Assembly (NCBI GenBank): GCA_002269645.1
Contig: NIVC01000467.1
Span: forward strand, 248,001 to 312,000
Source: Macrostomum lignano
Lineage: Eukaryota
Length of the DNA: 64,000 nucleotides
Reading direction: 5' to 3'
Shown here: positions 1-64,000 of the stretch, piece by piece
Numbering within the stretch: the stretch's first letter is position 1
Layout of the letters: each line of letters begins with the position of its first letter
Notes under the pieces: generated by a model
The model's input: the letters and a program-made list of their open reading frames with translations, nothing else
What the model was told of the DNA's origin: nothing
Databases searched by the model: none
Translations under genes and position numbers: made by a program

Positions 1-90
1 ATGCTTCAGGAATGTCTTACTGAGTCTGATATGCTTCAGGGCTGTCTTACTGAGTCTGATATGCTTCAGGGCTGTCTTACTGAGTTTAAT
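1..90. repeat. 30-bp tandem repeat, end of an array entering from the left edge
   Basis: ATGCTTCAGGGCTGTCTTACTGAGTCTGAT x3. Confidence 0.85.
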
Positions 91-180
91 GCTTCGGGGG
101 TTTCTTTTGTGTTTAAATGATTTATACTCCATCTAATGACGAGCGAGTACCCTAAAAACGTCTTCATCAATCAAGCTTAC

Positions 181-3100
181 TGTTGCAGCTGGGCAAATTG
201 CCAGACCAGTGTCCACTCGCTTCGCAAGCTCTCACTTGACCTGAAATTTGTGTCAAGGCAAACTTTTGCTACTACTTGTTACAGTAGTATAAATCGACAA
301 CGCTATTTAGATTATATTCTAACTCAACTGACATTATTTTGAAGTTTTTTAATGGTTGTACACGTTTAAAATCCTGGAGAAATGGAAGTTTAAATGTAAA
401 TACAAGTGAAATAAAGTTAAAACTACTAGATAATAAACTTCAAACCCTAGATAATGAAGTTCAGCCTCTAGATAATGAACTTCAAACCCTAGATAATAAA
501 CTTCAAACCCTAGATATTAAACTTCAAACCCTAGATAATAAACTTCAAACCCTAGATAATAAACTTCAAACCCTAGATATTAAACTTCAAACCCTAGATA
601 ATAAACTTCAAACCCTAGATAATCAAGTTCAGCCTCTAGATAATGAACTTCAAACCCTAGATAATAAACTTCAAACCCTAGATATTAAACTTCAAACCCT
701 AGATAATGAACTTCAAACCCTAGATAATAAACTTCAAACCCTAGATAATAAACTTCAAACCCTAGATAATAAACTTCAAACCCTAGATAATGAAGTTCAG
801 CCTCTAGATAATGAACTTCAAGCCCTAGATAATAAACTTCAAACCCTAGATATTAAACTTCAAACCCTAGATAATAAACTTCAAACCCTAGATAATCAAG
901 TTCAGCCTCTAGATAATGAACTTCAAACCCTAGATAATAAACTTCAAACCCTAGATATTAAACTTCAAACCCTAGATAATGAACTTCAAACCCTAGATAA
1001 TAAACTTCAAACCCTAGATAATAAACTTCAAACCCTAGATAATAAACTTCAAACCTTAGATAATAAACTTCAAACCCTAGATAATAAACTTCAAACCCTA
1101 GATAATAAACTTCAAACCCTAGATAATAAACTTCAAACCCTAGATAATAAACTTCAAACCTTAGATAATGAAGTTCAGCCTCTAGACAATGAACTTCAAA
1201 CCCTAGATAATAAACTTCAAACCTTAGATAATGAAGTTCCAACTAGTTTGCATCATTAGAATTGAAAGTCTCATGAATAAAAAATCTGTTTATTCACATC
1301 CTGGCGAGTGTTCCGGGCATTCGATTCTGTAGCCTTCGTTGCAAAAGTACGAAACCTTTTGACCGAACGTGTAGTTTCGGTTTAAATGTCGGCCATTTAT
1401 TGGGGTGCCCGGATCGCCGCAGTTTATTACTGAAATGAGGAGAGATTTGCAGCAGATTCTATGAACTGGGGCAGATTCTATGCACTGGGGCAGATTCTAT
1501 AAATTGTGCAGATTCTATGCACTGGGGCAGATTCTATAAATTGTGCAGATTCTATGCACTGGGGCAGATTCTATGCACTGGGGCAGATTCTGTGCACTGG
1601 GGCAGATTCTATAAATTGTGCAGATTCTATGCACTGGGCAGATTCTATGCACTGGGGCAGATTCTATGAACTGGGGCAGATTCTATGCATTGGGAAGCAG
1701 ATTCTGTGCACTTGAGCGGATTCTGTGAATTAGAGCAGATTCTGTGAACTGGGGCAGATTCTATGAATTGGGAGATTCTTTGAAATGGGGCAGATTCTTT
1801 GAAATGGGGCAGATTCTTTGAAATGGGGCAGATTCTTTGAAATGGGGCAGATTCTATGCACTGGGGCAGATTCTTTGCACTGGGGCAGATTCTATGCACT
1901 GGGGCAGATTCTATGCACTGGGGCAGATTCTATAAACTGGGCAGATTCTACGAACTGGGGCAGATTCTATGCACTGGGGCAGATTCTATGCACTGGGGCA
2001 GATTCTATGCACTGGGGCAGATTCTATGAACTGGGGCAGATTCTATGCACTGGGGCAGATTCTTTGAAATGGGGCAGATTCTTTGAAATGGGGCAGATTC
2101 TATGCACTGGGGCAGATTCTTTGCACTGGGGCAGATTCTATGCACTGGGGCAGATTCTATGCACTGGGGCAGATTCTATAAATTGTGCAGATTCTATGCA
2201 CTGGGGCAGATTCTATGCACTGGGGCAGATTCTATAAATTGTGCAGATTCTATGCACTGGGGCAGATTCTATGCACTGGGGCAGATTCTATGAACTGGGG
2301 CAGATTCTATAAATTGTGCAGATTCTATGCACTGGGGCAGATTCTATGCATTGAGAAGCAGATTCTGTGCAGTGGGGCGGATTCTGTGAATTAGAGCACA
2401 TTCTGTGAACTGGGGCAGATTCTATGAATTGTGAGATTCTTTGAAATGGGGCAGATTCTTTGAAATGGGGCAGATTCTATGAAATGGGGCAGATTCTATG
2501 AAGTTGGGCTTTTTCTATAAACTAAGGATTGGAGAGGCAGAATAAAGGGCTGATGGAGAGCAGAGGCAGACTCAAGTGTCAAACCGCTTACACGAGCAGG
2601 TAAGATCTTGAATATTCCATTGTCCATTTGAGCAGACGGCGGTCACGGCGAGGCCAGGTGCTGCGGCAGTGTAGCCAGGCGCACAGGTGTAGCTGAACAT
2701 CTCCCCGTCTGAGTAGGTCGATTTTCTCACGTCCGGAGCCGGATCCAAAATGGTGTGTGGCTGGACCTTCGGCCGGCCGCAGGGAGAAGTGTTGCCGGAT
2801 GCTGTTAGATGGCAAGCAATAGTTTGAGTATTGAGTGACCTCTGCCTCTTCACCATCCCCCGATTCTTCAGTGACCCCCGGTCGTCTCTTCACCATCCCC
2901 CGATTCTTCAGTGACCTCTGCCTCTTCACCATCCCCCGATTCTTCAGTGACCCCCGGTCGTCTCTTCACCATCCCCCGATTCTTCAGTGACCTCCGCCTC
3001 TTCACCATCCCCCGATTCTTCAGTGACCTCCGCCTCTTCACCATCCCCCGATTCTTCAGTGACCTCTGCCTCTTCACCATCCCCCGATTCTTCAGTGACC

Positions 3101-6100
3101 TCCGCCTCTTCACCATCCCCCGATTCTTCAGTGACCTCCGCCTCTTCACCATCCCCCGATTCTTCAGTGACCTCCAATTTTTCACCATCCCCCGATTCTT
3201 CAGTGACCTCCGCCTCTTCACCATCCCCCGATTCTTCAGTGACCTCCAATTTTTCACCATCCCCCGATTCTTCAGTGACCTCCGCCTTTTCACCATCCCC
3301 CGATTCTTCAGTGACCTCCGCCTTTTCACCATCCCCCGATTCTTCAGTGACCTCCGCCTCTTCACCATCCCCCGATTCTTCAGTGACCTCCAATTTTTCA
3401 CCATCCCCCGATTCTTCAGTGACCTCCGCCTCTTCACCATCCCCCGATTCTTCAGTGACCTCCAATTTTTCACCATCCCCCGATTCTTCAGTGACCTCCG
3501 CCTCTTCACCATCCCCCGATTCTTCAGTGACCTCCAATTTTTCACCATCCCCCGATTCTTCAGTGACCTCCGCCTTTTCACCATCCCCGATTCTTCAGTG
3601 ACCTCCGGTCGTTTATTCACCATCCCCCGATTCTTCAGTGACCTCCGGTCGTCTCTTCACCATCCCTGATTATTCAGTGACTTCCGCCTCTTCACCATCC
3701 CCCAATTATTCAGTGACATTCGCCTCTTCATTATTTCTCCATTCTTCAGTGCTCTCACCTGATACACAGCGTCCCCTTCGCTCTTTTGGAACAGTCCACT
3801 TCAAATTAGCTTTGCAGGTGACAATTGATGAGCCAATCAGTCGGTAGCCACTATTGCAGGTGTAAGTCACTGTTTGGCCAACCCTGTTTTCGTTTCCGCT
3901 AATTGCTCGAGTTTTGTTACCGTTCGGCACCTCGGCAAGACCCTCGCAACCAGCGTCTGAAAAATGTTTTATAGTATTATTCTATAAAAATAAAATTACG
4001 CCACAGTCCATATTGTTTACATCAGTACTAGACCACGGCCTCTCAACCCTGTCACGCCATTGGGTTATATTGATTCTCTCTATATGCGGCCCCTCACCCA
4101 CACCCCATGTGGTTATATCGATTCTTTCTACGTGCGGCCCCTCACCTCCAACCCCCACCCCATGGGGTTATATCGATTCTCTCTATGTGCGGCCCCTCAC
4201 CTCCAACCCTCACCCCGTGGGGTTATATCGATTCTCTCTATGTGCGGCCCCTCACCTCCAACCCCCACCCCATCGGGTTATGTATTGATTCTCTCTGTGT
4301 GCGGCCCCTCACCTCCAACCCCCACCCCATGGGATTATATCGATTCTCTCTATGTGCGGCCCCTCACCTCCAACCCCCACCCCATGGGGTTATATCGATT
4401 CTCTCTATGTGCGGCCCCTCACCTCCAACCCCCACCCCATGGGGTTATGTATTGATTCTCTCTATGTGCGGCCCCTCACCTCCAACCCCCACCCCATGGG
4501 GTTATGTATTGATTCTCTCTGTGTGCGGCCCCTCACCTCCAACCCCCACCCCATGGGGTTATGTATTGATTCTCTCTGTGTGCGGCCCCTCACCTCCAAC
4601 CCCCACCCCATGGGGTTATATTGATTCTCTCTATGTGCGGCCCCTCACCTCCAACCCCACCCCGTGGGGTTATATCGATTCTCTCTATGTGCGGCCCCTC
4701 ACCTCCAACCCCCACCCCATGGGGTTATGTATTGATTCTCTCTATGTGCGGCCCCTCACCTCCAACCCCCACCCCATGGGGTTATATCGATTCTCTCTAT
4801 GTGCGGCCCCTCACCTCCAACCCTCACCCCGTGGGGTTATATCGATTCTCTCTATGTGCGGCCCCTCACCTCCAACCCCCACCCCATCGGGTTATCTATT
4901 GATTCTCTCTGTGTGCGGCCCCTCACCTCCAACCCCCACCCCATAGGATTATATCGATTCTCTCTATGTGCGGCCCCTCACCTCCAACCCCCACCCCATG
5001 GGGTTATATCGATTCTCTCTATGTGCGGCCCCTCACCTCCAACCCCCACCCCATGGGGTTATGTATTGATTCTCTCTATGTGCGGCCCCTCACCTCCAAC
5101 CCCCACCCCATGGGGTTATGTATTGATTCTCTCTGTGTGCGGCCCCTCACCTCCAACCCCCACCCCATGGGGTTATGTATTGATTCTCTCTGTGTGCGGC
5201 CCCTCACCTCCAACCCCCACCCCATGGGGTTATATTGATTCTCTCTATGTGCGGCCCCTCACCTCCAACCCCACCCCGTGGGGTTATATCGATTCTCTCT
5301 ATGTGCGGCCCCTCACCTCCAACCCCCACCCCATGGGGTTATGTATTGATTCTCTCTATGTGCGGCCCCTCACCTCCAACCCCCACCCCATGGGGTTATA
5401 TTGATTCTCTCTATGTGCGGCCCCTCAACCCCAACCCCACGGGATTATATTGATAAGCAATTAATTCACCGCAGCTCTCACCGGGCGGAACGCAGACAGA
5501 ACCGCAAAGCTCTTTATCGCACACGCAAATCAGGGGCACATCTCTGATTTTGCAGTCGTAGATAGTTGAGCACGATTGCTTTGGACAATTAGAACTGAAA
5601 GCGCCAGGTTTTGGACTGCAATAGGCGCTGCTTCTCTGTGGTGCGGCTGTTAAAAAGAAACGAAGTGGAGAGAATCGTTAAAGTGTTTTCCTGTGTTTTA
5701 TACATGCACTAATGAATGTACATTTGATCTAGGGACTGGGTTTGAGCACTCAATTTAAGCTTTTGGATCGTAATGTACGCACGTAATGTACATTGAACGA
5801 TTGAAGCTGAGGCAGGAACCTGTCCATAAACAGTAAAGCGTTTTAGTTGCATAATTAGTATTTATAGCCAACAATAGAATTAATATAAAAAATTTACCTC
5901 TTACGTAGTGGCTGTTCCTTGAGGCATCCCGTTCAAAGCGTTCATTCAATATGGTCAGAGCTGAAACCATTGAAGTCGCTGAAAAAATAAAATAATTAAG
6001 CAAATGTTTTTGTCTTCTCCCTATTATCTGTCGAACAAAGCAATAAAACTGCGTATAAATAACTATATAATAACTATACTATATAAAAATAATAGAATGG

Positions 6101-6716
6101 CGCCCCACACTGATAGAATGGCGCCCCACACTGATAGAATGGCACCCCACACTGATAGAATGGCGCCCCACACTGATAGAATGGCGCCCCACAATGATAG
6201 AATGGCGCTCCACACTGATAGAATGGCGCCCCACACTGATAGAATGGCGCCCCACCCTGATAGAGTGGCGCCCCACCCTAATAGAATGGCGTCGTCCAAC
6301 CCTGATAGAATGGCGCTCACCCTAATAGAATGGCGTCCAACCCTAATAGAATGGCGCCTACCCTAATAGAATGGCGCCCACCCTAATAGAATGGCGCCCC
6401 ACCCTAATAGAATGGCGCCCACCCTGATAGAATGGCGCCCACCCTAATAGAATGGTGCCCCACCCTGATAGAATGGCGCCCACCCTAATAGAATGGCGCC
6501 ACCTTGATAGAATGGCGCCCCACCCTAAAAGAATGGCGCCCCACCCTGATAGAATGGCGCCCACCCTAATAGAATGGCGCCCCACCCACTTACAGGGAAT
6601 TTGTACTGGATGAACTTACACGGATTCAACAGTCGAAACAGGCTGATGCAGCACAGAATCGTTGATGCATAAGACAGAGTGGCGGGAATGGGCGACCGCA
6701 AAATTATCAAAGGCAT
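181..6716 (-). CDS. Secreted WAP + multiple Sushi/CCP domain protein, LEV-9/Hasp-like; 3' part continues beyond the left edge
   Basis: Hand-spliced exons: 5482-5646 (8-Cys WAP core YCSPKPGAFSSNCPKQSCSTIYDCKIRDVPLICVCDKELCGSVCVPP), 3759-3956 (Sushi), 2592-2801 (Sushi), 1298-1429 + 181-240 (split Sushi INCGDPGTPING...CEASGHWSGNLPSC), all phase 1-1 GT-AG. Tentative 5' exons 6620-6716 (hydrophobic leader), 5905-5978, 5783-5819 are phase-compatible but less certain. Confidence 0.8.
425..1243. repeat. 21-bp intronic minisatellite
   Basis: CTAGATAATAAACTTCAAACC units; source of the spurious TLDNKLQ ORF 339-1259. Confidence 0.95.
1450..2500. repeat. 19-bp intronic minisatellite
   Basis: GGGGCAGATTCTATGCACT units with variants. 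Confidence 0.95.
2835..3755. repeat. 36-bp minisatellite filling intron 2802-3758
   Basis: TCTTCACCATCCCCCGATTCTTCAGTGACCTCCGCC units; open in several frames on both strands. Confidence 0.95.
4040..5450. repeat. 55/59-bp intronic minisatellite with a 614-bp higher-order duplication
   Basis: TTATATCGATTCTCTCTATGTGCGGCCCCTCACCTCCAACCCCCACCCCATGGGG; identical ORFs at 4352/4966 and 4621/5235. Confidence 0.95.
6091..6590. repeat. 20-21-bp minisatellite
   Basis: TGATAGAATGGCGCCCCACAC units. Confidence 0.95.
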
Positions 6717-7299
6717 CCTTCGTTGCTCGAGTGAGATCAGGCAGCTGTGTCTGTGCAAAAATTATTCAAAGTTTATTATACAATGTTACATAAATACATT
6801 TTCCTCAATGCAGTTTTATCTTCCACCAATCGGAGACAGAAAGCGAATGAGAAACTAATTATTTAGATAGAAGCAGAAATCAATAAATTGGGTAAAATTA
6901 ATTAATCAACGATGCCGTTGAGCTTGCCTCGCGGCTTCCGAACTCCATTCACTTGAAGATCTTAATCTTCGTGCGCAATTATAGGGGAATGCCTGAAAAA
7001 AATCTATATATAAGAAGAGATCGACTCCCCCCCCTTAATCCTATGGCTACTTCAATGTGAACTTTTATAGTTTGGCTAATCTTGGTTTAGAAATTCGTTG
7101 TGCAACTATCGAAAGTCAATTTGGGATTAAATGTGTGGGTTTTATTGTACCTTTAATACAAGGATTTTCATACCTTTTTTGATCAAGAGACTTCTAGACA
7201 AGGGCCTGTAGTAGTGAGATTTTTTGGCAAAGTTTGGTAGACTTTAGTAAAAATTTACTGCTCCTGTAGTAATCCCTTACTCCCCGTTACCTCCCGGTT

Positions 7300-9385
7300 G
7301 TGTCTCTCGTTAGTCACTGCTATAATCTTAGCAGTGACTCTCGTTAGTCCTAGTTGTGTCTCTCGTTAGTCACAGTTGTGTCTCTCGTTAGTCCCAGTTG
7401 TGTCTCGCGTTAGTCCTAGTTGTGCCTCTCGTTAGTCCTAGCTGTGTCTTTCGTTAGTCCCAGTTGTGTCTCTCGTTAGTCCTAGCTGTGTCTTTCGTTA
7501 GTCCCAGTTGTGTCTTTCGTTAGTCACAGTTGTGTCATTCGTTAGTCCCAGTTGTGTCTCTCGTTAGTCCTAGTTGTGTCTTTCGTTAGTCCCAGTTGTG
7601 TCTTTCGTTAGTCCCAGTTGTGTCTTTCGTTAGTCACAGTTGTGTCATTCGTTAGTCACAGTTGTGTCATTCGTTAGTCCCAGTTGTGTCTCTCGTTAGT
7701 CCTAGTTGTGTCTTTCGTTAGTCCCAGTTGTGTCTTTCGTTAGTCCTAGTTGTGTCATTCGTTAGTCACAGTTGTGTCATTCGTTAGTCCCAGTTGTGTC
7801 ATTCGTTAGTCACAGTTGTGTCATTCGTTAGTCACAGTTGTGTCATTCGTTAGTCCCAGTTGTGTCTCTCGTTAGTCCTAGTTGTGTCTTTCGTTAGTCC
7901 CAGTTGTGTCTTTCGTTAGTCCTAGTTGTGTCATTCGTTAGTCACAGTTGTGTCATTCGTTAGTCCCAGTTGTGTCTCTCGTTAGTCCTAGTTGTGTCTT
8001 TCGTTAGTCCCAGTTGTGTCTTTCGTTAGTCACAGTTGTGTCATTCGTTAGTCCCAGTTGTGTCTCTCGTTAGTCCTAGTTGTGTCTTTCGTTAGTCCCA
8101 GTTGTGTCTTTCGTTAGTCCTAGTTGTGTCATTCGTTAGTCACAGTTGTGTCATTCGTTAGTCCCAGTTGTGTCTCTCGTTAGTCCTAGTTGTGTCTTTA
8201 GTTAGTCCTAGTTGTGTCTCTCGTTAGTCCTAGTTGTGTCATTCGTTAGTCCCAGTTGTGTCTCTCGTTAGTCCTAGTTGTGTCTTTCGTTAGTCCCAGT
8301 TGTGTCTCTCGTTAGTCCTAGTTGTGTCATTCGTTAGTCACAGTTGTGTCATTCGTTAGTCCCAGTTGTGTCATTCGTTAGTCACAGTTGTGTCATTCGT
8401 TAGTCACAGTTGTGTCATTCGTTAGTCCCAGTTGTGTCTCTCGTTAGTCCTAGTTGTGTCTTTCGTTAGTCCCAGTTGTGTCTTTCGTTAGTCCTAGTTG
8501 TGTCATTCGTTAGTCACAGTTGTGTCATTCGTTAGTCCCAGTTGTGTCTCTCGTTAGTCCTAGTTGTGTCTTTCGTTAGTCCCAGTTGTGTCTTTCGTTA
8601 GTCACAGTTGTGTCATTCGTTAGTCCCAGTTGTGTCTCTCGTTAGTCCTAGTTGTGTCTTTCGTTAGTCCCAGTTGTGTCTTTCGTTAGTCCTAGTTGTG
8701 TCATTCGTTAGTCACAGTTGTGTCATTCGTTAGTCCCAGTTGTGTCTCTCGTTAGTCCTAGTTGTGTCTTTAGTTAGTCCTAGTTGTGTCTCTCGTTAGT
8801 CCTAGTTGTGTCATTCGTTAGTCCCAGTTGTGTCTCTCGTTAGTCCTAGTTGTGTCTTTCGTTAGTCCCAGTTGTGTCTTTCGTTAGTCACAGTTGTGTC
8901 ATTCGTTAGTCCCAGTTGTGTCTCTCGTTAGTCCTAGTTGTGTCTTTCGTTAGTCCCAGTTGTGTCTTTCGTTAGTCCTAGTTGTGTCATTCGTTAGTCA
9001 CAGTTGTGTCATTCGTTAGTCCCAGTTGTGTCTCTCGTTAGTCCTAGTTGTGTCTTTTGTTAGTGCTAGTTGTGTCTCTCGTTAGTCCTAGTTGCGTCTC
9101 TCGTTAGTCCTAGTTGTGTCTTTTGTTAGTCCTAGTTGTGTCTTTCGTTAGTCCTAGTTGTGTCTTTTGTTAGTGTTAGTTGTGTCTTTCGTTAGTCCTA
9201 GTTGTGTCTCTCGTTAGTCACAGTTGTGTCTCTCGTTAGTCCCAGTTGTGTGTCTCGTTAGTCCTAGTTGTGTCTCTCGTTAGTCTTAGTTATGTCTTTC
9301 GTTAGTCCCAGTTGTGTCTCTCGTTAGTCCCAGTTGTGTCTCTCGTTAGTCCCAGTTGTGTCTCTCGTTAGTCACTGCTATATCT
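7300..9385. repeat. 22-bp minisatellite, about 2 kb
   Basis: GTTGTGTCTCTCGTTAGTCCCA units. Confidence 0.95.
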
Positions 9386-11793
9386 CAGCTGTGTCTCTAG
9401 AGTGAGTCACCGCGCTAACTCCCAGCTGTGTCATTCATTATTCGGCATGTGTGTCTAATATACACACCTATTTGTGTATTGTTCAAGGTCAAGAGAACAT
9501 AACGATGCTAATAAATACTAATTATATCTTCTTAAGTACTTGCATAAGCGACACGAAATTGGTGCGCCCAGGTCCTGCAGAATCACTCACCAATATCGCG
9601 TATTAAAGGCGTTGGTTAAACAAAAATATTTTAGCGCCTGAACAAAGAAAATTTCAAAGGCTCTCTTTGTCTTCGCAGTGTCGGCTCACTCAGCAGCTTA
9701 CCTTAAAATGGAACAAATTCAAGCCACCATTTTTTTAAATTGCTAATTGCGCATGACGATGTTGACAGCTGCTATTAAGAAGCGCGCCTGCTCATTAGTT
9801 GAACTCTCCACACAGCTGTATATAGAGAGATTTTCGACAGTTCTTCAGACGGGTTTTTTAAAATAGCTACTGGTTAAGTAAGACAGCCTTTGAAATAATA
9901 TATAGCTACCGGTATATGTGTGTGTGCGTGTTGTGTGTTAACTGGCTGGCCCTATATAATCGAATTTCACGCACGCGATATTATATATATGCACACTCAT
10001 ACATTTATTTGTATTGAAGCTTTTACTAAGCCAAACAACTCCTTTCTGCTCGTATATTATAGCATAAGCAGCAACCCCCCTTATTTAGCTGCTTTTAATT
10101 CGTTGGTTTCTTTCTATACTCTCGCTCTTTCTGGGCCGCCCAGTTGCTGAGAGCTGAGAGAGCGCGCGCTCGCGCCACTTAAAAAGCGCTGATTGCTGCC
10201 TTTTGTGTTTCGTATATTCAACTGTTCCGGGGCGGAGTGGTGTGTAGAGTTTTGGCAGTTAAAATGGAGTTTTTTTCATACTGCAGGCGCCTCAGAGAGG
10301 GTTACACAGAGCTGCTGTGAGCTAATAGCCTTTTGACAGAATGTAAAGTAGGGTCTAGCCAAAAATATGAAACCATCTCTTGCCAGGTTGCTTCGTACTA
10401 CTACTCGTATTAGTAGTTTGACAATAAAAAGTTTCTATATTGGCTAAAACTATATAGGTAGCTATGAATGTACAAGACCGTGAGACTATAATACCACTGC
10501 TGACGGGGGGCTCAAGGCCGAGAGGCCCCTATCGCAACCCCCAAGCCAAAAACAGAAAGGCGTTAGCCTTGGGGCTGCGCCCTCCCTCGTCAGCAGAGCA
10601 TGTAGAAGAGCTTGCCAGACTCCCAGACAAATGCGCGTAGGTCACGGTGTTGATCACGGACGGACGTCGGTTTGGTCGGTAGTGAAATGTCTCCGGAAGA
10701 AGCCATGACCGGTAGTGACCATGTACATGTACTTGTACATCTCTGAGGTCTGCATTTTTACGTCCTTTCCAGTTTATGACAGGCATTGCTATTCGTGTTT
10801 GCCAATGTTCGGAGCAGTTGTTCGATCCAGTGCAACTGGTGTTTAATGGATCCAAACTACATATATTTGTGAATGACCCGGTTGACTCTGAGGATTTCGG
10901 GCTATTGCTGCCTCGTTTGGCGAGTTGGTCCAGTACCACACTAATTAATTCGTTGCCAAGGATATTGCTCTGTCCTGGTGTCCAGACATTATCCTATATT
11001 TTCTGAAACAGTCTGAAACTGCATTATTTATTTTCATGACTTTCATGGTTGAAAGCGAAGCAGCTAGTACAAGACCGTCAGTGTACTATCACAAAACAAA
11101 TGCAGAGGCATCCCGCTGAAATCCCGTACAGCAATCCGACCTCGGCGACGTCTGGCCGACGTTTTTCCAAGTTCTTTTGTCGGCTCTTAAATTACATTGT
11201 AGTGGTTGTACTTAGTGCTGCTTAGAGGTGGTCTGGAGATGGCCTGGTAGGTCTTGAAATCCCACCGCTGCCACCAATGAAGTATAGGTTGTTTAGTTGT
11301 TACCTTGCGGGTGCTCTCGCAGGTCTCCAGTAGAATCGCTGCCACCAGAGGGAGTACTGCTGACGTTCTCGGGCTGTCTCGGGCGGCCGGGCAGACCTCT
11401 TAGCGCTTGGCGGTGACCTCTAGCTGGCGATTTCTTAGAATTGCTACTCGTAGCGTAGGTAGTGCTGCCACAAGCTTCACAGAGCCGAAGCCTTCGGTGA
11501 GGTGCTGAGCTCCACCTAACGGTGGAGGACTAGTCAGGCATTCCACGTACTACAGGAAAACTACGCGACTAGACCATGGGTCCACGGTGGCATGGACTCG
11601 ACTAGTTATGGTTATCGTGGACCATAGCATGGTCTAGTCGCGTAGTTTTCCTGTACGAGTCGTAGTGGAATTCGAATGCCTGACGAGTCCGCGCAAATGG
11701 GCTGCAGACATGCAGCCAGAGGAGGCAGGGGTACGGTCCTGGCGCACGTGATGTCCATAAACACGAGCCCACACTCCAAGCCTAACATTATTA

Positions 11794-14700
11794 CCCAGTG
11801 AAAAATGATTCATGGATTCCACGTGGGTTCCACGTGGCCATGTGGAATTTAAATGTTTCTTTATTTTTTGCAAATTATTAACTTAAAGATGACATAATGG
11901 TATGCAAAGTATTTTTTATGCATTATTTTTTTATTTTTACTGTCCTAATGTTGATGTGGATTTTACAAGGAATTCATGAGAAATAAGCGTATATTGATTC
12001 AACATGGAATCCACTTCGATAAAAAACTGTGATACACCACATTCAGACATTTTTAGGAAATTACTATAATTAATTATTACATTCATATGTTTTTAAGTTA
12101 AAATTAATATCTTAAAGCTAAATTATAATCGGCAAATAAGACACTGTTTGTTAAAATAGACAAAATAGAAGTGAACAATAAAAAACGCTTCGTGCTTTTT
12201 AAAATTAAATTTATTTTATTTTATATTCGTCAATGTTTTGGTTCAAGGCCTTGAAAGATAAATTGCCTTGTTTATGGCTATTTAAGCACCTTAAAAATTT
12301 TAGTAGACCTAGCCTATAGGCAATAACTTATCAGGCCATAGCCTCCATGAGATTAGAAATTAGATAAATCAGTATTTTATCATAGATAGGCCTAATACTT
12401 TTGGTAAAATCCATGATAAATTTATTTAGGCCTAGGCCTCCAATTTCTAGAAATCCCATGGCCATGTCCATAGATTGGCTACTCATTTTTTTAACTTAAA
12501 TAGACCTTTAGAAGTTCATAATTTCCTCTTAGTCCTACCTATTATTAGTCCTATCTATTTATATGTATGCTTATTAAGCGTATTTTAAGCTAGGCCTGCT
12601 ATAACTATCAATTTAGGTCCTTCTATTTTAATTAAGGTTAGGACTAGCTTGACTTTGTGAATTGTGACTAGTCAATCTAGTTAATATGTTAAAAATCAAT
12701 TAATTTATGATTTTCTTCAAAAAAGTCTGTTAGCATCTTTTGGACTTGTTGCATTTTTAAAAACAATATTATTAATTATAATAAATAATTCTTTGCAATT
12801 ACACTTGCAACTTGCTTTTGGCATAGCTAGCCTAGCAGATCCCTAAGGTTGCTATTAAAAATAAAGAATGATTATTGTAAATTTGATCTGATTTAGGCCA
12901 AGTCCAGAATTTAATTTTAAGCCATAAGGCATAGCTATTTAGGCTTAGGTTAGGCCTAATGTTTAATTATACTATTTTTTTTATTAGAGGCAGGGGGGTT
13001 GTGTGCACCCTGGCGCACTTTAAGCGACATAGGCATACAACTGGCAAGAGGCATTGCTGCCTATTCCGCCGACTCCCTAAGCAGGCACACAAGTGTGCGG
13101 ATATGTATGCAAGCACACTCATACAGGAATGTACAGCGGCCCTAGCTTTATTTATCGTTAGGCATGTATACTTCACTGTGCCTTGGGGGTTGGCTCTCAA
13201 GGCCATTAATTGCATGAGCAGAGAGCCAAGCTGAGATTCCAATTCAGCCCCAAATTAATATGACTGTACTTGGATTCGAGCTTGGGTCGCTGGCACACCA
13301 GAGCAGCTGTGCTACTACTTGGCTACGGCCCCCCTTTTAATCATACTAGGCCAGCAAATATGAAAAACATGCATTGCTTTGCCTAAATACTTTATAGTCT
13401 AAAATCAATTTTAAAATAAAAAATTAAATTTATAGAAACATATATTAATTATTTTTATACTTATTATTTTAATTTTATTAATTTTATTTTATTGATTGAC
13501 TTAGGTAGGGTTTTCTTTTTTGCTAGAGACAAGGTGCAAAATCATACCCTATGCTCACTTTTAGGGTTTTATGATTTTAAGGCTTAGAATGTAGTTTCTT
13601 TTTTTTCTTATATAAAGGCAATGCAAATAAGGCTTCAACATAAAAATAGGTAATGAGATCGCACCTAAACTGTATCAACTTTTTAATTTCAGTTTTCAAG
13701 GTACAATTTTAAGATTTAGGGTGCACTTGACTTACTTGACTTAGCTGCAGGGGGCTCTGTGCATCTGGAAACAGCGAGGAGGCATTGCTGCCCATTTTGC
13801 TAACCCCTGGCGAAGGCATATGCACACTTTGCGCTAAAAAAATAAACCTAAGACTTAGGCCTAGTTAATTTTAAAATAAACTTTATTAAGTATTCATCCT
13901 TAAATTAGTTTTATGAATTATATCAATATTATCTATCAATCTTAATTGGCAACAATTATTTTTCTATTTCATTTCAGCCTAACATTACATGGCCCATCCT
14001 TAAACTTGGATGTCACCTTGGTCTTGCCTTTGAAGAAGCATGCAAAGCTACTTGGAATTGGAATTTAATATCTCGAATGCTACCTTTTGTGAAGTAATGG
14101 TAAGTTTTAGTTATAAACTGATTTTTTTCTGTCATCAAAATCTGTTATAAGATCAAAATCTATAAAAATCTATTACAAAATCTGTTATCAATCTGTTATA
14201 AAATTCTGTAATTTAACCCCTTTCTTTTCTAAGGTTGCTCACCTGACCTGAAGAAGCAGCATTCTGGCAATTGGCAGCAGCATGTTTCTGACTGTTCTAA
14301 TTCTGGTGCATTATATTATTGTTAATTAATTAATGCTATTGACAATGTCAATTTCAAATTATATATTATATCATATGCGCAGCGCAACTTTAAAGATATC
14401 AATATCTACATCAGTGTGTTTATTCTTTGTGTGCTAGTGACTCACTACTGTACATAAATACACCTTACTTATTGATACATCCTTTTTGAATATATTTTTG
14501 TGCAGAAATATTTTTGGCTATAGCTAATGTTTTATCTGTGTTTCAGTTTCTTTTATATGGTATTGAGATCTGGGGTTTGTATGAAATTTTGAGATCTGGT
14601 ATTATTTTGAGATTTAGGATGCAACAATTTATTATGGCAACCAGTATAATGGCTGCTTATTCAATGACAATGTGGATTCTATGTGAAATACATAATTACT

Positions 14701-14821
14701 TCCATGTGGATCTTCCATGTGGAATCCATATCTTGATTCCACATGGATGGACGGAGACAAATGCACATATGGATTTCATATGATAAATCCACATGGAATC
14801 CATATCATTTTTTTCACTGGG
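11794..14821. mobile_element. Possible non-autonomous DNA transposon with CCCAG termini and TA flanks (EnSpm/CACTA-like?)
   Basis: Left end CCCAGTGAAAAATGATTCATGGATTCCACGTGG; right end reverse complement CCCAGTGAAAAAAATGATATGGATTCCATGTGG; TA at 11792-11793 and 14822-14823; clustered TTCCACATGGAA-type subterminal motifs; AT-rich interior without ORF. Confidence 0.5.
12975..13332 (-). mobile_element. tRNA-derived SINE, copy 1
   Basis: Minus-strand head GGGGCCGTAGCCAAGTAGTAGC...CCCAAGCTCGAATCC (A/B-box-like), A-rich tail; homologous to 27832-28191. Confidence 0.7.
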
Positions 14822-16689
14822 TAGTTGAGTGATTTTGGGGCACACTCCAAATTTGGAGGTGCCCACCAGAGAAAGAAACAGAGGCAGGCCAGACAAAGCT
14901 GTCTGGGCACTGCAAAACGGGAGCACGAGACAAAAGGGGCAAACGAGGACAAACCGACAGACAGACAACCGGGCAAGGGACAGGCCAGGGGACAGGCGAG
15001 AAGGGACAGGCAACTGCCCAGCGGCAGACAGAAGCCTGGGGCGAGGGCGAGGGAAACAGCTGACTAGTGCGGCGCCTAACTAAACTATAGCGACTCACTA
15101 TACAACATGTACTGTATGAATCTAGCGGTTGTTTTGGTTTGGGGTTAAACGGTTTTCTGCGATCACGTACAACTGCAGTAGAAATACATTACATGATGTA
15201 CATCTATGATCTATTTAACTATTTTCTTAGAAATGAGCTGGAGAAAGGTAAAGGAACGTATATTTTTTGCAATAATCGCCAGTGTATTCACAGTAGCTTG
15301 CTCTCGAGAAATCGGATTTTTCCAGCACAGATTATATTTGATCCCTACCGATTAGCAGTCTATACAAAACTCCCTTCAGCGCTATGCTTTCTATAGAGCA
15401 TGCTTATTTCACTAGCGATTTGCCAAATATATGCTCCATTCTACTTCCAGCCTCCAGCTCTTTTATCAGAAAATCTAGTGTATAATAGTAGAGGGTTATT
15501 CTATTCAGTTGTCAGCTTCTTTAATTAATAATAATAACCGCAAAACATCGATTATTAATTTCCGTTTCAATTCATATTATTCCCGAATACGCTCCGTTTA
15601 ACGATGATCAACAATAGCGATGGTTGTGTTTTATTTTAATGGTTTTATTACTAGCGATTCGGCTTGATTTTATCTTATGCTTTTATCGACTATAACTAAA
15701 TCACAGCATCTAAGTACAAAAAAGCCGAAGAAGATTGAAAAATACATTTAATAAGGTTTTTAGTGCGTTATATTTTTAGTCTACAGATTAAGCTAGTTTT
15801 TTTTACAGATATTTATATTTTACTAGGTTTAACTTTTTAATAAAATTAAACGGTGTCATATTTTTAAAGTAACCTTAAAATTATACATATATTGATAAAG
15901 AAGTAGTCATGACAGCGTCGTTTGTTAGCAGTAGCGAATAGCATCCGAAAGTTCCCTAATCACTGTTCCATCTTAAATTTAAAATTAGGTTGCAAAATCG
16001 CACCCAAAAATCAGAAGAGTGGTAAATAAAATAAGTTGAAATAACAAAAAAAGCAGTTAACAACCTGTAAGTGTAATTTTTCTGTAGGGCCTAGGCCTAG
16101 CTAGGCCCCAAAATCACTCAACTAATTATGTTAGGCTTGGCCATAGCCAAAATTCATGAATGGGCTCATTAGGCTATCCTCGCTCATATAAACGCATAAT
16201 ATGCCCTAGTCACTATTAAGCCTTAAGCCTAGCGAATGCCTTTTTACAAAATTGGTCTAGAATCATCATAGCTTATAGGCCTGGTTAGAAAGTCAAGAAA
16301 GGTGGCGCAGGTGTGCTGGAATAAATTTTAGAGGGACAATCTTTGCCTCACCTCTGTGCCGTATGTGTGCCATATGTGCTAGTTGGGCAGCTTGGTATAT
16401 TAGAATGCACAAACCCAACTTGAATGGGTAATGGCTAGAGTTCTAGCACTGGAACCTGTTTTCTAATGGCTATGGATCTGGCAGTCTTCTGCAGGCAGTT
16501 TGAGTTATCTAATATATAATTAAGTCTTTGAACATTAGAAGTATCTTGTTTTGAATCTCATTTCATTTCAATCTTATATTGAACAAAATCCTAATATCAA
16601 CCACCCTTAAAAAAGTAAAGGCAAAAAAATAATAGGCCTATGTTTCTGCTATATTATACCTATAAATTGCATTACTAGAATACCTCTAT

Positions 16690-16702
16690 GTATCTATCTA
16701 TC

Positions 16703-16750
<48 letters not shown>
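16690..16750. repeat. (TATC)n microsatellite
   Basis: Direct reading. Confidence 0.95.
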
Positions 16751-17479
16751 ATTACTGGATCTATAGCCATTAAAAAATGGGTTCTGGTGCCAGAACTCTA
16801 GCCATTGCCACTTGAATATGCAGCTAGCTAGACTAGCAATGGGTGGATCATAAGCAATGAGCTTAGAGTATTATGTGCAGTGCCATAGGCTTAGGCCTAT
16901 CTATTTTCTTTCCTTGAAGTACTTTACCATGGCGGCATGGCCTATTCCATATATTGTGAGATAAGGCTAAGCTTTGATGAGCAAGGCAAGCTACTTGATA
17001 ATGACATCAAGCTTAGGTATGCAACTGGAGTTCTCTTTGTCTTCAAAGGATTCATCACCTAGTTTATAGGGCACCATTTTACTATTAGCATACATGGCCA
17101 AATTTAGAATATTGCTTGGCTAATATGAATTAATTTTTACAAAAATTGTAGCTTTTGGGGTTGCAACAAAGATGGACCTTTTTGGAGGTTATATAAATGA
17201 TCTTTTTGAGGTCCCATTAATAACAGCTTTTTGTTATCTTCTTTTAATGCAAATATACTCCTTACTTTTCTTCATTATTTTCCATTTTTCTATATCTTAT
17301 ACTTTAATGATTTTGCTTTTGAATATATGATAAGCTCTTTTTACTAGTTGCCTCTTGTTGCAACTCAATTGCCTTTAGTTTCAATTCAATTGTCTCTAGC
17401 TAACTTAATTGCCTCTGGCTATAACTTAGTTGTCCTTGGTTGCAACAGGGTTTTTCCTTTTGTTTCCCTTCATTTTGTT

Positions 17480-17777
17480 CATACATGCGCAACCTCCAAA
17501 ATTCGGTCGGCCGTGCGACTTAGTTTTAACAAAAATGCGACATAGTTTTTGGCCAGAAATGCGACTTACATGTAAAAAAACCCTAAAGCAAAATTAACGC
17601 AACTTTGGGTAAACGGCAGGAGTAACTATGACTGTCTTATTAACCCAAAATGCCTCGTCAGCTACTTAGTACTACTACTTAGGTATTTTTTCGGGTGGGC
17701 ATTTTTGCGACTTCCTTGGTTGGTCACCAAATCAGTCGGCCGGATCGGCCGACTCGGCCGACTGTTGCGCATGTATG
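17480..17777. mobile_element. 298-bp MITE with 14-bp TIR and 8-bp TSD (hAT- or P-like)
   Basis: CATACATGCGCAAC at 17480-17493 and its exact reverse complement at 17764-17777; ATTTTGTT directly outside both ends (17472-17479, 17778-17785). Confidence 0.85.
17607..17670 (+). pseudogene. 64-nt 28S (LSU) rRNA-derived fragment, R2/I-PpoI target region
   Basis: GGGTAAACGGCAGGAGTAACTATGACTGTCTTA-TTAACCCA-AAATGCCTCGTCAGCTACTTAGT versus recalled conserved 28S GGGTAAACGGCGGGAGTAACTATGACTCTCTTA-AGGTAGCC-AAATGCCTCGTCATCTAATTAGT. Confidence 0.85.
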
Positions 17778-18403
17778 ATTTTGTTCATTCTTTGCCTCTC
17801 TTTTCCCTGTGTTTTTTTCTTGCTTCCCCTCTTTTTGTCAATTTTTTGGGTTGGCATTTTTGCAAATTATCTTGGCCAGACCTCTCACTACCTTCCACCT
17901 AGTTGAATCAGCAGGGTCAGCCAGTTGTTGGGCATGTATGACTATTAGTCCTTGACCATTCTCATGGCAAGTTAACATATAGGTCTAATAAAAAAAGAAT
18001 AGTGACTTACATATACCATTTTGCCAATAGAAAAAGCCACATAAATCCTTAAGTTCTATTTCATTTTATGTTTTTAGTTGCAGTTTTTATTATTTTTTGG
18101 ATGCACTATAAATATGGTTCACTATATCAATGATTTGTAAAATAATTCAGATGTAGGCCACATGCAGCCTACAAAGCCTCTCTACCTGGCCCTTGGGTCC
18201 TTTAAAACTTTACTATGACAATCTGGCCCACCTAAGGTTTGTGTCTTTTCAGCTTTCTTAACTTTTCTCTCATCTATCTGGCCATTGAAGTAAAAAAGTT
18301 TTCCAATCCCTTGCAATAAATATTCTTTCTTTGCTACTAATCAGTAGGCTATATCTCTGACAGTTTTTAAATATAAAATTTGATACTTTGGTTTTCCAGT
18401 CAC

Positions 18404-21400
18404 ATGGAACCTCGTTCAAATCAGCAGCATCATCATCGGGATCGGACAAGCCATCCGCCGGCTCTCGCACCGCGTCCTACTAGTGCTAGTCATCAGCAGC
18501 ATCATGCGCCTGTCACTGCCAACTGTCCATTGCCTCCTGCTCTGACACCAATTCAGCCTGCTCAGGCTGCCGCTCTGCAGCTTCATCAGCATCTGCAGCA
18601 GCAACAGCGATCTCAGCTACCCTATGCAGTGTCTATGTCGCCCTACGCCTTACCTAATATGGCCGCAGCGGCTGCGGCTGCCGCTGCTGCCGCTTCACCG
18701 TTGCCGCCTCTGCTTCCGCGACCGACGCCTCTGCAGCAGCAGCTGCAGCCGCCGCTCTCTTCTCCACACCATCATCACCATCATCGTCAGCATACCTCAC
18801 AGCAGCAGCAGCAGCAGCAGCAGCAGGCTCAGCAGCACTTTGCAGCTGTGGCGTCAATTTGGTCAACGCCGCCCGCGCTTAGACCGGCGCCTTACGTAGC
18901 GCCACCAAGGCTTTTATCAGCTCCGGCGCCTCCTCCTCCACCTCCACCTCCACCGCCGCCGCCGAAGCAGCTTCATCATTCGCATCATCAGCTGATAGCC
19001 GCTAAGCCAGCAGTGCAGCCAGTAAGCAGGCAAACAGCTATTGCTCACCAGCAATCAACTCCCGCTTTTATACAACCGGCTCACGTTACTAAAACAGTCT
19101 ATTCAGATGTTATCTCATTGTCGTCCAATTCTAATAACGTTGTTTACGATCTTTCTAAGAAATCGTCGGCTTCGTCTTGTTCGAGTTCCTCTAATAAGCA
19201 GCAACAGTCTAATCGTCTGCCAATATCGCCGAGAGTGACAACTGTGGCCGCTCCACTTCCTGTTTGCCGAGTGCCACCACTCCAGCAGCCGCAGCAGCAG
19301 TCTGGCTTTGGTATTCAGCAAACGTCGCTTCCTCCAGAAGTTACAGCCGTCTCCATTGCCCAGATGCCACTTGCTGTAAGCGTATCTTCGCCTGGTATCA
19401 TATCAGTTTTTCAAGCTAGGCCAGCGTCTACAGTGGCCTCTACAACTGCTGTTACAAAGGTCTCGGTAGCCAGCATTACTGATACTAATAGTAGTGCTCG
19501 GTTTAGCGCATTTAGACCAATTGCACCGTTTAGGCAGCAACAAAAACAGCCTCTGCCAAAGCCTGTGGTTGTAGAAATGAGCGAATTGTCTTCTAAAAGA
19601 GGCGTACAACAACTGCAGCAGCAAAGAGCTTCAGCATCTGATAAGAAGCCATCAAATTCGTGCGCTACTCAAGCTCAAGCTCAATTAGATTTATCAGAAA
19701 TGGCCTCAAAGCTTATACAGAAGACTAGGCCAAAGACTCCGCAACAGCAACAGCGTTTGGCTCCTCCTTCTCCATCTGCGCAGTCGAATTGTCGTCCAAC
19801 TGTCATTGTTAATGGCACTTTGCCTGGTACGCCTGTGACACAGCAGCAGTCAAAGAATGAGCCGCCGCCGCCGCCCCAGCCGCAGCCTCGACCGCCGTCG
19901 CCAACTCCTATAGACTTTGACAAGGAGATTAAATCTCTAGATCCACACGCTCAATTAAATTCGCGTCTGTGCCATTCACCAGCTAGCGTTGGTGAAGATT
20001 TAATCTGGCAAGACGATTGCGGCTATTTACCTGGCACCGGGTTGCGTTTCCGTAAGACTAACGGCATTTTAGAGTTATTAGAAGACGATTTCACTGACGA
20101 GGAAGCCGATTTGCGTAGTAGGCACACTAGCGCCGATAGAGACTCGAGCGGTTCCACTGTTCCCATGGTAACTGACGATCGGCATGTGTCATTGGCAAAT
20201 TTAGGCCAGCAGAATGGTGGAAGCGGTGAGCAGCGATTCGTCTGTCGTAGCTGCGGCTCTGAAGGCCAAATTCGCGGCTCATTAGACGGAGCAGGCGAAT
20301 ATTGCACAGAATCGTGCTCAAAGTTGCCGCCTATTACCACTGCGTTTATTAATGTGTGTCGGAAACGGAAACGCAGCGAGGATAGCAGCGCCAATGATCT
20401 GCAACAGCAGCAACAGCAGCAGAAGCAGAAACGATTCCAAATCTGTCAAGTTGACGTTGAACAGGCAGGCAAATACCACGCCCCAAATGGCGTGTTCCTG
20501 TGGAAAAAGTATCTGAAAGACACAACTAGCCAAGCGGCACCGGAGCGCTTCTTTTCGACTCATTCGCATCTGATTAGGAATCGTATGTCGGAGTTCGAAC
20601 TCGGCATGGTGCTGGAAGGCGTCGATCCGTGTCACGAGTCGTTGATTTGTTGTTTAAGTATTAGCGAAATTCAGGGCTGCAGGCTGCGGTTGCATTTTGA
20701 AGGCTACACAGAGTTGCACGACTTTTGGTGCAGTGCGGATTCGCCCTTCCTGTTTCCGGTTGGCTGGGCTAAGCACAATGGATTCCCGTTGCAGCCGCCT
20801 AAAGGCTACGAGGCTGGCAGTTTCAATTGGTTCGATTATATCATGACTAATAAGCTGCGAGCAGTTCCAAGGTTCGTTTTGTATATGCATACACAATAGT
20901 AATATAAAATAGTGTATCACAGTGTAATATACTATACACAGGAGGGCTGCTGGCACCCTGGCGCAACGCTCCCGACGACATCGTTTCACAGTCAGAATCC
21001 TAGCACCAAAACAACGGGGATCCCGAATACTGAAATCCCAGGATCCCAAATTCTGAAATATCCAAGGATCCAAAACCTCGAAACCATAGGATTCTTAATC
21101 CCAAAATCCAAAATCCCGAAATCCGGGGATCCCAATTTCCGAAGCCACAGGATCCCAAAATCCCGAAACCACGAGATCCCAAATCCCGAAATCCAGGGAT
21201 CCCAATTCCTGAAACCACGGGATCCTAAATCCCGAAATCCAGGGATCCCAATTCCTGAAACCACGGGATCCCAAATCCCGAAATCCAGGGATCCCAATTC
21301 CTGAAACCACGGGATCCTAAATCCCGAAATCCAGGGATCCCAATTCCTGAAACCACGGGATCCCAAATCCCGAAATCCAGGGATCCCAATTCCTGAAACC

Positions 21401-24400
21401 ACGGGATCCTAAATCCCGAAATCCAGAAATCCGAAATCCTGAAACCACGGGATCCCTAATCCCAAAATTCAAAATCCCTAAACCACGAGATCCCAAATCC
21501 CGAAATTCGGAGATTCCAATTCCCTAAACCACGGGATCCCTCATCCCGAAATCCAGGGATCCGAAATCCCGAAACCACGGGATCCCAAGATCCCGAATCC
21601 CAAAATCCCAATTGCCGAAATTCCAAATCCTGAAATCCCTGGATCCCAATCTCGAAATCCCGGGATCTTAAATCTCAGAATTCGAAATCCCGAAATCCTG
21701 GGATCCCAAATCTTGAAATTCCGGGATCCTTGCAAAAACTTAGGATCCAAATCGATAGTACAATAGATTTGTGAAAGAGATTCGTATGTCAAAAAAAGTC
21801 AAATCGAGTCTGGAAAATTTTAGACAGATTATAAAATTCTGCTTATTAAACTCTATACAATCATTTAAGGTGCAATTTTAGCATGAGTTTCTGAACAGGA
21901 TATGTTCGAATGTACGATATGATTTATTACATGCCTGCAATTCAACAGGTGCCTATTCTCTGTGCCCTGGGATCTCCCGCTGCCCGATCACGGTTTCTCT
22001 GAAGGCCAAAAACTCGAAGCCGTGGATCCGCGCAATCCCGATCACATCTGCGTAGCAACCGTTGCTATAGTAATGGCCAATCGGATATGCATCCATTTCG
22101 ACGGTTGGGATAACACGTACGACTTTTGGACTAAAGTTGATTCGCCAACTATACACCCTGTGGGCTGGTGCGAGCAGCACGACAGAGCTCTGTCACTGCC
22201 CGAGGAGTGGTGCCGGCAGGTGAGTGCGGCTCGCGTCTCAATGCATGCCATTTATATGAATTGGGAAGCGCTAATCCTCAATAGGAGTCGCTAATCCTCA
22301 ATAGGAGTCGCTAATCCTCAATAGGAGTTGCTAATCCTCAATAGGAGTCGCTAATCCTCAATAGGAGTCGCTAATCCTCAATAGGAGTCGTTAATCCTCA
22401 ATAGGAGTCGTTAATCCTCAATAGGAGTCGTTAATCCTCAATAGGAGTCGCTAATCCTCAATAGGAGTCGCTAATCCTCAATAGGAATCGCTAGTTCCAA
22501 ATAGGAATCGCTAATCCTCAATAGGAGTCGTTAATCCTCAATAGGAGTCGGTAATCCTCAATAGGAGTCGGTAATCCTCATTATAGGAATCGCTAATCCT
22601 CAATAGGAGTCGTTAATCCTCAATAGGAGTCGGTAATCCTCATTATAGGAATCGCTAATCCTCAATAGGAGTCGTTAATCCTCAATAGGAGTCGCTAATC
22701 CTCAATAGGAGTCACTAATCCTCAATAGGAGTCGTTAATCCTCAATAGGAGTCGCTAATCCTCAATAGGAGTCGTTAATCCTCAATAGGAGTCGTTAATC
22801 CTCAATAGGAGTCGCTAATCCTCATTAGGAATCGCTAGTTCCAAATGGGAATCGCTAGTTCCAAATGGGAATCGCTAATCCTCATTGGGAATCGCTAATC
22901 CTCATTAGAAATCGCTAATCCTCATTAGGAATCGCTAATCCTCATTAGGAATCGCTAATCCCCAATGGGAATTGCTAATTCTCATTGGAAATCGCTAATC
23001 CTCATTAGAAATCGCTAATCCTCATTAGGAATCGCTAATTCCCACTTTGAATCGCTAATCCTCATTATTAGGAATCGCTAATCCTTATTGGAAATCGCTA
23101 ATCCTCATTAAGTATCGCTAATCCTTATTGGAAATCGCTAATCCTCATTAGGTATCGCTAATCCTCATTAGGAATCGCTAATTCCCACTTTGAATCGCTA
23201 ATCCTCATTATTAGGAATCGCTAATCCTTATTGGAAATCGCTAATCCTCATTAGGTATCGCTAATCCTCATTATTAGGAATCACTAATTCCCATTTTGAA
23301 TCGCTAATCCTCATTATTAGGAATCGCTAATTCCCATTTTGAATCGGTAATCCTCATTTCGAATCGCTAATCCCCAGCGAGAATCGCTAATCCTCACTAA
23401 GAATGGTGCCCAATTCTTCATGTCATATCTAATTTAACAACTGACAAAAATGCTAATCCCCAGGTATTCACCTGGGATCGCTACCTGGAGAGCACCTGTT
23501 CGGAACCGGTGATGCCGGCCGCATTCCGGCCTCGCCAACCGATCCCATTCGATCTGGGCATGAAGCTGGAATTCGTTGATCCTCGCAACACTCGCCTAGT
23601 CCGCATTGGCACCGTAGTTGATCCCAATCCTTATCCGGGATTTCTACAAATCCTACCAGACGGCTGGGGCGAGAAATTCGCTTTCATCACGCTGGACAGC
23701 TCGATGGAGCTGCTGCCAGTTGGCTATTGTCATCGAACCGGCCATCCCTTGGAGCCGCTGCCTACCTGGCACGATAGCGAGAAGTTCACCTGTCCAACCG
23801 TTGGCTGCCGCGGCCTAGGCCACGTCAAAGGTCCGGGTTATAAAAGTCATTCAAGCATTAAAAGCTGCCCCTACGCTGAACGGAACTCGCATCGGGAATT
23901 GCCTGACAGATTAGAATTGGAGGCTGATGAAGCTGCCTCTGGTGGAGCTCAGCAGCCGAATGATCAGCAAGCTATTCGAGGATCTAAATTATCGAACAAA
24001 CGATCGTCCCAGGGCAACTCGGCATTTCCAAATCAGTCTAGTCGCCAAGCATCGCCTCATCATCAGCGTCCCGGCTCGCCTGGTTGTCCATTCTATCGGA
24101 GCGTATTTTCGCCTAGCATTTCTCAATACGATCCTTGCAAAGACACTGGGCCGTTGGTGTGGCCTGAGCACACTCAGCTCATACCTTCTCTAGCTAGTAT
24201 TGACGTGTCTGAAGTGCCCAGATGGTCCGTAGCCGAAACTAGCGACTTAGTACGTCAACTACCCGGCTGCGAACCTTTCGCCGACGCTTTCATTGTTGAA
24301 GAGATTGACGGCGATGCGTTTCTACACCTGCAACAGGTGGATCTGTTGAGCATACTCAAAATGCCATTGGGCCCGGCCATTAAATTGGCCCAAGCTATTG

Positions 24401-24432
24401 CCGCTATTAAAGAATGCTTAGAGCAAGCCTGA
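18404..24432 (+). CDS. l(3)mbt: Lethal(3)malignant brain tumor-like protein: low-complexity N-terminus, FCS-like Zn finger, 3 MBT repeats, C2HC Zn finger, SAM
   Basis: Exons 18404-20871, 21949-22219, 23464-24432 (phases 2 and 0). MBT motifs GMVLEGVDP, GQKLEAVDPRNP..HFDGWD..DFW..PVGWC, GMKLEFVDPRN; CPTVGCRGLGH..HSSIKSCP; SAM WSVAET..EEIDGDAFL..LGPAIKL. Confidence 0.92.
21010..21730. repeat. About 46-bp intronic minisatellite, degenerate at the edges
   Basis: ATCCCGAAATCCAGGGATCCCAATTCCTGAAACCACGGG-type units. Confidence 0.9.
22272..23460. repeat. 20-bp intronic minisatellite
   Basis: CGCTAATCCTCAATAGGAGT units degrading toward the acceptor. Confidence 0.95.
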
Positions 24433-24599
24433 TTTGCTAGTTTAAATAACTTTTTAGTTTGCGAACCTGTCAATTATTACATAACAGTGCTTATGTTCGT
24501 ATAAACTACTGATTAAGTCATGCAGGGGATTGCCCGCTCTTCAAGGCTGTCTCTTCTTAGTCTGAAAGAGTATGAACTCCCTTTTCTCTAATTTCAACT

Positions 24600-24825
24600 C
24601 TTTTTTTCTTCTCTCCTCTCCTCTCTCACTTCTCTCTCCCTCATCTCACCTCTCATCTCATCTTATCTCCTCTCCTCTCCTCTCCTCTCACTTCTCTCCC
24701 CTCTCATCTCATCTCATCTTATCTTCTCTCGCTTCTCTCTCATCTCATCTCCTCTCCTCTCCTTCCCTCTCACTTCTCTCTCCTCTCCTTTCATCTCATC
24801 TCCCCTCGTCTACTCTCTTCCCTCT
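24600..24825. repeat. Pyrimidine-rich low-complexity tract
   Basis: TCTCC/TCATC repeats. Confidence 0.85.
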
Positions 24826-26107
24826 TAGAGTTAAAAACGGTTGCCAACCCCTAGATGAAACAACTGTTTATTTATAGTAGTATATAAATGTGTATAAATA
24901 TTTGTTACATGCATTTTGTTTATAAAGAAGTATAACTAACAAAAGTGCGGATTTCTCGCTTTTTGTTGTTTATTCAAAATGAGAAGATTTCTTAATAGGC
25001 AATAAACAAGCCGGCGTCTTTTAAAGGATTTCTTAAAAAATCCTGTAGTTAAAGGTCACCGTGTACTTTGTAAGTCCTACTAGCAGTCTGTCTGATTTTT
25101 TAAACGTATTCTAGTGATAAAATTTTACTGTCAAAGTTTGCTAATTACAGGTACATATCCTTTTATTTGACAGTTTAAAACGAGTTTTGTGTTTCTTTCT
25201 CTGATTTGTTATTTTTCACTCATTTTTTCGCGTCTTTGCTGATATATAGATATTTAGATCGACTAAAACTGTACCACAGTCGACAGGTTCTCTCTGTTTT
25301 GTAAATAAATAAAACTAACTAATACAATAATTTGAATATTTTTGACACTAACCAGTAAGTGACGTTTTAGCAATCGAAGTATTCATAAAAAAATGTTTAT
25401 ATTAATTATTCGTTTGTACATTGTATGTGCATTTTGTCATTTCTTTAAATTAGCACACGTACTATGAGGCGAATTCGTTATTGCAATTTTTAAGCAGTTT
25501 GTATTTTGTATTTTATAAATAAATTTTGTACTATGTTGTAGTATACATAATATTAAAACTTGATTTAAACACTATCATTATTATTGCTTAATAAGATTTT
25601 AAATCTGACGCACTCTAAGCACTCTGTCGCTGCTTACATACTGTCTTTATTTATAAATAGATATCGGAAACAAACATTACATTTGCGAATATTTTGTGCT
25701 TTTTAATGATTATTAATTGTTGCTAATTAAAACTCGTTTGATAAAAGTATAAATATAAATGGCCAGTATCTCTGGCATCCCAAGTCTGTTACTGTAATAC
25801 CTTAGATTAATTCTATAAAGAAGTTTACCGATAAGAAGGCGGAACCGCTTTGAATAAATTCTACATCGTACTTGTATTGCTGTTCTTTCTTTTTTGTGCT
25901 TTAAATGCGTTTCGCCTTCGTGCCTTATTATTTACCTATTTAGTTACTGTCGATAATAATAAGTAGTATAGACTGATCATTAAGAATTTTTCCAAGTTCG
26001 AGCATATAAAACCCGTAGGTTTCTACTTATAAGTAGGCGAAAAAGTCAGTTCACATCTGTTTTTTTCTTCTTTTTTGCATGCTAGCCGGAACTTTGGCGA
26101 GCAGAAT

Positions 26108-29100
26108 ATGTCTTACAAAAATGCTTTGATCGATCCTGATTTATTAAACGAAGCATCTCAAAGATCAGACAGCTCTTCTGACAGGAGCAGAGCTTCTTCT
26201 CCAGCATCAACTGGCGATAATATTGGCTGCATTCCTGAGGAACTTGAAGAGCAGTCTGATCGTGAACAAGTCCAAGAAGTCAAGGATGATAATGGAGTAA
26301 AGGATGAAGTCAAGGATGACGAAGTCAAAAATGGTGATGAACTCAATGATGAATTCAAGGATGACGAAGTCGAGGATGACGAAGTCGAGGATGACGAAGT
26401 CAAGGATGACGAAGTCAAGGATGACGAAGTCAAGGATGAAGAAGTCAAGGATGACGAAGTCAAGGATGATAAGGTCAAGGATGATGATGATGTCAAGTAT
26501 GACGAAGTCAAGGATGAAGAAACATCCGGTCAGGTTTACATTAAAGAGTCAAAACGTCCAGCCTCTGTGTCTAACGGATCCCGAACGGACATGGATTTAT
26601 TAAAAGCTATTTTGCATGACGATTCAATTAGCGACGATGTCATCCCAGAGGAAGCTGAAGATGAAGCGTCCGATGTTGACGATAATAATAATGAGCCTGG
26701 TGAACCAGAGCCTACTGTTAGTAGTTGTGCCAATCCAATTCAGGAGAATCCTAACGATGAATGCACTAATGAAAATCAGATTGTAGACGAAGTAGCAGCT
26801 GCAGATTGCGAATCTGTTGGTAAGGCTGAACTTGAGCAGTCTGTCAATGATTCAGAGCAACAGGTGACCGCCAATGAGCCCGAAACGTCTCCAGTTGAAC
26901 CTAAAGAGAAGAAGCGAAAAAAGAAGCAGTCATTGAAAAAGAAGAAAAAGCAACAGAAGCCGTTAGGTCCCGTGGCTCCTTGGTCTCGCGCTTCAATTAA
27001 TTCGTGTTCTAGGCCGCCGCAGCCACATCAACAACAGCAGCAGCAGCAGCCGCCATTGGCTAGCGATCGCTCAACTTCGGCGACAACAATCGGCTCTCTT
27101 GGCGGCGGCAGTCGCGGCTCACGCGCCCCGTCCATGTCAGCTAAACAGTTGCGCCAAAAGTATCGTCCAATCAGTAACGACGAAAAAATGGCGCAACGCC
27201 TGAGCGAGATTGACAGCTTACTAGCCAGAGACTATGCCAACGAGGCTCGATTGGCTTATCAACGCAGCGTAGCCGAATGCCGGCAGGCTTGGCAGAACTA
27301 CGCATCCACGGCTAGAATTATGGGTCACGTGACTGAGCAGAGTGAGCAGACGGAACAGAATCAGCTCGGTATTAGTAGCGGTCAGGCTCGACATCCTCGG
27401 GTAGAGTTTCACGACGGACGAGACAAAGAGTCGGCGACGTCTATAAAGAGAAGTCACCCACTGGGTGGTAGAGTTGCTCCAGAACTGGATAGTCAGAGTC
27501 AATCTCATCCGAGACCGCATCGACATCGACAAGCTACTAATGAGCGTCGTGATGTAGAAGCGCGAACTGTATTTCTAGAATCGGCGCAAGAAAAGCAAGA
27601 ATCTGAACAGGAGAATGAACTGCCTGAAGAGGTTATTGTTGTTTTATTTCTTTTCATTATCGGTTTGGATTCGAAAGACAAACTATCGCTACTACAATTC
27701 TTAAAAAAGTCGGATATAAAACGCCTAATGTTGAAATCCTTGCAATTTTCTTTTATCATAAGATTGAAATCGTACAATGCCAGCGAGTTGAAATTAGGAC
27801 AATTCAAAAGTATCTCGTGGCCGTAGATAGTGGTGCCGTAACCCAGTAAGTCTGGAGCGGCGCTCTAATGTGCCAGCGGCCCAGGCTCGATTCCAAGTGC
27901 AGTCACATTAATTTGGGACTGAATTGGAATCTCGGCTTGGCTCTGCTCGTGCAATTAACGCCCAGCTTGAGGGCCAACCCCCAAGGCATAATGAAGTGTA
28001 CATGCCTAACGATAAATAAAGTTAGGGCCGCTGTACACTCCTGTGTGAGTGTGTGCCTGTACGTATGACTGCGTACGTATCCGCGCGCTTGTGTGCCTGC
28101 TCAGGGGAGTCGGCGGAATGGGGGCAGTGATGCCTCTCACCGGTTGTGTGGCAATGTCGCTTAAAGTGCACCAGGGTGCACACAGCCCCTGACTGTTAAT
28201 AACTGAAACAAATCACAGAGCCTGATCTTCTTATAAATGGATTTTAAATAAAGGATGGAGTTTTCGAGGTTGTGATTTATAGATAGTTGTACTAGTTTTC
28301 TGAGTGAACTACGAGTAGTTCCTGCAACAATCAATCACTTCTTAAATTATAGTGTGTTGTTATTCATTCCGCACCTCAGGTGGTTCAAACGAATGAGGAG
28401 GAGCATTCGCAATCAGCTGAGCAAGATGCGCCCGAAGCAGATGAGAATGATCGAGAGCAAGACCAGCTGCAGCAGCAGCAACAACAACAATTACACGGAT
28501 ATCGAGTTGGCGCACCGCAGCGCATGGCTGGCCGATTTGGTTCCGATCATAAATTATCCGAATCTAATAATCCCGACGTGCGCGCTTGGTTGCGCGAGAA
28601 AAATCGCGCCGAACGTCGGCAACGTCGGGAGGCGCGCGAAGCGAAACGACGCGAAATTCAGGCTCGATTAGACGCGCAACAACGCCAAACTGAGCGCAAA
28701 GTAGACGCAGAGAAGGCGTTTCAATATTGGTCGAAAAAGAAGGCTAACACATTGGCTAAATCAACTGATAAGGATGGAATGTCTGCCAATAACAATAATA
28801 TTGCTGCATCTCAGCGACAGTCAACCGTGCAAGAGGTGAGATTTTGTGCTGACTGGAGTTAGTTTAATGCCGCCTGAAGTGTTTGAGTCGCCAGTTTATC
28901 TGGCGCCACCTCCTCTATCATGTAGTTTATCTGGCGCCACCTCCTCTATCATGTAGTTTATCTGGCGCCACCTCCTCTATCATGTAGTTTATCTGGCGCC
29001 ACCTCCTCTATCATGTAGTTTATCTGGCACCACCTCCTCTATCATGTAGTTTATCTGGCGCCACCTCCTCTATCATGTAGTTTATCTGGCGCCACCTCCT

Positions 29101-32100
29101 CTATCATGTAGTTTATCTGGCGCCACCTCCTCTATCATGTAGTTTATCTGGCGCCACCTCCTCTATCATGTAGTTTATCTGGCGCCACCTCCCCTATCAT
29201 GTAGTTTATCTGGCGCCACTTCCCCTATCATGTAGTTTATCTGGCGCCACCTCCTCTATCATGTAGTTTATCTGGCGCCACCTCCTCTATCATGTAGTTT
29301 ATCTGACGCCACTTCCCCTATCATGTAGTTTATCTGGCGCCACTTCCCCTATCATGTAGTTTATCTGGCGCCACTTCCCCTATCATGTAGTTTATCTGGC
29401 GCCACTTCCCCTATCATGTAGTTTATCTGGCGCCACTTCCCCTATCATGTAGTTTATCTGGTGCCACCTCTCCTATCATGTAGTTACCTGGCGCCACCTC
29501 CCCTATCATGTAGTTTATCTGGCGCCACCTCCCCTATCATGTAGTTTATCTGGCGCCACCTCCCCTATCATGTAGTTTATCTGGCGCCACCTCCCCTATC
29601 ATGTAGTTTATCTGGTGCCACTTCCTCTATCATGTAGTTTATCTGGCGCCACCTCCTCTATCATGTAGTTTATCTGGCGCCACCTCCTCTATCATGTAGT
29701 TTATCTGGCGCCACCTCCTCTATCATGTAGTTTATCTGGCGCCACCTCCCCTATCATGTAGTTTATCTGGCGCCACTTCCCCTATCATGTAGTTTATCTG
29801 GCGCCACCTCCTCTATCATGTAGTTTATCTGGCGCCACCTCCTCTATCATGTAGTTTATCTGACGCCACTCCCCTATCATGTAGTTTATCTGGCGCCACT
29901 CCCCTATCATGTAGTTTATCTGGCGCCACCTCCCCTATCATGTAGTTTATCTGGCGCCACTTCCCCTATCATGTAGTTTATCTGGCGCCACTCCCCTATC
30001 ATGTAGTTTATCTGGCGCCACCTCTCCTATCATGTAGTTTATCTGGCGCCACCTCCCCTATCATGTAGTTTATCTGGCGCCACCTCCCCTATCATGTAGT
30101 TTATCTGGCGCCACCTCCCCTATCATGTAGTTTATCTGGCGCCACCTCCCCTATCATGTAGTTTATCTGGCGCCACTTCCCCTATCATGTAGTTTATCTG
30201 GCGCCACCTCCCTATCATGTAGTTTATCTGGCGCCACCTCCCTATCATGTAGTTTATCTGACGCCACTTCCCCTATCATGTAGTTTATCTGGCGCCACTT
30301 CCCCTATCATGTAGTTTATCTGGTGCCACCTCTCCTATCATGTAGTTTACTGGCGCCACCTCCCCTATCATGTAGTTTATCTGGCGCCACCTCCCCTATC
30401 ATGTAGTTTATCTGGCGCCACCTCCCTATCATGTAGTTTATCTGGCGCCACCTCCCCTATCATGTAGTTTATCTGGCGCCACCTCCCCTATCATGTAGTT
30501 TATCTTGCGCCACCTCCCCTATCATGTAGTTTATCTGACGCCACTTCCCCTATCATGTAGTTTATCTGGCGCCACCTCCCCTATCATGTAGTTTATCTGG
30601 CGCCACTTCCCCTATCATGTAGTTTATCTGGCGCCACTTCCCCTATCATGTAGTTTATCTGGCGCCACTTCCCCTATCATGTAGTTTATCTGGCGCCACT
30701 CCCCTATCATGTAGTTTATCTGGTGCCACCTCTCCTATCATGTAGTTTATCTGGCGCCACCTCCCCTATCATGTAGTTTATCTGGCGCCACCTCCCCTAT
30801 CATGTAGTTTATCTGGCGCCACTTCCCCTATCATGTAGTTTATCTGGCGCCACCTCCCCTATCATGTAGTTTATCTGGCGCCACCTCCCCTATCATGTAG
30901 TTTATCTGGCGCCACCTCCCCTATCATGTAGTTTATCTGGCGCCACCTCCCCTATCATGTAGTTTATCTGGCGCCACCTCCCCTATCATATAGTTTATCT
31001 GGCGCCACCTCCCCTATCATGTAGTTTATCTGGCGCCACCTCCCCTATCATGTAGTTTATCTGGCGCCACCTCCCCTATCATATACGGTTCCTATGACAA
31101 AAGCGTTTTCGCCAACTCTCTGCAGCCGTTGCCACTATCGGATCAGGAGGCCGCATTCGCAGCCCTGGAGAATCGGCCCCGTCAGGGGGGTCACCGGCCC
31201 CCTGGCAGCGCCAAGCCGGTGCACAATTCCGTGTTTAAACGATCGCCAGCCATCTTGGGCACGGCTGGGGCCAGCTTCTCTGGCAGGCAGGTTCGAATGG
31301 GTATTATTGGACAGCCGCTTGTTAAATCAGAAACTGGTCCGCTTGTTCATCGCGGCGAACAGCTGGCTATTGAGCAGCAGCAGCAGTTTGAGGTGAGCAG
31401 CCAACCGTGTTGCGGCCGGCCACTCTGACATCGTCCCTTAACCAGCGTTGAGGCAATACTGTACGCAGGCACGCACTCATAGACACGCTCACACAGGGTG
31501 TACAGCGGCCCAGACTTTCTAATCGCGACGCATGTACACTCTGTGCCTTGGGGGTTGGCCTTCGTGGCTGTGAATTGCACGGCAACCCACCTGGCCAATT
31601 TCCCAATGAAGGCTGGGAATTCCCAATCATACATAGAGAAGATGGAAAATTCCCTATCTAACATTGGGAAGAGGGGAATTTCCAATCAAATATTGCAAAA
31701 AGGGCAATTCTCAATTGAACATCTTGAAGATGGGGAATTCCCAATCAAACATTGGGGAGATGCGGGATCCCAATCAAACTTTGGGAAGATGAGGGATTTC
31801 CAAACAAACTCTAGAAAGATAGGGAATTCCCAATAAAAAATTGAAAATATGGGGAATTCCCGATCAAACATTGGGGAGATGGGGAATTCGCAATCAAAAT
31901 TGGGGAGACGGGAAATTCCCAATCAAACTCTGGAAAGATGTGGAATTCCAATTAAACTCGGGAAAGATGGGGAATTCATAGTCAAGCATTGAGAAGAAGG
32001 GAATTCCCAATCAAACATCGGGAAGATGGGGAATTCCCAGTCAAACAGTTGTAAGAGGGGGGAATTCCGAATGAAGCATTCAGCTAGGAATTCGAAAAAA

Positions 32101-32569
32101 TCGCCTCAAACTTAAACAATTTCACAATAAACTCAAGGTCCGACTGAGCTTCGATGACTGGTCCCAGCGCAAATCTGAGCAATTGGCCGCCAGGCGCCGT
32201 CGGGAGCTCGATGCGGAGCGTCAACGTCGGGAAGCCGCCGCTGCGGCCGATCCGCAGATGTCCGCCCTGGTGCCCCAGCTGGCCCGTCGTAGAATTCAGA
32301 CGGCCACCGAGTTGAAGCAGCGTCGCACGGACACTGGACTGGGTTTGGCCCGGCCTCGCACTGCTGTACCAGCCCTAGCGGTGGCGCCATCCACGGCGCC
32401 GAACTTTTCGTCAGCTCGCGCATCGTCAGCTCGGACTCGAACTCGGACAAGCTCGCAGGAGCGTCGTGAAGCCAGCATCACTAGCGATCTGCCGAATCCG
32501 TTTGTGTCGCCGGCCGAGGACGCTATGTTGGAGCGAATTTTGGCGCCGAATGGAAACGGCGCCGTGTGA
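26108..32569 (+). CDS. Uncharacterised acidic/coiled-coil protein, CCDC181/CCDC34-like (tentative)
   Basis: Exons 26108-27631, 28380-28835, 31126-31392, 32138-32569, all phase 0 GT-AG. W-K motifs VRAWLREK, AEKAFQYWSKKK, LSFDDWSQRK; DDEVK repeats. Confidence 0.7.
27832..28191 (+). mobile_element. tRNA-derived SINE, copy 2 (intronic)
   Basis: CCCAGGCTCGATTCC B-box-like; body collinear with the reverse complement of about 12990-13332. Confidence 0.7.
28893..31083. repeat. 31-bp minisatellite filling a 2.3-kb intron
   Basis: GTAGTTTATCTGGCGCCACCTCCCCTATCAT units. Confidence 0.95.
31440..31600 (-). mobile_element. Partial copy of the same SINE
   Basis: GTACAGCGGCCC...CATGTACAC..TGTGCCTTGGGGGTTGGC shared with copies 1 and 2. 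Confidence 0.6.
31600..32090. repeat. Degenerate ~30-bp minisatellite
   Basis: GGGAATTCCCAATCAAACATTGGGAAGAT-like units. Confidence 0.8.
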
Positions 32570-34645
32570 TAAATTTTAAATCCGAACATTTTTGTTTCGT
32601 TTTCTTTTGACCGGAGCGGAGCTCGTGTTTTTTTAGTATGACATTTGATCTGCTATCCTTTGAACCTACTGTTACAAACGATTTTTTCGATACATATCAG
32701 CGTCTTCTACTAATAGTAATATCATACAGTAGTGAGCAGCGGACTGCTGTAGCTAACAAACTTGATCCCGAATAAAACATTATTTTGTCTGATGCAGCTA
32801 AAATTACTTTTCAAAATATGTAAAAAAAATTTTTAATGAAAGTTAGCTACTTATAGTAGGAATGAAACTTGTGCCTTAATTATTTTCTGTCTTATTATGT
32901 GATATTATTATAAGTTTCCTTTTTCTCTATTTTTATTGTCAATCCGTCCATGCGAATTATTCGATCGTATTTTCAACCAAAGTTTCTATCATTCTATTAA
33001 CTGCACAATTTTTACACAAAATGTTTTATTGACCTTTTTTTCTTATTTATTATTCCATAATCGAAGTCGTGATGAATGTTATTATCTACAAATACAAGTA
33101 ATGACTTGCATTAACTGACTTTGGTAAGAATATCTGTTTTATTAAATACTTAAACTGTCTAATAGCTCCATATGGAGCGAATTATATCAAATTGAGTTTC
33201 AGTTCCTCTAAATCTAAAATAATTTTCATGTGTTCAGACAGCAAATCCTGTTGTATATTCTGGCACGAATGATTTCAGTTGGCGTTTTTTTGTTTCACAT
33301 TCGCTTTCAAGTGCCGTGTCTTTGCGATTAAATTACGGAAATTAAAATTGAATTTTGTGTCAGGGAAATTTTGTGTGTATGTACATGATGGACGCGGACA
33401 TGTACGTACGAGTATACTGGCTTACAAATCCGACTTTAGAAACAGCAAAACCTTTCGACTTAAAAAATTTAGACTTACTTTCTATATACAATTTGAATTG
33501 TGCATCAATGGGTCTTTAAATAAGAACCGAATTCTTTGCTGTTACATGTTGTAATGAAGTTAAATTATAGAAGTTACATGATTTACATGTAAACTTTACG
33601 TCGGTCCAATTCAAGTACGCTAAGACATTATATATCATACTTCCAATTACTTGATTGGGTTTATAGCGAGTTTAAATATAGAGGCGTGAAGGCGTTGGTT
33701 CGTTTAAAGATGTTCGTTTAAGAGCACTAAGTAAGAGGAGCAAAGCCAAAGGAGGAAAAGCGACTTGATTTCTAGTTGAGTGCCTAGCGTATATATATAT
33801 ATATAGCTTGTTTTGCGGAACATGTAGAATTCTGGTAGCATGTGCGCGGGAGTTAAACTTGGCTAATATAAAAGTGCTATTTACGCGGAAGTTTCTTGAA
33901 TGACATTGTTTATACTTAAGCGATACTTTGCATACTAAATGCAAAGGTCACCAGAAGGTGACTACAGATTAAATATATAGCTTACACTTGTACATGTAAG
34001 TCGGCAATTTAATCGCCAAATCATGCACGTAAAATGCTCTGTAAACAAAGACGTCTACAAACACGTCTTTACGCCCGACAGATGCTCAAATACGCATATA
34101 ATTACAAAAACACTAATCGCGAAAATTTACGGGGGGAAGCAATCAAGCTAGTCGGTCTGAAATCGGATAACGGCTTCTATCATGGAAAGATGACAGATAA
34201 CACATATTAAGTTACTATTTATCAAACGTTACTCCATGCTGCTATAAAATAAAAATAAAAATATTGTTTTTACCATAAAAACGATTTAATATTCTGTTTT
34301 AAGCTATTTACAGCTAACGAACTTGTTTAAATAAATAAGCATGTTGTTCTATTTTTAAAGTAAATATTTCCTGTAAAGGATCAGTTCCTTAAATTATGCC
34401 TAAACCAAAACCAGCAAAACGAACCCTGAATTCTGATAGAACTTTACAGACTGGCTGCCAAATTCTCCATAAGTTAATGTTAAGACTTCTGCCTTTTCTT
34501 ATTATATTTTAAGAAAACTTAATTGAATCAATTAAAAACTTTAGACGAATACGAAAAAACTTGAATACTTCTGTTCCAAACAACAGCAGCGGCAGCGCTT
34601 GAGTGTTCAAATTAACACCATTAAGCTCGAAACTTAGTGGTCGTC

Positions 34646-37600
34646 ATGTCAAAAGACATTATAAGGGATATCTGTGTAAATGATCCTGACAAACCTCTTT
34701 CTATCACTCCAAAGGGGCAGACAGGCGAACTTGTTGTTCTTCACAAAGCAAAGCCAGATGCTGCTGCTTCTACTCTACAATGCCAGTACGTCAAGCTGAA
34801 TGTTGGAGGTTATAAGTATTATACCTCAGTCGCCACTTTGCTGAAACAAGAAAGCATGCTTAGTGCAATGTTTAGTGGCCGAATGAATATCTTCACTGAT
34901 TCTGAAGGTAAGAAAAGTATAGGCCCTATGCCTATGGCTAGGATGTTTCTAAATGAGTGTATCACATTTTTTTATTAAAATAATGAATAATTTTGCTTTA
35001 TTCAATTATTGGATTAAACTTATTAAAGTGAAGCAAAATAAGTTCAATATAGAAAATAATATTATCAAAAAACTTCCAATACTAATGTAACTTTAAGTGT
35101 TATAATCATCTAAATTGTACATTTATGAGAGATAAATTATAGGGTTAATGTAACTAACTACTAGGCCTATTATATAAATTTATTTGTAAGATGGTTCTTT
35201 GGTCTTGGACCTATGTCTAATCTATAAAAAATTATTCAAACAATTTGTAAAATTATCATTATATAACCTTATTATTAAAAAGTATTAAGTCAAGACAAGT
35301 AATTTATAATTTAAGTATATAAATTTATCCATTCATTGCCTTGTATTAGGCTTACTTTTGCTTTTGCTTTGGCATTTATTTTACATTTTCTAATCTAGTA
35401 AATAGTATTTATATTTTGGTTTAGCCATAGATTACTAGGCCCTATTCTAAATCTTTTTTCTTTGGGTAGGTTTAATAAGTGTCTAATTAATTTATCTGCT
35501 ACAAATTTATCTGCCTCCTATTTGGCTTTAAAATAGCTAAGTGAGCATTTTTTACTTTGTTTACCTTTCAGTTTCTATTTGCAAACAAAATTAACTGAAA
35601 AAAGAAGAAAGTAATACACTTATTTATGAAAATCTAATAAGTTAGGCCTATTTATTGCTAATTATATACAAATATAGTTATGGTCAAATTAGGCCTACTT
35701 TTATTATTAATATAGTTTTAAGCCTATCCTAGCAACTTTCAATGCTAATATTAATATTGCTTTGAGTTTGAAAACAGTAAAGTGAAATAAGTATTTAAAT
35801 AATATATATATGCAAAAATAATTGAAGGCCCTATATGCTATAAGCCTATAAGGCAATGCTTGTTATATTTATGCAAAGTAGAATTGAATTATATATAATG
35901 TATGTATTGCTTTATATACATAGAAAAAAAGCAAATATGGATAAATAATAAGAAAGTTAAATAATTATAAGACTTAATATATAAGGGCCTTATAGCCTAA
36001 TCATGGTACTTGGTCGTCATACTAGTTTGGATAAGCATAGGCCATTTTAATTTACCTTTTTAGTAAATAGATATATAATTATAGATTCTTACTAGCAATC
36101 AGCACCTCCCATTGGGGAGCCAATTCTAGGCCTAGCTTATTATAATTCATGGCTAGGGCCTATAGTTCTTGTTTTGCATTTAATAAATATCTGAAACTTA
36201 GGTTCTAAAGTTATAAGTTGTTAATCAAAGTAAAGAAGTTTTCTTTGTCTATGATTCTTCATCAAATATTTATAAACTATTTTTATAATTTCCTTATACT
36301 TGGTAAAGCAAAAAATCTAAAAGGCTTTATTTCTCATTTTGTTGGAATATCCTATTCTATTTCTAAGCTAAAGGTTTGTTCAAATACTCCTTCATTTTTT
36401 TAATGTAAGAGCTATCATTTAATACTAGCATTTTTATTTTTTGAATAAAAAATGGATTTTAGATTAGAATAATAATATATTTTTAATATATGTTTTACTA
36501 TTTCTAAACTCAATTAGTAGTTCAGTATCAATAATAAAAAAATTGAATCATATGAAAAATTTCTTGTCATTTGTAAACTTTTCATAACTAATTTAGTTTT
36601 TTAAAACAATCCTTTTGTATTGAACCTACCCAAATATTAATTGAAAGTAAACTGCTAAGTTTTTTATATTTTTGGTGTCAATTACTTTATTGCTAACATA
36701 CATGCACAACCTTAGGAATCATGTGGTTTTTTTCTATTGGCAACACACATGTAAGTCACTATTGGCCGAGAGCAGTCACATGACTAGTATTCTGACTAAT
36801 AGCAACTTACATGTGTGTGATTGCTAATAGAAATGGCCAGGTGAATCTCTAGGTTATGCCCAAGCATGATTGCTAAAAACAATAGTAATCTTATTAAAAT
36901 AGGAATTCTTTTACCATTTTTGTTGTTTGCATTTGGAAAGATTAGCAATCCATTTTGTTGCTTCAGAATCCATGGGATAGCAATCCATTCTTTTCTTTTA
37001 CATGTAATTTTTAACTGCATATAGTTAGCAGAATACTATTAAATCAGTAATTATTTATATATATATATAGATATATAAGCACTGGGTTTTTGGGTTTTTG
37101 AAGCTAAAGGCTTGTAATTGAGTTGAGTGTGTAGAAAAATGTAGAGCCAGATCATAAAACTGGGCTCTTTACAAGACACGCTTATTTACCCTAGGACTAA
37201 AGAAAGGGTGGTTGACCTGATTGCACAGACCCCACCATGCTAGCCACGCGTGAAATGCAAACAAACAACTTGGTACAGTGAACATGCACTGAAACACACT
37301 AGCCAATCAGTGCACTCACAAATACTAACTAAGAATGCACTAAGAATAATAACTAGGAATATACTAGCATAACACCACAATGTCACATGGGCAATATAGG
37401 ATTTTTTGGCCCCTTGAAAATCTTATTTGCAACTGGATTTTGGCATCAGAGGCCAATCTGGCAACTTTATTTTCCCTGTGCCAGTTGCCAATTTTAAAAA
37501 AATGATTTTGTAAATGTAATAAAAGTGCCATATAAATCGATATGATGGAATTGTTAGTTTGTTATTGTTTGCAGCATAGATAGCAATCTTAGACTTAGAG

Positions 37601-39676
37601 TTAACAAAACAAATTTCTGCTTTTCAAATGCAGCCTTGGAAATATCCATCCTTGAGAATTTGGCTAGTTGCCAATGGGCAACCAAAAATAGTCATTGGAA
37701 ACTGGATTTTGAGCCCCAAGGGCCAGCTGGCAACTGGGTTTCCAACCTTTAAAAAACCCAGTATAGGCATTAGGTATTGGTAGCCTTTTTTGCTGTTTTG
37801 CTGTTTATAGTTCAAATAAAACACACATTTTTATGCCGTATTCTCCCACTCCAATCCTAGGCTGGGTGATGATCGACAGAGATGGCAAGCATTTTGGCAT
37901 AATTCTGAACTACCTACGCGATGGCAGCACTGAACTGCCGGACAGTCAGAAAGAGCTACGCGAGCTACTTCGCGAGGCAAAGTATTTTTGTCTTAGCAAT
38001 CTAATCACCAAAGTTGAGTACGCGTTGAGAATGCGCGAAGTGTCCTGGCAGTCGGCGCCAAAGGCGTCCACTAATATTATTTTGGTTAATCAATCTACTC
38101 AGGCCGAAGCTGATGCCATTGTACGCAGCGGGGTGCCAGTTGTTAAATTAACAATGAACCGGCACAACAACAAGTACTCTTACACAACTAGTTCGTTTGA
38201 TTTGTTATTAAAAAATAACGAATTATTCGAATCGTTAGCTGTCAGATTTCCCGACAAAGTGAAATTTATTAAAGACGTTTGGGGACAATCGTCTAATCCG
38301 GAGAATGGAATTTGCACTTGGACATTTTATTTCAAGGGCCAACCAATTGGAGAGCTGGATGATCACAGGTCAGTTGGATACACCCACATAATCCGCCCCT
38401 TAGGATCCGCTTCCATAATCCGCCCCTTAGGATCCGCTTCCATAATCCGCCCCTTAGGATCCGCTTCCATAATCCGCCCCTTAGGATCCGCTTCCATAAT
38501 CCGCCCCTTAGGATCCGCTTCCATAATCCGCCCCTTAGGATCCGCTTCCATAATCCGCCCCTTAGGATCCGCTTCCATAATCCGCCCCTTAGGATCCGCT
38601 TCCATAATCCGCCCCTTAGGATCCGCTTCCATAGTCCGCCCCTTAGGATCCGCTTCCATAATCCACTTGACAAAATCCGCCCCCCAAAAATCCGCTTCCA
38701 CAATCTACCCCCTAAGAATCCGCTTCTGAATCCGCCCCCCTTAAGAATAAGCTTCAATTTCGGCCCCATTCTAGGAATTCGCTTTCAAAATCCGCTCCCC
38801 TAAGAATCCGCTTCCAGAATCTGCCCACTAAGAATCTGCTACCAAAATCTGCCCCCTAAGAATCTGCCCACTAAGAATCTGCTACCAAAATCTGCCCCCT
38901 AAGAATCTGCCCACTAAGAATCTGCTACCAAAATCTGCCCCCTAAGAATCTGCCCACTAAGAATCTGCTACCAAAATCTGCCCCCTAAGAATCTGCCCAC
39001 TAAGAATCTGCTACCAAAATCTGCCCACTAAGAATCTGCTACCAAAATCTGCCCCCTAAGAATCCGCTTCCAGAATCTGCCCACTAAGAATCTGCTACCA
39101 AAATCTGCCCCCTAAGAATCCGCTTTCAATTTCGCCCCCGTCCTAAGAATCAGCTTCCAAAATCCGCCCCCTAAAAATCCGCTTCCTCAATCCGCCCCCT
39201 AAGAATCCGCCTCAAAAATCCGCCCGGCCAAAAATCTGCTTCCCCAATCCGCCCCCCCCCCCCTAAGAATCCGCTTCCAAAATTCGCCCCTTTAAGAATC
39301 CGCTGTTAAAATCCGCCCCACAATCCGCCATCCGCAAGTCATGCTAATCTTCCATCGACGTCAAAAAATTCTTAGAAGCGCATTCGAGGATTCTGGCGCC
39401 GTTGGCGGCGGCGAAGGACGCGACGGCGGTGCTGGTGGCGGCGGCAGCGGCGGAGGAGGAGGCGGCGGCGGCGACCAAGCCACGTCGATCGTGTGCCATT
39501 CAATCTTCTACGGCAACGAGAAGAAGCAAACGAAGGTTGACTTTCACGAGAACAAAGTGTACTCTAGATTTATAAAAATGTTTTCTCTGTTTATTAACGA
39601 AGACGAACGTCTAAAGAAGGAGGCGGCAGCGATCGAAGCACAGGAGGCTCATGCAGCCATGTCTCTGAGCCAGTAA
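34646..39676 (+). CDS. KCTD10: BTB/POZ CUL3-RhoA adaptor (KCTD10/KCTD13/TNFAIP1 family)
   Basis: Exons 34646-34907, 37861-38368, 39376-39676 (phases 1 and 2). [63 protein letters not shown]. Confidence 0.92.
38385..39330. repeat. 27-bp intronic minisatellite grading into related longer and degenerate units
   Basis: ATAATCCGCCCCTTAGGATCCGCTTCC; then AAGAATCTGCCCACT/AAAATCTGCCCCCT blocks. Confidence 0.9.
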
Positions 39677-39824
39677 TTGGTTGATAGCACCTGAGCGACT
39701 GGGTCTATTTGTGTGGTCTGAGTTCCCAATTTTCACAGTGTCACAGTTTGTTTATTTTGAATTTGAATTTGTTAAATTTCTTTCCTTTATTAGTATACGA
39801 GCCAGGATATTCGAATAGTATGGA

Positions 39825-40800
39825 ACGGATATTTCAGTAGCATATAACGGATATTTCAGTAGTATAGTAGTTAGGATATTTCAGTAGCATATAACGGATA
39901 TTTCAGTAGTATAGTAGTTAGGATATTTCAGTAGCATATAACGGATATTTCAGTAGTATAGTAGTTAGGATATTTCAGTAGCATATAACGGATATTTCAG
40001 TAGTATAGTAGTTAGGATATTCGAGTAGCATATAATGGATATTTCAGTAGTATAGTAGTTAGGATATTCGAGTAACATATAATGGATATTTCAGTAGTAT
40101 AGTAGTTAGGATATTCGAGTAACATATAATCGATATTTCAGTAGTATAGTAGTTAGGATATTCGAGTAGCATATAATGGATATTTCAGTAGTATAGTAGT
40201 TAGGATATTTCAGTAGCATATAACGGATATTTCAGTAGTATAGTAGTTAGGATATTTCAGTAGCATATAACGGATATTTCAGTAGTATAGTAGTTAGGAT
40301 ATTTCAGTAGTATAGTAGTTAGGATATTCGAGTAGCATATAATGGATATTTCAGTAGTATAGTAGTTAGGATATTCGAGTAACATATAATGGATATTTCA
40401 GTAGTATAGTAGTTAGGATATTTCAGTAGCATATAATGGATATTTCAGTAGTATAGTAGTTAGGATATTCGAGTAACATATAATGGATATTTCAGTAGTA
40501 TAGTAGTTAGGATATTCGAGTAACATATAATGGATATTTCAGTAGTATAGTAGTTAGGATATTCGAGTAACATATAATGGATATTTCAGTAGTATAGTAG
40601 TTAGGATATTCGAGTAGCATATAATGGATATTTCAGTAGTATAGTAGTTAGGATATTTGAGTAGCATATAATGGATTTTTCAGTAGTATTGTAGTTAAGA
40701 TATTCGAGTAGCATATAATGGATATTTCAGTAGTATTGTAGTTAGGATATTTGAGTAGCATATAACGGAATATTTCAGTAGTTTAGTAGCTGGGCTATTC
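39825..40800. repeat. 47-bp minisatellite built from two related sub-units
   Basis: GGATATTTCAGTAGCATATAAC + GGATATTTCAGTAGTATAGTAGTTA. Confidence 0.95.
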
Positions 40801-41424
40801 GAGTAGTGTCTAATTAAATTTAAAATAAAAAATTAACCTTTACAGTGCATAAATTAAATTTTCTATATTTTTATTTTTATTAAAACACTCAGTATTCCCA
40901 ATAAATAATCTGACGTGTAATTTTTCTACTTGTGAATTAATTACCTCGTAGAATAGTTGTTTTCTATTTTGCCTATATAATTCTATCATATATTGATTAT
41001 AATAGTGTTGGTAATGAAACTATTTATTTCTATGCTTATTTAGGTAAAATTAGTCGTGAGATTAAACACTTTACTTACTCATGTTGTTTGTAATATTTTA
41101 GATTAACCAGAGATGATAATAGTGATTCCTATAGCTAGTTATTTGTTTAATATATTCAGCCTTTTGTAAAATTTTTCACTTGGCCGTTGTAAAATTATTG
41201 TTTAACGAGTCAATACACTTCAACAGTTTACAACCTTTTTCTATAATATAATCTCACTTTTGAATAAGTAATAATTGCAAAACAATCTAGGCCACCGGTC
41301 AGTGTTGGTTTTTAATCATAATAAATATAACCATTATTTTGTATTTAAAGTACATTTTTTCAATTGTACTGTTTGTTTTAACAATTTTTCTACGCTAGCT
41401 ATCAGCGTATTAACATTGCAACTA

Positions 41425-42740
41425 TTCATCTCAGATTCCTGCTACCCATCTTAGATCCCAGCCATCCATCTCAGATCCCAGCCATCCATCTCAGATCCCA
41501 GCCATCCATCTCTGATCCCAGCCACCCATCTTATATTCCAGCCATCCATCTCAGATCCCAGCTAAACATTTTAGATCCCAGCTATCCATCTCAGATCCCA
41601 GCTACCCATCTTAGATCCCAGCCATCCATCTCAGATCCCAGACATCCATCTCAGATCCCAGCTAAACATTTTAGATCCCAGCTATCCATCTCAGATCCCA
41701 GCTACCCATCTTAGATCCCAGCCATCCATCTCAGATCCCAGCTAAACATTTTAGATCCCAGCTATCCATCTCAGATCCCAGCCATCCATCTTTGATCCCA
41801 GCCATCCATCTCAGATCCCAGCCAACCATCTCAGATCCCAGCCAACCATCTCAGATCCCAGCCATCCATTTTAGATCCCAGCCGTCTATCTCAGATCCCA
41901 GCTATCCATCTCAGATCCCAGCTAAACATTTTAGATCCCAGCTATCCATCTCAGATCCCAGCTACCCATCTTAGATCCCAGCCACCCATCTCAGATCCCA
42001 GCTATCCATCTCAGATCCCAGCTAAACATTTTAGATCCCAGCTATCCATCTCAGATCCCAGCTACCCATCTTAGATCCCAGCCACCCATCTCAGATCCCA
42101 GCTAAACATTTTAGATCCCAGCCATCCATCTCAGATCCCAGACATCCATCTCAGATCCCAGCTAAACATTTTAGATCCCAGCTATCCATCTCAGATCCCA
42201 GCCATCCATCTTTGATCCCAGCCATCCATCTCAGATCCCAGCCAACCATCTCAGATCCCAGCCAACCATCTCAGATCCCAGCCAACCATCTCAGATCCCA
42301 GCCATCCATCTTAGATCCCAGCCACCCATCTCAGATCCCAGCTATCCATCTCAGATCCCAGCTAAACATTTTAGATCCCAGCCATCCATCTCAGATCCCA
42401 GACATCCATCTCAGATCCCAGCTAAACATTTTAGATCCCAGCTATCCATCTCAGATCCCAGCCATCCATCTTTGATCCCAGCCATCCATCTCAGATCCCA
42501 GCCAACCATCTCAGATCCCAGCCAACCATCTCAGATCCCAGCCAACCATCTCAGATCCCAGCCATCCATCTTAGATCCCAGCCATCCATCTCAGATCCCA
42601 GCTATCCATCTCAGATCCCAGCTAAACATTTTAGATCCCAGCTATCCATCTCAGATCCCAGCTACCCATCTTAGATCCCAACCATCCATCTCAGATCCCA
42701 GACATCCATCTCAGATCCCAGCCATCCATCTCAGATCCCT
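41425..42740. repeat. 20-bp minisatellite
   Basis: CCATCTCAGATCCCAGCCAT units. Confidence 0.95.
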
Positions 42741-42871
42741 GATTTGGTCAGTAACTTCTAAATCCCAGTAGCCCAATATGTTTGGATTAAAAAAGGAGTT
42801 TTATTCGTTTATGATTCATATAATATCAAACTGCATTCTTAGCTGCGTAAGTTTGCTTGAAAAAAGCAACA

Positions 42872-45205
42872 ATGGCAAGCGTTGACAGCAGCAGCGGAGA
42901 CGGTAACAATGGACTGGCTAAATTAAGCTTATCAACAGCTGGATTTTCTTACGCTGGTAGCGAATTAATTCGCTGGTCGGATACAATCGGCTGCCATTGC
43001 GAACGGTCGCGATCAGTGTGCAGTCTAACCGTGTTCGCCTATCCCAGACACCGGCGCTCGGGCAAACGCGAGCGTCGAGTTATTCGCTGGCAAATTGGCG
43101 GTTTTCAAGACGCTAAAGAGTGCCAATTGCATCTGCTGGCAGCGTTGAAGTCTGTCGGCAATTCAGCTGGTGCACCGCCTGTTGAACCCGATGGCGCCTG
43201 TCCCTCTGTGACCTGGCCGTGAGTGTCCAATTAGGATCTGTGTATTGAGGGTCTGTACAGTTTTATTGTGGATCTGTACTGTTTTGTCGAGGGTCTGTAC
43301 AGTTTTATTGAGGGTCTGTACAGTTTTATTGAGGGTCTGTACTGTTTTATTGAGGGTCTGTACAGTTTTATAGGGTCTGTACAGTTTCATTGAGGGTCTG
43401 TACTGTTTATTGAGGGTCTGTACAGTTTTTATAGGGTCTGTACAGTTTTTTGAGGGTCTGTACAGTTTTTATAGGGTCTGTACAGTTTTATTGAGGGTCT
43501 GTACAGTTTTATTGAGGGTCTGTACAGTTTTTATAGGGTCTGTACAGTTTTTTTGAGGGTTTGTACAGTTTTTATAGGGTCTGTACAGTTTTATTGAGGG
43601 TCTGTACAGTTTTTTTGAGGGTCTGTACAGTTTTATTGAGGGTCTGTACAGTTTTTATAGGGTCTGTACAGTTTTATTGAGGGTCTGTACAGTTTTATTG
43701 AGGGTCTGTACAGTTTTATTGAGGGTCTGTACAATTTTATTTAGGGTCTGTACAGTTTTATTTAGGGTCTGTACAGTTTTATTTAGGGTCTGTACAGTTT
43801 TATTTAGGGTCTGTACAGTTTTTTTTAGGGTCTGTACAGTTTTATTTAGGGTCTGTACAGTTTTTATAGGGTCTGTACAGTTTTTTGAGGGTCTGTACAG
43901 TTTTATTGAGGGTCTGTACAGTTTTTATAGGGTCTGTACAGTTTTTTTGAGGGTTTGTACAGTTTTTATAGGGTCTGTACAGTTTTATTGAGGGTCTGTA
44001 CAGTTTTATTGAGGGTCTGTACAGTTTTATTGAGGGTCTGTACAATTTTATTTAGGGTCTGTACAGTTTTATTTAGGGTCTGTACAGTTTTATTTAGGGT
44101 CTGTACAGTTTTATTTAGGGTCTGTACAGTTTTATTTAGGGTCTGTACAGTTTTTTTTAGGGTCTGTACAGTTTTATTTAGGGTCTGTACAGTTTTTATA
44201 GGGTCTGTACAGTTTTTTGAGGGTCTGTACAGTTTTATTGAGGGTCTGTACAGTTTTTATAGGGTCTGTACAGTTTTTTTGAGGGTTTGTACAGTTTTTA
44301 TAGGGTCTGTACAGTTTTATTGAGGGTCTGTACAGTTTTATTGAGGGTCTGTACAGTTTTATTGAGGGTCTGTACAATTTTATTTAGGGTCTGTACAGTT
44401 TTATTTAGGGTCTGTACAGTTTTATTTAGGGTCTGTACAGTTTTATTTAGGGTCTGTACAGTTTTATTGTGAATCTGTACAGTTTATTGTTAATTGGTAC
44501 AGTTTTATTGAGGAGCTGTACAGTTTTATTGTAGATTTGTACTAAAATTTAAAAATTGCTAGAAGCCTTGAGAAATCTTATAAATCCTAATAATAAGCCA
44601 AATTTGGTGGAAAAACCCAGAATGTACTTTAATATTCTCCTAAATACGTAAAGTATATGCACGTGTACTATAACAGTACATCTATCCTGCGCACTTAATT
44701 TATTTACAACTACAAACCCGACAACAGGAAGCCCTGCTTAATACTATTGAATCCACGCTCTGGCTCTGGCAAAGCCTACGACCTGTTCCTACGACACGTT
44801 AATCCGATATTAGCAGATGCAGATTTCCCCTATCAGCTTGTGGTCACTCGATCGTTAGATCACGTGCGCGAGTTATCAACTTCGGTGCCAATTGATTCCG
44901 TGTCCGGGATCGTTATCGTATCTGGGGACGGTCTAGTCTACGAAGTTGTCAACAGTTTGTTAAACAGGCCGGATGCTGAGGCTGCTGTGCGGTCTATTCC
45001 TATTGGCGTTGTACCGGCTGGTGAGTCTGTGCTCTGTTGCACTACTTATAGTAGCTAGATGGTGTTAGCATCGGAGAGGTACATCAGTTTATTGTCTATC
45101 TTATACAGTTCTAACTCGCATTGACTAGTATAGTCTGTCTGTCTGTCCTGTCCTTTCTCTCTCTCCCTCTGTCTGTCCGTATGTCTGCCTGTCTGCATGG
45201 TTGCC

Positions 45206-45249
<44 letters not shown>

Positions 45250-46273
45250 CGCTTTATTGTATCTTGTCTGCAGAGTATTTGTCTGAAATGTGTCTCTTAT
45301 CTGTATTTTGATGCATGTCAATTTTGCAGCATTTTGTCTGTTTATTTGTTTACTAATGTTATATTTATTAAAATCTAATATTAATAAAATCCCATGATTT
45401 TCGAATTTGCTCTATTATAGTCTACTACAAGTAGAGAACAGTTATTAATAGAAGCTTGTAATACAAACATGGCAATTATTATTATTATTATTGGTATTAT
45501 TAATTTATAATGCTCCAGGCTCCGGCAACGCAGTAGTGTCCAGTCTACTCAACTATTTAGGCGAATTTCATCCCGACAATTTGATTCAACACGCCGCTTT
45601 GAGCTTAGTGAAGCACCGGCCTGACAGCCTTATTAACCTAGATGTTGGTGTTATACAGACGCCTACCAATACTGATCGACCTTTGCACTGCGTCCTGTCT
45701 GTCACCTGGGGCCTCATTGCCGATGTTGACGCCGAGAGTGAACGCTTTCGCATCCTGGGCGGAGCTCGCTTCGGCCTGTTGCTAACTAAGAAATGCCTAG
45801 CAGGTATTAAACGCTACCGAGGCAGATTGTCCTACCTGCCAGCTGACCCAGCTAATCAATTGATAGATTCTCTGCCAAATTTTGATCAACCGGTTCCAAC
45901 TAGTTGGACAGTGTTAGAACGGGACTTCTACACAATTGGAGCCTTGTTAATGTCTCATTTAGCTGAGGATTTTTTCCCAGTTACCGACTGGCAACCAGAC
46001 GACGGTCTGTGGCGCCTGTTCTGCGTCTATCCGTGCTCTCGGTCGCAGTTTCTGCGCGGTTTCACCGGCGCTGCCAAAGGTCGATTAGAAGGCGACTCGA
46101 TTGAAGTGATTCGAGCTAGGGCATTCCGCTTGGAGCCTCTGACACCTGGTGGTCACATGATGATTGATGGCGAACCAATGAGCTATGGCCCAGTTCAGGG
46201 CTGGGTTATGCCCGGAAAAGTCAGGGTGCTGATGAGCGGCAAGTGTCAGGACATGCCTGCTGGGGATAAATAG
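42872..46273 (+). CDS. SPHK: Sphingosine kinase (DAGK-type catalytic domain)
   Basis: Exons 42872-43218, 44728-45020, 45519-46273 (phases 2 and 1). LLNPRSGSGKA, VSGDGLVYEVVN, PAGSGNA, WGLIADVDAESERFRILG, IDGE. Confidence 0.93.
43245..44530. repeat. ~21-bp intronic minisatellite with 332-bp higher-order repeat
   Basis: GAGGGTCTGTACAGTTTTATT; identical ORFs 332 bp apart (43842/44174, 43955/44287). Confidence 0.95.
45130..45270. repeat. (TCTG)n microsatellite
   Basis: Direct reading. Confidence 0.9.
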
Positions 46274-46549
46274 TTTTTGACAGATCGCTGACAAGACTGT
46301 GACCAGAATCGCTGAAAAGTCATTGCAAACAGCTCACTAGTGACTCTTGGGGCGACTCTTGTGACTTTAATAGCGACTCAAAAGACTGTGATGAGACAGA
46401 AAGGCGACTGTTGCGTCACGAGTGCATCAAGACGTGAGTTACATAATCGTAAGAGTCATGAAAAAAGCCGTCGTGTTAGCGCTTCGTTTCAGAGTTGCAG
46501 ACAATTAAACGCCTCAAACTGACCCACTTTAAGAATCGGCAGTGACTCA

Positions 46550-47283
46550 CACTAAATATCGTCAGTGACCCACACCAAATATCGTCAGTGACCCACACCA
46601 AATATCGTCAGTGACCCACACCAAATATCGTCACTGACCCACACCAAATATCGTCACTGACCCACACCAAATATCGTCACTGACCCACACCAAATATCGT
46701 CACTGACCCACACCAAATATCGTCACTGACCCACACCAAATATCGTCAGTGACCCACACCAAATATCGTCACTGACCTACACCAAATATCGTCACTGACC
46801 CACACCAAATATCGTCACTGACCCACACCAAATATCGTCAGTGACCCACACCAAATATCGTCACTGACCCACACCAAATATCGTCAGTAACCCACACCAA
46901 ATATCGTCACTGACCCACACCAAATATCGTCACTGACCCACACTAAATATCGTCACTGACCCACACCAAATATCGTCACTGACCCACACCAAATGTCACT
47001 GACCCACACTAAATATCGTCACTGACCCACACCAAATATCGTCACTGACCCACACCAAATATCGTCACTGACCCACACCAAATATCGTCACTGACCCACT
47101 CCAAATATCGTCACTGACCCACACCAAATATCGTCACTGACCCACACCAAATATCGTCACTGACCCACTCCAAAAATCGTCACTGACCCACTCCAAAAAT
47201 CGTCACTGACCCACACCAAATATCGTCACTGACCCACTCCAAATATCGTCACTGACCCACTCCAAATATCGTCACTGACCCAC
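46550..47283. repeat. 23-bp minisatellite
   Basis: AAATATCGTCACTGACCCACACC units. Confidence 0.95.
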
Positions 47284-48426
47284 TATCGAAGCATGTGCGA
47301 TTTCTAATTGCAATGGCTACCAATAGCTAATGTATTGTTTTGTTTGCAAACTCAATGTTAATGGTTTTGCCTGATATTAACCGACAGTTTTTGGGCTAAG
47401 AGAGCATTCTATTTTCTTTTTGCCTAAAAATGCGCAAAAATGAATGAAACCCATTCGAAAAAGCAATTTTTTAATATGTTTTTTTTGCACGCAAAACGCG
47501 GCCATTTTGTTTGTTTACGGTCGATCGGATGTAATAAATTTAGAACAATGACAAATTCATGTCTTGAAGCCATACAGAACTGTTTGTTTTATTTAAATCC
47601 TAAACATATATTTATAAAATTTATGTATAATGCCAATTTTAATTATTAAACAGCACTGTAAAACACTTTCAATAATTGGTGCTTAATATGTGTTCTGTAA
47701 GATCAGTGGCTTATGTAAAATCTATAAATAATTATATTTAAATAGCCACTCCAAATGAATGTTTTGTATTGCCTTGCTATATAGCTAGTTTTAAAAGATT
47801 GACGACCATAGCGCCGGGTTCGCAACACATTCAGAAGCCTTCACAGTTTATACAGTTGATTGAATAACATTTTTTCATCTTTTTTTTTAAATTAAAACTG
47901 CGATTTGACTCTTCAATCTAAATGGCTATGTTAATGACATTTGTTAACACTTCAATCACTATGTGAACTTTCTGTCAGAGCAATTGGCAGCCGAAAATTT
48001 TGTTTTCCAAGGTATTATATTATCAGAACAATACTCAAGTCTTGAAGCATGTTTTGTATTGCTTTAGTCTGTGGTCCGCCCACTGTCATTTGGTATTTGT
48101 TACATTGTGACCCGTATAAGTAATTTTAAAATTAGCATATTTTAAAAGATTCACAGCTTTGGAAGGTTGGAAAGTCAAGGGGCCGTAGCCTACAGATAAG
48201 GGCGTCAAATGCGTCACGAATTCGAAAGCAATACAATATGCACTACAATTACTGCATCGGTTTGCGCGAGCCCGCGAGGGCTAACCGCTGTTAGTGCAAG
48301 GGGGGGCTGTTTGGGTGCTGGCTGTCTGGTGGGGTGGTGGGTGCGTTGGTGCGTGCGCGTGCCTATTTAGGCCGCCACCTTTGTGGCTGCGCGGGGTTGC
48401 TCGCGGTTGAATTTTTTTGCTGAATC

Positions 48427-49518
48427 ATGGCAGATAGCCTTGTACTGCCCGCAACTAACAAAGCGCTACGAGAAGCCCTTAGTGAGCGCGGCCTGCCTAC
48501 TAATGGCAATAAGCAAGAGCTAACAAGTCGTCTAAAACTCAGCATTGCCAAGGAGCTTGAGCGGCAGGCGTTGGAGCAGGACAGAGGCTCATCTCGTCGT
48601 GCTCAAGATGACAAGACATCACCGACGAATGCGGGCGCACCCGAGCTAAGTCTGGCTCCACCTGAGGACGAGATGCTACCGGCGGTGGGCGCCTCGGCCG
48701 AGGGTCGGGCGGCGACGGGAGGCGGTCTCGAGGATCAGCTGCGAGAGACTGAACTGCGCATTCGGCTGCTGGACCTGAAAAAAAGAGAGGCTCAGCTCGA
48801 AGCCGAGCTCGCTGAAGCGCGTCACAGTGGCACGGCGGCTGCGAGAGAACGTGATCAGACTCCCGGTGAGTGGCATGATTTGGTTGGCGAGTGTATACTC
48901 GGGCAGGCTGGGGCTGCAACTTCGCATGCTCAGGCGCCGGCGGTGTACAGAGTCGTTGATTTTATCAGTGAGCGTAAGCGGAGACAAGGAAGCCAGTCTG
49001 TTGTGGGAGCGGCAAAGCCAGAGAGGTTGAGACACGTCAGTCCCGAGTCACTGTCGTTTGGCGATTTCATCTCCGGTAGCTGTAACTTACTGGTGCAAAT
49101 GCTGCGTGATGGCAAACTGCTGCGCATTGTTGATGGCAGAATCGATTCATCCGAGTTGATCGATCATCTCCGACATAACGCTAGAATTGGTGACCTGCTA
49201 GATTTAGGCTTCGATCGCACTAAAGTCATGAGATATGATGACGAATGTCGGCTTCTCCAGCATGATGGAACGCGGTGGAGCGCTGTTAGCGCAGACCTGG
49301 GTCTGGTGGCAACACACTTGATGGCACCAACAAAAATGATAAACGCAACAGCGCCTAAAAAGCGAACGCAGCCACCTGTCTGTTTCGACTTCAACAGTCT
49401 TAGCGGCTGCAACAGAACTCACTGCCGCTTCGCCCATCAGTGCCGCAGGTGCTCACAGCCGCACTCTGAAGCCCGAGCCCACGCTGATGGGGACCCGGGC
49501 CAATTTTCAAAAAACTAG
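48427..49518 (+). CDS. Ngaro Gag-like ORF1 with N-terminal SAP-like motif and C-terminal Cys/His finger
   Basis: TNKALREALSERGLPTNGNKQELTSRL; CFDFNSLSGCNRTHCRFAHQCRRCSQPH. Confidence 0.88.
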   Translation: MADSLVLPATNKALREALSERGLPTNGNKQELTSRLKLSIAKELERQALEQDRGSSRRAQDDKTSPTNAGAPELSLAPPEDEMLPAVGASAEGRAATGGGLEDQLRETELRIRLLDLKKREAQLEAELAEARHSGTAAARERDQTPGEWHDLVGECILGQAGAATSHAQAPAVYRVVDFISERKRRQGSQSVVGAAKPERLRHVSPESLSFGDFISGSCNLLVQMLRDGKLLRIVDGRIDSSELIDHLRHNARIGDLLDLGFDRTKVMRYDDECRLLQHDGTRWSAVSADLGLVATHLMAPTKMINATAPKKRTQPPVCFDFNSLSGCNRTHCRFAHQCRRCSQPHSEARAHADGDPGQFSKN

Positions 49519-49526
49519 CGTGCGAG

Positions 49527-51440
49527 GTGGGGGCACAGGACTCAATGTCTGCCGTCGGGTCGCCCTCCTGTGCCCCCACGGGGGAGCTCCCCCTATGTGA
49601 CCCGAGTTCAACTGAGTTGTCGAGCGACCTTGTGTTTGCGGTTTGGCGGGAAGAGCTGGCTGGGACCGAGATGCCGGAGGACCGTGTCAGGTTCGTGCTC
49701 GATGGTGTGAAGAATGGCTTTCGAATTACTAATAAAGTGATGGATTGTAAGAACCACACTGAGATGGCAAATCACAGATCAGCTACCATTCACCAGCAAG
49801 CTGTTGAGGCCCAGGTGCGCCAGGAGCTCAAGCAGGACCGCTACAGGCGCTGCCAGGCAGGCAACCGGCCGCTCATCGTTAGTGCCCTTGGTGCGATCCC
49901 TAAGGCGGATTCGTCTTCCATCCGCCTTATTCACGACTGCAGCCTGCCAACTGGCGCCTCTGTGAATGATTTCTTTGAGTCGAAACGGAAGTTGCGTTTT
50001 ACTTCGGCCAGCAACTTTGCCTCGAAGCTGTACTGCGGCGCGTACATGTGCAAAGTGGATCTGTCGCAAGCATATCGTTCATGTGGTGTGCACCCTGATG
50101 ACCACCGGGTCACAGGCATGAAGATTCAGCTCCAAGGCGAGGGCCAGCCAGTGTACCTGTACGACACGCGGCTCCCGTTTGGTGCTTCGGCTTCCGTCTT
50201 CTGCTTTTACGAGCTGAGCCAAGCTGTGCGTTTTATGATGTTGAAGCATGGTTTCTACGCTATGGAGGCCTACATGGATGACTTCGCCTTTTGTGGAGAT
50301 CTGGAGTCCTGCTGGAAGTTCTACAACCATCTCATCGATCTGCTCGAGCGGCTAGGCTTCACCGTTAACCGTAGCAAGTGTGTTCCGCCGACAACGCGGA
50401 TGACCTTTCTGGGCATTTTATTTGATAGCGTGGCAGGCCAGATGTCTCTTCCTGCCGAAAAAGTCCAAGACTTATTGCATGTTTTATCCCTCTGCTCTTC
50501 GAAGAAAAGGCTGTCAAAGTCGTGTTTGCAGAAGTTGATCGGCAAGTTAAACTGGGCGTCGCAAGTTGTTCGGCACGGGAGAGTTTTCCTCCGACCTCTT
50601 ATCGACATTGTTAACAAGCTGCATCGGCCTCATGACAGGGTTCTTGTTAGTCCCTCCGTGGTGCACCACCTCTCCTGGTGGCGGTTGGCTTTGCAGCATC
50701 GCATCGGTGTTGGCCTGTGGACTTCGCCGAGGGCTTGTGTTGCCATAGAGACTGACTCGTCGTCTTCAGGCGCCGCGGCGGTGCTCCGTGACGGTGATGG
50801 GATTCGTGATTGGTGCTTTATTGACTGGCAGATCGACGCAAATGGTGTTTTTCAGAATTACTGCATCAATTACAAGGAGGCTGTGGTTATATTGCTGGCT
50901 GTTTTGAGATGGGGCCAATCCTTGGCTGGTTGTCGGCTTGCTGTGTACTGCGACAATGAGACGGCGTGTTGGATTCTAAGGCGAGGTGTCTCCAAGGACT
51001 CGCGTCTGATGTGGTTGCTGCAGTCTGTGGCGTTGCTCTGTCTGCGTTTTGACGTTGAATTTGAGGTCTTTCACGTTCCTGGTGCTTATCAGCTGTTTGC
51101 TGATGCAGGGTCCCGCCTGCACTCGCGTCATGAGTTGCTTAATTTTATTTTCCGTGTTTACGGGTCTGTACCAGTTTGCCCTGTGGAGTTTTCGGATCAC
51201 GCGTTTTCTGTTTTTGCCTCCCGTTTTTTATTTTCACAGGCCGCCTCCCTGCAACGCCGACCCTCGGCGCCGCCGCCTCCAGCCTCCTCGCCGCAGCATA
51301 CGCACCGCAGTCACGCAGGGCAATCTCATCGGCCGTCCGGTCCTGGCACAGCTTCTGCAACGAGAACGGGACCAACCCGGCTCGATCCGACCGGTCGGTG
51401 CTACTCAACTACCTGGCTCACCTGGTCGAATGCCGCCTGA
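49527..51440 (+). CDS. Ngaro reverse transcriptase + RNase H
   Basis: RLIHDCS, KVDLSQAY, RLPFGASAS, YMDD, TFLGILFDS; RNase H ETDSS, INYKE, YCDN, HVPG..ADAGSR. The start shown is the track's GTG; first ATG is 49545; frame is open from 49488. Confidence 0.95.
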   Translation: MGAQDSMSAVGSPSCAPTGELPLCDPSSTELSSDLVFAVWREELAGTEMPEDRVRFVLDGVKNGFRITNKVMDCKNHTEMANHRSATIHQQAVEAQVRQELKQDRYRRCQAGNRPLIVSALGAIPKADSSSIRLIHDCSLPTGASVNDFFESKRKLRFTSASNFASKLYCGAYMCKVDLSQAYRSCGVHPDDHRVTGMKIQLQGEGQPVYLYDTRLPFGASASVFCFYELSQAVRFMMLKHGFYAMEAYMDDFAFCGDLESCWKFYNHLIDLLERLGFTVNRSKCVPPTTRMTFLGILFDSVAGQMSLPAEKVQDLLHVLSLCSSKKRLSKSCLQKLIGKLNWASQVVRHGRVFLRPLIDIVNKLHRPHDRVLVSPSVVHHLSWWRLALQHRIGVGLWTSPRACVAIETDSSSSGAAAVLRDGDGIRDWCFIDWQIDANGVFQNYCINYKEAVVILLAVLRWGQSLAGCRLAVYCDNETACWILRRGVSKDSRLMWLLQSVALLCLRFDVEFEVFHVPGAYQLFADAGSRLHSRHELLNFIFRVYGSVPVCPVEFSDHAFSVFASRFLFSQAASLQRRPSAPPPPASSPQHTHRSHAGQSHRPSGPGTASATRTGPTRLDPTGRCYSTTWLTWSNAA

Positions 51441-52219
51441 GATCGTTCAACAGTCTGCGTGTCCATGTCAGTGCACTGTCCAGCTGGTTCAAAGCCTGTG
51501 GTGCTGAGGACCTAGCAAAACACCACCTGGTCTCACTGCTCGTTCGCGGCGCTAAACGGAGGATGGGCCAGCGACCAAGACGGAAGCTGCCGATCTCGCC
51601 TGCGATGCTGCTGTCTGTGAAAAACCGGCTTAACTCGAGCAGTTCGCTTGACAGAGTCTGCTGGCTTGTGACGCTTATTGCTTGGTGGGGGATGTTTCGG
51701 CGCTCCAGTCTCCTGCCCAGTCAGCAGTCCGCTTCACCGATTTCCGTCTCAGCCTTTCAACGCCACCCGAAGGGGGTTGTGCTCTCTGTCAGTTATGGCA
51801 AGACGAATCAGTTCGGCGCGAAGCTGCACCGGGTGTTGCTTCCAAGGCTAAAAGAAGGACATCCGCTTTGCCCAGTGGCTGCGCTAGAGGGTCACCTCCG
51901 TGTCAGCAAGCTTGGCTGCAGGCAGCCTGTGTTCTCCTACCAGTTGGCGAGCGGATCCTCTGTTGTCCTGTCTGCCTCAAGATTCGACAGGTTCCTCAAG
52001 CGCTGCCTAGCAACTGCTGAGCAGGACGCTCGTTCTTTCTCAGCGCACAGCCTGCGCAGAGGTGGTGCCACCTGGGCCTACCGTCTCGGACTATCTGTTC
52101 AGGAGGTGAAGTGCATCGGTGACTGGCGAAGTGATGCTGTGACTGCCTACCTTCCATCTGCTGATTCTGTGCGGGCTGGTTCGCGTTTTGCTGGTGCTTT
52201 TAACGAGAGTTGCCTTTGA
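51176..52219 (+). CDS. Ngaro tyrosine recombinase
   Basis: N-terminal AYAPQSRRAI..W.SFC; catalytic R (MFRRSSLL), K (GKTNQ), HSLRRGGA, GDWRS, Y (AVTAY). The track start is a TTG. Confidence 0.95.
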   Translation: MPCGVFGSRVFCFCLPFFIFTGRLPATPTLGAAASSLLAAAYAPQSRRAISSAVRSWHSFCNENGTNPARSDRSVLLNYLAHLVECRLRSFNSLRVHVSALSSWFKACGAEDLAKHHLVSLLVRGAKRRMGQRPRRKLPISPAMLLSVKNRLNSSSSLDRVCWLVTLIAWWGMFRRSSLLPSQQSASPISVSAFQRHPKGVVLSVSYGKTNQFGAKLHRVLLPRLKEGHPLCPVAALEGHLRVSKLGCRQPVFSYQLASGSSVVLSASRFDRFLKRCLATAEQDARSFSAHSLRRGGATWAYRLGLSVQEVKCIGDWRSDAVTAYLPSADSVRAGSRFAGAFNESCL

Positions 52220-53619
52220 GTAACTTTTGCTTGTGTTCAAAGTTTTATTTCCGTTCTTATCCCCAGCCTTATTTCCGCCGTTTCGTAAATTCTCTCCTTC
52301 GTTCATTCATTTGTTTGTTTGGCCTTGGGGTTGCATCCTCTGGCTTTTCGCTGCCTCGCCATCGCCACACTCGGTTTGTCTTGTCTTTGCCTCCCCTTCA
52401 CTAATGCATCGGTTTGCGCGAGCCCGCGAGGGCTAACCGCTGTTAGTGCAAGGGGGGGCTGTTTGGGTGCTGGCTGTCTGGTGGGGTGGTGGGTGCGTTG
52501 GTGCGTGCGCGTGCCTATTTAGGCCGCCACCTTTGTGGCTGCGCGGGGTTGCTCGCGGTTGAATTTTTTTTTCCTCGCTAATTATAATTTTTAATCAGTT
52601 TAATTCGTTTTAACAAGTCATGAAATAAATACGATCGTCTGAGGGTTGCATCCTCTGGCTTTTCGCTGCCTCGCCATCGCCACACTCGGTTTGTCTTGTC
52701 TTTGCCTCCCCTTCACTAATAATAGTAGTGTATCTGTTATGTCATTTATTGGCTTTAAAGACATTAGTAGCACGGTTTTTTATGCTACTTTATTAATATT
52801 GTTATTATTATCATTAATTTTTTTATGATCAATATTTCACACACCGTTTTGACTGAGGATCAAGAGTCTCTCTCGCATTGTCTGTTGTTGTTGTCGAGTT
52901 CAAATCAACTTATCAAACGATTTATATAATTACTATTATATGGTATTGCATATATGCTTGATTTTTGTTCATTACTGACTTTCACTGTTAAAGTAATATT
53001 TGTATTAGTAATTTTTATTTACTAATAAATTCACGAACAATTGATTTAATATCCTTTGTCAAAAATGAGTGGTGACAAATCAGATTTTGATTTAATTTGT
53101 TTATTTAAAGTACATATATTCTAATTTTTTACTATTTTAAAACTTTCAGCAAAAACATTAAGATAAACTAATAACTTTATCAGCAAGAATCAATATGCCT
53201 TTGGTAAGGTAAGTATTAGTCATATACTTATTTATAACTGTAATTTATGAGCCAACGCAAACTGTATCGCAGCAGTACTTGTCAGTGTCAAACGTTGCTA
53301 TTGGCTACTCGAACTTCGGCCAATAGCGCTCGTTCCTTTAGTTAGATTTGGCCAGCAAAATATCAGCTATTCTCCTCCCCCACGCGATTCCCTATTAAAC
53401 CAGTTTTTGCGGTCAGTGAATCCTTCAAACGGTTATTAAGCGTTGCTCATTAAGCTATCTGAGTCTGTGTACTTTTGCTAATCTAGAGATTATTCTGACA
53501 GAGCGCCGCCCCAGCGTCTCTGCGTCTGACTAATTAAACTCTTGCTGTGCTGTTGGCATTTTTACCATCGAGTGTTCTCTTTTGGCCTGCCGGTCAATTG
53601 GTAAGAAATGCTTTGGGGT

Positions 53620-53633
53620 ACTGTCTGTCTGTC

Positions 53634-53670
<37 letters not shown>

Positions 53671-53679
53671 GTCTGTCTG

Positions 53680-53710
<31 letters not shown>

Positions 53711-53771
53711 GTGTCTGTGTGTCTGTCTGTCTGTCTGTCTGTCTGACTGTCTGTCTGACTGTCTGTCTGTA

Positions 53772-53806
<35 letters not shown>

Positions 53807-53835
53807 GTCTGTCTGTCTGTCTCTGTCTGTCTGCT
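53620..53835. repeat. (TCTG)n microsatellite
   Basis: Direct reading. Confidence 0.95.
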
Positions 53836-54744
53836 CCTCTTTATCTGCCTGTCGTCCCTCATTTCTTAAGTAACGTTTTTTAGGAACTCTGTTTACACGA
53901 AAAGCTACCCTGGTTTTTTTATAACTTGGCTACATGTATTTGCAGGTTGTCTAGATTTTTTTATTTTCCAGCACGTTGCAGTTAATAAAATAACGGTTAC
54001 TGACAACAAGCTCTTTATTCTGAAGAACTTGTGCACTTATGTCACTGCACTTTTGACACTGCAAATAATCAAGTATAATAATTTTAAGCTTAGCTACTTA
54101 ATTTCTTTAAACGTTTTAATTTGCTTAGGTATAAAGTAGGTTTTGTACTTTATACTCAGTTGGAAGCTAGTAGCCGCACAGTTGAGTTAATGGTTGTAAA
54201 TCCCAGATGGCTTACACAACTTGCTGTAGGCTTTGCTATGAATGTGTTGGTCCTGCTCACTGTGCTGGGCCATTTGGTTAGTTACGTCGTAGATATTCAT
54301 TGTTGTTTTCTTCATCATTTCGCTCATTCAAGCAAACACGATAGGATTCTGTTTGGGTTTTCTGGTTTTCATCTCATCTTATGCTTGAGAAGTGTTGACT
54401 TTATAATCGTATATTCGTATTGGAGTGGCACAGTACGTGCGCTGTTGAAATTCTGTATGAAGTGAATTTGTCAACGGTACGGCAAGGGAATTCTCGTTAT
54501 GCAGGTCCCGCTTCAGCAGCATCGGCCTTATTGCTTTTAGGCATTAACAGCTTTTTTCTGGCTTCTCTCTCTCATCGCTCATCCCCTGCGTCACTCTAAT
54601 TCCGTTGCTCTCTCTCCCCATCCCACCCCCACTTGCTCTGACATGCTCGCTCAAAAATGATCGCCTGTTTTTTTTCGTAATAGTACAGCGAGTAATTTTT
54701 CTTCACTTTTTATCTATACGTCACTTTGCACCTCTCTACTTTCC

Positions 54745-55040
54745 CTCTGCTTTCCCTCTCTCCGCCCGCCTTTCCCTCTCCCCCTTCCCGCCTCCTCTCT
54801 CCCCCTTCCCGCCTTCCCTCCCCCATTCCTGTCTTCCCCTCCCCCTTTCCCGCCTTCCTTTCTCCCCTTCCCGCCTTCCCCTCCCCATTCCCGCCTTCCC
54901 TCCCCATTCCCGCCTTCCCCTCCCCCATTCCCGCCTTCCCCTTATCTTCCCGCCCTCCCCCCTTCCCGCCTTCCCCCTCTTCTTCTCTTCTCCATCGCCC
55001 TCTCTACTCTCCTGCTCTCCGCTCTCTCTCCACTCTTCCC
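54745..55040. repeat. C/T-rich low-complexity tract
   Basis: CCGCCTTCCC/CCCATTC repeats. Confidence 0.85.
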
Positions 55041-55163
55041 CCTTTGTTTTGTCTCTCTCATATCTTTAAAATTTCACTGTTGAATAATCATCTGCACGAG
55101 AGCCTATTAAAAAACCCTCAATTTTAGGTTATTGTTAAGCAGTGCCAAGGATCGGATACGGCC

Positions 55164-57663
55164 ATGCTGCCATTTCCAATTTATTATCGATCGGTGAACT
55201 GCACTACAAATGGTATTGAACAATTATCAATAGTAGAGTTTAACGGATTCGATTTGTCTACATTGGACGATTTTATGAATGGAACAACAACTGGTTGGCC
55301 GGACTGTCCCATATTGCGTAATCAGGCTTACACTTTTCTAGTGTTCAGCGCGGCTATCCTATGCCTGTCTGTTGCATCTTTATTTGTTGAGAAGAACCGT
55401 AAAACCGAACCAGCAGTTGCTAGCATGATATCGTCAATGCTGGCTACGGAAACTGTTATTGCAATCTGTCTAATAGTCGATAGTTTATTGTTCCTCTGTC
55501 TAGGCTTGTGTCGCAGGTTTCCTGTGGTTAAATTGGCGCCGATGTTATCATTGACTATTGGCATTAATCAGTGGTTAGCTTCTGTCTGCCTGTTCTATAG
55601 GAACTGGTTGGTGGCTTTAATTTCGTTGACAAGGTATCGACTGTTTAGTAGGCATAGCGGCGGCGGCGGCGGCGGCGGCAGATGTCGCGGCAGTGTGCTG
55701 TCGCATCGAGCTCGCGCTGAACGATCAAGTCTGAGACAATTCCGCTTAGCTAGCTGCTTGTTGCTGGGCAATGCTGGCCTGTTTTGTACTTTTCTATCCT
55801 TGAAGACTGTTGGAGAGCTGTGCGATAGTCAGTCTTGGTTGAGTGCGCCGGTTACTGTTGATCGGTTCTTGTTGGCTGTTAATAATGCCAGCCTGTTCTT
55901 GGCTGTCAATACTGGAGTGGTGTTTCCGCTACAGGTGAGACTGCTGTTACTGCTTAACCTGTTGATTCTGTGGATACTGGATCTTGCTGGACCAATATCC
56001 TCAGTTGCTAGGCCAATATCTTCAGCTGCTGGGCCAATATCCTCAGTTGCTGGGTCAATATCCTCAGTTGCTAGGTCAATATCCTTAGTTGCTAGGTTAA
56101 TATCCTCAGTTGCTAGGTCAATATCCTCAGTTGCTAGGCCAATATCCTTAGTTGCTAGGTTAATATCCTCAGTTGCTAGGTCAATATCCTCAGTTGCTAG
56201 GCCAGCCTCCCAGATCCTCAGTTGCTGGGCCAGCCTCCCAGATCCTCGGTTGCTGGGCCAGCCTCCCAGATCCTCGGTTGCTGGGCCAGTTCGCCTCCCA
56301 GATCTTCAGTTCCTGCTTGTATACCGGTATGTGAATCCCAATCGTACATTTTAATTAGAATTCGTCCTTTGTGACGTAAGCAGACACAGTATTCCTCAAA
56401 GTCGAATACGATACTAATCTTGTCTCAGGAAATTAAGGTTCCCATTGCTTTCCGCTTGGGTTTTAACATTAAATCATCATCCTTTGAGTTTTCAATTCAT
56501 TTTATAGATAGCCAATTAAAATTTACTAAATCATTTGCAGAATTCTATTGTGGGTGCTATTTTAAATGGAAATGGATTTCATTGATATAACAAAAAACAA
56601 TAAATTAAATTAATTGAACGGAAAAAAGAAATATTGAAAAGGATTCACTAGAGATTTTAATTCCATTTTTGTAAAAAAAACTGTTAGGATCAAAGTTTCT
56701 TTTTATAGTCTGTAGAATATCCATTTTGTTGATTGACTTTGTCTTCAAAAGGTTTGCTTTACTCTGTCGCTGACAAACATGCCTCTGGAAAAAGAAATGT
56801 CGCTAAATGTCTCGCTAGGTGTGTCGCTAAATGTGTCGCTAGGTGTGTCGCTAGGTGTGTCGCTAAATGTGTCGCTAGGTGTGTCGCTAGGTGTGTCGCT
56901 AAATGTGTCGCTAGGTGTGTCGCTAGGTGTGTCGCTAAATGTGTCGCTAGGTGTGTCGCTAAATGTGTCGCTAGGTGTGTCGCTAGGTGTGTCGCTAGGT
57001 GTGTCGCTAAATGTGTCGCTAGGTGTTTCGCTAAATGTGTCGCTAGGTATGTCGCTAGGTGTGTCGCTAGGTGTGTCGCTAGGTGTGTCGCTAGGTGTGT
57101 CGATGACTGTGTCGCTAGGTGTGTCGATGACTGTGTCGCTAAACGTGTCTCTAAAACTGTGCCTGAATATATTTATCAAAAGTATTAAATAGTGCTTCAA
57201 TTTACCCTAAATCTCGCAGGTTGTCCTGCCCCTCGTCATCGGCCTGGTTTCCTCAGGCGCCGTGTTAATCACCTTGTGGCGACACATGAACGGCGGTAGC
57301 TCTGGCGCCTCGCAACAATCGATTCGCAACAACAGAAAGCGATTTCGGAGACCATTCATAGCTTTTATGGCCATGAATATAGCACTGTTAGTGCTGTACC
57401 TGCCGACTGTAGTCATTAGAATATTAGTGCTGATGAACTACTCAATGAATGGTCTATTCTGGCTCAGCAACATACTGTGCTGCACCAACTCTTTAACTAA
57501 TGTGTTTGTGTACTTTTATCTCTGCAAAACCTGCGAACAGCAGCGGCAGCAGCAACAACAGCAACATCAGCAACAGGTTCAGTTGCTTTCAACTGTGCCA
57601 GACGGGCATAGAGACAGACAGTCTGAGGCTTCGGGTCTGTTTATCTCCACTGAAATTCAATGA
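55164..57663 (+). CDS. Orphan class A (rhodopsin-type) 7TM GPCR
   Basis: Exons 55164-55934 and 57220-57663 (phase 0, splitting TM5: VFPLQ|VVLPLV). Seven hydrophobic segments, TM3 RNWLVALISLTRY, TM6 LLVLYLP, TM7 NSLTNVFVY; N-terminal NCT/NGT sequons. Confidence 0.85.
55990..56300. repeat. 21-bp intronic minisatellite
   Basis: CCAATATCCTCAGTTGCTAGG units. Confidence 0.9.
56795..57150. repeat. 12-bp intronic minisatellite
   Basis: GTGTCGCTAGGT/GTGTCGCTAAAT. Confidence 0.95.
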
Positions 57664-57689
57664 GAGTTTTGTTTTAAAACATTGGAACT

Positions 57690-59660
57690 GTGTGATGTGT
57701 CTGAATGTGTCTGTCCTCTATCCTTATGATGTGTCCGAATGTGTCTGTCCTCTATCCTTATGATGTGTCCGAATGTGTCTGTCCTCTATCCTTATGATGT
57801 GTCTGAATGTGTCTGTCCTCTATCCTTATGATGTGTCCGAATGTGTCTGTCCTCTATCCTTATGATGTGTCCGAATGTGTCTGTCCTCTATCCTTATGAT
57901 GTGTCTGAATTTGTCTGTCCTCTATCCTTATGATGTGTCCGAATGTGTCTGTCCTCTATCCTTATGATGTGTCCGAATGTGTCTGTCCTCTATCCTTATG
58001 ATGTGTCTGAATTTGTCTGTCCTCTATCCTTATGATGTGTCCGAATGTGTCTGTTCTCTATCCTTATGATGTGTCCGAATGTGTCTGTCCTCTATCCTTA
58101 TGATGTGTCTGAATGTGTCTGTCCTCTATCCTTATGATGTGTCTGAATGTGTCTGTCCTCTATCCTTATGATGTGTCCGAATGTGTCTGTCCTCTATCCT
58201 TATGATGTGTCCGAATGTGTCTGTCCTCTATCCTTATGATGTGCCCGAATGTGTCTGTCCTCTATCCTTATGATGTGTCTGAACGTGTCTGTCCTCTATC
58301 CTTATGATGTGTCCGAATGTGTCTGTCCTCTATCCTTATGATGTGTCCGAATGTGTCTGTTCTCTATCCTTATGATGTGTCCGAATGTGTCTGTCCTCTA
58401 TCCTTATGATGTGCCCGAATGTGTCTGTCCTCTATCCTTATGATGTGTCTGAACGTGTCTGTCCTCTATCCTTATGATGTGTCCGAATGTGTCTGTCCTC
58501 TATCCTTATGATGTGTCCGAATGTGTCTGTCCTCTATCCTTATGATGTGTCTGAACGTGTCTGTCCTCTATCCTTATGATGTGTCCGAATGTGTCTGTCC
58601 TCTATCCTTATGATGTGTCCGAATGTGTCTGTCCTCTATCCTTATGATGTGTCCGAATGTGTCTGTCCTCTATCCTTATGATGTGTCCGAATGTGTCTGT
58701 CCTCTATCCTTATGATGTGTCCGAATGTGTCTGTCCTCTATCCTTATGATGTGTCCGAATGTGTCTGTCCTCTATCCTTATGATGTGTCCGAATGTGTCT
58801 GTCCTCTATCCTTATGATGTGTCTGAATGTGTCTGTCCTCTATCCTTATGATGTGTCCGAATGTGTCTGTCCTCTATCCTTATGATGTGTCCGAATGTGT
58901 CTGTCCTCTATTCTTATGATGTGTCTGAATGTGTCTGTCCTCTATCCTTATGATGTGTCCGAATGTGTCTGTCCTCTATCCTTATGATGTGTCTGAATGT
59001 GTCTGTCCTCTATCCTTATGATGTGTCCGAATGTGTCTGTCCTCTATCCTTATGATGTATCTGAATGTGTCTGTCCTCTATCCCTATGATGTGTCTGAAT
59101 GTGTCTATCCTCTATCCTTATGATGTGTCTGTGATCTACATGTATCCTTGTCATGTATCTGGATGTGTTTGTCCGCTATCTTTATGATGTGTCTTGATGT
59201 AGTTTGTCTCAGTCCTCGATGCTTTGTTTATCTCAGTTGTGGTTGTCCTCTATCCCCAATCTGTCTCAATATGTCTGTCCTCTATCCCTAATCTGTCTCA
59301 ATATGTCTGTCCTCTATCCCTAATCTGTCGCAATGTGTGTCCTCTACCCAAATCTGTCTCAATATGTCTGTCCTCTATCTCGAGTCTGTCTCAATATGTC
59401 TGTCCTCTATCCCTAATCTGTCTCAATATGTCTGTCCTCTATCCCTAATCTGTCTCAATATGTCTGTCCTCTATCCCTAATCTGTCTCAATATGTCTGTC
59501 CTCTATCCCTAATCTGTCTCAATATGTCTGTCCTCTATCCCTAATCTGTCTCAATATGTCTGTCCTCTATCCCTAATCTGTCTCAATATGTCTGTCCTCT
59601 ATCCCTAATCTGTCTCAATATGTCTGTCCTCTATCCCTAATCTGTCTCAATATGTCTGTC
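57690..59660. repeat. 34-bp minisatellite followed by a related 32-bp array
   Basis: TGATGTGTCCGAATGTGTCTGTCCTCTATCCTTA, then AATCTGTCTCAATATGTCTGTCCTCTATCCCT from about 59240. Confidence 0.95.
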
Positions 59661-59842
59661 TATTTTATCCCGTTAAATCTGGTATTTGTCCTTGAGCTTT
59701 TAAATTTTAACAAACTTTTTTCTGCTTTTTTATGTTAATAATTGTGCACGCAGATCTGCTTTGTCTTTGCTTAAAGTGTCATATTTTATGTGTGCTTTTT
59801 GAAGCAGTCTTGTTCAGATTGATGGATAACTGTTAAGTAATA

Positions 59843-61152
59843 CGAGGGTCACTCAGAAAGTTCTTAGCCTGAACACGAAAACAGCAACAAATGAACTAAA
59901 AAACGACTGCAAGTGCTCAAAATACTCTCCACCGGCATTGATACAGGCTTGCATCCTGTGAAACCAGCTGTCAAAGCACTGCCGCCAATCCTCATCCCGG
60001 AGCTCCGCGATGATGTTTTTGAACTCATTCACAGCTTCTTCCGGTGAAGAAAAGACCTGGCCCTTCAGAATCTCCTTGCACTTCGGAAACAGAAAAAAGT
60101 CGCACGGTGCCAGGTCTGGACTATACGCAGGGTGAGTCATCAGCTGGACCCCACAGTCAGCCAGAAACTCAAGAGTTTGAGCCGCCGTGTGCGCGCTGGC
60201 GTTGTCGTGGTGCAGCAGCACCCCGCACATTCCGCACCTTGGGCGCCTCTGGCTCACAGCAGAAAAGACTTTGGGCAGGCAAACCGTTGTGTACCAGTCA
60301 GCGGTGACTGTCTGGCGATCTTCAAGTGAAACGGAAGCCACATGCCCAGTGCGCATGAAGAAACAGGCCACCATCTGCTTGCCGACACTCCGGCTGCGTC
60401 GAAACTTGGTGGGGCTGTCCTCGTCTCCAAAGGTCCACATGGCTGACTGGCGCTTGCTTTCGGGGTCGTATTGATAAATCCAGGTCTCATCGCCCGTGAG
60501 GATGTCCCAGATACGCCGGCTGGTCCCAGATTCGAATTTCTGCAGCATGAATCGGCACCAAGCCACCCTGGTGTCCTTCTGCACGTCCGACAGCTGATGG
60601 GGGATCCACCGGGAAGCCAGCTTCCGCACTCCAAGGTGTTCGTGCAGAATGGCGTGCACACTCCCCGATCCAATACCGATCTCCTGCTGGATCTGCTGGT
60701 AGGTCACTCGCCGGTCAGCGGCAATCATGCTGGACACAGCGCAGATATTTTCTGGAGTCACTGCGTCACAGGGTCTCCCGGATCGATGTTCATCTTCGAG
60801 GCTTTCTCGACCTCGGCGAAACTCAGCGAACCAGTTTTTGACGGTTGCGTATGAAGGACATACATGGGTAAAAACGTTCTGTAAAGTTTGATACGATTCG
60901 GCCGGCGACTTGCCTTGCTTGAAGTGCAAGTACATCATTGCTCTGAAGTCGCGATTTTCCAGCTTCATTGTTGAATTGAAGAACTCAGGGGGTGAACTGA
61001 CTTTAACTCGCTGCAGTGGACTCAAAAGTGGCTGCTTCTGTTTGAAATTTTTGTTGCAATACTTTTAAAACTTGGTCTTTACCATAGACAAATTTCATGC
61101 TTCTACGTCTCGTGGATCCTACTCAGGCTAAAGACTTTCTGAGTGACCCTCG
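59843..61152 (-). mobile_element. Full-length mariner transposon, 1310 bp
   Basis: 30-bp TIR CGAGGGTCACTCAGAAAGTTCTTAGCCTGA (28/30 between ends); TA at 59841-59842 and 61153-61154. Confidence 0.97.
59853..60968 (-). CDS. Mariner transposase, DD34D
   Basis: WIPHQL, TGDETW, HHDNA, YSPDLAPCD with 34-residue spacing; uninterrupted ORF from ATG at 60968. Confidence 0.95.
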   Translation of the reverse strand: MKLENRDFRAMMYLHFKQGKSPAESYQTLQNVFTHVCPSYATVKNWFAEFRRGRESLEDEHRSGRPCDAVTPENICAVSSMIAADRRVTYQQIQQEIGIGSGSVHAILHEHLGVRKLASRWIPHQLSDVQKDTRVAWCRFMLQKFESGTSRRIWDILTGDETWIYQYDPESKRQSAMWTFGDEDSPTKFRRSRSVGKQMVACFFMRTGHVASVSLEDRQTVTADWYTTVCLPKVFSAVSQRRPRCGMCGVLLHHDNASAHTAAQTLEFLADCGVQLMTHPAYSPDLAPCDFFLFPKCKEILKGQVFSSPEEAVNEFKNIIAELRDEDWRQCFDSWFHRMQACINAGGEYFEHLQSFFSSFVAVFVFRLRTF

Positions 61153-61639
61153 TACTTATTATAATTAATATTAACTTTCGCTGTTATATACTTTTTTCTG
61201 TAGATGTCAATATCTTAAAAAGTTTTATTTTGTCAGCTTAGTTGCTTTTACGTATTTACATAAAATATGTTTTACGTAAAGGTGAAATCGATATTTTAAA
61301 AAATTGAAATAAAAGTACTAAATAATTAAATAATAATTCTATTTTACAATGCGGTTGTTATTACCCAACCTTTTTATGCTGCCTATTTTTTTCTTAGTTC
61401 TGTTGCCTCCCGACCGCCCCCTCCCTGAAGACCTATAGGTTGGGGGGGGGGTGGGTATTTGTTAAATCTAGGATTAACCTTTCCCTCTGTTGCCAAATAT
61501 TTTTCTAGGGAGGGGTTAAGGATTTAACTATTAATTTAACTATTGCCATAGTTAATGGAAATTTAGTTTGTTAGTGAGGCATCAGTCCCAACACAAACCG
61601 CTGCTTTTCGATAATTTATTAAAATTAAGCTAGATATAG

Positions 61640-62245
61640 ATATTCTGGGATTCTCGTTTGAGATGCCTGAGATTCTCCTTTGCAAGGCCTGAGATTCTCC
61701 TTTGCAAGGCCTGAGATTCTCATTTGAGATGCCTGAGATTCTCCTTTGCAAAGCCTGGGATTCTCATTTGAGAAGCCTGAGATTCTCCTCTGAGATGCCT
61801 GAGATTTAAGATGCCTGAGATTCTCTTTTGCAAGGCCTGGGATTCTCATTTGAGAAGCCTCAGATTCTCCTCTGAGATGCCTGAGATTCTCCTCTGAGAT
61901 GCCTGAGATTCTCCATTGAGATGCCTGAGATTCTCCATTGAGATGCCTGAGATTCTCCATTGAGATGCCTGAGATTCTGCATTGAGATGCCTGAGATTCT
62001 CCTCTGAGATGCCTGAGATTCTTCATTGAGATGCCTGAGATTCTCCATTGAGATGCCTGAGATTCTCCATTGAGATGCCTGAGATTCTCCATTGAGATGC
62101 CTGAGATTCTCCATTGAGATGCCTGAGATTCTGCATTGAGATGCCTGAGATTCTTCATTGAGATGCCTGAGAATCTCTATTAAGATGCCTGAGATTCTGC
62201 ATTGAGATGCCTGAGATTCTCCATTGAGATGCTTGAGATTTCCCA
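61640..62245. repeat. 22-bp minisatellite
   Basis: GAGATGCCTGAGATTCTCCATT units. Confidence 0.95.
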
Positions 62246-62458
62246 TTTAAGAATCCCGACAGAAAAGCTCTATAAGAACATTCAGCCCCATTTTTTTCTT
62301 TTGATGCATTTTATACTTTAATGGTCCTCTTTTTAATCCCTAGGGTCCGTAATGTATTAATAAGTTTCGATTCTCTTTATAAACAAAACAGCATTTTCAA
62401 TAAGTTTTTTGAAACTATATTTCAGCATTAGGAAATTGAAATTTCGATCAACTAAATA

Positions 62459-63861
62459 ATGCAGTCAATTCTAAAGCAGATTGACAATCATGATTATACT
62501 GAAGACTGTTCTCAACCATTTCTTCGGGAAGGTGTATTTCGAGCTGTGCCTGTTTTTGTAGTGCCAGACAGTAATACTGGCACTACCTCTGGTGCTAGCC
62601 TGTACTCTATTGTACGCAGTCGCTTGGATGGTTGTAAATCATCCTCAGTATTCTCTGGAGAAATCCCCGCGGAAGCAGAAGCAAAAGAAGCAGAAGCAAA
62701 AGAAGAAGAAGCAAAAGAAGAACCGGCTTGTCCATGTCTCAGCGTCGGGTGGAACCGTTTGCAAAATCTTGTCAACGATGAACTCGAATCCATTAGCCAG
62801 CTTCATAGCAGGCTGTTAAACTACTCCGAAGGTGATGAAGATATTAGTCAGCTGTTATTCCAGCTTCTACTATGTGAGCAGAGGCGGCAGCATGCTTTGC
62901 AATTGATTTCTACCGAAGAATCCCAGAGCAAAACTACAGTTGACAGAGAGTGCCTAGCAACAACTAGACCAACTAGTTATCAGCTAAAGGTGTCGCAAAT
63001 TCTATTGCCAATCGATTATCAATCTATTGTTAAAACACGAACGGCATTGTTTTGTATGCTTGTTGCGCTCTCCAATTGGTTGCATTTATGCCAGCAAGAT
63101 GGCCGATTTGGGTCAGGCTGACTATAGCGAAGCCTCAGCTCTGACGGTTCCTTGCGCTTTGAGCGTGCCGTGCTTGGCGGCCGATTTTGATGTCGCACTT
63201 CAGGTTTACTGGCTTCGGCTGGTCTGTGATGCACCTGTTGCTGCTGGTGAGTGATTTATTAACACTTTGGTGTGTACATTGCTAGCCAGCCCCAAAGTAC
63301 ATTTCCCAGCCAGCCCCAATGTTAATCTCCCAGCCAGCCCCACTGTACATCACACAGCCAGCCCCAATGTACATCACACAGCCAGCCCCTATGTACATCG
63401 CTAGCCAGCCCCAATGTACATCACACAGCCAGTCCCAATGTACATCGTCCAGTCAACCCGAATGTACATCTCCCAGCCAGCACCAATGTACATCCCACAG
63501 CCAACCCCAATGTACATCCCACAACCAGTCCCAATGTACATCGCCCAGCCAACACCCACCCGCAGGCGGTTGCTCCTACAGAGTGCCAAACAAACGACGC
63601 CGTTTCTTTCCCCGCCTGGGCGTGAAGTCGCTGCTTTCCGGCGAGCAGCAGCAGCAGAAATTGCACAAGCAACAAGAGAAAAAGCAGTGGAAAAAGCGGC
63701 AATTTAACTTGCTAGGCGAGGTGTCAATCACCATGGATTTGGTCAGGCTCAGCGCGGGCAATGTCAGCATTGAAGCTCCGCCAATCGGCTCTTGTCCGGT
63801 TCGCGGCAACATTAGTGTTCGCTGTGGAGTGCAAACCGAACCTGATGGCCGATTGCGCTAA
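62459..63861 (+). CDS. Anillin/rhotekin-like anillin-homology (RBD + C2-like) protein with a frame break near 63015-63035; no PH domain seen
   Basis: LLLCEQRR..LKVSQILLP (frame of 62459); HCFVCLL..ALTV..DFDVALQVYWL (frame of 63027); intron 63247-63565 (phase 1); FNLLGEVSITMDLV..VRGNISVRC. Resemblance is to recalled anillin AH motifs. Confidence 0.55.
63285..63550. repeat. ~24-bp intronic minisatellite
   Basis: CAGCCAGCCCCAATGTACATCACA units. Confidence 0.9.
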
Positions 63862-64000
63862 TTAGTTCAGTAATATGCTAATTAGCTGCTCAAATATTAA
63901 TATGCTTCATTTTTTATCGAGACAATTGCGCTTTCTATTATTTACGATGCGTTCGTTTCTTGTACCTGATTAATTTTTAATTTTAGTGCATTTCCTATTC

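Follow-up and report, generated by a model that had tools for sequence, protein, structure and literature searches.

A predicted −1 frameshift signal at the gag–pol junction of a Ngaro-like retroelement from Macrostomum lignano

Protein expression in tyrosine-recombinase retroelements is essentially undescribed, and papers on these elements note only that their open reading frames (ORFs) overlap (PMC9210276, PMC3783388). A 4.47-kb element on contig NIVC01000467.1 of Macrostomum lignano, a laboratory flatworm with existing sequencing data, poses the resulting question in a simple form: how is its polymerase made, when pol overlaps the end of gag and lies in the −1 frame? A first-pass annotation had called this a Ngaro element and suggested that a Gag–Pol fusion arises by −1 ribosomal frameshifting at the heptamer A_AAA_AAC. 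Here we examine that suggestion using the 64-kb stretch of DNA in which the element lies (the window, whose numbering is used throughout) and a set of related junctions. The element and its parts are as follows.

48250..52720, plus strand: whole Ngaro-like tyrosine-recombinase retroelement, delimited by split direct repeats and domain content
48250..48418, plus strand: split direct repeat A1, 169 nt, 99% identical to A2
48427..49518, plus strand: gag ORF, 363 aa, with a UAG stop
48454-48537, plus strand: SAP domain in gag
49381-49437, plus strand: CCCH zinc finger (C-x8-C-x5-C-x3-H) in gag
49488..51440, plus strand: pol ORF, in the −1 frame with respect to gag
50013-50417, plus strand: RVT_1 domain in pol (Pfam)
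50739-51008, plus strand: RT_RNaseH (RNase H) domain in pol (Pfam)
51240..52219, plus strand: tyrosine-recombinase coding region, in a frame open from 51143 and −1 relative to pol
52328..52405, plus strand: split direct repeat B1, 78 nt, 100% identical to B2
52402..52570, plus strand: split direct repeat A2
52643..52720, plus strand: split direct repeat B2

By architecture and domain content the element is Ngaro-like (DIRS order), as originally proposed: the reverse transcriptase/RNase H (RT/RH) and tyrosine-recombinase (YR) domains, the gene order (gag, RT/RH, YR) and the repeats all fit, the last being arranged A1 ... B1-A2-B2, the split-direct-repeat layout described previously (PMC6681497, PMC9210276). 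The Pfam match of the recombinase to Phage_integrase (51962-52147) is weak, at 22.1 bits against a cut-off of 27.1, and its homology was confirmed by tblastn to 51 relatives. Pfam searches of the element found no protease, DDE integrase or methyltransferase domain, repeat and domain checks found neither LTRs nor an aspartic protease, and no Rfam family matched anywhere in the window. The window holds no second copy of the element, and in this copy gag, pol and recombinase are all uninterrupted.

The gag–pol junction contains the following features.

49488..49518, plus strand: gag/pol overlap, 31 nt, the sole segment that permits shifting into the pol frame
49509..49515, plus strand: slippery heptamer A_AAA_AAC, in the X_XXY_YYZ phase of gag and preceded by the codon UCA
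49516..49518, plus strand: gag stop codon UAG, immediately 3' of the heptamer
49516..49526, plus strand: spacer of 11 nt between heptamer and stem
49527..49579, plus strand: stem-loop, the proposed frameshift stimulator
49580..49593, plus strand: second hairpin, GGGGG-AGCU-CCCCC (GGGGGAGCUCCCCC), a 14-nt palindrome adjoining the stem

Gag ends with the codons TCA AAA AAC TAG, and the pol frame is closed by a TGA at 49485-49487 and open from 49488 to 51440; heptamer, phase and frame were thus all recovered exactly as first annotated. The sequence AAAAAAC occurs once in the 4.47-kb element, and the entire gag ORF contains just two in-phase X_XXY_YYZ heptamers, both of them inside the 31-nt overlap with a −1 ORF that carries RVT_1 and RNase H. 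Heptamers of this kind rank among the shiftiest for eukaryotic ribosomes (PMC5009743). Because every part falls within the only 31 nt where a shift would work, the anatomy of the junction supports a −1 signal.

The mechanism that we propose begins with translation of the unspliced element RNA from the gag AUG. The majority of ribosomes would terminate at the UAG (49516-49518) and release Gag, while a minority would slip back one base on A_AAA_AAC, such that the tRNAs on AAA (49510-12) and AAC (49513-15) move to pair anew with AAA (49509-11) and AAA (49512-14); decoding would then continue with CUA (49515-17) in the pol frame, yielding a Gag–RT/RNase H fusion. The stem-loop and its abutting 5-bp hairpin most likely raise the frequency of slipping by resisting unwinding, although this step is less secure. 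As the element lacks a protease, the fusion would act unprocessed and, by analogy, would presumably deliver polymerase to Gag assemblies in a low, constant proportion. We regard this account as a whole (translation from the gag AUG, slippage on A_AAA_AAC, stimulation by the stem and an unprocessed Gag–Pol) as highly probable.

Comparative evidence comes from 65 related gag–pol junctions, in which pol is 31–50% identical; the relatives are short metagenome contigs. Pol lies in the −1 frame at 27 of the 65 junctions, the remaining 38 being arranged otherwise. Inside the overlap, 22 of the 27 −1 loci carry A_AAA_AAC in phase and three have another shifty heptamer (A_AAA_AAT, G_GGA_AAC and U_UUA_AAC), so that a shifty in-phase heptamer of some kind is found at 25/27, whereas A_AAA_AAC occurs at 0/38 of the other loci (Fisher p = 6.6e-13 for association with the −1 class; the chance of at least 22/27 is about 1e-41). 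No pair of −1 loci reaches 80% identity across the RT block (26/27 placed in the tree), and they therefore represent independent families. Among heptamers that begin with A, 22/23 use AAA AAC and 23/23 follow an NCA codon, though the amino acid that this codon encodes varies; the constraint on the heptamer acts at the nucleotide level. Given that A_AAA_AAC is kept in the same phase by 21 distant relatives from independent assemblies, and that a related heptamer is found in three more, the signal is almost certainly real. From anatomy and comparison together we infer a slip leading to Gag–Pol, and programmed −1 frameshifting producing this fusion is well supported computationally. The original suggestion is strengthened by the comparison (22/27 plus three, against 0/38), and the first-pass annotation had also proposed looking across Ngaro families for conservation, which for the shift site is what the families display.

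The same loci bear on whether Pol is instead made separately, from the AUG at 49545 (by leaky scanning or internal entry) or by reinitiation after the UAG at 49516-18, the heptamer being incidental. Such an AUG does exist in the pol frame, 29 nt past the gag stop, and in the closest relative (the L001 family) an AUG in the pol frame overlaps the gag stop, the two reading UGAUG. Yet 20 of the 27 −1 loci have no pol-frame AUG upstream of the conserved pol block, the AUG at 49545 is enclosed in a loop closed by a very stable stem, and separate initiation leaves a phase-locked heptamer (25/27 against 0/38) unexplained. We judge it very improbable. Initiation at 49545 had been named at the outset as an outcome that would overturn frameshifting; the AUG is present here and missing from most −1 relatives. 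A further outcome named there, Pol from a spliced RNA, found no backing: no splice-acceptor-like motif precedes pol, and acceptor-like motifs are not enriched before pol in either the −1 class or the class with gag and pol in one frame.

Two further explanations would place the frame change outside translation. Polymerase stuttering on the run of six A, adding one A in a fraction of transcripts, would open the −1 frame at the level of RNA. Stuttering should be indifferent to the phase of the run and to the base that follows it, yet the X_XXY_YYZ phase is kept in 23/23 loci and C follows the run in 22/23; moreover, a long homopolymer is lacking where relatives carry G_GGA_AAC or U_UUA_AAC. A run of six A is also short for a cellular RNA polymerase to stutter on, and the likelihood of this explanation is slight indeed. 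Alternatively, the frame change could be damage or an assembly error, in a dead copy or in what is truly a single gag–pol ORF, since indels and sequencing errors are especially frequent in homopolymer runs. Against this, none of the three ORFs is interrupted, identity between the split repeats is 99–100%, the A6 arrangement is seen again in 21 independent assemblies as well as four L001 contigs from four sequencing runs (SRR31628392, -394, -403 and -425), and 0/65 junctions form a fused gag–pol ORF; the likelihood of such an error is close to negligible.

Frameshifting at the heptamer thus remains the preferred reading, and the structure downstream of it can be considered in its own right. The stem (arms 49527-49540, GUGGGGGCACAGGA, and 49566-49579) is a perfect 14-bp helix with 10 G-C pairs and a 25-nt loop, and is the only perfect hairpin of at least 14 bp (loop at most 40 nt) in the 64-kb window, where the chance expectation is 0.02 per window and 0.0015 per element (Markov-1 resamples). 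In every folding context tried, the pair probability is 0.98 for the stem and 0.97 for the small hairpin; the two together are worth about −42 kcal/mol, and the stem is stronger than 12/12 control positions in the element. The 14-bp GC-rich stem 11 nt downstream and the hairpin that abuts it are as previously reported, and the remark that the spacer is longer than usual also holds. In PMC3458567, the optimum is given as 5–8 nt, with changes of 1–2 nt costing 2- to 5-fold in the systems tested, and even on the looser bound of 9 nt the 11 nt found here lies beyond the canonical range. The stem begins 8 nt beyond the stop codon, and so would be well placed for a ribosome paused on the UAG. A closing helix that would shorten the spacer was also considered and rejected, being weak, context-dependent and formed in some folds only.

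The L001 family, the best match to pol at 50% identity, likewise carries A_AAA_AAC immediately 5' of its stop, followed by a 7-nt spacer and a 9+9-bp stem of different sequence. In the window element and L001 the conserved pol block lies about 67 nt further from the heptamer than at the other loci, an excess equal to the structured module. This module is common to two independent sequences only: the four L001-family contigs are 99.5–99.8% identical with identical junctions, and so add nothing on covariation, and a gag search for closer relatives returned one cluster only. Across 25 −1 loci, hairpins 4–12 nt downstream do not exceed those at control positions in strength (Wilcoxon p = 0.25), although at 5/25 the hairpin beats all controls (p = 0.04). 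No downstream hairpin generally conserved in the −1 class was found; the stem is therefore probably lineage-specific and its stimulatory role putative. The proposed search for conserved structure was answered in part, by the analogous stem in L001, and gave no general enrichment for the clade at large.

These observations allow a variant in which frameshifting does occur at the heptamer, with the stem-loop and palindromic hairpin serving another purpose than a mechanical block, such as RNA packaging, dimerization (GGGGGAGCUCCCCC is self-complementary) or the binding of a protein from the element or its host. A stimulator that worked by mechanics alone would be poorly served by an 11-nt spacer, most −1 relatives do without any comparable hairpin, and the second hairpin forms a perfect palindrome of 14 nt. 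The analogous long stem of L001, however, lies at a canonical 7 nt, the module is inserted exactly 3' of the shift site in both sequences, and the stem would suit a ribosome paused with UAG in its A site. We consider another purpose unlikely, though well within consideration, and favour stimulation of the slip. Protein-dependent signals, as in cardiovirus 2A and arterivirus nsp1-beta, have a stimulator more than 10 nt from the shift site, and are mentioned here as a lead only; nothing in the present analysis points to a protein acting in trans.

A pseudoknot was considered as well, with two possible arms.

49555..49561, plus strand: loop segment UCGGGUC, possible pseudoknot arm
49599..49605, plus strand: GACCCGA, its downstream partner

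A 7-bp pairing between loop and downstream sequence is found both in the window element and in L001, each marginal against shuffles (p about 0.04–0.09); for the window element, 201–360 of 5000 shuffles reach 7 bp. The pseudoknot is suggestive only and was set aside for this reason.

The type of signal is well known, and what appears new is its occurrence in this group. In the literature searched, whose scope did not extend to the founding Ngaro papers, −1 frameshifting has not been described for DIRS-order elements, in agreement with the earlier remark to that effect. A survey from 2003, as summarized in PMC5009743, found pol in the −1 frame in 28/51 animal LTR elements, many with classical heptamers. 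With retroviruses and LTR retrotransposons the element shares a gag and a pol that overlap, the latter in −1, a heptamer near the end of gag from the top efficiency class of X_XXY_YYZ, a stable downstream RNA structure, and a presumed fixed Gag:Gag–Pol ratio. It resembles them in junction mechanism without being a member: the carrier here is a tyrosine-recombinase element with split direct repeats, its spacer is 11 nt rather than 5–8, and, as it has neither a protease nor a DDE integrase, no enzyme that it encodes could cut the fusion. The HIV-1 gag/pol signal is a heptamer with a simple stem-loop (PMC4373837, PMC3458567), and hence likewise has a plain stem-loop stimulator for which a pseudoknot is not obligatory; compared with it, the window element has a different heptamer and a longer stem (14 bp) that is further off and followed by a second, stacked hairpin. 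A fusion produced by recoding in a protease-less element bears on how polymerase is packaged. The yeast L-A totivirus offers a likeness in this respect, since its capsid–polymerase fusion also arises through −1 frameshifting and functions uncleaved. L-A differs in being a dsRNA virus with an RNA-dependent RNA polymerase, and we know of no sequence relationship between the two.

The recombinase, which is −1 relative to pol, may be expressed differently. Its frame has no in-frame ATG before 51563, and two splice-like sites are pertinent.

48482..48487, plus strand: splice-donor-like GTGAGC (preceded by CTTA), 18 codons + 1 nt after the gag AUG, phase 1; role inferred
51213..51239, plus strand: splice-acceptor-like site, a polypyrimidine tract and CAG, with the AG at 51238-51239

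The acceptor-like site is conserved before the recombinase ORF in relatives and sits exactly at the onset of recombinase-frame conservation, and the phase of the donor-like site is compatible with it. The only in-phase heptamer in pol, T_TTT_TTA at 51224-51230, falls within the acceptor-like tract. A second −1 frameshift at this heptamer was rejected as the main reading because any in-phase heptamer is found at only 4/30 loci with the recombinase in −1, the recombinase frame varies among relatives (−1, +1 or 0 relative to pol), and the heptamer is embedded in a polypyrimidine tract that is conserved and precedes a CAG. With so few in-phase heptamers, the pol/recombinase junction serves as an internal negative control for the gag–pol junction.

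Relatives outside the −1 class point to other recoding devices. In 32 of them, including the sister loci L002 and L003, gag and pol share one frame with a single stop between (23 UGA, 9 UAG and 0 UAA); UGA is followed by C at 20/23 loci, with CUA or CUC in several, and UAG by G at 7/9. Six more, forming one clade, have pol in +1, and all six carry CCN CGU UUU CGU in gag phase inside the overlap. Stop-codon readthrough is a candidate for the in-frame class, and a CGU_UUU_CGU +1 motif for the other. Readthrough of UAG in a shared gag–pol frame is known from MuLV (PMC4178896), and UGA-CUAG is a known readthrough motif (PMC4132726); the likeness to the gammaretroviral type holds only for the 32 in-frame relatives and not for the window element. 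For the +1 class, the influenza A PA-X motif UCC_UUU_CGU (PMC3498833) has the UUU_CGU core common to the six relatives, its E-site codon being UCC there and CGU here, and the amalgavirus motif UUU_CGN (PMC5052127) fits CGU_UUU_CGU, a motif absent from the window element. Homologous junctions across the clade thereby allow three recoding devices to be compared as they occur in nature, one of them a +1 motif that has the influenza A core and fits the amalgavirus pattern.

Taken jointly, these patterns would be consistent with a Ngaro-like group that follows a retrovirus-like programme, a broader reading for which we hold the chances to be even. Gag would come from unspliced RNA, and uncleaved Gag–Pol from one of three devices (−1 at NCA_AAA_AAC, UGA-C or UAG-G readthrough, and +1 at CGU_UUU_CGU) that would be interchangeable and repeatedly swapped within the clade. 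The recombinase would come from a subgenomic spliced mRNA lacking a phase-1 intron that comprises most of gag and all of pol, and would borrow the gag AUG.

Several relatives also have C-rich tracts 3' of the heptamer that resemble a protein-binding motif. This identity was rejected, as such tracts are found 3' of the stop in the readthrough class too, and for the same reason they probably encode a proline-rich linker.

The gag and pol ORFs of the Ngaro-like element meet at a junction where the first-pass annotation had proposed −1 ribosomal frameshifting. Its description of the site, comprising an in-phase A_AAA_AAC at the end of gag, a −1 pol frame opening after a TGA, and a perfect stem followed directly by a second hairpin, was reproduced from the sequence and is confirmed. 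The features of the element, all on the forward strand, are as follows.

Features of the Ngaro-like element
about 48250–52720, whole element, three ORFs uninterrupted
48250–48418 and 52402–52570, split repeat A (A1 and A2), 99% identical
48427–49518, gag ORF, 363 aa, 3′ end TCA AAA AAC TAG
48454–48537, SAP DNA-binding domain of Gag
48482–48487, donor-like site at 48482, CTTA/GTGAGC
49381–49437, CCCH finger of Gag, C-x8-C-x5-C-x3-H
49488–51440, pol, open in the −1 frame, closed upstream by TGA 49485–49487
49509–49515, slippery heptamer A_AAA_AAC in the X_XXY_YYZ phase of gag
49527–49540 with 49566–49579, 14-bp stem, perfect pairing, 25-nt loop, 11 nt after the heptamer
49580–49593, second hairpin GGGGGAGCUCCCCC, directly after the stem
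52328–52405 and 52643–52720, split repeat B (B1 and B2), 100% identical

A shift from gag to pol is possible only within 31 nt (49488–49518). The entire gag ORF holds two in-phase X_XXY_YYZ sites, C_CCG_GGC at 49494 and A_AAA_AAC at 49509, both of which fall inside this interval, and AAAAAAC occurs just once in the whole element.

The element is present in a single copy in the window. Its Gag has a SAP domain together with a CCCH finger in place of the CCHC knuckle of retroviruses, and the CCCH finger is common to nearly all related loci. The −1 ORF encodes RVT_1 and RT_RNaseH domains; the third ORF, open from 51143, has a weak Phage_integrase match and clear homology to the recombinases of its relatives. 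A domain search of the element found no protease, DDE integrase or methyltransferase. The A1/B1-A2-B2 layout matches the split direct repeats of Ngaro (PMC6681497, PMC9210276). On L085, a contig of the closest relative, the same 30 nt occur at 1–30 and 4148–4177, defining a unit of 4147 nt that approximates the A1-to-A2 spacing in the window (4152 nt); repeated ends of this kind are expected when a de Bruijn assembler meets a split-repeat element, a tandem copy or a circle.

The best pol matches to the window element are only 50% identical. Relatives compared were contigs L001–L003 and 80 metagenome loci with pol 31–41% identical, and for each locus the conserved pol start, the upstream ORF with a CCCH finger (gag) and their relative frame were determined by script. 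Sixty-five gag–pol junctions could be classified: 27 at −1 (window included), 32 in the same frame with one stop, and six at +1, with a fused gag–pol ORF at none of the 65. Only three pairs reach an RT-block identity of at least 80%, and because none of these is in the −1 class its loci can be treated as independent. A rough RT tree intermingles the −1 and in-frame classes, placing the window element and L001 (both −1) as sister to L002 and L003 (both in-frame).

Among the 27 −1 loci, 22 have an A_AAA_AAC in phase with gag, placed within the overlap and 0–36 nt before the gag stop, while A_AAA_AAT, G_GGA_AAC and U_UUA_AAC occur at one locus each and two lack any such in-phase site. An in-phase A_AAA_AAC within the last 150 nt of gag was found at none of the 38 loci of the other classes (Fisher p = 6.6e-13), and, with the heptamer at its background rate, the probability of at least 22 of 27 is ∼1e-41. 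As an internal control, the pol/recombinase junction has any in-phase heptamer at only four of 30 −1 loci. Of 23 cases, 22 have the codon pair AAA AAC, and the codon supplying the first A of the heptamer (49507–49509 in the window) is NCA in all 23 (CCA, TCA, ACA or GCA), the encoded amino acid varying among Pro, Ser, Ala and Thr. Judging from this codon usage, the constraint at the heptamer is one on nucleotides, and the C immediately 5′ of it may be part of the signal. This phase-locked conservation across related families supports the Gag-Pol fusion first proposed, which is very probably made through −1 frameshifting at 49509–49515.

Pol is unlikely to be generally initiated at an AUG of its own: upstream of the conserved block, 20 of the 27 −1 loci lack any AUG in the pol frame. 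At 1057–1061 of L001 the gag stop overlaps a pol-frame ATG as TGATG, right after the heptamer, an arrangement like that of termination-reinitiation beside the frameshift signal. Translation of Pol from a spliced mRNA is not supported, as acceptor-like motifs before pol show no enrichment in the two large classes (p = 0.76 and 0.34). Polymerase stuttering on A6 as the source of the frame change leaves unexplained why the phase is fixed, why a C follows the run and why some variants are not homopolymers. Damage or assembly error does not fit the intact ORFs, the 99–100% identical repeats and 21 independent recurrences.

The stem-loop downstream of the heptamer is a reasonable candidate for the stimulator of the −1 frameshift, and one that we modestly favour. 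It is the only perfect hairpin of at least 14 bp with a loop of at most 40 nt in the 64-kb window (expected from Markov-1 resamples, 0.02 per window and 0.0015 per element), and the predicted pair probability is 0.98 for the stem and 0.97 for the small hairpin in every folding window. In the closest relative, the L001 family (four contigs from four runs, 99.5–99.8% identical), the junction reads CCA AAA AAC UGA. After a 7-nt spacer comes a stem of 9+9 bp, interrupted by a 9-nt bulge and capped by a 21-nt loop, and its sequence is unlike that of the window stem except at the base. The heptamer lies 134 nt from the first conserved pol block in the window and 131 nt in L001, compared with a median of about 68 nt elsewhere and 66 nt in the sister readthrough loci; the surplus is the size of the structured module. 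When the best hairpin 4–12 nt past the heptamer was compared with 12 control positions per locus at 25 loci, there was no general excess of stronger hairpins (Wilcoxon p = 0.25), and the hairpin stood above all controls in five of the 25 (window, L001, L007, L043, L069; p = 0.04). Pairing of 7 bp between the loop and downstream sequence is possible in the window and L001, and marginal against shuffles in each. The initial remark that the spacer is longer than usual holds: 11 nt counts clearly against a stimulator that acts by mechanical means alone, because the published optimum is 5–8 nt, with efficiency falling steeply outside it (PMC3458567). The stem starts 8 nt from the UAG, and may therefore act on a ribosome paused at this stop.

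The other junction classes have candidate signals of their own. The 32 in-frame loci, L002 and L003 included, stop at UGA (23) or UAG (9) and never at UAA; C follows UGA in 20 of 23, often as CUA or CUC, and G follows UAG in seven of nine, contexts known to favour readthrough (PMC4132726; PMC4178896). The six +1 loci (L010, L014, L024, L042, L050, L058) form a single clade in the rough RT tree and all share, within the gag/pol overlap, CCN CGU UUU CGU in phase with gag. The core of this motif, UUU_CGU, matches that of influenza PA-X (PMC3498833), and is accommodated by the UUU_CGN +1 motif of amalgaviruses (PMC5052127).

At the onset of recombinase-frame conservation lies a polypyrimidine tract with YAG (window 51213–51239, AG at 51238–39). 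This acceptor-like site occurs in 50 of 51 loci (mean tract score 12.9 versus 8.8 at control positions, p = 9e-22), and the exon start that it would define keeps one codon phase at 49 of the 50, whatever the recombinase frame relative to pol. Within the first 240 nt of gag, the phase matching the acceptor holds an excess of donor-like GT sites; scores of at least 8 of 12 occur at 13 loci in phase 1, and at four and two in the other phases (p = 0.002). This suggests, with strong evidence for the acceptor and moderate evidence for the donor, that the recombinase message is a spliced subgenomic mRNA keeping the gag AUG. The sole in-phase X_XXY_YYZ of the pol ORF, T_TTT_TTA at 51224–51230 in the pol/recombinase overlap, was rejected as a likely second −1 frameshift site: it is not conserved as a heptamer in relatives and is part of the polypyrimidine tract.

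The first-pass annotation was aware of no frameshifting in DIRS-order elements; likewise, we found no slippery site, frameshifting or readthrough described as an expression device in the papers searched that mention Ngaro or DIRS1 (Goodwin & Poulter 2004 not among them), nor any mention of Ngaro/DIRS elements in the accessible part of a large recoding review. The ORFs are said only to overlap, or for Ngaro usually not to (PMC3266345; PMC9210276). The signal is of a well-known kind, apparently previously undescribed in this retroelement order, and the more interesting lead is the wider pattern of three recoding devices together with a proposed spliced recombinase message.

Elsewhere in the window, a short way upstream of the element is an ORF (45491–46273) carrying a YegS_C (lipid-kinase-like) domain, and an L3MBTL-type host gene with MBT repeats, zf-C2HC and SAM occupies long open stretches at 18380–24432, its last part (ORF 23509–24429; MBT, zf-C2HC, SAM) being 99% identical to a Macrostomum lignano UniRef protein, a match that marks this flatworm as the host. 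The minus strand carries, at 59856–61025, an ORF for a mariner/Mos1-like transposase, in which HTH_48, HTH_32 and partial DDE domains are recognised. About 25 minisatellite arrays with 12–55-nt units (e.g. 7334–9373, 28893–31082, 57693–59660), plus one 4-nt array, make up ∼32% of the window.
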